A stretch of DNA of 64,000 bases from Macrostomum lignano (Eukaryota), in contig NIVC01000736.1 in NCBI GenBank assembly GCA_002269645.1, forward strand, positions 186,001 to 250,000. The letters are read 5' to 3'. The notes under the pieces were generated by a model. The model had not been told where the DNA came from. It saw only the letters and a list, made by a program, of their open reading frames with translations, and ran no database searches. A program made the translations under genes and the position numbers. This document shows, one piece after another, positions 1-64,000 of this stretch (within the stretch, counting starts at the first letter, position 1; the number at the start of each line of letters is the position of its first letter).

Positions 1-3000
1 CTTCCTCAAGAAACCGACTCTCCTGGAGAATCGCCTGAATCTTCCTCAAGAAACCGACTCTCCTGGAGAATCGCCTGAATCTTCCTCAAGAAACCGACTC
101 TCCTGGAGAATCGCCTGAATCTTCCTCAAGAAACCGACTCTCCTGGAGAATCGCCTGAATCTTCCTCAAGAAACCGACTCTCCTGGAGAATCGCCTGAAT
201 CTTCCTCAAGAAACCGACTCTCCTGGAGAATCGCCTGAATCTTCCTCAAGAAACCGACTCTCCTGGAGAATCGCCTGAATCTTCCTCAAGAAACCGACTC
301 TCCTGGAGAATCGCCTGAATCTTCCTCAAGAAACCGACTCTCCTGGAGAATCGCCTGAATCTTCCTCAAGAAACCGACTCTCCTGGAGAATCGCCTGAAT
401 CTTCCTCAAGAAACCGACTCTCCTGGAGAATCGCCTGAATCTTCCTCAAGAAACCGACTCTCCTGGAGAATCGCCTGAATCTTCCTCAAGAAACCGACTC
501 TCCTGGAGAATCGCCTGAATCTTCCTCAAGAAACCGACTCTCCTGGAGAATCGCCTGAATCTTCCTCAAGAAACCGACTCTCCTGGAGAATCGCCTGAAT
601 CTTCCTCAAGAAACCGACTCTCCTGGAGAATCGCCTGAATCTTCCTCAAGAAACCGACTCTCCTGGAGAATCGCCTGAATCTTCCTCAAGAAACCGACTC
701 TCCTGGAGAATCGCCTGAATCTTCCTCAAGAAACCGACTCTCCTGGAGAATCGCCTGAATCTTCCTCAAGAAACCGACTCTCCTGGAGAATCGCCTGAAT
801 CTTCCTCAAGAAACCGACTCTCCTGGAGAATCGCCTGAATCTTCCTCAAGAAACCGACTCTCCTGGAGAATCGCCTGAATCTTCCTCAAGAAACCGACTC
901 TCCTGGAGAATCGCCTGAATCTTCCTCAAGAAACCGACTCTCCTGGAGAATCGCCTGAATCTTCCTCAAGAAACCGACTCTCCTGGAGAATCGCCTGAAT
1001 CTTCCTCAAGAAACCGACTCTCCTGGAGAATCGCCTGAATCTTCCTCAAGAAACCGACTCTCCTGGAGAATCGCCTGAATCTTCCTCAAGAAACCGACTC
1101 TCCTGGAGAATCGCCTGAATCTTCCTCAAGAAACCGACTCTCCTGGAGAATCGCCCCCCTCTTCCTCAAGAAACCGACTCTCCTGGAGAATCGCCTGAAT
1201 CTTCCTCAAGAAACCGACTCTCCTGGAGAATCGCCTGAATCTTCCTCAAGAAACCGACTCTCCTGGAGAATCGCCTGAATCTTCCTCAAGAAACCGACTC
1301 TCCTGGAGAATCGCCTGAATCTTCCTCAAGAAACCGACTCTCCTGGAGAATCGCCTGAATCTTCCTCAAGAAACCGACTCTCCTGGAGAATCGCCTGAAT
1401 CTTCCTCAAGAAACCGACTCTCCTGGAGAATCGCCTGAATCTTCCTCAAGAAACCGACTCTCCTGGAGAATCGCCTGAATCTTCCTCAAGAAACCGACTC
1501 TCCTGGAGAATCGCCTGAATCTTCCTCAAGAAACCGACTCTCCTGGAGAATCGCCTGAATCTTCCTCAAGAAACCGACTCTCCTGGAGAATCGCCTGAAT
1601 CTTCCTCAAGAAACCGACTCTCCTGGAGAATCGCCTGAATCTTCCTCAAGAAACCGACTCTCCTGGAGAATCGCCTGAATCTTCCTCAAGAAACCGACTC
1701 TCCTGGAGAATCGCCTGAATCTTCCTCAAGAAACCGACTCTCCTGGAGAATCGCCTGAATCTTCCTCAAGAAACCGACTCTCCTGGAGAATCGCCTGAAT
1801 CTTCCTCAAGAAACCGACTCTCCTGGAGAATCGCCTGAATCTTCCTCAAGAAACCGACTCTCCTGGAGAATCGCCCCCCTCTTCCTCAAGAAACCGACTC
1901 TCCTGGAGAATCGCCTGAATCTTCCTCAAGAAACCGACTCTCCTGGAGAATCGCCTGAATCTTCCTCAAGAAACCGACTCTCCTGGAGAATCGCCTGAAT
2001 CTTCCTCAAGAAACCGACTCTCCTGGAGAATCGCCTGAATCTTCCTCAAGAAACCGACTCTCCTGGAGAATCGCCTGAATCTTCCTCAAGAAACCGACTC
2101 TCCTGGAGAATCGCCCCCCTCTTCCTCAAGAAACCGACTCTCCTGGAGAATCGCCTGAATCTTCCTCAAGAAACCGACTCTCCTGGAGAATCGCCTGAAT
2201 CTTCCTCAAGAAACCGACTCTCCTGGAGAATCGCCTGAATCTTCCTCAAGAAACCGACTCTCCTGGAGAATCGCCTGAATCTTCCTCAAGAAACCGACTC
2301 TCCTGGAGAATCGCCTGAATCTTCCTCAAGAAACCGACTCTCCTGGAGAATCGCCTGAATCTTCCTCAAGAAACCGACTCTCCTGGAGAATCGCCTGAAT
2401 CTTCCTCAAGAAACCGACTCTCCTGGAGAATCGCCTGAATCTTCCTCAAGAAACCGACTCTCCTGGAGAATCGCCTGAATCTTCCTCAAGAAACCGACTC
2501 TCCTGGAGAATCGCCTGAATCTTCCTCAAGAAACCGACTCTCCTGGAGAATCGCCTGAATCTTCCTCAAGAAACCGACTCTCCTGGAGAATCGCCTGAAT
2601 CTTCCTCAAGAAACCGACTCTCCTGGAGAATCGCCTGAATCTTCCTCAAGAAACCGACTCTCCTGGAGAATCGCCTGAATCTTCCTCAAGAAACCGACTC
2701 TCCTGGAGAATCGCCTGAATCTTCCTCAAGAAACCGACTCTCCTGGAGAATCGCCTGAATCTTCCTCAAGAAACCGACTCTCCTGGAGAATCGCCTGAAT
2801 CTTCCTCAAGAAACCGACTCTCCTGGAGAATCGCCTGAATCTTCCTCAAGAAACCGACTCTCCTGGAGAATCGCCTGAATCTTCCTCAAGAAACCGACTC
2901 TCCTGGAGAATCGCCTGAATCTTCCTCAAGAAACCGACTCTCCTGGAGAATCGCCTGAATCTTCCTCAAGAAACCGACTCTCCTGGAGAATCGCCTGAAT

Positions 3001-6000
3001 CTTCCTCAAGAAACCGACTCTCCTGGAGAATCGCCTGAATCTTCCTCAAGAAACCGACTCTCCTGGAGAATCGCCTGAATCTTCCTCAAGAAACCGACTC
3101 TCCTGGAGAATCGCCTGAATCTTCCTCAAGAAACCGACTCTCCTGGAGAATCGCCCCCCTCTTCCTCAAGAAACCGACTCTCCTGGAGAATCGCCCCCCT
3201 CTTCCTCAAGAAACCGACTCTCCTGGAGAATCGCCTGAATCTTCCTCAAGAAACCGACTCTCCTGGAGAATCGCCTGAATCTTCCTCAAGAAACCGACTC
3301 TCCTGGAGAATCGCCTGAATCTTCCTCAAGAAACCGACTCTCCTGGAGAATCGCCTGAATCTTCCTCAAGAAACCGACTCTCCTGGAGAATCGCCTGAAT
3401 CTTCCTCAAGAAACCGACTCTCCTGGAGAATCGCCTGAATCTTCCTCAAGAAACCGACTCTCCTGGAGAATCGCCTGAATCTTCCTCAAGAAACCGACTC
3501 TCCTGGAGAATCGCCTCTTCCTCAAGAAACCGACTCTCCTGGAGAATCGCCCCCCTCTTCCTCAAGAAACCGACTCTCCTGGAGAATCGCCTGAATCTTC
3601 CTCAAGAAACCGACTCTCCTGGAGAATCGCCCCCCTCTTCCTCAAGAAACCGACTCTCCTGGAGAATCGCCTGAATCTTCCTCAAGAAACCGACTCTCCT
3701 GGAGAATCGCCCCCCTCTTCCTCAAGAAACCGACTCTCCTGGAGAATCGCCTGAATCTTCCTCAAGAAACCGACTCTCCTGGAGAATCGCCTGAATCTTC
3801 CTCAAGAAACCGACTCTCCTGGAGAATCGCCTGAATCTTCCTCAAGAAACCGACTCTCCTGGAGAATCGCCTGAATCTTCCTCAAGAAACCGACTCTCCT
3901 GGAGAATCGCCTGAATCTTCCTCAAGAAACCGACTCTCCTGGAGAATCGCCTGAATCTTCCTCAAGAAACCGACTCTCCTGGAGAATCGCCTGAATCTTC
4001 CTCAAGAAACCGACTCTCCTGGAGAATCGCCTGAATCTTCCTCAAGAAACCGACTCTCCTGGAGAATCGCCTGAATCTTCCTCAAGAAACCGACTCTCCT
4101 GGAGAATCGCCTGAATCTTCCTCAAGAAACCGACTCTCCTGGAGAATCGCCTGAATCTTCCTCAAGAAACCGACTCTCCTGGAGAATCGCCTGAATCTTC
4201 CTCAAGAAACCGACTCTCCTGGAGAATCGCCTGAATCTTCCTCAAGAAACCGACTCTCCTGGAGAATCGCCTGAATCTTCCTCAAGAAACCGACTCTCCT
4301 GGAGAATCGCCTGAATCTTCCTCAAGAAACCGACTCTCCTGGAGAATCGCCTGAATCTTCCTCAAGAAACCGACTCTCCTGGAGAATCGCCTGAATCTTC
4401 CTCAAGAAACCGACTCTCCTGGAGAATCGCCTGAATCTTCCTCAAGAAACCGACTCTCCTGGAGAATCGCCTGAATCTTCCTCAAGAAACCGACTCTCCT
4501 GGAGAATCGCCTGAATCTTCCTCAAGAAACCGACTCTCCTGGAGAATCGCCTGAATCTTCCTCAAGAAACCGACTCTCCTGGAGAATCGCCTGAATCTTC
4601 CTCAAGAAACCGACTCTCCTGGAGAATCGCCTGAATCTTCCTCAAGAAACCGACTCTCCTGGAGAATCGCCTGAATCTTCCTCAAGAAACCGACTCTCCT
4701 GGAGAATCGCCTGAATCTTCCTCAAGAAACCGACTCTCCTGGAGAATCGCCTGAATCTTCCTCAAGAAACCGACTCTCCTGGAGAATCGCCTGAATCTTC
4801 CTCAAGAAACCGACTCTCCTGGAGAATCGCCTGAATCTTCCTCAAGAAACCGACTCTCCTGGAGAATCGCCTGAATCTTCCTCAAGAAACCGACTCTCCT
4901 GGAGAATCGCCTGAATCTTCCTCAAGAAACCGACTCTCCTGGAGAATCGCCTGAATCTTCCTCAAGAAACCGACTCTCCTGGAGAATCGCCTGAATCTTC
5001 CTCAAGAAACCGACTCTCCTGGAGAATCGCCTGAATCTTCCTCAAGAAACCGACTCTCCTGGAGAATCGCCTGAATCTTCCTCAAGAAACCGACTCTCCT
5101 GGAGAATCGCCCCCCTCTTCCTCAAGAAACCGACTCTCCTGGAGAATCGCCTGAATCTTCCTCAAGAAACCGACTCTCCTGGAGAATCGCCTGAATCTTC
5201 CTCAAGAAACCGACTCTCCTGGAGAATCGCCTGAATCTTCCTCAAGAAACCGACTCTCCTGGAGAATCGCCTGAATCTTCCTCAAGAAACCGACTCTCCT
5301 GGAGAATCGCCTGAATCTTCCTCAAGAAACCGACTCTCCTGGAGAATCGCCTGAATCTTCCTCAAGAAACCGACTCTCCTGGAGAATCGCCCCCCTCTTC
5401 CTCAAGAAACCGACTCTCCTGGAGAATCGCCTGAATCTTCCTCAAGAAACCGACTCTCCTGGAGAATCGCCTGAATCTTCCTCAAGAAACCGACTCTCCT
5501 GGAGAATCGCCTGAATCTTCCTCAAGAAACCGACTCTCCTGGAGAATCGCCTGAATCTTCCTCAAGAAACCGACTCTCCTGGAGAATCGCCTGAATCTTC
5601 CTCAAGAAACCGACTCTCCTGGAGAATCGCCTGAATCTTCCTCAAGAAACCGACTCTCCTGGAGAATCGCCTGAATCTTCCTCAAGAAACCGACTCTCCT
5701 GGAGAATCGCCTGAATCTTCCTCAAGAAACCGACTCTCCTGGAGAATCGCCTGAATCTTCCTCAAGACTCTCCTGGAGAATCGCCTGAATCTTCCTCAAG
5801 AAACCGACTCTCCTGGAGAATCGCCTGAATCTTCCTCAAGAAACCGACTCTCCTGGAGAATCGCCTGAATCTTCCTCAAGAAACCGACTCTCCTGGAGAA
5901 TCGCCTGAATCTTCCTCAAGAAACCGACTCTCCTGGAGAATCGCCTGAATCTTCCTCAAGAAACCGACTCTCCTGGAGAATCGCCTGAATCTTCCTCAAG

Positions 6001-9000
6001 AAACCGACTCTCCTGGAGAATCGCCTGAATCTTCCTCAAGAAACCGACTCTCCTGGAGAATCGCCTGAATCTTCCTCAAGAAACCGACTCTCCTGGAGAA
6101 TCGCCTGAATCTTCCTCAAGAAACCGACTCTCCTGGAGAATCGCCTGAATCTTCCTCAAGAAACCGACTCTCCTGGAGAATCGCCTGAATCTTCCTCAAG
6201 AAACCGACTCTCCTGGAGAATCGCCTGAATCTTCCTCAAGAAACCGACTCTCCTGGAGAATCGCCTGAATCTTCCTCAAGAAACCGACTCTCCTGGAGAA
6301 TCGCCTGAATCTTCCTCAAGAAACCGACTCTCCTGGAGAATCGCCTGAATCTTCCTCAAGAAACCGACTCTCCTGGAGAATCGCCTGAATCTTCCTCAAG
6401 AAACCGACTCTCCTGGAGAATCGCCTGAATCTTCCTCAAGAAACCGACTCTCCTGGAGAATCGCCTGAATCTTCCTCAAGAAACCGACTCTCCTGGAGAA
6501 TCGCCTGAATCTTCCTCAAGAAACCGACTCTCCTGGAGAATCGCCTGAATCTTCCTCAAGAAACCGACTCTCCTGGAGAATCGCCTGAATCTTCCTCAAG
6601 AAACCGACTCTCCTGGAGAATCGCCTGAATCTTCCTCAAGAAACCGACTCTCCTGGAGAATCGCCTGAATCTTCCTCAAGAAACCGACTCTCCTGGAGAA
6701 TCGCCTGAATCTTCCTCAAGAAACCGACTCTCCTGGAGAATCGCCTGAATCTTCCTCAAGAAACCGACTCTCCTGGAGAATCGCCTGAATCTTCCTCAAG
6801 AAACCGACTCTCCTGGAGAATCGCCCCCCTCTTCCTCAAGAAACCGACTCTCCTGGAGAATCGCCTGAATCTTCCTCAAGAAACCGACTCTCCTGGAGAA
6901 TCGCCTGAATCTTCCTCAAGAAACCGACTCTCCTGGAGAATCGCCCCCCTCTTCCTCAAGAAACCGACTCTCCTGGAGAATCGCCTGAATCTTCCTCAAG
7001 AAACCGACTCTCCTGGAGAATCGCCTCTTCGTCAAGAAACCGACTCTCCTGGAGAATCGCCTGAATCTTCCTCAAGAAACCGACTCTCCTGGAGAATCGC
7101 CTGAATCTTCCTCAAGAAACCGACTCTCCTGGAGAATCGCCTGAATCTTCCTCAAGAAACCGACTCTCCTGGAGAATCGCCTGAATCTTCCTCAAGAAAC
7201 CGACTCTCCTGGAGAATCGCCTGAATCTTCCTCAAGAAACCGACTCTCCTGGAGAATCGCCTGAATCTTCCTCAAGAAACCGACTCTCCTGGAGAATCGC
7301 CTGAATCTTCCTCAAGAAACCGACTCTCCTGGAGAATCGCCTGAATCTTCCTCAAGAAACCGACTCTCCTGGAGAATCGCCTGAATCTTCCTCAAGAAAC
7401 CGACTCTCCTGGAGAATCGCCTGAATCTTCCTCAAGAAACCGACTCTCCTGGAGAATCGCCTGAATCTTCCTCAAGAAACCGACTCTCCTGGAGAATCGC
7501 CTGAATCTTCCTCAAGAAACCGACTCTCCTGGAGAATCGCCTGAATCTTCCTCAAGAAACCGACTCTCCTGGAGAATCGCCTGAATCTTCCTCAAGAAAC
7601 CGACTCTCCTGGAGAATCGCCCCCCTCTTCCTCAAGAAACCGACTCTCCTGGAGAATCGCCTGAATCTTCCTCAAGAAACCGACTCTCCTGGAGAATCGC
7701 CTGAATCTTCCTCAAGAAACCGACTCTCCTGGAGAATCGCCTGAATCTTCCTCAAGAAACCGACTCTCCTGGAGAATCGCCTGAATCTTCCTCAAGAAAC
7801 CGACTCTCCTGGAGAATCGCCTGAATCTTCCTCAAGAAACCGACTCTCCTGGAGAATCGCCTGAATCTTCCTCAAGAAACCGACTCTCCTGGAGAATCGC
7901 CTGAATCTTCCTCAAGAAACCGACTCTCCTGGAGAATCGCCTGAATCTTCCTCAAGAAACCGACTCTCCTGGAGAATCGCCTGAATCTTCCTCAAGAAAC
8001 CGACTCTCCTGGAGAATCGCCTGAATCTTCCTCAAGAAACCGACTCTCCTGGAGAATCGCCTGAATCTTCCTCAAGAAACCGACTCTCCTGGAGAATCGC
8101 CTGAATCTTCCTCAAGAAACCGACTCTCCTGGAGAATCGCCTGAATCTTCCTCAAGAAACCGACTCTCCTGGAGAATCGCCTGAATCTTCCTCAAGAAAC
8201 CGACTCTCCTGGAGAATCGCCTGAATCTTCCTCAAGAAACCGACTCTCCTGGAGAATCGCCTGAATCTTCCTCAAGAAACCGACTCTCCTGGAGAATCGC
8301 CTGAATCTTCCTCAAGAAACCGACTCTCCTGGAGAATCGCCTGAATCTTCCTCAAGAAACCGACTCTCCTGGAGAATCGCCCCCCTCTTCCTCAAGAAAC
8401 CGACTCTCCTGGAGAATCGCCTGAATCTTCCTCAAGAAACCGACTCTCCTGGAGAATCGCCTGAATCTTCCTCAAGAAACCGACTCTCCTGGAGAATCGC
8501 CTGAATCTTCCTCAAGAAACCGACTCTCCTGGAGAATCGCCTGAATCTTCCTCAAGAAACCGACTCTCCTGGAGAATCGCCTGAATCTTCCTCAAGAAAC
8601 CGACTCTCCTGGAGAATCGCCTGAATCTTCCTCAAGAAACCGACTCTCCTGGAGAATCGCCTGAATCTTCCTCAAGAAACCGACTCTCCTGGAGAATCGC
8701 CTGAATCTTCCTCAAGAAACCGACTCTCCTGGAGAATCGCCTGAATCTTCCTCAAGAAACCGACTCTCCTGGAGAATCGCCCCCCTCTTCCTCAAGAAAC
8801 CGACTCTCCTGGAGAATCGCCTGAATCTTCCTCAAGAAACCGACTCTCCTGGAGAATCGCCTGAATCTTCCTCAAGAAACCGACTCTCCTGGAGAATCGC
8901 CTGAATCTTCCTCAAGAAACCGACTCTCCTGGAGAATCGCCCCCCTCTTCCTCAAGAAACCGACTCTCCTGGAGAATCGCCTGAATCTTCCTCAAGAAAC

Positions 9001-12000
9001 CGACTCTCCTGGAGAATCGCCTGAATCTTCCTCAAGAAACCGACTCTCCTGGAGAATCGCCTGAATCTTCCTCAAGAAACCGACTCTCCTGGAGAATCGC
9101 CTGAATCTTCCTCAAGAAACCGACTCTCCTGGAGAATCGCCTGAATCTTCCTCAAGAAACCGACTCTCCTGGAGAATCGCCTGAATCTTCCTCAAAAACC
9201 GACTCTCCTGGAGAATCGCCTGAATCTTCCTCAAGAAACCGACTCTCCTGGAGAATCGCCTGAATCTTCCTCAAGAAACCGACTCTCCTGGAGAATCGCC
9301 TGAATCTTCCTCAAGAAACCGACTCTCCTGGAGAATCGCCTGAATCTTCCTCAAGAAACCGACTCTCCTGGAGAATCGCCTGAATCTTCCTCAAGAAACC
9401 GACTCTCCTGGAGAATCGCCTGAATCTTCCTCAAGAAACCGACTCTCCTGGAGAATCGCCTGAATCTTCCTCAAGAAACCGACTCTCCTGGAGAATCGCC
9501 TGAATCTTCCTCAAGAAACCGACTCTCCTGGAGAATCGCCTGAATCTTCCTCAAGAAACCGACTCTCCTGGAGAATCGCCTGAATCTTCCTCAAGAAACC
9601 GACTCTCCTGGAGAATCGCCTGAATCTTCCTCAAGAAACCGACTCTCCTGGAGAATCGCCTGAATCTTCCTCAAGAAACCGACTCTCCTGGAGAATCGCC
9701 TGAATCTTCCTCAAGAAACCGACTCTCCTGGAGAATCGCCTGAATCTTCCTCAAGAAACCGACTCTCCTGGAGAATCGCCTGAATCTTCCTCAAGAAACC
9801 GACTCTCCTGGAGAATCGCCCCCCTCTTCCTCAAGAAACCGACTCTCCTGGAGAATCGCCTGAATCTTCCTCAAGAAACCGACTCTCCTGGAGAATCGCC
9901 TGAATCTTCCTCAAGAAACCGACTCTCCTGGAGAATCGCCTGAATCTTCCTCAAGAAACCGACTCTCCTGGAGAATCGCCTGAATCTTCCTCAAGAAACC
10001 GACTCTCCTGGAGAATCGCCTGAATCTTCCTCAAGAAACCGACTCTCCTGGAGAATCGCCTGAATCTTCCTCAAGAAACCGACTCTCCTGGAGAATCGCC
10101 TGAATCTTCCTCAAGAAACCGACTCTCCTGGAGAATCGCCTGAATCTTCCTCAAGAAACCGACTCTCCTGGAGAATCGCCTGAATCTTCCTCAAGAAACC
10201 GACTCTCCTGGAGAATCGCCTGAATCTTCCTCAAGAAACCGACTCTCCTGGAGAATCGCCCCCCTCTTCCTCAAGAAACCGACTCTCCTGGAGAATCGCC
10301 TGAATCTTCCTCAAGAAACCGACTCTCCTGGAGAATCGCCTGAATCTTCCTCAAGAAACCGACTCTCCTGGAGAATCGCCTGAATCTTCCTCAAGAAACC
10401 GACTCTCCTGGAGAATCGCCTGAATCTTCCTCAAGAAACCGACTCTCCTGGAGAATCGCCTGAATCTTCCTCAAGAAACCGACTCTCCTGGAGAATCGCC
10501 TGAATCTTCCTCAAGAAACCGACTCTCCTGGAGAATCGCCTGAATCTTCCTCAAGAAACCGACTCTCCTGGAGAATCGCCTGAATCTTCCTCAAGAAACC
10601 GACTCTCCTGGAGAATCGCCTCTTCCTCAAGAAACCGACTCTCCTGGAGAATCGCCTGAATCTTCCTCAAGAAACCGACTCTCCTGGAGAATCGCCTGAA
10701 TCTTCCTCAAGAAACCGACTCTCCTGGAGAATCGCCTGAATCTTCCTCAAGAAACCGACTCTCCTGGAGAATCGCCTGAATCTTCCTCAAGAAACCGACT
10801 CTCCTGGAGAATCGCCTGAATCTTCCTCAAGAAACCGACTCTCCTGGAGAATCGCCTGAATCTTCCTCAAGAAACCGACTCTCCTGGAGAATCGCCCCCC
10901 TCTTCCTCAAGAAACCGACTCTCCTGGAGAATCGCCTGAATCTTCCTCAAGAAACCGACTCTCCTGGAGAATCGCCTGAATCTTCCTCAAGAAACCGACT
11001 CTCCTGGAGAATCGCCTGAATCTTCCTCAAGAAACCGACTCTCCTGGAGAATCGCCTGAATCTTCCTCAAGAAACCGACTCTCCTGGAGAATCGCCCCCC
11101 TCTTCCTCAAGAAACCGACTCTCCTGGAGAATCGCCTGAATCTTCCTCAAGAAACCGACTCTCCTGGAGAATCGCCTGAATCTTCCTCAAGAAACCGACT
11201 CTCCTGGAGAATCGCCTGAATCTTCCTCAAAAACCGACTCTCCTGGAGAATCGCCTGAATCTTCCTCAAGAAACCGACTCTCCTGGAGAATCGCCTGAAT
11301 CTTCCTCAAGAAACCGACTCTCCTGGAGAATCGCCTGAATCTTCCTCAAAAACCGACTCTCCTGGAGAATCGCCTGAATCTTCCTCAAGAAACCGACTCT
11401 CCTGGAGAATCGCCTCTTCCTCAAGAAACCGACTCTCCTGGAGAATCACCTGAATCTTCCTCAAAAACCGACTCTCCTGGATAATCGCCTGAATCTTCCT
11501 CAAAAACCGACTCTCCTGGAGAATCGCCTGAATCTTCCTCAAGAAACCGACTCTCCTGGAGAATCGCCTGAATCTTCCTCAAGAAACCGACTCTCCTGGA
11601 GAATCGCCTGAATCTTCCTCAAAAACCGACTCTCCTGGAGAATCGCCTGAATCTTCCTCAAGAAACCGACTCTCCTGGAGAATCGCCTGAATCTTCCTCA
11701 AGAAACCGACTCTCCTGGAGAATCGCCTGAATCTTCCTCAAGAAACCGACTCTCCTGGAGAATCGCCTGAATCTTCCTCAAGAAACCGACTCTCCTGGAG
11801 AATCGCCTGAATCTTCCTCAAGAAACCGACTCTCCTGGAGAATCGCCTGAATCTTCCTCAAGAAACCGACTCTCCTGGAGAATCGCCTGAATCTTCCTCA
11901 AGAAACCGACTCTCCTGGAGAATCGCCTGAATCTTCCTCAAGAAACCGACTCTCCTGGAGAATCGCCTGAATCTTCCTCAAGAAACCGACTCTCCTGGAG

Positions 12001-13760
12001 AATCGCCCCCCTCTTCCTCAAGAAACCGACTCTCCTGGAGAATCGCCTGAATCTTCCTCAAGAAACCGACTCTCCTGGAGAATCGCCTCTTCCTCAAGAA
12101 ACCGACTCTCCTGGAGAATCGCCTGAATCTTCCTCAAAAACCGACTCTCCTGGAGAATCGCCTGAATCTTCCTCAAGAAACCGACTCTCCTGGAGAATCG
12201 CCTCTTCCTCAAGAAACCGACTCTCCTGGAGAATCGCCTGAATCTTCCTCAAGAAACCGACTCTCCTGGAGAATCGCCTGAATCTTCCTCAAGAAACCGA
12301 CTCTCCTGGAGAATCGCCTGAATCTTCCTCAAGAAACCGACTCTCCTGGAGAATCGCCTCTTCCTCAAGAAACCGACTCTCCTGGAGAATCGCCTCTTCC
12401 TCAAGAAACCGACTCTCCTGGAGAATCGCCTGAATCTTCCTCAAGAAACCGACTCTCCTGGAGAATCGCCTGAATCTTCCTCAAGAAACCGACTCTCCTG
12501 GAGAATCACCTGAATCTTCCTCAAAAACCGACTCTCCTGGATAATCGCCTGAATCTTCCTCAAAAACCGACTCTCCTGGAGAATCGCCTGAATCTTCCTC
12601 AAGAAACCGACTCTCCTGGAGAATCACCTGAATCTTCCTCAAAAACCGACTCTCCTGGAGAATCGCCTGAATCTTCCTCAAGAAACCGACTCTCCTGGAG
12701 AATCGCCCCCTCTTCCTCAAAAACCGACTCTCCTGGATAATCGCCTGAATCTTCCTCAAAAACCGACTCTCCTGGAGAATCGCCTGAATCTTCCTCAAAA
12801 AACCGACTCTCCTGGAGAATCGCCTGAATCTTCCTCAAGAAACCGACTCTCCTGGAGAATCGCCCCCTCTTCCTCAAGAAACCGACTCTCCTGGAGAATC
12901 GCCTGAATCTTCCTCAAAAACCGACTCTCCTGGAGAATCGCCTGAATCTTCCTCAAGAAACCGACTCTCCTGGAGAATCGCCCCCTCTTCCTCAAGAAAC
13001 CGACTCTCCTGGAGAATCGCCTGAATCTTCCTCAAGAAACCGACTCTCCTGGAGAATCGCCTGAATCTTCCTCAAGAAACCGACTCTCCTGGAGAATCGC
13101 CTGAATCTTCCTCAAGAAACCGACTCTCCTGGAGAATCGCCCCCCTCTTCCTCAAGAAACCGACTCTCCTGGAGAATCGCCTGAATCTTCCTCAAGAAAC
13201 CGACTCTCCTGGAGAATCGCCTGAATCTTCCTCAAGAAACCGACTCTCCTGGAGAATCGCCCCCTCTTCCTCAAGAAACCGACTCTCCTGGAGAATCGCC
13301 CCCTCTTCCTCAAGAAACCGACTCTCCTGGAGAATCGCCTGAATCTTCCTCAAGAAACCGACTCTCCTGGAGAATCGCCCCCTCTTCCTCAAGAAACCGA
13401 CTCTCCTGGAGAATCGCCTGAATCTTCCTCAAAAACCGACTCTCCTGGAGAATCGCCTGAATCTTCCTCAAGAAACCGACTCTCCTGGAGAATCGCCCCC
13501 TCTTCCTCAAGAAACCGACTCTCCTGGAGAATCGCCTGAATCTTCCTCAAGAAACCGACTCTCCTGGAGAATCGCCTGAATCTTCCTCAAGAAACCGACT
13601 CTCCTGGAGAATCGCCCCAATCTTCCTCAAGAAACCGACTCTCCTGGAGAATCACCTGAATCTTCCTCAAAAACCGACTCTCCTGGATAATCGCCTGAAT
13701 CTTCCTCAAGAAACCGACTCTCCTGGAGAATCGCCTGAATCTTCCTCAAAAACCGACTCT
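1..13760. repeat. 40-bp satellite array (CTTCCTCAAGAAACCGACTCTCCTGGAGAATCGCCTGAAT)n, about 340 copies, truncated by window start
   Basis: Exact 40-bp periodicity read directly. Recurrent variants: CCCCCT for CTGAAT, 36-mers lacking GAAT, 39-mers lacking one G, one 34-mer near 5765. Array ends abruptly near 13760. Confidence 0.99.
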
Positions 13761-14036
13761 CTTCGAGTCACACGGCGCGCCAGTGTTTCACACAGGAAAG
13801 TACATCTTGTACTTGCTTGAAGTGTCCGCCTCGTGCAGGTAAATAATTTTCAGACTACTTTGCACAGAAATTAATTTCTAACTTCTAATCTGACGCTAAC
13901 ACAGAGTTAACAAAAACTTCAAAAATCAAAAAGTCAAAACTAAAGTCAAAATAAAAAGCAGAAATTATTATTCAAGCTGAATAGCCAATAGCATTGGCGC
14001 AGTGAAAGCGCAAAATGTAAATCTGTTGGGTGCGGA

Positions 14037-14042
14037 TTTATT
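14037..14042 (-). promoter_or_regulatory. Candidate polyadenylation signal AATAAA for GPATCH3
   Basis: TTTATT on + strand about 840 nt downstream of the stop, in AT-rich sequence after the minisatellite. Confidence 0.35.
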
Positions 14043-14134
14043 TTACACTGCAAACATGCCTCACTTTACGAGTATTTACAAGATTTATCGCGCAGAAAGA
14101 TAGCTGCATCAGCTGATCACTGAATAAGGTGGCA

Positions 14135-14810
14135 GAGAGGCAGAGGGCAGAGACCGAGGGGTGAAGCCTGAGGGGCGGAGACCGAGAGGCGGAGACCGAG
14201 GGGCGGAGACCGAGAGGCGGAGACCGAGAAGCGAAGACAGATGCGGAGACCGGGGGCGGTGACCGAGGGGCGGAGACCGAGATGCGGAGACCGAGGAGTG
14301 GAGACAGAGGAGTGGAGACCGGGAGGGAGGAGACCGAGGAGCGGAAACCGAGGGGCGGAGACAGAGATGCGGAGACCGGGGGTGGAGACCGAGGGGCGGA
14401 GACCGGGAGGGAGGAGACCGAGGGGCGGAAACCGAGGGGCGGAGACCGAAGGGCGGAGACCGAGAGGCGGAGACCGAGGGGCGGAGACCGAGGGGCGGAG
14501 ACCGAAGGGCGGAGACCGAGAGGCGGAGACCGAGGGGCGGAGACCGAGAGGCGGAGACCGAGGGGCGGAGACCGAGGGGCGGAGACCGAAGGGCGGAGAC
14601 CGAGAGGCGGAGACCGAGGGGCGGAGACCGAGAGGCGGAGACCGAAGGGCGGAGACCGAGGGGCGGAGACCGAGAGGCGGAGACCGAGGGGCGGAGACCG
14701 AGAGGCGGAGACCGAGGGGCGGAGACCGAGGGGCGGAGACCGAGGGGCGGAGACCGAGAGGCGGAGACCGAGGGGCGGAGACCGAGAGGCGGAGACCGAG
14801 GGGCGGAAAC
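14135..14810. repeat. GC-rich 14/15-bp minisatellite (GGCGGAGACCGAGG/GA)n downstream of the GPATCH3 stop
   Basis: Direct reading. It generates the spurious RRPRGGDRGAETE and PPLGLRPSVSA ORFs. Confidence 0.95.
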
Positions 14811-14877
14811 AGAAGGACAGAAAACAAAAACCGAAAGACTGCAGACAAATCCGCGCGGAAAATGCGCCGCATACTAC

Positions 14878-17800
14878 TCATTTGCTACTGCCGGCGCCGC
14901 GGCCTCCAGCATGAGCGGCGGCGCTGGCAGCCTCAGCAGCCGGGCGGTACTTCAGCCTGTCGGGATTCGCCCGCACCAGCAGGCTGTCTCCGGGGTCCAC
15001 GGCGGCCCGGACTGCCGGCCGGTCGTGCGCCGCAGCCACGTAGGCGCCGGTCGCTCGCGCGCGCGCCACCAGCGCCGCTTCCCGGCGCGTCAGGCCATTG
15101 GAATTGAACTTGTCAGTGGAGGTCGGGTGGCCGCGGGGCAGCAGTGCGGGGCCGCGGTAGCCGAAGCCGGCGCGCGATGGGCGCGGCTCCGCCGACAGCG
15201 GCTCCGTCAGGCCGCCGCCTCCGCTGCCGCTGCCGCCAACCGCCGAGCCCGGACCCGCCCAGCCCTGCGGGTGCGAGATAGAACCTACCTTATCTACTTC
15301 TCACTTAACTGAGTCTACTTCTCACTTAACTGAGTCTACTTCTCACTCAACTGAGTCTACTTCACACTTAACTATGTCTACTTCTCACTCAACTGTCTAC
15401 TTCTCACTTAACTGAGTCTACTTCTCACTCAACTGTCTACTTCTCACTCAACTGAGTCTACTTCACACTTAACTATGTCTACTTCTCACTCAACTGTCTA
15501 CTTCTCACTCAACTGTGTCTACTTCTCACTCAACTGTGTCTACTTCTTACTCAACTGTGTCTACTTCTCACTCAACTGTGTCTACTTCTCACTCAACTGT
15601 GTCTACTTCTTACTTAAGTGAGTCTACTTCTCACTGAAATGTGTCTACTTCTCACAACTGTATCTACTTCTCACTCAGCCTACTTCTCACTTAACTATGT
15701 CTACTTCTCACTCAACTGTGTCTACTCGTACTTTTCCCTCTCGTATGTCTACGTCAAAGCCTACTGCGCACTCCAATGTCTACCGAGCCTGATTTCCTAC
15801 TGTTTGTCCACTTCCAACTCTAATCGGGCCAACTTCTCACTAAAATGTGTTGAGCTCTATTCAAGTTATTTGGCCGCCACCAGTCTTCAGTCCAAGAAGC
15901 CAAGCTCAAAGCCTCATCCCCCCCCCCTCCCAGTCGCTCACCTGCCGCCTGAGCAGGTCGGACCCGAAGCCGCGCGTGTGCCGCTCGAACGCGCCGAAGC
16001 GCCGCATGTCCAGCAGGTCGCGCGCGTCCGCGTCTCCAGGCGCGGCGTCCCCGGCGGCCTCGTAGGCGGACATGTCCAGGTCCCAGTCGTAGTTGGTTGG
16101 GTCATCGAATAGTTCGAGTTTCTCGCCTTGGCGCCAGAACTGCTCGTCCGTGTACCACACCAGGCCGGGCCCGCCCTTCTCCCACACGATTTCCAGCGGC
16201 TCCTCGTATCTGTTTCGGAATTTGCGGCAGTAAGGAATGGACTCCGCTGGGGGCCTGTCACTCTCTAGGTTGTTCGCCTGTCACTCTCTAGGTTGTTCGC
16301 CTGTCACTCTCTAGGTTGTTCGCCCGTCACTCTCTAGGTTGTTCGCCTGTCACTCTCTAGGTTGTTCGCCTGTCACTCTCTAGGTTGTTCGCCCGTCACT
16401 CTCTAGGTTGTTCGCCTGTCACTCTCTAGGTTGTTCGCCTGTCACTCTCTAGGTTGTTCGCCTGTCACTCTCTAGGTTGTTCGCCTGTCACTCTCTAGGT
16501 TGTTCGCCCGTCACTCTCTAGGTTGTTCGTCTGTCACTCTCTAGGTTGTTCGCCCGTCACTCTCTAGGTTGTTCGTCTGTCAATCTCTAGGTTGTTCGTC
16601 TGTCACTCTCTAGGTTGTTTGCCTGTCACTCTCTAGGTTGTTTGCCTGTCACTCTCTAGGTCTAGGATGTCTACCTGTCACTTCCTATGTTGTCTACTTG
16701 TCACTCTATGGAGGATGTTCTTTCGTACGTTTGTTACCCTCCCGTTTTCAATTTGACACTTTAGATAGTACAATCGTTTACTTATTTATATTGACTGTTT
16801 CGTTCAATGATAAAATATATCCTGACGACGGCCCTAGTGGGTTGAAACAAGTTGGTTTTTGCCGTAAATGTTGATTTTAAGCTTTTTTATTTGCTAATAA
16901 TTAAACGAGCAACTCTACTACTTGTCACTCTCTCTGGTGTCTGCTTGTCACTCTCTCTGGTGTCTGCTTGTCACTCTCTCTGGTGTCTGCTTGTCACTCT
17001 ATGGTGTCTACTTGTCACTCTATGGTGTCTACTTGTCACTCTCTATGGTGTCTATTTGCCACTCTATGGTGTCTACAGTCTACCTGTCACTCTCTATGGT
17101 GTCTACTTGTCACTCTTCATGGTTTCCCACTGGTCACTCCACTTGACTACTTGTCACTCTTCATGGTTTCCCACTGGTCACTCCACTTGACTACTTGTCA
17201 CTCTACCATGTCAGCCTATTACAGTTTTTGGGTCAATTTTCAACTTTGATAAAGAAATTGCATGTTCCCATCACACTACTAACTGCAGTAGTCATAAGCA
17301 GCGCATCATCACCATAAAACTCACTTGCGCTCTTTCCACCGGTCCACGTTGTGCGGATCGTCGTGAAGCGCCTCGAACCGCTCCCAGTCCTCGGCCGGCT
17401 CGTCTTCCTCTTCAGCCTCCTCTTCATCATCCGTGCCGCCAGCCGCTTGTCCGGCCTCCTCGTCCGGAGTGTCTGGCCGTAAATGATTTTCGGCCATGTT
17501 CGAATCTTCCTCATCAAGATCGACCCGCGGCGGCGCAGACGTCGAGAAGCTTCGGACGGCGCCGCCGTAGTCGAAGGGCACGGCGGAGAATTTGCCCCGC
17601 CGCTTGCCGGCCGAGCGCAGATCCAGGCCCAGGCTGGCGATGAGGCCGGCAGGAAGCTGGCAGCGCTGCACCAGGCCAAGGAAGTGGCTGGTTGGCGTGC
17701 CAACGTTGCCCTGCGGCATGCAGGCTGGCGGGCACAGCTCCACAGGCTGCGGCCGGCCGCTGGCAGCCACCTGCATAGGTAGACAGCAGAGTTTCACTGC

Positions 17801-20613
17801 AGATCTCAGCCTTTGCGATTGCAGATCTCACCCCTGAGTTAGCAGATCTTGGCTAACTGGAGTTTGTACTTTTTACTTAATAACTGGAGTCTAGAATCCC
17901 ACGGACTGAGATCTGCAGGAGTGAGATCAGCTGTTGCAGGGGGTGAGATCTGCTGTTGCAGGGGTGAGATCTGCTGTTGCAGGGGTGAGATCTGCTGTTG
18001 CAGGGGTGAGATCTGCTGTTGCAGGAGTGAGATCTGCTGTTGCAGGGGGTGAGATCTGCTGTTGCAGGGGTGAGATCTGCTGTTGCAGGAGTGAGATCTG
18101 CTGTTGCAGGGGGTGAGATCTGCTGTTGCAGGGGTGAAATCTACTGTTACAGGGGTGAGATCTGCTGTTGCAGCATCGAATTTCAAAACGGGACGGCGCC
18201 GCCACCAACCTGCAGGCCGTGCCGCTTCAATGCCTTGGCCAGCTGCGGCCCCGTCAGGCTCCGGAGATCGGCGGCTACCCTGGCGGGCACCGCGGCGGAG
18301 GCCGAGTCGCAGACGGAGATGAGGCAGCGCAGGCCAAGCGGCAGCTCCCTGACGCCGGAGTAGGCGCGCCACTGGCTGCCGCTGTGCAGCCTCATCACCT
18401 GCGATGGAGAGCGATGGAGAGGCTCCGGTTTCAGATTCTCCGGTTTGTTTCTGTGGTTCCTTACGAGATCCACAGTCACTAGAGGGCTCCAAGGTCACTA
18501 GAGGGATGCTTTGGTGTCACTAGAGCGGTTCCAGGGTCACTACAGGGGTTCCAGGGTCATTAAAGGGGTTTCAGGGTCCCTAGAATGGTTCCAGGGTCCC
18601 TAGAGGGTTCCTGGGTCACTAGAGGGGCCCAGTGTCCCTAGAGGGGTTCCAGGGTCTCTAGAGGGGTTCCAGGGTCACTACAGGGGTCCTATTGTCACTA
18701 GAGGGTTTCAGGGTCACTAGAGGGTTCCAGGGTCACTAGAGGGTTCCAGGGTCACTAGAGGGGTTCCAGGGTCACTACAGGGGTCCTATTGTCACTAGAG
18801 GGTTTCAGGGTCACTAGAGGGTTCCAGGGTCACTAGAGGGTTCCAGGGTCACTAGAGGGTTCCAGGGTCACTAGAGGGTTCCGGGGTCACTAGAGGGTTC
18901 CAGGGTCACTAGAGGGTTCCGGGGTCACTAGAGGGGTTCCAGTGTCGGGAGGAGCTACAAAAAATTAGAGGGTTACGAGCGTACTATTCTGACTTTAGAG
19001 ATGATCCGTGAGTCCTTAATCGCTTTCAGGGTTTCAAGAAGCAAATTCGTATCTCTACTAGGTGGGTTCCAAAGTGTTTAGAGAATTTCCAGGGTTTTCA
19101 CACTCATACTGATGTGGGCTGTAACTTTAAAGGGCATTTCATAGCACTGGAGGCGCACGCCAACTCAATCGCAATTTGGACAACAGCCTTCGGTGACAGC
19201 TGAGCCATGCAAGTTGTGACGGTCCTCACCTCATTGGCGGCCTGAGGCGAGCTGGCTCGAGCGTAGCAGCACAGCAGGCGTGGCGCCTTCTTGCCAGACG
19301 ACGCGGCTCCTGAAGTTGATGCAGCAGCGGCAATGCGCTGAGGTCGATGTCGGAAATGGAAGCAGGCGAACGCCCCCGACTCCACGGAGGTGGCAAAGAA
19401 ACGGCGCAAGTCCCTGGCCCGGTAGCGGGAGGGAATGTTGCCAATGTACAGCAGGGGCTGGTCCTGCTGAAGGATTTTGATTGGAATTTCTTCTAGTAGG
19501 CTGGGTTTTTTGGGCCATATGGGGTTTTTTGGCCCCTTGAAAATTTCATTGGCAACTGGATTTTAGGAATCAGAGGCTAATCTGGCAACTTCAAAAAATG
19601 ATTTTGTAATTGTAATAAAAGTGCCATTAGAGGATTCAATTCATGATCATGATATGATGATATGATATGATCATGAATTGATATGATCATATGATGGAAT
19701 TGTTAGTTTGTTATTATTTGCAGCATAGATAGCAATCTTAGAGTTAAGAGAACAAATTTCTGCTTTTCAAATGTAGCCTTGGAAATCTCCATTCTCAAGA
19801 ATTTAGCTAGTTGCCAATGGTCAACCAAAAATAGCCATTGGCAACTGGATTTATGAGCCCAAGGGCCAGCTGGCAGCTGAATTTCCAACCTTAGAGGAGC
19901 TAGTAGGCGAGCTTAGTAAGCTCCAGGTCTGTTCTCTAGCTCTAGGTAAATGACATGCAGAGTGCCTTCATGCAGTGTCTTGTGCAATCTTAAATAGACA
20001 TAATTAATTTAAGCTAGCTAATAGATGTTTCACCAAGTTTTATCAAGTGTCCATATTTGACTCTTTGCCAACCTTCCAGACCCTATTGGAATAAGTTTTC
20101 AGACACTGTGGACAGTGCATCTAGTGCGCCATGGCAATCATAAAGTGGCCTGGACGGTGCGTCATGACAATCTTCAAATCCTAAGGTGGTATGGACGATG
20201 TGTCATTCAAATCTTCAAATCCTAGGGTGCCATAGCACTCTAGGTTTAGGTGATATTGTGCATGACTCCAGTCTCTATCATGTTCATTCTGATGATGCAT
20301 CACTCGTTTTTGAGAGATTTAAAGAGATTGAGAGAAAGTTGTGTGTTTTACCGCACTTGTGTTTTACTGCACTCTGTTCTGTACTGTACTTCTGCCCCCT
20401 TCTGTTGTAGTTGTATCTATTTCTTAATTCTTAGTCTACTCGTCTTTTGACTTACAAAGTTACATTGTTGGTCTATTCAAAGAAAAATAAATAATGTAAA
20501 TGGTGTGGCAATTGCATCAGTGAGTACTTAAAATAATTACGAACACTGAAACCCTTTACTTCAATTTGTCCATTGTCCTCCTTGCATCTTACCTGTGAGC
20601 TGCTGTGCGTCAT
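14878..20613 (-). CDS. GPATCH3: G-patch domain-containing protein 3 orthologue, about 514 aa, 6 exons: complement(join(14878..15264,15942..16209,17325..17770,18210..18398,19230..19463,20593..20613))
   Basis: Recognisable GPATCH3 motifs in order: YIGNIPSRYRARDLRRFF...FACFHFRHRPQ; ELCPPACMPQGNVGTP; EDWERFEALHDD; WEKGGPGLVWYTDEQFW; DWDLDMSAY..GDADARD; FERHTRGFGSDLLRRQ|GW..G..G (G-patch) ..GFGYRG. All junctions are GT-AG with matching phases (0,0,0,2,0). Exon 1 (MTHSSSQ, donor CAG|GTAAGA, in-frame upstream ATG at 20646) is the least certain part. Confidence 0.9.
15283..15720. repeat. Intronic minisatellite of about 21 bp (TCTACTTCTCACTYAACTGWG)n, GPATCH3 intron 5
   Basis: Direct reading. Confidence 0.93.
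16253..16680. repeat. 23-bp minisatellite (GTCACTCTCTAGGTTGTTCGCCT)n, GPATCH3 intron 4
   Basis: Direct reading, period 23. Confidence 0.95.
16915..17205. repeat. Degenerate 21-23-bp minisatellite (GTCTACTTGTCACTCTATGGT)n, GPATCH3 intron 4
   Basis: Direct reading. Confidence 0.88.
17905..18172. repeat. 21/22-bp minisatellite (GTGAGATCTGCTGTTGCAGGG)n, GPATCH3 intron 3
   Basis: Direct reading. Confidence 0.93.
18470..18945. repeat. 19/20-bp minisatellite (GGTCACTAGAGGGTTCCAG)n, GPATCH3 intron 2
   Basis: Direct reading. Confidence 0.92.
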
Positions 20614-20649
20614 GGCGCATGGCGCGCGTAGCGCGCCATGCGCCATGAC
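20609..20649. other. Perfect inverted repeat with 19-bp arms and a 3-nt loop, over the putative GPATCH3 start
   Basis: GTCATGGCGCATGGCGCGC-GTA-GCGCGCCATGCGCCATGAC. The arms are exact reverse complements. Confidence 0.97.
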
Positions 20650-21407
20650 TATGAGGAAAAAGAAAAAGTGCGCCGGACGCCGTCCGCAAAAATACCACTT
20701 ATTCCAATAGGGCTTCTAGATATTCAATGATTCTGCTAGGTCAGATTTTTTCCATAAGTGCCAGTGGATTCAGTACCACCCTATCCCCTTGTGCTCTAAT
20801 CAGTGCTGCACCTTAGTGCCATAGCCCATAGGCCTATCGTGTAGGTTTAAAATGATCATTTAAAAAACTTATTGGATAATTTAATATATTATATTTTTAT
20901 TTAATCATTAAAATAAATTCAAAGACAATGATCAATATGTGATTTTTAATGATTAAAAATGATACTAATTTTTAGTTTTTAGAATTTTATGCATTAAAAA
21001 TATTTGGCCTATCAATATAATACTGACTAGGCCTACTGACTATCTATAATTGCTAGCCTAGATTTATATTCTAATCATTAAATCAATATATTACAAGTAT
21101 ATATAAAGGCTATATGATATGATATTTTATGTCATAATTATTTAAGATAGGGGCCTATAAAACATTATTTAAGATATTCATAAGATAAAATAAGAAATTA
21201 AAGATTTTTTTAGCTGTATAGATCTTTATTATACTTTAAAGTTAGGCCTACAAACTAAATTGTCTATCTTCTTAGGCCTCCCACTCCCAAATCTTACATA
21301 TATGCAAAAAATTCTAGTGTATAATAGACCTGAAAAAATGGTCAAAAAAGTGATAAATTATCTGATATAGAATAATCCTCTAGAAAAATGTGCCCTAGAG
21401 CCAGTGT

Positions 21408-21840
21408 ATAGTGTAGCTATTGGGAATTCCAGTTGTTTTGCCCCCAAACTATTTTAGCCATGGACATTTCGCCCCTAGACCATTTTGCCAATAGTCTGTT
21501 TCATCTATAAACCAGTTCAGCTATGGGCATTTTGGCCAAAATGATTATTATATATTTTAGAAATACAGCTATATATGTATCTTTATTTTCTTTTTTCAAT
21601 GCAAATTTTTAGTTTTAATTTATAATAAAATATCAGTGCTCTTGGCACTTTTGTCTCATCTTGCATATTCTCAGCTTATGACTTTGTTGTTCATTTCAAC
21701 CCTGGTCCAAATTAGAGGCAAAACAGTCCATGGCCAAAATGGTCTATGGGTAAAACAGTCTATAGGCGAAATGGTCTAGGGGCGAAATGTACATGGCCAA
21801 AACGGTTTATGGGCGAAACAACCAGTTACCACTACACTAT
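21408..21840. mobile_element. Foldback/MITE-like element with imperfect terminal inverted repeats of about 90 bp
   Basis: Left arm ATAGTGTAG..TTGTTTTGCCC..CATGGACATTTCGCCCCTAGACCATTTTGCC matches the reverse complement of the right arm GGCGAAATGGTCTAGGGGCGAAATGTACATGG..GGGCGAAACAA..CTACACTAT. Internal TTTCGCCC sub-repeats. No TSD found. Confidence 0.6.
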
Positions 21841-22065
21841 TATTGGCATACAAAAGACCAAAATGTAAGTAATGCAAGAAAGGGTCTTGTATTATCAATT
21901 GTCATTATGCAAAAATGTCCTTAATTGTTGAAACACTTTTTTAATAATGTCCAGCGTATAGATCAAGAGTAAATTTGTTTGTCAGGCATAAATTTGGATT
22001 TATGGTATAGGGGGTGGCATTTTTCCTGCATACTGTGTAACAGATTTGAGTGTGGCTTAGGCCAA

Positions 22066-22242
22066 CAGGGGCAGATCCAAGGATGGCCAAGGGGTCCATG
22101 CCACCTCTCAGCCATAGGCCATGGCCAAAAAATTGGGCCATAATTTTTCGGCCTATAACTATGCAAGGTCTATTTTCTAGTATTGGATTGTAGTTGTTTC
22201 TCCAGCCCCCCCCCCAAAAAAAATTTTCTGGGTCCAACCCTG
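22066..22242. mobile_element. Short non-autonomous DNA-transposon-like element (CAGGGGCAGATCCA ... TGGGTCCAACCCTG termini)
   Basis: Imperfect 14-bp terminal inverted repeats and a subterminal poly-C/poly-A tract. No TSD found. Confidence 0.4.
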
Positions 22243-23409
22243 CAAGCTGCATCTTCCCTTCATTTGTGATAGACAAAGTGAGCAAAACCCCTATAGAACA
22301 AGTAAATTTTTTAATTTAAATACAATTTACGCAAAATTACAATTAAATTGCACGACTGGACCTTTCATTACTCATCTCATGTACTGGCATTCTTTAGCCC
22401 AGCTTTCTAAGAATTTATGTAATTTGAAAAAATTAACTAGCTATAACACATTTTTAACTTTACTTAAAACTATTTAAGAGAGTAAGTAATTGTGCCTTTT
22501 TACTACAATATATGGCGTACAAGTTTCTATATTCTCTTAAGTAAATTTTAATATATCTAAATATCAAAATTAGAAATGTTTTGCTTTCAATTTAAGGAGC
22601 CATCCCGCTGACTCAAAATATGACTCAAAGCCAGCCACCATTTAAAGCCACCGTGCAATGCAAGTAGGCAAACATTAACTGAAGCCTTAATTCACTATAA
22701 AAAGCATAATTTAATGTCTCTAGACTGTAGCAAAATAATTTTACATTTCCATGTTTTGACAGCCAATACCAATAATAGTGCAGTACAGTGCAGTGCAGCA
22801 GGCAGGATGCAGATTGCAGATGCAGATAGGCCTAACCTGCTGCTGCTGTCCTGCACTAGCTAGGTCTAGTGTCTAGACTAGGCCTATATACAGTTTCGTG
22901 ACATCCATTTTGTTGACACTGACATTTTAATTTAGGGTCAAATGTATAATATGGAGCTATGGAGTAGGCCTATTGTATTGTCATTGACATCAAGTCCAAG
23001 TGTCAATTAGGCCTATTTTTAAGTTTTGTTTGCTTTTTAAGATAAAACTATTTTATAATTCTTTTTGAGATGCCTTTTTTGTTTATTTCTGAACACTAAT
23101 GACTAAGTTTTATATTTTTAACAAGCTGTTGAAACCCGCGGATTTTGAACCCGGGGAATTCCAATCCCCGGAACTACTTTTGCATGTATTCTGAAATCTA
23201 AGGCCATACACAAACAAAAACTTGTTAATAGTTAGTAGGATAGAGGTAGACATAAAATGGAGCACATTCGTGTAAAATTAGGGTTTGAGACATTGTTGGC
23301 TGGGGTACTGCGCAGAATGTCAGGCAATGTCTGTCTGACTCTAAAACATATATTGCTAAACTCTGGTCTTTCCCTGACTCTCCCTACGTCCCTTGGATCC
23401 TTTAAAATT

Positions 23410-23738
23410 TCTATCGTCTCTTTGTTTCCTCTCATCTCTCTCGTCCCTCGTCTCTCCTCTCTCCTCTCTCATCTCTCCCCTCTTCTCTCGTATCTTCCCT
23501 CATCTCTCTTCTCTTTCATCTCTCTTATCTCATCTCTTGTCTCTTCGTTTCTCTCTCCTCTCCTTTCTCCTCTCTACTTTTTCGTTTTCTCTCTCCTCTC
23601 CTCTCTCCTCTCTCCCCCCTCTCCTCTCTCCTCTACTCTCTCATCTCTCCCCTCTTCTCTCGTCTCTTCCCTCACCTCTTTTCTCTCTCGGCTTTGCTCT
23701 CTCATCATTCCTTTCCTTATCTCTTCTCATTTCTCTCT

Positions 23739-23800
<62 letters not shown>

Positions 23801-24500
23801 TTCTCTGTCTTTCTCTCTTATCTCTCCTTCTCTCTCTACTCTCTCCCCTCTCCATTCTCCTCTTTCCTCTCTTCTCTCCTCACTTCACTTCTCTACCTTT
23901 GTCTCTCCTCTCTCCTCTCGTCTCTGTAACCTCTCCTCTGTTCTCTCTACTCTCCCATCTTTTATCTGTTCACTCTTGTCTCTGCTCTCTCACCCCCCTC
24001 TTTAATCTAGCATCTCTGTCTTATATGTTCTCTCACCTCTCTCCTCTGTATTCTTTTCTTTCCCCTCTTTTGACTCCTCACTTTCCTTTCTCCTTTCTTC
24101 TTTTCTCTTCTCTTCCCTTTTCTATACTCTGTCTCCCTCTCTTCTCTCACTCCACTCTCCTCTCTCCGTTATCTCTTATCTCTTCTTCCACCTCTCTCAT
24201 CTCTAGAACCTTAGAGATGTAGAGATGTATCTTTATCTCTTCTCTCTTCCCTTTACTCTCTCATCTCTTCTTTCACCTGTTTCCTCTCTGCTCTCCTCTC
24301 TGCTGTCTCCTCTCTCCTCTCATCTGCAGCTCTCTGCTCTGCTCTCTCATCTCTACTCTCTCCTCTCGCTTTTCCTCTCTCCCCTCTTCTCCCCTCTCTC
24401 TCATCGTCCTCACCCCCTCATCTCTCCTATTATCTTTTATCTTTTCTTTTATCCCCTCTGTCGCCTCTCCTCTCTTCGAATCGTCTATTCCTTCTTCTTT
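23410..24500. repeat. CT-rich polypyrimidine tract of about 1.1 kb with a pure (CT)n core near 23741-23800
   Basis: Direct reading. It generates spurious Ser/Leu/Pro ORFs. Confidence 0.97.
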
Positions 24501-25129
24501 CCACTTTCATCTGCCCCTCAGCTATGAGCTGGATTCTTTATCTGGCCTTTGAGGTAAAAGTATGCCCATCCCTGCTTGGAAAGCCAGTTTGTGGGACGTA
24601 GTACTCTCATGGTTGTTTTCATGCTTTGATCACGTCATCTTTCTTGCCAATTTGCAGCCCTGAAAGGAATTTGTGTATCTTCAGCTCCACTGCAGTCTGC
24701 AGCAGTCTAACAACCAAGGAAATACGCATTTCTTAGGAGGCCATTTAAAATTTACACAGTGCCTTTAAAAGAAACCTAAAATTTCCTTGGTGTGCCTAAT
24801 TTAGTAGGGTTGTATTGCATTGCATCGCATCGCCTTTTCATAAATCTTTCGCTTTTACAAACCATGCTGGATTCCCTCGATTTGCCAATTGCCAATTGCT
24901 ATCCACTGTTAAACTGCTGCAGAGTTTGCCAATACAGAGGGGAGGGCAGTGGTTAGAATTTCTCACTAAACTGTTATGGCTAAACGTAGCCTCTCCACTC
25001 TCGGGGTGCAGAGAAAGCTATAAATAAAGTTATTCCAAAACACTGTACATTCGCTATGTACATTGAGCCCTATCGCCTGACCCTTCGTCTGGGAATGAGT
25101 TGGATGAGCGGCAAAAAACAGAAAAAGCA

Positions 25130-25720
25130 GACAAACTTCACATGCTTACAGTTTCTGTCCTGATTGGGATACAGAGTTGAGACTTTACATGTAGACAGAG
25201 AATGAGTCAATAAAGAATTGTGTCAAGTTTGAAGTCAATCGCTTTACGTGGAGCAAACTTATGGCAGCTGAAAGTTAGTCAATTTTGAAACCCTTTTACA
25301 CATCTGGGCCCAGATCGGGAAAGAGAGGCAGGCGGGCGGAGGTTGGGGTGGTTGCTACGCTGAAAAAAACAGCCTAACTTTAAAAGTGCACAGCGGCTTT
25401 CAGGATTAACTTTGAGATTTGAAATTTTACACGATTGTGTCAAAATAGTTGAAAATTGCCTGTGTCAAATTTGAAGAGAATCGGTAGAAGTGGAGCGGCG
25501 CTATGGAGGATTAAGTGAAAAAATCGCGCATTTTGAGCAGTTTTTTGTACTTTTAGGTAGGAAGACTCAAATTTAGGAAATTTAAAGGTAGCCTAAGACA
25601 TTCTCCGTAGTGAGTTTAGGGTGTAAAATTTGGTGTCATTTGGTTGAGCGGTTTGGGAGTCCATAGCGATCAAAATTGTCCACACACAGACAGAGTTTTG
25701 AATTTTATAGGTAGAGATTG
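25130..25720. mobile_element. Possible decayed non-autonomous (Helitron/HINE-like) element fragments
   Basis: Repeated GTGTCAA(G/A)TTTGAAG..AATCG motifs and an end AAATTTGGTGTCATTTGGTTGAGCGGTTTGGGAG..CACACACAGACAGAG..TTTTATAGGTAGAGAT. This resembles, from memory, invertebrate non-autonomous element ends; not verified by search. Confidence 0.25.
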
Positions 25721-28700
25721 AACTTTTAGGCCAACTTATTTTTTCTAAATTTTTTATCCTATTTAGTGGGTCACTGGTCAGATCGTCATATTCCATTTCA
25801 TCATATCGAAAATTAATATGACAAAGTGACCAAATATTTAGTTATGCTGGATACTTCGTCATCAACCAATCAATCTATGCGTGATTTGAGTTAGTGTAAA
25901 CTATTTTTTGTTTAATAGGGCCTAACTACGGCAAGCAGAACCAATCAATCAACAGGTTTCATTAATTGAGATGACAAAATGACTGGGATCATTAGGATTC
26001 CAAGTAAATATATTTAATTGCCACAATAATTCACTTGAAGTTGGAACTAATATGATTAGTGGATGACAAAATGACTCTCTTTAGGTAGTGTATGTTAATT
26101 AAGATGACAAAGTGACCATAGTCAAGTTGAGCACCCCAGACACCCAAATGATGAAATGGCAGATGACAAAATGACTAGGAACCATTTAGTGCAAGGCAAT
26201 GACTATTCATCTAGTATTGGATAAATAATGTAACTATTATTTGTCCAGTACCAAATAAATAAAAGTGAAGTTCTTTGTCTAGTACCAGATAAATAACAGT
26301 GAAATTATTTGTCTGGCATAGTATAGACATGGATATATAATAAAAACTACATAAATAAATAATAAAAAGGCTAGAAATAGAAAATATTTGTTTTGATAAG
26401 ATAGTGCTGTTTCTCAAAAATGGAATAACCATTCCATGTTTCTTAGGTGGAATAATAGCAACTATAAACTAACTACTGTCTACATGTACATGTAAGCTCA
26501 AATTTATTTAATCAATCAACTAGGCCTATGTTAAGTAGGGCCTAGCAAGCTATAACGTCATTGCTTTGCTGCATTGGCACCTAACTAATTTTAATTAAAG
26601 AATTGCAGCAACACATGGTTTATAGATCACAGCAAAATCCTTCAAAAGCCAAGGGCAAAATACCAAAAGTTTTGTATGATTTTTACCTTTATAATATTTC
26701 ATTCTATACATATTGGTATGTTTTGGTTTTGCAGTAAACAATAGTCATAGTACAGTCAAAATTAATAATGACATTTGCTGCTGTAAAACACAAATGTCAA
26801 AGTAAGGACTTAAAGTTATTACAATAACATTTGGGGTTGTTACAATAAAAAAGTAGAGTCATTACTACAAATTTGAACTTAGTAGGCTTACTGACTGATC
26901 ATCAGGAAGATGCTCTAACATCATGCTAGTATACCTTACTAGAAAAGATGCGCAGAGTGGCATATGAATTCATGTAGCTCAGCTAGTATCAGACAAATAA
27001 CTTTACTATTATTTATCCAGTAGCGGACAAATGACTTCACTTTTGTATCTAGTACCAGACAAATTGTCACTGCCTTAATGTACATAATTATCAAAATATT
27101 AAATGTATATATTAAAAGCACAAAATCAGTTTTCTTTGCCAGCATATATGTCAAATTTCTTGAGTATATCCCAGAAATTTCTAGAGTATATGCCTTCTTT
27201 ATTATAGAGCTCACTTAATAGTATTTGCAATTAGTATTGAATTTGTTCAATAGATGCAAAAAATATTTGTGCAATCTGCTTTGAAATGCATAAGAAAAAT
27301 GGGCTATAAAGATATTTACTCAAATTAAAAAAGTTTTTGAGTTTATTATATGTATGGCTAAGGGGCATTCTTCTTGAATTGTTTGTTAAACTATTTGTTC
27401 AATGTTTTTCAGATTTTCTTCACTTGAAAAGCTGATTTTAGCATGTTTGGATATCTTCCAAGCTATAAAAACAACAACAATCTCTAATAATTCCTAACAA
27501 TTCATAATTATTTGAAGTTTCTAAGTTTTTTATTTCAGATTGGTATGAAAACTGCAAGTTAAACTTGTATTTATACTATCATAGCAAACAGGTTAGCTGA
27601 AATATCTATAATAAAATAACAGTTGGAATTGTCTGTGGGGAAAAGCATGGTAGATAAAGAGAGTTGGCTAACTGAAAAGTACAAGGCTGAATTGCTAAAC
27701 AAAAATTATAAATTTTTGAAGAATGGAAATCTGACATATTGTCCAACATGGCATTGATGCTTGTGAGTGTCTATGGCCTAAAAGGATGAGTTGGTTATGA
27801 AGTGACACATTTTGGCTCTAGAAAGCTCCTATCCAGATTGAATGTGTTTTAACCAATGAATGCGCTCCAACTAGCAAATGCTGAGGACACAACCTCAACC
27901 TCAACTAATGAAAAGCAGTTATGTACCATTCAATGCGATTAAGACTGAAAAGTACTATAAAAACCCATGTTAAACAAGCAAAAAGCTTGTCTCGCCTCAC
28001 CTTGCCTCCCTTTCATCCTCTCTTTTTCCTTCTTGCTATTCTAACATGCCTACTCTGATTACTTTTGATTGACACAGTTAGGGTCTTAACCTAAATACTA
28101 AAACTGATAAATAGACTCACTAAAACCAAAACAACAACCAACTCACGTTCCACAATAGACTGAACCCTCGGTTCACCCAAAAACTTAGAAATACCTTGGA
28201 ATTTGAACAAAACAAGCTTCTTATTTGGAATTGCATCTTAGACATTATATTTTGTAAGATAACATCTCAAGATTGTGACCATCAAATACAATGGTCTGTA
28301 AGTTACCATCAAGTGTTTGCTTCATCAGGAAAAGTCAGTTGAATCTGCTGCCTCAGTTATTTGGCTCTCACATTGATATTTGAAATAGACATAGAGCCAT
28401 AAAAGTGAGAGACTAGAAGAACAATAACATATTTTAAAATATTTCAGTTAGAGGCAAGGGAAGTCTGAGCACTCAGACTTATGTTCTTACACTAATTAGT
28501 TCTTGCTAAGACCATTAACCATTAAGTTTAGGCCTATCAACACAATCAAGCTGATTAAAAAATCAGTTTAGTGAATCATTCAAGAATGCCAGCCAGGGCT
28601 ATATTATATATATGTAATTAACATTGGATCAAAGAAGGCTTTTAAAAATAAATAAAAGCCAAAATGATATTAGTATTTAATCTGCAATTTAGAAGTTAAT

Positions 28701-30575
28701 ATATAAGCAAATTTACCCTTGATGCAAAACATTTTCTAGTTTCTTTAACTTTTTGTATTTTGCTAGCAAGGCTTGCTATGATTTGTACTATATCATACAT
28801 AGTGTAGAAATTTGTATATATTTTAATCATCTTTGAAAAACAAAAAACTCATAAATAATGGAAATTGATATATTCTATATATATATATAGTTCCAAAGTA
28901 ACCTGTTAGAGCCTAACCAAAATTAGATGTCACTAAAATAACTGACACAAAATTATCACCCCGAAATAACTATATAACTTGTTATTATCATGATGACTAT
29001 AAAAATAGTTAAATCATTCGTTTTATAATGAACATAAAACAATGTTATCAAAGTTGAATTAATTGATCTTATATGATTACATGAATAGTAAATCTATTTT
29101 TATGCCTGGTCACTATATATAAAAAGCAAGACTAACCTATTTTTAATTACTATTAAAAGATATTTTATTTAAATATATTGATTTGTTAAAATTAAGTTTA
29201 GTTATAAGCTAAAATTGATGATAAGACTACTGGAAGTTGGTTACTACTTAATTTAGATAGGCCTAGTATTTGTTTTATGTATTGACTATAAAATTAAAAC
29301 GATTTTTTCATTACCTTGAGCCTAAGGTCTAAACTTAGCTTAAGAAAACCTAACTTAGGATAAGAAGTTTAGCATTGGTATAAGATTTGATATATCTATC
29401 TTGCATTGTTTCTGTGATATTTTTAATCATTATTTAAGACTAAGCCCAAACCTTAATATTAAGACCATACTTTAACATTGCTTTTGCCTGCAAAATATCT
29501 TAGACAATTATATACATCTTGTACAGTTTGAACTTAGATCTTAGGCCATAATAGAAAGCATGAAAAATAAACTTTGAACAAAAAATATTGATTATTCTGA
29601 TCAGTGATGTACTAGTAGATTCTTATAGATTATGATATACCTATAAAAATATTATGCCAACTTTTATTTTATGGCCCAAATTTATGATAAAAATTTCTAA
29701 TGTAATCCTATCCTTTTGTATATGATTCTAGACAGATATGGATCTTAGACAATCATATGACATATGTATAATATGTCTAGACACTTAATTTGGCAGCAAG
29801 ATTTAATAGCATGTATAATATGTCTAGACACTTAATTTGGCAGCAAGATTTAATAGCATGCCACTTCATCACACAAGATTTTTTAGAATTTTTCTTGTTC
29901 AAGAACCATGAGTAACAAAAAAAAACATTTACTAATTTTTCTCTAGGCTATTGGTCTATAAATATGATCTGATATTTTTAATACAATATATTGAACAAAA
30001 GTCTTGCAAATAGGACACATAATTAGGACTTTAAAGGGATCATAATGACTGATCATCTAAATGTTTTTTAGACTAGCCTATATTATGCAAACTTGTCACT
30101 AATCACAGTTTAAGCTAAGCCTTAATGTTTGAAAAAAACATAAAATGTATTTAGTTTGTTAATATTTGCAAACATGCTTTTTGAGTGTCAAAATCAATCA
30201 AAGAACTTTTATATTGTCTTAATAGGCCAGCACTTAAATAATGAGTAAATGGATATTGAAAGCTACTAGTTAATAATGTTTTTACATGAGTCAGGGGATA
30301 TGTATGCCGGATGTTCTTTTTTCGGTCAGGCAATTTTCATAGCTTAGTGGAACTGCTGTTTGCTATCAAACCTGGTTGGCAATTTATAGCCAAAATTGTC
30401 TTCTAAATATCAAGGTCTGGCAGACTTAAACTACTATTATAAGCATCGGGTAATGATTGCCAAATATAAGCTGCAAAACTTGCTTGCAGGAGAGGTCTGC
30501 CATGCCATTGACAATATCTACCTGAGAGTCCAGACTCCCAACAGCCGCATCAGCTTATTCTCACCTGAGCAGTGA

Positions 30576-35964
<5,389 letters not shown>

Positions 35965-36012
35965 GGGGGTTCCCCCGTCTGTGCAGGGTGCTCAGGAGAC
36001 TGTCGCATTCTA

Positions 36013-36808
36013 GGGTGAGATTTTGAGGCTGTCAGCCTTCACTAGGTGAGATTTTGAGGCTGTCAGCCTTCACTAGGTGAGATTTTGAGGCTGTCAGCCT
36101 TCACTGGGTGAGATTTTGAGGCTGTCAGCCTTCACTGGGTGAGATTTTGAGGCTGTCAGCCTTCACTGGGTGAGATTTTGAGGCTGTCAGCCTTCACTGG
36201 GTGAGATTTTGTGGCTGTCAGCCTTCACTGGGTGAGATTTTGAGGCTGTCAGCCTTCACTGGGTGAGATTTTGAGGCTGTCAGCCTTCACTGGGTGAGAT
36301 TTTGAGGCTGTCAGCCTTCACTGGGTGAGATTTTGTGGCTGTCAGCCTTCACTAGGTGAGATTTTGAGGCTGTCAGCCTTCACTGGGTGAGATTTTGAGG
36401 CTGTCAGCCTTCACTGGGTGAGATTTTGTGGCTGTCAGCCTTCACTGGGTGAGATTTTGAGGCTGTCAGCCTTCACTGGGTGAGATTTTGAGGCTGTCAG
36501 CCTTCACTGGGTGAGATTTTGAGGCTGTCAGCCTTCACTGGGTGAGATTTTGAGGCTGTCAGCCTTCACTGGGTGAGATTTTGAGGCTGTCAGCCTTCAC
36601 TAGGTGAGATTTTGAGGCTGTCAGCCTTCACTGGGTGAGATTTTGTGGCTCTCAGCCTTCACTGGGTGAGATTTTGAGGCTGTCAGCCTTCACTAGGTGA
36701 GATTTTGAGGCTGTCAGCCTTCACTGGGTGAGATTTTGAGGCTGTCAGCCTTCACTGGGTGAGATTTTGTGGCTGTCAGCCTTCACTGGGTGAGATTTTG
36801 AGGCTGTC
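36013..36808 (+). repeat. 31-bp minisatellite (GTGAGATTTTGAGGCTGTCAGCCTTCACTRG)n just after the Scm stop
   Basis: Direct reading, period 31. Confidence 0.96.
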
Positions 36809-37587
36809 GCCTGTCATATCCCTAGCATCAGATTCAGAATTGTTTAAGTCACTTGAGGTCGCTGCAGCTGAGATATCGGCAAAACATTTTATAGAGTTAT
36901 TTTTGCAAGTGTGAACTTATGTATAATTAACTCTGTATTCAGACACAATGCCTACTCTGTGTATACTACTATAAGCAGCTTTTCAATGCATTGCATCCAG
37001 CTGGTCCCTTGCGGGCGCATCTGTTTGACATTTATTTTCAGAGTTAAATCTATATTTTGTAAATTATAGAGTAATATTTTTGCTAATCACGCGTCTACTG
37101 CACTGAATTTACTGTCAGTAGTGCGGCATGTTTATCGCAACCATTTTAGTCAGAAATCCGTACGCGCACCCGCTTTCTGTTTGTCTAATCGAGTGTTTTT
37201 CCCAGCCTGTAGATCTTCTTCCGAGTATTTTTGTTTAATTTTTTCTCTTCACGTTTTCTGTGGCACTTTTTATTCCGTTTGCGCTCTCCGCTACTTTGAG
37301 TAGGCGGTTGGAGCTACTTTTTTTCATTCAAATTTGCAATGCCTGTTATTTATTAACATTTGGCTTTTATCTATCGGATCTGTACTTTTCCTCCAAGGTT
37401 CATTTATTTATTGTGCACGCAATCTACCGAAAACAGACTGTAACTGCTGCCTGCATGCTTCATTCACTCCTCATCTGCTATTTGTTGTGTTTTTGTCTGC
37501 GTCTTCTTCTTTTCTAATCATTCAGCTGGGGGTTTTTACTTTCACTGCAAATTGGCTTTCAGAATACTTGCTTGCTTTAACTTGCAA

Positions 37588-37935
37588 CCCACCACACACC
37601 CTCCACACACCCCACACCCTCCACACACCCCACACCCTCCACCCACCACACACCCTCCACCCACCCCACACCCTCCACACACCCCACACCCTCCACCCAC
37701 CCCACACCCTCCACACCCTCCACACACCCCACACCCTCCATCCACCACACACCCTCCACACACCCCACACCCTCCACACACCCCACACCCTCCACCCACC
37801 ACACACCCTCCACCCACCCCACACCCTCCACACACCCCACACCCTCCACCCACCCCACACCCTCCACCCACCACACACCCTCCACACACCCCACACCCTC
37901 CACCCACCCCAACCACCCCACACAGCCCACACCAA
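37588..37935. repeat. C/A-rich repeat (CACACCCTCCAC..)n
   Basis: Direct reading. Confidence 0.92.
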
Positions 37936-38552
37936 AGCAGTTTTGTGAAACCCCAGTCGCGCAATATTTTCTTAATTCGATTGGTGAGAATTCTTCAAAT
38001 CTCTGTGATATTTTTACGCGAATAACATTAACAATCGCAATGCGTTCGCAAAATCCAACTACTTTTTCCATATGATACTATTGTCTAACTTAGCCAGTAG
38101 TATGAATAGCGTATGCGCTGTATTTTCAACTCGGTCTACAGTTTATATTGCAAATATAGAACTGTGCTTTGTGAATTGTGCTCGGCCTGCGCTCTTCTGT
38201 TTTTAAAACGCCTTCTCATGCTTAAGCCTGAGACGGTGTGCAAGTCTTCTGTAACGATACGAGCAGCTCTGCTTATTTTTAATTTATTTATTTGACGTTT
38301 ATTGTACCAAACCTGTGCCATTGCCGACCCTGCATTCGTGTGGCTGCTTTGCGAAGCAATTTTTTCCATCATCTTTTCTTCCCAATTTATTCAATGTTGC
38401 ATGTCTGTTGCGTCATTCTTGTTTGCCGGCAAGTTGGAGTTACCTCTGCTTTTTCAAGTATTGTGTAGGTGCCGTATTAATCTGATTTGAGTTACTTTTT
38501 TGTTTGTTTAGTCTTGGCCACAATGCGAAGGGACCGCAGTCTGTAGAGGCCC

Positions 38553-39868
38553 AAATCTGCACTCAAAACTGCCCCAAATCTGCACTCAAAACTGCCCCAA
38601 ATCTGCATTCAAAACTGCCCCAAATCTGCACTCAAAACTGCCCCAAATCTGCACTCAAAACTGCCCCAAATCTGCACTCAAAACTACCCCAAATCTGCAC
38701 TCAAAACTGCCCCAAATCTGCATTCAAAACTGCCCCAAATCTGCACTCAAAACTGCCCCAAATCTGCATTCAAAACTGCCCAAAATCTGCACTCAAAACT
38801 GCCCCAAATCTGCATTCAAAACTGCCCCAAATCTGCACTCAAAACTACCCCAAATCTGCACTCAAAACTACCCCAAATCTGCATTCAAAACTACCCCAAA
38901 TCTGCACTCAAAACTACCCCAAATCTGCACTCAAAACTGCCCCAAATCTGCACTCAAAACTGCCCCAAATCTGCACTCAAAACTGCCCCAAATCTGCACT
39001 CAAAACTGCCCCAAATCTGCACTCAAAACTGCCCCAAATCTGCACTCAAAACTACCCCAAATCTGCACTCAAAACTGCCCCAAATCTGCATTCAAAACTG
39101 CCCCAAATCTGCACTCAAAACTGCCCCAAATCTGCATTCAAAACTGCCCAAAATCTGCACTCAAAACTGCCCCAAATCTGCATTCAAAACTGCCCCAAAT
39201 CTGCACTCAAAACTACCCCAAATCTGCACTCAAAACTGCCCCAAATCTGCACTCAAAACTACCCCAAATCTGCTTTCAAAACTACCCCAAATCTGCACTC
39301 AAAACTGCCCCAAATCTGCATTCAAAACTGCCCCAAATCTGCACTCAAAACTACCCCAAAACTGCCCCAAATCTGCACTCAAAACTGCCCCAAATCTGCA
39401 CTCAAAACTGCCCCAAATCTGCACTCAAAACTACCCCAAATCTGCATTCAAAACTACCCCAAATCTGCTCTCAAAACTGCCCTTAAATCTGCTCTAAAAA
39501 CTGCCCCAAATCTGCATTCAAAACTGCCCCAAATCTGCACTCAAAACTACCCCAAAACTGCCCCAAATCTGCACTCAAAGCTGCCCCAAATCTGCACTCA
39601 AAACTGCCCCAAATCTGCACTCAAAACTGCCCCAAATCTGCACTCAAAACTGCCCCAAATCTGCACTCAAAACTACCCCAAATCTGCACTCAAAACTACC
39701 CCAAATCTGCACTCAAAACTGCCCCAAATCTGCACTCAAAACTGCCCCAAATCTGCACTCAAAACTGCCCCAAATCTGCACTTAAAACTACCCCAAATCT
39801 GCACTTAAAACTGCCCCAAATCTGCACTCAAAACTGCCCCAAATCTGCACTCAAAATTGCCCCAAATC
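38553..39868. repeat. 23-bp minisatellite (AAATCTGCACTCAAAACTGCCCC)n
   Basis: Direct reading. The 434-aa ORF is an artefact. Confidence 0.97.
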
Positions 39869-40374
39869 AACCGCATACTCGGCACTTTTCTTGCCGCTGA
39901 CAAATTCCATTCAGAATCGCAATGATTTGAGCAATTCAATTATTTTTTGCACTTTCTTTTTCCTCGTCTTTATTCACTGTAAAGCAGTTCAAAATCGATT
40001 TGTTTATTTTCATGCTATTTTCAGTTTGCAAATATTCTCTGCTCCGGTGTCCCGACGGTTTTCTGCAACGGCCTCTGCGGCTTCGCCCTCAAATTTCTAC
40101 ACCTGTATATCTTTGTTTTGTCTTTGTTTCACTCACAGTTGCACTTTTAAACAGCTGGCTCTATAATGCAAATATATATGATGTAATACAGAGTTGGCAG
40201 GCTCTGGGGTTGGCAACAACTGATGGGCTGCCAATTCCGATTTGCAAATAATTCATTGCCTATTTTTCGTTACCGTGTATTCTATATTTATTGTAAAACT
40301 GAGATTTATGGGCATTTTGCTTGCCTGAGGGCCTTTTTTGATTTCTGTTCTTTTATTTAAGTGCGGCATGAAAA

Positions 40375-40685
40375 GTGCTCAGATATCTGGATGGGATGCT
40401 CAGGTATCTGGGTGGAGTGCTCAGGTATCTGGGTGGAGTGCTAAAGTATCTGGGTGGGGTGCTCAGGTATCAGGGAGGAGTGCTAAGGTATCTGGGTGGA
40501 GTGCTCAGGTATCTGGGTGGAGTGCTCAGGTATCTGGGTAGGATGCTCAGGTATCTGGGTGGAGTGCTCAAGTATCAGGGTGGAGTGCTCAGGTATCTGG
40601 GTGGAGTGCTCAGGTATCTGGGTGGAGTGCTCAGGTATCTGGGTGGAGTGCTCAGGTATCTGGGTGGAGTGCTCAGGTATCTGAG
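40375..40685. repeat. 21-bp minisatellite (GAGTGCTCAGGTATCTGGGTG)n
   Basis: Direct reading. Confidence 0.94.
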
Positions 40686-41869
40686 TTACGAGTACGGAGA
40701 TATACTCGTAACTGTAAATTTCGATGGAGCGCTTAGGCATCTGGATGATGGAGTGCTCAGCTATCTATAAGTCAATCGAATTCTCGTGTGTCGAGCTCTG
40801 AGCGGTGCGCTGACGCCAGTTATGGAAATGGAGTGCTCAAGTATTTCAGGCTGTCCGTCTAAGCTCGCAAGTTGCTCAAAGTTAATTCAAAGTCGCTTGA
40901 GTCCCTACTGAAGAATAATTGAGTCGGAACTGCCTCCAATCAGCTGGGTGAGATCGCGGCTGCCCTCGGGAGTCGCAGTGAGCCGGCAGCGCTGTATGAG
41001 GTGTCCCCCGTGTTTTTTCACAGCACAGCCCAGAGAGCCACATTGCAATTAATCGCGGCCATCATCCTGCCTCCCCCTGTTCGACAGCGAACTGCGGCAG
41101 AGCCGTCAGCCGTGGCTGATGAGGCGCCTCTCCGGCCAGTCCAGATTGTTATCTGGGCGACAGCTCGGAAAGATATTTTACGGCTCGGCACATCCGCGCG
41201 GCTTGTGGATTAACCCGGGACTGCGGGGACACCGGGGCTCACGGACAGTCGATTTGTCACACTTGAGTCACTCCCGAGCATCCCTGTGCTGGTGCCGCCC
41301 TATCAGATTGTGATTGAGCTGACTGCAGGCTCAGAGAGAGTTGCTACCAGCCAAGTAATTTCGGCCTCTTGGTGGAATTGCCCATCTCATGTCTTGCCGA
41401 GCCTGGGGGCCGCCAACTCCACCGAATTTATGTTACTAAACGGATTTTTGAGGCCATAAATTGCAGAAGTTCATTTTTAATAAGCAAATCGAGTATTTTA
41501 TTACTGACTAAACATGCAGGCAATTTCTATTAAGCATACTGTTTGCAAAACATTTCTTCACAGATCGAAAAGTCTACTGTTAGTAGGTGACGTGCGCAGG
41601 CAAACTCCCAAGCGTACGAGTGCTTTATAGTGAACGAATATTTCGTTAAAGTGATGCACACAACTGATCCGATGTACAATAATCATAGAGTAAAAATACA
41701 TGTATGTGACACAACGAAGACTGTGCTTTATACATGTGAACAGCTAGGCATTAATGACCAAAATATCTCATGATTGGTCATTTCCGTTTCATAGAGAGAG
41801 GATGTAGGTTGGGTAACTGCTCTTTGCTGTAAGGATTGAGATATGAGAGGCTGGAGGAGACAGATAGAG

Positions 41870-41953
41870 AGACATACAGACGGACAGACAGACAGACACT
41901 AAGAAAAAGACGACAGACACTGAGACTAAGACAGCAGACACACAGACACTAAT

Positions 41954-41984
<31 letters not shown>

Positions 41985-41985
41985 C
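41870..41985. repeat. (CAGA)n microsatellite in the Tbx20 3' UTR region
   Basis: Direct reading. Confidence 0.85.
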
Positions 41986-42013
41986 ACGAGAAGCCGCAGC
42001 AGTTATTTGTACA

Positions 42014-45000
42014 TCAAAGGTTGCTCCGCTGCTCGGCGGCAGCGCCGCTCATGTGGTGCAGCAGCTGCTCGGCCTGGTGGTTCTGGTGGTGGTGGTGAAG
42101 CCCGGCAGCTCCGTGCTGCTGCTGCTGAAGGAAGGCGGCCGCTGCGGCGGCAGCGAGAGGCAGACGAGGCGGCTGCAGAAACAACGGCAGCAGGGGCGGA
42201 AGCTTGCCCCATCCGCCGGGCGGAGGCAGAGCCGGCAGGCCACCCAGCGGCGGAGGCGGCGGCGGCGGCTGCTGCTGCTGGTGCGACGGCGACTGAGACG
42301 GCGGCTGATGCTGCTGCGGCTTGGACACGGCGGCTGCGGCGGCTGCGGCAGCGGCGGCGGCCCAGAGCCTCGGCTGTGCGTGCAGCCTGTCGCCAGCTTT
42401 GCCGGGCGGCTTCTCGTCGCTACTGGGAGAGGCCGGTTGGTAGGCCAGGTGCTGGTGCTGGTGCTGGTGCTGCAGCTGGTGCTGGTGCTGGTGCTGCAGC
42501 TGGTGCTGGTGGAACACTGCGCTCACTGTGGAGTGAGCCAGCAGCTGCTCCATGCTCTCCCTGCAGGCGGTGCAGGCGGTGCTTATGAAAATACGAGGTA
42601 CACGCAATGGCGGAGGTGGCCCTGCTATTGCTAGCTGACATTGTTATTTCTGCATCGAATCTGAACCTCATCATGTTCAAACTCCGACATCGCTTGCCTT
42701 CCCTTATCAGCGATCCAGCGATAGATTCGATAATTTGCCTTTTCTTTACCGTCGTCTGTCTTTTCTTGTTTTTTTTAATGCTTTCGCAAAAGCAAACTTC
42801 TTATTCGTGTCGGAGCTGCGGGAGTGCAGCGGCTTCTGCAGCCCTCAGCCTCCCCCCCCGCCCGGCCCCATCAGCTGCGTATCGATGAACGCAACCCCCC
42901 CGCCTGATGTATAGAAAGTGGCTCGTCGGTTAGAAGGCCGCAGTGAAAGTTTATACAAGAAAAATCACTACAGGCATCAGGTGGGCGGGCGCCGCGCGGA
43001 AGACACGCAGAAAAGAGGTGCCACTTCATGCTGCGCCGGCCAGACCAGCAGCAGGAATTCCACTTGCGGGCGGCTCGTGAGAGGCAGGGAGAGGCGATCC
43101 CGGCATTTGCGTCTCCACGGCCCACGGCAGAGAGGGGTTCGCGATTTCGGGCTCCACTTGACTGCCTGGCGGCCCCCCTCCTCATCCCAAACAAAAGCTT
43201 TGATAATAACAATAATTCATGTCGGCCTTATTATCGATTAGCAATAATAGAATCCGATGCCGCGGATTTCCGAGTCTGATCCCAGGCGCCGCCCCAGCCC
43301 CTCCCTAAGCCTCTTGAGCTCTCAAGGATTTCGCGTAAATAAACAGAGCGCGAAGGGGATTTGTGGGGATTCGAGTGCCGGCAGCGGGCACCGGGAATGT
43401 GATGCTTACATTACTCGGCGGTAAGTGGGCCGGTCAGATCCCCAGTAATCCCTACACGACAAGTTACCGACTTTTTTACCCCAAATCTCAATGCGTTTTA
43501 TCCGGTATCGCATTTTTCTCCCTCATCTTCCCTCAGTTGCGACTGCGGTGCCTGAATTCCCCTGCATGCCCGATTTCCTGTCCGACTGCAATAATCCACC
43601 TGCATGGGTGGCTTTCCGATTCCCTGATTCGAATTGTCCGCATGGCCGGGCGGGGGGGGGGGTCAAGCTGAGTGGCTCACTGTTTCTGAAGGCCAAGCCT
43701 AACCCTTGGTTGTGGGATTCTGTTTCCATGACTGCATGGCTTTGATCCCAATTTGACTGGTAACACTGCTTTATTTTAGTTAGCGTTGCTTGCTCCCTCC
43801 TAGTCACTCTGTCAGTAACTCTGCCAGTCACTCTCTGTCCAGTCACTCTCTGTCAGTCACTCTCTCAGCCACTCTCTATCAGTCACTCTGTCAGTAACTC
43901 TGCCAGTCACTCTCTGTCCAGTCACTCTCTGTCAGTCACTCTCTCAGCCACTCTCTATCAGTCACTCTGTCAGTCACTCTCTGTCAGTCACTCTCTCAGC
44001 CACTCTCTATCAGTCACTCTGTCAGTAACTCTGCCAGTCACTCTCTGTCCAGTCACTCTCTGTCAGTCACTCTCTCAGCCACTCTCTATCAGTCACTCTA
44101 TCAGTCACTCTCTGTCAGTCACTCTCTGTCAGTCACTCTGTCAGTAACTCTGCCAGTCACTCTCTGTCCAGTCACTCTCTGTCAGTCACTCTCTCAGCCA
44201 CTCTCTATCAGTCACTCTGTCAGTCACTCTCTGTCAGTCACTCTGTCAGTAACTCTGCCAGTCACTCTCTGTCCAGTCACTCTCTGTCAGTCACTCTCTC
44301 AGCCACTCTCTATCAGTCACTCTCTGTCCAGTCACTCTCTGTCAGTCACTCTCTCAGCCACTCTCTATCAGTCACTCTGTCAGTCACTCTCTGTCAATCA
44401 CTCTATGCCAGTCACTCTCTCAGCCACTCTCTATCAGTCACTCTGTCAGTCACTCTCTGTCAATCACTCTATGCCAGTCACTCTCTCAGCCACTCTCTAT
44501 CAGTCACTCTGTCAGTCACTCTCTGTCAGTCACTCTCTGTCAGTCACTCTCTCAGCCACTCTCTATCAGTCACTCTGTCAGTCACTCTGTCGGTCACTCT
44601 CAAAGCTCCCCCCAATTTTCTCACCTTTCATAGTCGGTCAGCCTGGACGAGTCCCGGAAGCCCTTGGCGAACGGATTCCTGTCAATCTTGAGCTTGGTGA
44701 TCTGCAAGTCGGGCACAGCGGGTGGCGGCTGATATGGGGGAATGGAAATCCAAGGCCCCGCCCGTAATCCCTCAGTCAGTCCCGTGCTCGGGGAGATTAG
44801 CCCCCCCCCCCGTCAAAGTGAGGACTTGGGAAGGCGATTTACTGAGGCGTCGGCCCTTTTTCGCCCTCGGAATTGAATTAATCCTCACTTGATTAGCCCA
44901 ATTAGGGAGCCGCCCTGCCTGCCCCCGCCCAGCCCCGCAAGCCTTTCTCCAGTTTCTGCAACAAGTTGCCGCGCTTCTCCGAAAGCGTGGGCGCGGACCG

Positions 45001-48000
45001 TTTCTTCTTCATAGAGAGCGAGGCAGTTGTGATTGATAGGCGAGGCGGGATAATGAACGGGTGCGAGGGCAGATTCTGCCGGAGATTAGCCGCCCCCCCC
45101 CAGTCAGACTCCAACTCGATAAAAAAGTGGGAGACGAAAGTCCCCATCAAATATTCAATTAGTGGGGCTTGCTGATCCTGATGGGGCCTTCCCAGCTTCT
45201 CTGCGGCCACGCGGGGAGCCGAGACGAGAGTTGGCAACTCACCAGCTGATTTTGGTAGGCCGTCACCGCGATGAAGACGGTCTCGGGGAACTGGAACTTC
45301 TTCTGGTCCAGGCTCTGCAACGCGGCGAAGTTGCTGACGTGCCCGGAGCCCGGGTTCAGGCCGGCGCCGGTGGCCTGGCCGACCCGGAGCAGGTGGACGC
45401 GAGGCTGGTACTTGTGCATGGAGTTGAGCACAATCTGTGGGACAGGGAGGCTGGTACTTGTGCATGGAGTTGAGCACAATCTGTGGGACAGGGAGGCTGG
45501 TACTTGTGCATGGAGTTGAGCACAATCTGTGGGACAGGGAGGCTGGTACTTGTGCATGGAGTTGAGCACAATCTGTGGGACAGGGAGGCTGGTACTTGTG
45601 CATGGAGTTGAGCACAATCTGCGGGACAGGGAGGCTGGTACTTGTGCATGGAGTTGAGCACAATCTGTGGAACAGGGAGGCTGGTACTTGTGCATGGAGT
45701 TGAGCACAATCTGTGGAACAGGGAGGCTGGTACTTGTGCATGGAGTTGAGCACAATCTGTGGGACAGGGGTTCAGGGCCAATTCGGTGAGTCTTCGTTCC
45801 TTGAGCTTGGCTGCGAGTCTGAGGCCATGGCTCTGGCAAATGGTGCTGAAATCAAATTTGACTTCAAAAGCTTTAGATCAGGCGCCTCACAACCTCGATT
45901 AGCCTCACAGCCTCGATTAGGCGCCTCAAAACCCCGATTAGACGCCTCACAGCCTCGATTAGGCGCCTCACAACCTCGATTAGGCGCCTCACAACCTCGA
46001 TTAGGCGCCTCACAACCTCGATTAGGCGCCTCACAGCCTCGATTAGGCGCCTCAAAACCCCGATTAGACGCCTCACAGCCTCGATTAGGCGCCTCACAAC
46101 CTCGATTAGGCGCCTCACAACCTCGATTAGGCGCCTCAACGCCTCACAATGGCGACTCCATGCCTTACACCAGCGACTCAGAACCACGATTTTGTCGTTC
46201 AAAGCTCATGCACTTTGATGCCTCAAGGCCCTCAACCATACCATATCAGGCCCCATCGCAGCAGACTCACGTAGTGCTTGTCCAGCACATTGTTGGTCAG
46301 CTTCAGCTTCTCAAAGCTGACCGTCTGCTTCATCAGCTGGTCTCCAGTGAACGGGCTGTCCGGGTGGATGTACAGCCGCTGCGGCAGCTCGGGGTCGCCC
46401 TTGCCGGCCACCATCCAGGCGCTGCGGTGGTAGGCGTAGCGGTAGCGGTTCTTGTCCACGGACACAATGTCCATGACCACGTGGTAGCGCTCCTCCGGGT
46501 CCAGGCCGCTGAAGGACACTCGAACCACTGGGAACATCCGCCTGCGGGTTGCGGAAGCTCTTCACATGCACATTCTCCAGGCTTGATAATACATTCCCAA
46601 ACTAAAAACTGCACATTTCCCTGCAGGCTTTATACTCGTAATACATTCCCAAACGTATATGACATAAAAAAATAAAATAAAATGTAATTTTGCTTTCTAA
46701 ACTATTTTATTCAATCTAAACTTCCCTAGAACTATAAACTATACGATTATCAATCCAGTTTTGGCCGCAACAGCATCCCAAAACCTGCATCCCCTTACCA
46801 AGCATTTTGTTTTAAAAATCACTTTCCAACAAATGAAGCGCAAAAACAAAGTTGCGATCTTTTTGCTTTACTAAATGAAGCGACTCGCTTTAGAGATTCC
46901 CCCCCCCTAGCAACAGCGCGTGGAAGTGGGGAGGAGGGGGGGCGGTGACGTAGGGCCGCAGGGGAGTCGCCGCAGATGCCGCTGCGTGTCCTTTCCTCCC
47001 CATGGCTGTCGCCGCCGCAGACAACAACACGAATCCCAAATCCCAATTTATCACGGCAGCAGAGCTGCGGGGCTCAATAAACTGCGCAGGCGCCACGTGG
47101 CGGCCCCAGCTGGCCCAGAGCCGCGATCCATCAAGCGCGCCATCTCTTCAAATCTGCTTTTTCCCCCTTGCCCCCCCCCCCGGACAGTTTTCGGAGCTGT
47201 CGCTGCCGGTCGCGCCGACCGAAGGAAAATCCGAAAATCCGCTTGTAGCGAAAATTTCAAGATGAAATACAAAAATCTGCTTGCGACTTGTGCGCGCTAT
47301 TAGAAAGAAAAAAGACCGCCTCCAACCTGCTCCCGCCAGTTGCCATGCAGGCGGGATATTCGATACTACTGGGGAAAATTACAGTCGGCACTGATTGGCC
47401 TTCAATGGCCACTTTGCATTGCAGAGACTCCGCAAGGGCCAATGCTTAGCAATTCAATTAACTTAAATGCTGCATTCTGAGGCCATAAATTCAAGATTGG
47501 GAAAATTGAATTTCGCAATTGTGTGTCCAGTAATTATGGATTTGTGTGCAACGGCAGATGCAAAGAGCTTTGAAAACAACAGACAGTCATAAAGCACATT
47601 AGAACACCATATAGAACATATTAGAACACTATGGGACACATTAGAACACCATGAACACATTAGAACACCATGAACACATTAGAACACCATGAACACATTA
47701 GAACACCATGAACACATTAGAACACCATGAACACATTAGAACACCATGAACACATTAGAACACCATGAACACATTAGAACACCATGAACACATTAGAACA
47801 CCATGAACACATTAGAACACCATATAGAACATATTAGAACACCATGAACACATTAGAACACCATTATCAAATAAACGAAAAACGCCCGCCTCACCTGCCC
47901 GACTTAGTGATAATCATCTCAGTGCCCAGGTCATTGAACTGGTCCCACAGGTCTTTGTTGTCCAGACGGCATTGGACCCCGGCGAGCCGCTCGCTGTCTC

Positions 48001-49121
48001 CCGGAAGCTGCTGCTGCGGCTGCTGATGCAGCTGGTGCTGATGGCGCTGCTGCCGCCTCTGCGAGTCCCCACTAATCCGCTGTCGCTTCGCAGCCGCTGC
48101 ACCCGAGAGAGGCTTGATCGGCTGCGCTTTCGGCACGGCTGCAGTTTCTAGGAAATAAAACAGGCTGGACAAAGTGAGACCGAGTGCAACAACCATGACC
48201 CCTGTGACCTCCCATGACCCCTCTGACTCCCATGACCCCTCTGACTCCCATGACCCCTCTGACTCCCATGACCCCTGTGACTCCCATGACCCCTCTGACT
48301 CCCATGACCCCTCTGACTCCCATGACCCTGTGACCTCCCATTACCCCTCTGACTCCCATGACCCCTGTGACTCCCATGACCCCTCTGACTCCTATGACCC
48401 CTCTGACTCCCATGACCCCTGTGACCTCCCATGACCCCTCTGACCCCCATGACCCCTGTGACTCCCATGACCCCTGTGACTCCCATGACCCCTCTGACTC
48501 CCATGACCCCTGTGACCTCCCATGACCCCTCTGACCCCCATGACCACCTCTGACCCCCATGACCACCTCTGACAGTAGGTGAGTCATGGCAACCAACTCA
48601 CCGAAATCCTCGCTTTCGCCGTCCTCGCGCCCCGCATCATCCGACTCGGCCTCCGCCGCCGCCGTCGCCGCCATCGCCGTCTCGTCGTCATCGCCGAATT
48701 CGACATCAACGTCTTCGTCAGCGGAGACGGCGAGTTCGGCGCCACGGTGCTCGTCAGTAGCGTCGCTGTCTTCACCGTCATCGACGTCGGCGGGCGAGCA
48801 GCGGCGCTTCCGCTTCGGCTGGGACGCCTTCCGGCGCTGAAGAGTCTGCTGCAGTTGCGGCGGCGGCGGCGGCGGCTTCAGGGGCCGCTGCAGGGGAAAC
48901 AGCTTCATCAGCGGGACTGGGAACTGCGGCCGGTGCTGCTGGAACGAAGTCTTCGCTTTCGTCATCAGCGAGTCGATGGAGAAGGCTGAGGCCCGAGCCG
49001 ACAGCTGCTGCTGGGCCGGCGCCCGCTGTGGCGGAGTCGGAGAGGCGGACTCAGCGGACTCAGGAGATGCTGGGCAGCTCGGGTTGCTGCCGCTGCTGCA
49101 GCTGTTGTCTTCCGTTGTCAT
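42014..49121 (-). CDS. TBX20: T-box transcription factor Tbx20 (H15/midline), about 619 aa: complement(join(42014..42560,44625..44701,45243..45434,46271..46541,47895..48147,48602..49121))
   Basis: N-terminal eh1-like [11 protein letters not shown]; T-box [19 protein letters not shown]|[50 protein letters not shown]|[30 protein letters not shown]|[26 protein letters not shown]|RES. YAYHRSSW-like and [12 protein letters not shown] are Tbx20-type signatures. Phases 1,2,0,0,2 are consistent. Confidence 0.95.
43800..44600. repeat. Complex (CAGTCACTCTCTGT)-based minisatellite, Tbx20 intron 5
   Basis: Direct reading. Confidence 0.94.
45401..45768 (-). repeat. 46-bp x8 tandem repeat of the Tbx20 intron 3 acceptor plus the first 33-34 nt of exon 4
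   Basis: Unit on - strand: CCTGTCCCACAG|ATTGTGCTCAACTCCATGCACAAGTACCAGCCTC. Exon-start positions 45434+46n, n=0..7. Confidence 0.97.
45880..46145. repeat. 21-bp minisatellite (GCCTCACAACCTCGATTAGGC)n, Tbx20 intron 3
   Basis: Direct reading. Confidence 0.94.
47620..47855. repeat. 19-bp minisatellite (AACACATTAGAACACCATG)n, Tbx20 intron 2
   Basis: Direct reading. Confidence 0.95.
48190..48570. repeat. 18-bp minisatellite (CTCCCATGACCCCTCTGA)n, Tbx20 intron 1
   Basis: Direct reading. Confidence 0.95.
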
Positions 49122-49399
49122 CTGGGTTGAAATTTTATTCAACAACTTGTCGAGAGTTCGTCTGGTCCTTTGCTCAAATTTTCGCTCCTGAAACTTGATA
49201 TAATAATAGCGGAGGCTGCGGCGGCGGCAGTGGATGGCGGAGTTGCTATTTGAACTGGTGGAGCGGCCGGACGCGGAGGCTGGGAGGCTGCGGGACCGGC
49301 GGCGGCTTCGCAGTGGGGCAATGCGGAGAGCCTCGCTGCTGACGTGTTGGGGCGGCCGCGCGGGGGGGGGGGCACCCGGGAGGGGGGAGGCGGCGGAGG

Positions 49400-49510
49400 G
49401 TGGCGGGGCGGCGGCTCAGCCAATGGGAGGGAGGCCTGGGGAATCTGGGTCTGGGGCGCAGCAAAGCGATCCAAGGCTAGAAGTTTGGATTGGGAGTGGA
49501 TTGGAGGCTT
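49400..49510 (-). promoter_or_regulatory. Probable Tbx20 proximal promoter (GC-rich, CCAAT boxes)
   Basis: CCAAT/ATTGG near 49420, 49488 and 49500 with GGGCGG-like GC boxes, about 300-400 nt upstream of the ATG at 49121. Confidence 0.4.
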
Positions 49511-49564
49511 TTCAAGTTTGGTGTCAGAGTTTTGACTTCAGGGCGGGCGAAATCGATGCCAATC

Positions 49565-50300
49565 TTCAGGGAGCATCACATTCTTCAGGACGCGCCATAT
49601 TCTTCAGGGAGTGTCACATTCTTCAGGGAGTGCCATATTCTTCAGGACGCGCCATATTCTTCAGGGAGTGTCACATTCTTCAGGGAGTGCCATATTCTTC
49701 AGGGAGTGTCACATTCTTCAGGGAGTGCCATATTCTTCAGGACGCGCCATATTCTTCAGGGAGTGTCACATTCTTCAGGGAGTGCCATATTCTTCAGGGA
49801 GTGTCACATTCTTCAGGGAGTGCCATATTCTTCAGGACGCGCCATATTCTTCAGGGAGTGTCACATTCTTCAGGGAGTGCCATATTCTTCAGGGAGTGTC
49901 ACATTCTTCAGGGAGTGCCATATTCTTCAGGACGCGCCATATTTTTCAGGGAGTGCCATATTCTTCAGTGGGTGCCATTTTCTTCAGGGAGTGCCATATT
50001 CTTCAGGACGCGCCATATTCTTCAGGGAGTGTCACATTCTTCAGGGAGTGTTATGTTCTTCAGGGAGTGCCATATTCTTCAGGACGCGCCATATTCTTCA
50101 GGGAGTGCCATATTCTTCAGGGAGTGCCACATTCTTCAGGGAGTGCCATATTCTTCAGTGGGTGCCATATTCTTCAGTGGGTGCCATATTCTTCAGTGGG
50201 TGCCATATTCTTCAGTGGGTGCCATATTCTTCAGGGAGTGCCACATTCTTCAGGGAGTGTCACATTCTTCAGGGAGTGCCACATTCTTCAGGGAGCGCCA
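49565..50300. repeat. 19-bp minisatellite (TATTCTTCAGGGAGTGCCA)n
   Basis: Direct reading. Confidence 0.95.
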
Positions 50301-51034
50301 TTTTCCTGCTTACTTTTCAGTTTTCACTTTCAGGATGAATTTTAGTGTAAAACATACGAGTTTCCTGGAGTTTTTCTTCCAGATACTATCATCCAGACCG
50401 CCTTGGCGGTCTCTGTCAGTCTTGCCCATAGTGTTCGAATATTCCCCGCAGAAGCTTATCTCAATTCTCCCACACTCCCAGTGCCCCAAGCTTGTCAAGT
50501 TGGCGCGGTGGCACCAGCAGTTTGATCTGCGGTTCCAGTGCTAAGCTGATAATTGCATGGCAACCGGCAGCAGCAGCCCTTATCTTGTGTTTCCCCGGCT
50601 CGATCCGATTTCTAAGGTTTATTTAATGCGCTGCGCATCAGCCGTTTATCAGCGCGCGCTCTCTCGGATTCTCAGTTTGTCTTTGCAGAGCGAAATCCTC
50701 TGGGCAGGTTCTTTCCAGCTTCCTTCATCTACGGCCGATGCGAATCCTTTCCTGTGTTTTCCCCAGCGAGGCACTGATGGGATTAACAGATGCCTTGCAG
50801 CAGCTGAGAGGCCGGCTGGGTGTTTAGCCGCCAATCCAGTTCCTAACAAATATATCAATAGTCTGCCAGCGAAGCCTCCGGGATCGCAGACTGAATGATG
50901 GAGGAGCGGAGCTTTGGCACCGGGGATTGAGAGATAGAGAGAGTCAATGCTTGTTTGGGGGCTGGGTGCATTGAGAGCTTTCTGAGACTGGAAGGAAGGC
51001 AATTTGCAATGCAGTTGTAAACTTGTAAACTTGC

Positions 51035-51590
51035 CCCTGTCCCCCTTGGTTGGCGCCCCTGTCTCCCCTGGCTGGCGCCCCTGTCTCCCTTGGGTGGCGC
51101 CCCTGTCTCCCTTGGTTGCCGCTCCTGTCTTCCTTGGTTGGCGCCCCTATCGTCCCCCTTGGTTGGCACCCCTGTCTTCCTTGGTTGGCACCCCTGTCTT
51201 CCTTGGTTGGCACCCCTGTCTTCCTTGGTTGGCACCCCTGTCCCCCTTGGTTGGCGCCCCTGTCTCCCTTGGTTGGCGCCCCTGTCCCCCATTGGTTGGC
51301 GCCCCTGTCTCCCTTGGTTGGCGCCCCTGTCTCCCTTGGTTGGCGCCCCTGTCTCCCTTGGTTGGCGCCCCTGTCTCCCTTGGTTGCCGCCCCTGTCTCT
51401 TGGTTGGCACCCCTGTGTCTCTTGGTTGGCGACCCTGTCTCCCTTGGTTGGCGCCCCTGTCTCCCTTGGTTGGCGCCCCTGTCTCTTGGTTGGCGCCCCT
51501 GTGTCTCTTGGTTGGCGCTCATGTCTCCCTTGGTTGGCGCCCCTGTCTCCCTTGGTTGCCGCCCCTGTGTCTCTTGGTTGGCGCCCTGCC
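51035..51590. repeat. 22-bp minisatellite (CCCCTGTCTCCCTTGGTTGGCG)n
   Basis: Direct reading. Confidence 0.95.
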
Positions 51591-52359
51591 CTGCTTTGGA
51601 CAGTTGCCCTTCAGCCCCCCAGACACGCATTGAGCAGATGAAACATTTCCTGAGGAAACGCCCCGCCCAGCCAGAAATATTTCACTGATTCCGTTGGGGC
51701 TGTAAAAGTATTGCAACTGTTGGTCCCCACGGATCACTCAGAAGGGACTCAACGCAGACAGAGGCGCGGGGAGGCGGGGAGGCGCCTCGCAAAACAAATT
51801 TAACATCACGTGCTGGAGTGGCTCGACTGTGTCTCGGGTTGTGAAGCGTTTCGCTACATCTGGCACAGCGGCGGGGGGCGGAGTCAGAGCCCCCCCCCCC
51901 AGATCGGCAATCAGGCCGAATAAAACTGAGGTGTCTTTTCTCGTGTGAGTCAAAAGTCATTCTTTCGCGTAAAATATGTTCTAAAAACACACACAGGAAA
52001 CCAGCCGTGTTGCCCCGCTTTGCTACATCAAGCTCGAGATAGTCTATTAAATGCGAAATGGCGGCTCCTTCTGCTTCTTCTGGCTAATTCTTCAGGAGAA
52101 GTGAACCAAACTGCCTGCCGAACTCCGGCTCTTGCTGTTGAGCATCTTTTATAGGGCGACACTTGTTCTAGGAAAAGCACAGTTTTATCTCTGTTATAGC
52201 GAAAATTCATTAGCAAAAATGCAAATCGCAAGGGCCTCAGTGTCGCAGGCTGCAGGTGTAAGGCAGCCACTCACCTGGGGGCTGAAATTGTTAATTAATC
52301 AGACAGAGCTCCATTGTGATTTCATGGAAAATTGGATGGCAAGTACCATTTCTGAAATA

Positions 52360-53280
52360 ATGAGTGCCATTTCCGAACTGATGAGTGCCATTTCTTAACT
52401 GATGAGTGCCATTTCCTAACTGATGAGTGCCATTTCCTAACTGATGAGTGCCATTTCCTAACTGATGAGTCCCATTTCCTAACTGATGAGTGCCATTTCC
52501 TAACTGATTAGTGCCATTTCCTAACTGATGAGTGCCATTTCCGAACTGCTGAGTGCCGTTTCCTAACTGATGAGTGCCATTTCCGAACTGATGAGTGCCA
52601 TTTCTTAACTGATGAGTGCCATTTCCTAACTGATTAGTGCCATTTTCTAACTGATGAGTGCCATTTCTTAACTGATGAGTGCCATTTCCTAACTGATGAG
52701 TGCCATTTCCTAACTGATGGGTGCCATTTCCGAACTGCTGAGTGCCGTTTCCTAACTGATTAGTGCCATTTCCTAACTGATTAGTGCCATTTCCTAACTG
52801 ATTAGTGCCATTTTCTAACTGATGAGTGCCATTTCCGAACTGATGAGTGCCATTTCTTAACTGATGAGTGCCATTTCCTAACTGCTGAGTGCCGTTTCCT
52901 AACTGATTAGTGCCATTTCCTAACTGATTAGTGCCATTTCCTAACTGATTAGTGAAATTTCTGAACTGCTGAGTGCCATTTCCTAACTGCTGAGTGCCAT
53001 TTCCTAACTGATGAGTGCCATTTCCGATCTTAAGAGTTCCACTTCCGACCTTCTGAGTGCCATTTCCGCCCTTGAGAGTGAAATTTCCTAACTGAAGACT
53101 GCCATTTCCGAACTGCTAAGTGCCATTTCCGACTGATGAGTGCCATTTCCGACTGATGAGTGCCATTTCCGACTGATGAGTGCCATTTCCGACTGATGAG
53201 TGCCATTTCCGACTGATGAGTGCCATTTCCGACTGATGAGTGCCATTTCCGATTGATGAGTGCCATTTCCGACCTGCTGA
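52360..53280. repeat. 21-bp (then 20-bp) minisatellite (TGCCATTTCCTAACTGATGAG)n
   Basis: Direct reading. Confidence 0.95.
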
Positions 53281-54594
53281 GTACCACAGTTCCCAAATCG
53301 GAATTTTATTGAGCGCATTGAGGCTGCCACTGCTCTGCAGCCATGCAACCCAAGCGAACTTCCTGCCAGAAACCGTTGGGTACACGCGCAGGCGCACTAA
53401 GAATTAAGAAGCAGTTGGAAAAATCAGCCAATAAAGACACTGTAACAACTCACAAGGCATTGCTCACACAGTTGTGCAAGTGGCTTCTGGAGTTCAGCAG
53501 CCCTTATTAAACCTGCCAGGATATGAAAACAGCTCAAGTGGAATTCCTTGTAAATCTTGGCAGGGGGTGAGACCAGCTTCTGCTTGGCAAGTTTAGCCAA
53601 GCGAAAGCTCACCAGCTGACCGCCTCTTTATTGGGAGTCGATTCTGGCACGCGGTCAAGCCCCCACCCTGGCATGCAGTTAAATATGATAATTCATTTTT
53701 ATGAGAAGGCCATGATGACCCAGTGGGATGCATAAAACTCCAATATCGCAATCTTAAACCCCTCACTCGTTGCATTTCTACAGCAATAATTTCCCTCACA
53801 TTAAACTAGTTTGAGTTAGCTAGAGACCTATAGGATTTTAACACATTGCGGAGCATTAATAGCCGATGGCGGCTGTCCCAACTGCTCCCAAAATTGCCTG
53901 CCGCACTAACAACCTGTTGCTTTGAAAACTTCTTCCAAAATGGATTGAACAGCTTAGGGACTCTGGCAAAGACAATTGCCTGGCAGAGTTTGGGATGTGA
54001 AATCCAGTTTGGGAACTGCCGGCCGCAGTTTGTCAGTGTCAATTAGCCAGCAGCCTGGCGCCGGACTCATTAAGCGGTTTAACGCCCGAACTGGCTGGTC
54101 AGCCTGGACTTGGGATTTGCATAATCGCCAATTCGACTTGAATTACGAGATCCCCACTGGCCTCTGCAAATCCGAGAAAGCCCCGCCTCCCCATGCTCAC
54201 AGACTCTGGGGGAGGGGGGCCTCATCCATCTTGTCCCGTTTACCGAGTTGTAAATTTTTATGGCGAAGCGCCGGGCGCGCCGAACTCCCGCAGTCATTTA
54301 TTTGCAGTTTTCCCGAGGCTGCAGCAGCCACCGCCGATCCGGACTCAAATCCCCATCAATCTGCTTCTCCTAGCAAGAAGTTTTGGTCTTCTTTTGGTTG
54401 GTTGGAGGAGGGGGGGTTGCTGCAGCCGGCAAGTCCTCCAGCCAAAGTGAGTTGGGCGATCCGAGTCCACGATGCAGCTCTTAAAAACTTTTTTCTAAAA
54501 CAAATTTTACAAGCGTAAGAAAAAAAGAAGTAAGAAGATGATAAACGAATAACTGTACTGTGAGGTGCTGTTAGTGCTGCTGACCATGCGAATC

Positions 54595-55740
54595 ACACAG
54601 CCTCTCCTGTGAGAATCACCCAGTGTCTCCTATGAGAATCACCCAGCCTCTCCTGTGAGATTCACCCAGTCTCCCTATTAGAATCACCAAGTGTCTCCTG
54701 TGAGAATCACCCAGTGTCTCCTGTGAGAATCACCCAGTGTCTCATGTGAGAATCACTCAGTGTCTCCTGTGAGAATCACCCAGTGTCTCCTGTGAGAATC
54801 ACCCAGTGTCTCCTATGAGAATCATCCAGTGTCTCCTATGAGAATCACCCAGTGTCTCCTGTGAGAATCACCCAGTGTCTCATGTGAGAATCACTCAGTG
54901 TCTCATGTGAGAATCACCCAGTGTCTCCTGTGAGAATCACCCAGTGTCTCCTATGAGAATCATCCAGTGTCTCCTATGAGAATCACCCAGTGTCTCCTAT
55001 GAGAATCACCCAGTGTCTCCTATGAGAATCATCCAGTGTCTCCTATGAGAATCACCCAGTGTCTCCTATGAGAATCACCCAGTGTCTCCTGTGAGAATCA
55101 CCCAGTGTCTCCTGTGAGAATCACTCAGTGTCTCCTATGAGAATCACTCAGTGTCTCCTGTGAGAATCACCCAGTGTCTCATGTGAGAATCACCCAGTGT
55201 CTCCTGTGAGAATCACCCAGTGTCTCCTGTGAGAATCACCCAGTGTCTCCTGTGAAAATCACCCAGTGTCTCTTATGAGAATCACCCAGTGTCTCCTATA
55301 TGAGAATCATCCAGTGTCTCCTATATGAGAATCGCCCAGTGTCTCCTATATGAGAATCATCCAGTGTCTCCTATATGAGAATCACCCAGTGTCTCTTATG
55401 AGAATCACCCAGTGTCTCCTATATGAGAATCACCCAGTGTCTCCTATGAGAATCACCCAGTTTCTCCTGTGAGAATCACCCAGTGTCTCCTGTGAGAATC
55501 ACCCAGTGTCTCCTGTGAGAATCACCCAGTGTCTCCTGTGAGAATCACCCAGTGTCTCTTATGAGAATCACCCAGTGTCTCCTATATGAGAATCGCCCAG
55601 TGTCTCCTATATGAGAATCATCCAGTGTCTCCTATATGAGAATCACCCAGTTTCTCCTGTGAGAATCACCCAGTGTCTCCTGTGAGAATCACCCAGTTTC
55701 TCCTGTGAGAATCACCCAGTGTCTCCTGTGAGAATCACCC
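54595..55740. repeat. 23-bp minisatellite (GAGAATCACCCAGTGTCTCCTGT)n
   Basis: Direct reading. Confidence 0.96.
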
Positions 55741-56604
55741 CCATCTATAAAGCTTGAAGTGTTTAAATTGGCTTCATCCATTGATGAAGTTGCGCGCAGA
55801 ATCATCGCAGGCTCCAAATCTTGACTTCTGCCCGATGATGAGGCAGCCGTGAGGTCTTTATCCCATAGACATATTGCGAGGCTGGGCAGGCAATCTGGGC
55901 GGGAACTGACGGGCCAGAAAACTGTCTGACAGGCCTGGTCGATCTGGCTCGCTTCGTTGCCCTCCGGATCGACTCGGCTCTCGCCCAGCCTCCTCTGATG
56001 AAGGTGTCGCGGGAAGGGGAGCGGAGGAGAGAAGGAGGGAGCAGCGGCGGCCGCGTGGCCTGGGGATGAAGCCGAGTGAGGCTGGGAGGGATGCCACGTG
56101 GCCGTCTCATTTGGCAAGATGTCGCCCCAGCCCCAGCTGACACCAAAATTGACTAAAAAATAAACGACTGCCCGCCCCGGGCCGCCCCAATCAGGCTGAC
56201 AAGTCGAACTCTCTCCCGGGCGGGACATTATCGCATCGGGTTTAAATTAGCTTTTTATAGCTCAGCTACTGATCGATAAATAGTAGAATTCGCGCGGCGA
56301 AGTGCGCCTACTGACAGTAGGCGAGTATGGCGTATTACAAGAATTTTTATTTTAATTGCTGAATACAGCGGAGAATAAAATAGACTGATAGAAGAGGAAA
56401 TAGAATAAAATAGGATAAATAATTGGGATAAAGATATTAATTTATTCATATCAGTAGGATTAAAGCATCTCATCTAATAGAAAAAGTACACTGAAATTGA
56501 TCACACAGACCACAGATATATCAGAATAAAGTCAATATATAGTTAAACGTCCTTATTCAAATAGAACCGAATCACCTCTTTAATAAAACTCGAATCAAAT
56601 CTAA

Positions 56605-57410
56605 CTCGAACCCAACTCAAACCCAACTCAAACCCAACTCAAACCCAACTCAAACCCAACTCAAACCCAACTCAAACCCAACTCAAACCCAACTCAAACC
56701 CAACTCAAACCCAACTCAAACTCAACTCAAACCCAACTCAAGCCCAACTCAAACCCAACTCAAGCCCAACTCAAACCCAACTCAAACCCAACTCAAACCC
56801 AACTCAAGCCCAACTCAAACCCAACTCAAACTAAACTCAAATTCAACTCAAACCCAACTCAAGCCCAACTCAAACCCAACTCAAACCCAACTCAAACCCA
56901 ACTCAAGCCCAACTCAAACCCAACTCAAACCCAACTCAAGCCCAACTCAAACCCAACTCAAGCCCAACTCAAACCCAACTCAAACCCAACTCAAGCCCAA
57001 CTCAAACCCAACTCAAGCCCAACTCAAACCCAACTCAAACCCAACTCAAGCCCAACTCAAACCCAACTCAAGCCCAACTCAAACCCAACTCAAACCCAAC
57101 TCAAGCCCAACTCAAACCCAACTCAAACTCAACTCAAACTCAACTCAAACCCAACTCAAGCCCAACTCAAACCCAACTCAAACCCAACTCAAACCCAACT
57201 CAAGCCCAACTCAAACCCAACTGAAACCCAACTCAAGCCCAACTCAAACCCAACTCAAGCCCAACTCAAACCCAACTCAAACCCAACTCAAACCCAACTC
57301 AAACCCAACTCAAACCCAACTCAAACCCAACTCAAGTCCAACTCAAACCCAACTCAAGCCCAACTCAAACCCAACTCAAACCCAACTCAAACTTGACTCA
57401 AACCCAACTC
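56605..57410. repeat. 11-bp minisatellite (AAACCCAACTC)n just downstream of the TRPM stop
   Basis: Direct reading. Confidence 0.96.
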
Positions 57411-57467
57411 AAATCAGTCAGACACCCCAGGCAGACACCTAGTAAGACACCCGGTCAGACACCCCGG

Positions 57468-60400
57468 TCAGAACAGTGCCCCGTGAAACTCGGCAGCCAG
57501 ACGCAGCAGCGCCAGCTCAGTGCCGCTCTGCATCCGCCTGTTGGCCACGTCCTCCCAGCCGCACTGCTCGGTGTCAGAGGCGGCAGTCAGGGCCGCCAGC
57601 AGTTCGTCGCCGATGGGGCAGGAGGAGTTCTCGTGCACATTGACGCAGGCCGTCTCCAGCCAGGCGTTCTCGCCGTGCAACGCGCCGGCCTCCTCAGTGT
57701 TGACGCCGACGAAAATCTGCGGTTGGTAAGTTGGTTTCTTGGAAATTGCCCATTTTTTCTAGATAGGCCGAATTCAAATTCAAAGTGTGCCGCTAAGTTG
57801 GTTACTAAACTCCACAACCCTAAACTCCACAAACCCTAAACTCCACAAACCCTAAACTCCACAAACCCTAAACTCCACAAACCCTAAACTCCACAAACCC
57901 TAAACTCCACAAACCCTAAACTCCACAAACCCTAAACTCCACAAACCCTAAACTCCACAAACCCTAAACTCCACAAACCCTAAACTCCACAAACCCTAAA
58001 CTCCACAAACCCTAAACTCCACAAACCCTAAACTCCACAAACCCTAAACTCCACAAACCCTAAACTCCACAGACTTTAAACTCCACAAACCCTAAACTCC
58101 AAAAACCCTAAACTCCACAAACCCTAAACTCCACAGACCCTAAACTCCACAAACCCTAAACTCCACAGACCCTAAACTCCACAAACCCTAAACTCCACAG
58201 ACCCTAAACTCCACAAACTCTAAACTCCACAAACCCTAAACTCCACAGACCCTAAACTCCACAGACCCTAAACTCCACAAACCCTAAACTCCACAGACCC
58301 TAAACTCCACAAACCCTAAACTCCACAAACCCTAAACTCCGCAAACCCCAGAGCATCAAGAACCAATAAAGGCTGCCTGTGCACCCGCTCAGCTCCTCCA
58401 TCGCTAGCTCACCGTCTTCACGCTGGCCAGCTTGAGCGCAGCAGCTGCCCGCTCCATTGTCTTCTTCAGGTCCGGCTTAGCGCGCGCCTCAGCAGCCAGG
58501 CAGTCGGTCAGCCAGGCCAGTGCCAGCTCGTCCCCGCAGCTGACCAGGTTGCACCGGTCAGGATGCTTCACCAGGTACTTTGCGAGGCGAGCGGGTTTCG
58601 GTGGGCAAGACAAAAATGAGTCCAGTTTTATTCAAACAATTTAAATTACATTTAATTAGGCGAGGTCATTCGCCAGCGGACTACTTAAAGTAGACGTTTG
58701 CAGACCCCAAACTTCCCAACCCTCAAACTTCACAATCCCAAACTTTACAACCCCAAACTTTACAAACCCAAACTTCCCAACCCCAAACTTCACAACCCCA
58801 AACTTCCCAACCCCCAAACTCCACAATCCCAAACTTTACAACCCCAAACTTCCCAACCCCAAACTTCACAATCCCAAACTTCCCAACCCCAAACTTCCCA
58901 ACCCCCAAACTTCACAACCCCCAAACTTCACAACCCCCAAACTTCACAACCCCAAACTTCACAACCCCCAAACTTCACAACCCTCAAACTTCACAACCCC
59001 CAAACTTCACAACCCCCAAACTTCACAACCCCCAAACTTCACAACCCTCAAACTTCACAACCCCCTAAATTCACAACCACTTAAAAATCCCCAAACTTCA
59101 CAGTCGTAAATTTAAAGCCCCCGAACTTCATAAAATTGGGGACTGCAAGATTAGGGAAGCGCAGAAAGTCAAACTTGTTGAACATTAACTCAGGAAAATC
59201 GGCAACAAAGCCCAAAGTAGAGATGGCGGAGAAAGAGTCGCAGCCAGCCTCACCCAGGGCAGCAGGAACTCCGGCCCGTCCTTGACGGCCACCACCGCGC
59301 ACTGAAGCACTTTGCGGCTGCCACGCCGCACAATGGAGCCGCGATCGTCTCGCCGCCAGCGGGTGACCATCAGCACCAGGGCGTGATTCGGGCCCCACAG
59401 CGGCAGGCGGCCCCGGCCTGAACCCGGCGACACCACAGCGATGCCACCGCCGCCACTTCCGCCGCCACTTCCACTCCGGGTCTGCACCGGATGCAGCGGC
59501 CGGCTGTCAGCGAGCTGGTAGCTGCCGGTCATGGACTTCTTGTTGACTTTGTGCAGCGGATCGAAGGCGTTGAACACAAAGCCGCGGCCGATCTGGGGCT
59601 CGCGCCACTCACACCAGGTCTTCTCCCACCCCGCCTGCTGCTGCTGAGGCGTCTCCGGTAGCGACACCTGGAAGATGGTCGAAATAAAACGCTTTAAAAC
59701 TACTTTTAGTCAGTAGTTGAACCATTTCTGAAAAGTTTCTATTTCTGAACAGATTTTATCGGCAAATGTTCTGATTGTAGTGAAATATCAGCTCTATAAT
59801 TTTATTAATTTACGAGTGGAACTCCTCCTTCGGAGGAGAAAGGGGATAGAACTCTCATCACCGGAATTCCATTCCCTGAAATCCATCAGCTGAATTCCAT
59901 GATCCAACTCAGTTTCAGTAAAAGTCACACGAAGCAGTTGACGTAATTATTTATCAGGCAGTCAGTATCAGTCTCACTTAAAATTAACTTTAAAGATAAA
60001 GTTGTGCAATGTAAATCAACATACAATGTGATGTGTGCAATCTGTGCGGGCGCAACACCTTCGGCGACATCGTCTCATAATCAGTGCTGAGGCAATTCTG
60101 GCCATTCGGCTGACTCCTGAGCACAACACTGTACGCAAGCACGCACTCATTGTGCACAAGCCCAAAATGAGTTTAGCCTAGCACGGAATCGAATCCAGGA
60201 TGCCAGAGTCCAAAGGGATTCACATCCAGAGCAACTTCATACATCATTTTTTCTATAATTTTTTAAGCCAAGCCAGCTCATCTCACCCGGCATATGGCGT
60301 TAACCATGGTGTCGAAGGGCACCGATCTCAGCAGGCGGTGCTCAGCCGTTGAGAAGGCTCGCCAATGCTCAGGCGGCGGCTGCCCTGCGGGCCCCGGCTT

Positions 60401-63400
60401 CGGTGCCGGCAAAACAACCTGGGAGTTCCTGCAGATGGCGAACGCTAAACGGATCAACCCCTCGCTAACGAAACGACCCCTGCCTGCCTCAGCCAATAAA
60501 AAAGCACTAATGAGGTTCCAATGCAAAAGCTTTGGTTTGGTTTTGAAAAGCGACTTTCTTAGTCATCTATTCTCTTTCTGAACCAGTTCATCTGCCCTCG
60601 TCTGTGTTTACTCTCCCTCTCTCACTAGTTCAACTGGGTTTATCTTATCTCTCTTCCCTCACTGCCATCTGATTGGCTCTTCAACCCCCCCCCCTAATTG
60701 AATGCTTCTTATCGATATGTTTGGGCTCAGCGCTCCATGCACCGGTTTCTTCTATAAATAGAAAGGAGGGGTGGAGTGGAAAGAGGCAAGATTGAAGAGC
60801 CAATCAGAAGGCGTTGAAGGAGAGAGATAGAAAAACGAGACTGAGCTAGACAGAGGGGGAGAAATAAGAATAACGAAACTGAGCTAGACAGAGGGGGGAG
60901 ATAAGAATAACGAGACTGAGCTAGACAGAGGGGGGAGATAAGAATAACGAGACTGAGCTAGACAGAGGGGGGAGATAAGAATAACGAGACTGAGCTAGAC
61001 AGAGGGAGCGAGAAGGAGAACAGAGTAAACAGAGACAGGGCAGATGCACTGAGTACGAGCTAGATGACTGAGAGGCGGCCTGCACAAGCGGCCTTAGATA
61101 TTTGGATAATCTGACCATGGGATCAGGGCAGCCCAGTGCAGTATTTACAACTGCAACTTGATGAGTCCAATAGAGACAATTCAAGTGTACTCGTACCCCT
61201 GTACTCGGGCGGCGATGGCCTGCAGCATCTGCATGCAAGCAGAGTGCCGGCCCTCCATCCGGTCGCCCATCGCCTGCAAGCAGGAGGCCACGACCTCAAC
61301 CCGCTCCTCCAAGCCCTGGCACTTCTCTGACAGGCTGTCCAGCTGCCTGAGCTTCTTCTCCGTCTCCTTCAGGCCCTCCTTGATGCGCACGCGAACCACA
61401 CCCTGAATAGGGTGCAGAAGCGAGTTATCCGACTGCTGCTGCTACTGCTAACTATACTACTGTCCGGATATATCACACTACTGACCTGCAGCATGTCCCA
61501 GTCGATCCCGGCAGCTCCTCCGCCGCCCCCTCCGGCGTCGCCGATTCCCAAGACGGCGCTGCCGCTGCCGCCACCGCCGCCTCCACTGGAAGCAGCTCGA
61601 GTTGCAGAGCGAACACCGGCGACGCCACCTCCACCACCGCTGCCGCCGCCGCCGCCGCCGCCCTCTTCCTGACGCCGCAGAAGCTCCTGGGCTCGTAGGT
61701 TCTCCCATTTCACCAGTTGGCTGTCCGTGGCGCGAGCCAAGGCGCCGCCCCGAGAAATCCCGCCTGAGTTGGCAACGAAAAGAGGAAAAGCTGTCATTTA
61801 AACCACTTTGCATCGCGCTACTCACAGTAGCTAATGCGAATGAAGGAAGTCACTCGGCTGGTGCTGGGTTTGAGGGGTGCTGTGTTTGAGGGGTGCTGGG
61901 TTTGAGGGGTGCTGTGTTTACGGGGTGCTGGGTTTGAGGGGTGCTGTGTTTGAGGGGTGCTGGGTTTGAGGGGTGCTGGGTTTGAGGGGTGCTGGGTTTG
62001 AGGGGTGCTGGGTTTGAGGGGTGCTGTGTTTACGGGGTGCTGGGTTTGAGGGATGCTGGGTTTGAGGGGTGCTGGGTTTGAGGGTGCTGGGTTTGAGGGG
62101 TGCTGGGTTTGAGGGATGCTGGGTTTGAGGGGTGCTGGGTTTGAAGAGTGCTGTATTTGAGGTGTTATGGGTTTGAGGGGTGATGGGTTTGAGGGATGCT
62201 GATTCGTCAAATGAGTCTCTATGTTGAGTTCTGAATATTCAATCAGGCTGAACCGAAGTTCTTACGCAGGAATCCTCTGAACGCTGCAAAGGAGACAAAG
62301 GGTTGGGAGACAGCATGGTGAAAATGCTGGATTCACATGGAGCGAATGCTTGCAATTTAGCTGGAACTCATTGTGACTCACTGATCTTGGACATGACCGG
62401 GTCTGTCTCGAACGCCATGCCCCTGCCTTTGCAGATGATGTACAGCAGGATCGCCAGATTCCAGAAGATCGACAGCGGCGGCGGGGCGACGCTTCGCTCG
62501 GTGAAGTCGCGGGTGATGAGGTAGCGCTGCAGAGTCCAGTACTGCAGCGAGGAGCTCTGGATGCGCTCGTAAGTATTGCTGCGGCGAAGGCACGTGTAGA
62601 TCTAATGTAGATCTGATCTCACTCATGTAGATCTCTAAGTAGATCTAATCTCTGTCATGTAGATCTCTAAGTAGATCTAATCTCTGTCATGTAGATCTCT
62701 AAGTAGATCTAATCTCTGTCGTGTAGATCTCTAAGTAAATCTAATCTCTCTCATGTAGATCTCTAAGTAAATCTAATCTCTCTCATATAGATCTCTATGT
62801 AGATCTAATCTCTCTTATGTAGATCTAATTTAGATCTAATTTCTCTCATGTAGATCTCTAAGTAGATCTAATCTCCCAAACTTAGATCTCTAATTATATT
62901 TAATCTCTCTCTTATTAGATCTAATCTCTTTCATGTCGATATCTAAATAGGTCTAATCCCAAATTTAAATCTCTAAGTTTATATAATCTTCCATTTCAGT
63001 CACAATGCAGATCTCCTTTTCTCTTTACACAATACGGTAAGTCTAATCTATTCTATAGATTACTAAATATAATCTATCAGAAGAATCTGGAGAACTACCC
63101 TACCCTTTTGTCATTCGGAAACTAGATGTTTAAAAACTTTGATGTGACATCGGAAATCTGCTTCGGAAACATAGCAGTATTCATACTTTTGTAATAACCT
63201 ATATTCTAAAATCTAGGCTAGGAATTCCATATTAAGAATGGTCTGTCTGTGTAAAACTTTTACCAACATCTTGGATGTCACACTGGAGTTCAACTTCACT
63301 CACGCGAACATTGCGATCAGCAGGTTCAGCAGCAGCACATTTGTGAACACGGTGTAAAAGCCAAGCAATACCGGAGCGATGTACCGGCCCCACGAGTCCG

Positions 63401-63433
63401 GGCACTTTGTAGAGTTCAGCTTGCACTCCTCAG
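57468..63433 (-). CDS. TRPM2: TRPM2-like cation channel, 3' part (S6, TRP helix, coiled coil, NUDT9-H): complement(join(57468..57716,58413..58577,59254..59667,60287..60428,61197..61402,61486..61763,62382..62578,63304..63433)), 5'-partial
   Basis: S6 FYTVFTNVLLLNLLIAMFA|NTYERIQ..YWTLQRY..TRDFTERSVAPPPLSIFW (TRP box and proline motif); heptad region KETEKKLRQLDSLSEKCQGLEERV; NUDT9-like FNAFD..VNKKSMTGSYQL..RPLHP..GRGRLPLWGPNHA..VTRWRRD..VLQ..; GENAWLETACVNVHE..WEDV. All eight exons join in phase. The symbol reflects domain architecture, not tested orthology. Confidence 0.88.
57815..58345. repeat. 16-bp minisatellite (AAACCCTAAACTCCAC)n, TRPM last intron
   Basis: Direct reading. Confidence 0.96.
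58700..59080. repeat. Minisatellite of about 16 bp (CAAACTTCACAACCCC)n, TRPM intron
   Basis: Direct reading. Confidence 0.92.
60838..61006. repeat. 37-bp repeat x5 (GAGACTGAGCTAGACAGAGGGGGGAGATAAGAATAAC), TRPM intron
   Basis: Direct reading. Confidence 0.9.
61858..62205. repeat. 16-bp minisatellite (TGGGTTTGAGGGGTGC)n, TRPM intron downstream of the TRP-helix exon
   Basis: Direct reading. Reverse complement of the 63495-64000 array. Confidence 0.96.
62598..62960. repeat. TAGATCT-based minisatellite, TRPM intron
   Basis: Direct reading. Confidence 0.88.
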
Positions 63434-63494
63434 CTGAGGGTTGGGCAAGGCAAGGTTTGCTTTGCGTGGTGTTTTATAACCAGTATGCAAACAT

Positions 63495-64000
63495 ACCACC
63501 CCCCAAGTCCAGCACCCTCAAATCCTGCACCCCCAAACCCATCACCCCTCAAACCCAGCACCCCTCAAACCCATCACCCCTTAAACCCAGCACACCTCAA
63601 ACCCATCACCCCTTAAACCCAGCACCCCTCAAACCCAGCACACCTCAAACCCAGCACACCTCAAACCCATCACCCCTCAAACCCAGCACACCTCAAACCC
63701 ATCACCCCTCAAACCCAGCACCCGTCAAACCCAGCACCCCTCAAACCCATCCCCCCTCAAACCCATCACATCTCAAACCCATCACCCCTCAAACCCAGCA
63801 CACCTCAAACCCAGCACCCCTCAAACCCAGCACCCCTCAAACCCAGCACCCCTCAAACCCAGCACCCCTCAAACCCAGCACACTCAAACCCAGCACCCCT
63901 CAACCCCATCACCCCTCAACCCCAGCACCCCTCAACCCCAGCACCCCTCAACCCCATCACCCCTCAAACCCAGCACCCCTCAAACCCAGCACCCCTCAAA
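63495..64000. repeat. 16-bp minisatellite (GCACCCCTCAAACCCA)n, TRPM intron upstream of the S6 exon, truncated by window end
   Basis: Direct reading. Confidence 0.96.

Follow-up and report, generated by a model that had tools for sequence, protein, structure and literature searches.

Eight tandem copies of a 3' splice site at the intron 3/exon 4 boundary of a Macrostomum lignano TBX20 gene

The window, which here denotes the whole analysed stretch of 64,000 nucleotides from Macrostomum lignano, carries on its minus strand a gene that, judged by the protein searches, is the M. lignano TBX20 orthologue. Its product matched the M. lignano UniProt entry A0A1I8IW74 (gene model P0001) at 100%, and the best non-self matches were TBX20 proteins of flatworms, vertebrates and arthropods at 65–69% identity, with TBX15/18 at ~59%, the subfamily being assigned by ranked protein matches rather than by phylogeny. 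When exon 3 was joined to the acceptor at 45434, the spliced model yielded an uninterrupted T-box (Pfam PF00907, positions 2–182 of 182, 253 bits, E = 2e-75) and matched the T-domains of TBX3, TBX1 and TBX5 in the PDB with E = 1e-68 to 1e-60; the exon 3 ORF by itself reached E = 7.7e-32 against the Pfam T-box. These matches bear out the gene name given in an earlier note on this DNA. An N-terminal FSI-type (eh1-like) stretch aligned weakly with the human TBX20 segment LSSRANAFSIAALMS (E = 0.098, with an approximate human query sequence). All coding exons were intact and flanked by canonical splice sites, with no visible decay. The earlier note had placed the exon 3 donor at 46271, which is the correct junction, although exon 3 ends with this nucleotide and the donor GT follows at 46270–46269. 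We found no literature on Macrostomum TBX20.

Table 1. Features of the TBX20 locus and of the 46-bp array (positions in the window)
Feature	Position	Strand	Evidence
TBX20 exon 1 start (MTTEDNSC…), with FSI-type motif; P0001 residues 1–72 identical to window	48960..49121	-	
TBX20 exon 2, 3' part; donor GTGAGG	47895..47995	-	
TBX20 exon 3; donor GTGAGT from 46270	46271..46541	-	Pfam T-box
Intron 3 with innermost acceptor, 836 nt (514 nt with outermost)	45435..46270	-	
Separate 21-bp x 12.7 minisatellite inside intron 3	45876-46138		TRF
Branch-point-like CTGAAC, 45775-45770 (A at -16/-15), and CTCAC, 45790-45786 (A at -31)	45770..45790	-	Consensus match only
46-bp x 8.0 minisatellite	45401..45769	-	TRF, unit listing, pattern search
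Unit 1, outermost; acceptor AG 45758-45757, exon start 45756, frame +1	45724..45769	-	Sequence, frame computation
Units 2 and 3; exon starts 45710 (in frame, +92 aa) and 45664 (frame +2)	45632..45723	-	
Unit 4; exon start 45618, frame +1	45586..45631	-	
Units 5–8, all identical to consensus; exon starts 45572 (in frame, +46 aa), 45526, 45480 and 45434	45402..45585	-	
TBX20 exon 4 for normal T-box, ends AYQNQL, 192 nt; donor GTGAGT	45243..45434	-	Pfam
TBX20 exon 5; +1-frame isoforms stop 6 codons in	44626..44701	-	

The acceptor of exon 4 belongs to a conserved phase-0 intron that precedes the motif (I/L)(I/V)LNSMHKYQP, and CAG|ATTGTG stands at this very point in the window. In many animals, ORFs confined to the corresponding exon start with CAG|(I/L)(I/V)LNSMHKYQP and finish with AYQNQL|V. 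Based on this comparison of coding sequences, the position of the acceptor is ancient and deeply conserved.

It is this boundary that has been amplified. TRF reported a repeat of period 46 with 98% matches, 0% indels and a score of 717, and the highly identical head-to-tail units, falling into the size range of 10–100 bp, make the array a minisatellite and a candidate VNTR. A pattern search with the 46-mer returned eight minus-strand matches with 0–1 mismatches at 45402–45769 and none elsewhere in the window, while 100 shuffles gave 0 matches. Each unit (full sequence CCCTGTCCCACAGATTGTGCTCAACTCCATGCACAAGTACCAGCCT) combines the 13-nt tail of intron 3 with the first 33 nt of exon 4, so that all eight units read ccctgtcccacag|ATTGTGCTCAACTCCATGCACAAGTACCAGCCT in gene sense, with the acceptor at the bar. 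A polypyrimidine tract followed by CAG| is present in 8/8 units, the acceptor AG is intact in every one, and successive acceptors are spaced 46 nt apart. TRF and the unit-by-unit listing therefore agree with the earlier description of eight tandem acceptors, including their exon starts. The outermost unit is preceded by the unique intron context ...ccctgaacccctgtcccacag, whereas the eighth runs straight into the remainder of exon 4 (CAGCCT|CGCGTCCAC); the junctions between units read CAGCCT|CCCTGT.

Substitutions were found in three of the eight units, each located in the 13-nt intron-derived part and each leaving the AG untouched. The variant ctgtTccacag occurs in the units with exon starts 45710 and 45664, and the variant cccGcag in the unit with exon start 45618. 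The placement of these variants carries no significant signal of selection, the probability for two independent events being (13/46)^2 = ~0.08. A variant common to two adjacent units fits a duplication that followed the mutation. With 98% unit identity and three variant sites only, we read the array as young, its copy number of eight, on which the frame of the outermost acceptor depends, being that of one assembly.

We next consider the reading frames that the eight acceptors would open. As the earlier note had proposed, frame computation retained the frame for 45434 (+0 aa), 45572 (+46 aa) and 45710 (+92 aa) only. The three +1 acceptors (45756, 45618 and 45480) lead to a stop in exon 5, and the two +2 acceptors (45664 and 45526) to a stop within exon 4. 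The array itself is free of stops in all three sense frames, again as described before. Insertions of 46 or 92 residues split the Pfam T-box match at profile position ~126, and an uninterrupted T-box was obtained from acceptor 45434 only. Of note, this innermost acceptor is in frame at any copy number, such that a gain or loss of units alters its competitors alone.

Although the eight sites share their immediate sequence, they differ in what lies upstream. An AG-free zone, spanning −3 to −37, precedes acceptor 45756 only; in the other seven, AGs contributed by exon sequence lie at −18 and −24. Within the units, the pyrimidine fraction is 0.76 over −20 to −4, the best polypyrimidine tract among the three TBX20 acceptors examined, and the branch-like motif is a weak TGCTCAA at −37. 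As the duplicated 46-bp segment lacks the native branch point, the native architecture is kept by the outermost, out-of-frame acceptor alone, which substantiates the claim that this copy combines the original intron context and its CTGAAC motif with a shifted frame. The same note had concluded that normal TBX20 expression must skip the ancestral acceptor. Splicing from 46271 to 45434 does bypass seven upstream acceptors, but the label 'ancestral' is arbitrary, since a tandem duplication divides the ancestral surroundings, the upstream side staying with the outermost unit and the downstream side with the innermost. Likewise, describing the array as exon sequence turning into intron is fair if 45434 is used.

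Which acceptor the spliceosome should prefer can be predicted from rules worked out in mammals and yeast, not in flatworms. Scanning from the branch point to the first AG was reportedly described by Smith et al. in 1989 and 1993. Together with the AG exclusion zone (Gooding et al., 2006; PMC1431707), such scanning would point to the outermost site. Exon definition, by comparison, could favour the innermost acceptor, which gives an exon of 192 nt as opposed to 514 nt. RNA structure masking some of the acceptors was considered as well and discarded, as the array folded no better than shuffled sequences (z = −1.1); moreover, a small UUGUGC/GCACAA hairpin is identical in each unit, so structure cannot tell the acceptors apart. 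Searches of large protein collections returned no transcript-derived fragments of M. lignano, but only the two gene models P0001 and P0128. An 80-aa query across the natural junction had a best match of 59% identity, hence no Macrostomum fragment; this protein search apparently favours matches near the query length, and a chimeric junction query missed even P0001.

The array is embedded in an exceptionally repeat-rich environment. The window contains 38 minisatellites, which together take up 48.5% of its length; within the TBX20 span, the share is 30%. All TBX20 introns examined (2, 3 and 5) as well as the region separating exon 1 from exon 2 contain a minisatellite, and those next to the donors of exons 2 and 5 begin at a distance of 25–30 nt. 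Genome-wide, simple or tandem repeats make up 15% of M. lignano DNA (PMC5730564), and the species is a neopolyploid, with ~70% of the assembly in three-copy paralogous blocks that show ~2% SNP divergence and differ mostly by indels (PMC10733133). We identified a second TBX20 copy, gene model P0128, whose T-box is identical to that of the window while its flanks are different. Exact look-ups of the exon 3 ORF, P0001, P0128 and two long array-crossing ORFs retrieved no further copies on record. Among DNA collections, in which flatworm sequences would hardly be expected, metagenome contigs yielded 0 hits to the unit-to-unit junction and genome contigs 0 hits to the spliced junction of exons 3 and 4. 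Both UniProt models join DKHY| of exon 3 to exon 4 as expected for acceptor 45434; they are, however, poor, frame-driven predictions that skip exons 2 and 5 and do not constitute transcript evidence.

Taking these data together, we favour, with a probability of roughly 55%, the view that the array is a young, incidental minisatellite over the intron 3/exon 4 boundary of one TBX20 paralogue and that this copy is probably a hypomorph or an incipient pseudogene. The process would have started with the tandem duplication of a 46-bp segment reaching from intron position −13 to exon position +33, which may then have grown to eight copies through slippage or unequal exchange, as presumably did the other minisatellites that make up nearly half of the window. 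The resulting pre-mRNA would present eight sequence-identical 3' splice sites, of which one (45434) is predicted to restore the normal T-box, two to insert 46 or 92 residues mid-domain, and five to cause a frameshift and a stop. A substantial share, possibly most, of the transcripts from the array-bearing copy could thus be spliced unproductively. Such a hypomorph or incipient pseudogene would be tolerated through other TBX20 copies in the neopolyploid genome, and we consider that part or most of the productive splicing has probably been lost in this copy and is buffered by its paralogues. The sequence shows directly the anatomy of the array, the frames, the identity of the gene, its repeat-rich setting and the second copy; the order of events and the preference among splice sites are deductions, as would be any effect via NMD or gene dosage.

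The seven upstream units might instead be plain intron, with 45434 used almost exclusively and TBX20 output normal, a scenario that we regard as possible but rather unlikely. Both database gene models carry the 45434 junction, although they are frame-driven predictions. All exons are intact, and 45434 yields an exon of normal size together with a complete T-box. Each unit also brings its own good polypyrimidine tract and the weak branch-like motif, and the other TBX20 introns examined tolerate minisatellites close to their donors. Arguing against such silence, the seven upstream acceptors are identical in sequence, transcribed earlier and closer to the donor; furthermore, the native branch point belongs to the outermost acceptor, whereas the inner ones have two AGs following their sole branch-like motif, an arrangement disfavoured by the exclusion rule (PMC1431707). 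That the array is an assembly artefact, the true locus having a single copy or another copy number and hence a different frame pattern, has only a small chance of being correct. The genome is notoriously hard to assemble, consisting of ~75% repeats and three near-identical subgenomes (PMC5730564, PMC10733133), but consensus errors do not produce structured substitution variants, one of them common to two adjacent units. In addition, the units differ by no indels, single long reads easily span a 368-bp array, and the 37 other arrays in the window point to a genuine genome property, which still leaves room for a miscount of one unit.

Most improbable of all, in our estimation, is the proposal of the earlier note that the array could act as a repeat-length switch, taken here to mean that a variable copy number under selection controls TBX20 output by toggling productive, insertion and NMD isoforms. 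The idea is formally conceivable, as 46 is not divisible by 3 and a change in copy number would alter which acceptors are in frame; in humans, tandem-repeat length has been associated with splicing variation (PMC6692358, PMC10078293). The productive innermost site, however, is in frame whatever the copy number and is never removed, and the insertion isoforms disrupt the T-box mid-domain. No sign of conservation, polymorphism or regulation backs the switch, the array is one among 38 apparently neutral ones, and the gene has paralogous copies. Given pervasive minisatellites and paralogue redundancy, an incidental, buffered mutation is the simpler reading, and we conclude that the array most likely arose as an accident of a polyploid genome that is extremely prone to forming repeats. 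Nothing suggests that TBX20 regulation depends on it. It would be surprising, and we expect neither, if a copy-number-variable array set the amount of productive TBX20 mRNA or if the spliceosome reliably bypassed seven identical, better-placed acceptors in favour of the eighth; were either true, the locus would be a natural eight-way 3' splice-site competition assay and a case of subgenome dosage tuning in a neopolyploid.

Provided that the sequence is right, a single donor is followed by eight identical 3' splice sites, the first alone having the native branch point and the last alone giving a functional protein. Such an arrangement would amount to a natural experiment that cleanly sets branch-point scanning and proximity against exon definition, and it occurs in a species for which transgenesis is available (PMC5730564). 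The favoured reading would further illustrate both the erosion of a gene by runaway minisatellite formation in a young polyploid and the absorption of exon sequence into an intron.

The array does not define a new category, as tandem-array splice sites and repeat-dependent splicing have already been described. Zhuo, Madden, Elela and Chabot reportedly presented alternatively spliced introns derived from tandem arrays (PNAS, 2007), and the TBX20 array shows one trait of alternative splice sites of this origin, a consensus splice site repeated in each unit. In NAGNAG acceptors, the AGs are 3 nt apart and the frame is always preserved. The TBX20 sites resemble them in lining up several possible acceptors at the end of a single intron, but with a spacing of 46 nt, at which five of the eight shift the frame, they fall outside the NAGNAG class. 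A parallel is offered by internal tandem repeats in human paralogues: these remodel exon/intron structure mostly when units of ~30 bp expand in genes of recent duplication, and they can generate new introns or lengthen existing ones (De Grassi and Ciccarelli, 2009; PMC2812944). As in these internal tandem repeats, an intragenic unit of minisatellite size, here 46 bp, has been amplified in a gene that is a recent paralogue and would change its exon/intron structure; in contrast to them, the TBX20 unit spans an existing, deeply conserved acceptor in the core of a DNA-binding domain, its length is not divisible by 3, and its splice sites are candidate sites. Tandem duplication of coding sequence with a splice signal has also been proposed to turn exon-derived sequence into intron, NMD being invoked for unspliced or mis-spliced forms (2010; PMC2891723). 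TBX20 shares the duplicated coding sequence, the splice signal and, if 45434 is used, the exon-derived sequence becoming intron, but that model requires an AG|GY proto-splice site for exact excision. We rejected exact excision of the extra units as a new intron, since the unit contains neither AGGT nor AGGC and its acceptor CAG| is followed by ATT; lacking AGGT, the additional units could only be absorbed into the existing intron 3, via the innermost acceptor. With its AG-free zone downstream of branch-like motifs, the outermost TBX20 acceptor looks like a classical AG exclusion zone (PMC1431707), a rule that stems from mammalian systems and not from flatworms or eight-fold repeated sites. Finally, repeat length has been linked to splicing in humans, both for the spl-TRs (PMC10078293) and for the MIR137 VNTR, whose length correlates with splice-site use elsewhere in the exon (PMC6692358). 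Unlike the MIR137 VNTR, the repeated unit of TBX20 holds the splice site itself.

An alignment to human TBX20, serving only as a guide to the exons, showed that the minus strand carries a T-box gene, the exon coordinates of which were set by splice-site inspection. The spliced T-box was 100% identical to that of P0001 (UniProt A0A1I8IW74), one of two Macrostomum lignano TBX20 protein models, and its next-best matches were TBX20 of flatworms, vertebrates and arthropods (65-69% identity) and TBX15/18 (~59%). The protein obtained via the acceptor at 45434 (acceptors are named here by their first exon base) matched the Pfam T-box over its full length (positions 2-182 of 182, 253 bits), as well as the solved TBX3, TBX1 and TBX5 domains. 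Exon-only ORFs of many animals start with Q, which is the in-frame reading of the acceptor's CAG, continue with (I/L)(I/V)LNSMHKYQP, and end in AYQNQL|V; judged from these sequences, the intron position before exon 4 is ancient. At the end of exon 3 (46271-46279), M. lignano TBX20 reads …NNVLDKHY|IVLNSM compared to …LD(K/R)HGYIILNSM in the other retrieved flatworm TBX20s, that is, one residue (G) fewer directly before the amplified junction.

Coordinates of genes, domains and repeats within the window
Feature	Position	Strand	Basis or properties
40-bp-unit satellite (CTTCCTCAAGAAACCGACTCTCCTGGAGAATCGCCTGAAT)	1-13761		13.7 kb, 345 copies, 97% identity; runs off window's left end
MBT repeat	30576-30911	+	Pfam E=3e-13
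MBT repeat	31595-31984	+	Pfam E=8e-15
SAM domain	35632-35961	+	Pfam E=7e-14
TBX20 exon 5	44701-44626	-	splice-site inspection
TBX20 exon 4	45434-45243	-	splice-site inspection
21-bp minisatellite, intron 3	45876-46138		21 bp x 12.7, 88% match
TBX20 exon 3	46541-46271, donor GTGAGT from 46270	-	splice-site inspection
TBX20 exon 2	3' end 47895	-	splice-site inspection
18-bp minisatellite, between exons 1 and 2	48193-48573	-	period a multiple of 3
Short ORF (…GFYTVFTNVLLLNLLIAMFA)	63303-63473	-	Ion_trans, E=0.002, under Pfam cutoff

Tandem Repeats Finder delineated a minisatellite across the start of exon 4 at 45401-45769 (period 46 bp, 8.0 copies, 98% matches, 0 indels, score 717). A 46-mer search of the whole window returned eight adjacent minus-strand copies at 45402-45769, five perfect and three with one mismatch, no further copies outside this stretch, and zero matches in shuffled sequence. 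In gene orientation, the unit reads ccctgtcccacag|ATT GTG CTC AAC TCC ATG CAC AAG TAC CAG CCT, comprising a 13-nt intron tail with terminal CAG and 33 nt coding for 11 residues. Unit-by-unit reading bore out the eight exon starts listed in an earlier note on this sequence (45756, 45710, 45664, 45618, 45572, 45526, 45480 and 45434) and also its claim of a stop-free repeat, as no stop codon occurs across the array in any of the three sense frames. Single substitutions are found in three units, all within the intron-derived 13 nt: the 45710 and 45664 units both carry the variant ctgtTccacag, and cccGcag occurs in the 45618 unit. The acceptor AG is intact in all eight.

As predicted from the reading frame, acceptor 45434 adds nothing and would give the normal protein, whereas the other two in-frame acceptors, 45572 and 45710, would insert 46 or 92 residues, insertions that interrupt the Pfam T-box match at profile position ~126, leaving two separate parts. 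Acceptors 45756, 45618 and 45480 would cause a +1 shift with a stop six codons into exon 5, and 45664 and 45526 a +2 shift with a stop within exon 4. The earlier arithmetic, which counted three in-frame acceptors and inserts of these two lengths, is therefore correct. In one detail, its "donor 46271" is the last base of exon 3 and not the donor GT.

Because the duplicated segment begins only 13 nt upstream of the AG, the native branch point lies outside it. Upstream of the outermost acceptor, 45756, positions -3 to -37 are free of AG and hold, by motif only, two branch-like sequences, CTGAAC (A at -16/-15) and CTCAC (A at -31), in agreement with the earlier proposal that this copy retains native intron context. 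The seven inner acceptors have exon-derived sequence upstream, with AGs at -18 (CCAG) and -24 (CAAG) and a weak TGCTCAA at -37 as sole branch-like motif. By the AG-exclusion rule for 3' splice-site choice (PMC1431707, 2006), a mammalian rule that may not hold in flatworms, normal acceptor architecture is seen only at the outermost, out-of-frame site. From this branch-point and AG analysis, we infer, with a probability of roughly 0.55, that productive splicing of the array-bearing TBX20 copy is substantially reduced and that paralogues buffer this loss. The main rival, in which splicing goes to the innermost acceptor and the array behaves as silent intron sequence, could draw on the polypyrimidine tract common to all eight units, the best among the three TBX20 acceptors examined in the window, and on exon definition, which would favour the normal 192-nt exon produced from 45434; yet the confinement of normal branch-point/AG architecture to the outermost acceptor speaks against it, and we consider it rather unlikely. 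RNA folding of the array was unremarkable (z = -1.1) and the same for every unit.

The second protein model, P0128 (UniProt A0A1I8IXG4), has an identical T-box, but its repeat lengths and several of its flanking positions are not those of the window; therefore, at least one paralogous TBX20 copy exists. Three-copy paralogous blocks with an SNP divergence of ~2% make up about 70% of the M. lignano assembly; when indel lengths are included, they differ by 36% (PMC10733133), a pattern to be expected from rampant gain and loss of minisatellites. Both P0001 and P0128 join DKHY to the exon 4 start, i.e. they use acceptor 45434. Compared over 44626-47995, however, both skip the conserved exons 2 and 5 and carry spurious, unrelated ORF sequence in their place (one example derives from ~45000-44905), so that they represent frame-driven predictions, not splicing evidence, and the T-boxes of the annotated proteins are truncated.

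Within the 64-kb window, 38 merged arrays (period >=10, >=3 copies; periods about 14-47 bp) cover 48.5% of the sequence, or 34% without the 13.7-kb left-end satellite, far above the 15% that simple/tandem repeats occupy in the M. lignano assembly, of which 180-312 Mb is duplicated (PMC5730564). Minisatellites make up 30% of the TBX20 span, with an array in each intron examined (2, 3 and 5) and between exons 1 and 2; two begin 25-30 nt from the donors of exons 2 and 5, and only the 46-bp array crosses an exon boundary. The unrelated 21-bp minisatellite sits 107 nt upstream of it in gene orientation. The 18-bp array leaves a 447-aa open frame (49415-48075, minus strand) from exon 1 through the repeat, which gene predictors could easily mistake for coding sequence. 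Convergent with TBX20, exon-like ORFs at 30576-35961 encode two MBT repeats and a SAM domain, have minisatellites in their introns, and look like a Scm/L3MBTL/SFMBT-type Polycomb-group gene. The short ORF, whose Ion_trans match is weak, is similar to the pore/S6 end of TRP-type channels, so the window's right edge probably carries a channel gene.

We propose that a segment from -13 to +33 around the conserved acceptor was duplicated in tandem and then brought to eight copies by the minisatellite process pervading this genome. The array would be young (98% unit identity), and the variant found in two adjacent units implies duplication after mutation. The TBX20 copy carrying it would be one of several nearly identical ones, and in this copy eight identical acceptors would compete and only the last be productive. 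That the array is an assembly artefact seems improbable given the structured substitutions and lack of indels among units, with a copy number off by one unit being possible. We give least credence to the earlier suggestion of a repeat-length switch, which is highly implausible: the productive acceptor is in frame whatever the copy number, the insertion isoforms disrupt the T-box, and the array resembles its 37 neighbours. The observation behind that suggestion stands, and its interpretation holds only in part.

Zhuo et al. in 2007 reportedly described alternatively spliced introns created from tandem arrays. The intron gain by tandem duplication of Rogers/Lehmann (PMC2891723) is related, but the AG|GY proto-splice site that defines this model is missing from the 46-bp unit, which rules out excision of the extra units as a new intron; on sequence grounds, absorption into intron 3 is the only route open to them. 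NAGNAG acceptors differ from the TBX20 array in spacing and frame effect. Repeat-length effects on human splicing are known (PMC6692358, PMC10078293), and PMC2812944 describes recent paralogues whose exon/intron structure was remodelled by minisatellite expansion. The TBX20 array is thus a rather striking case, but of a phenomenon already described.
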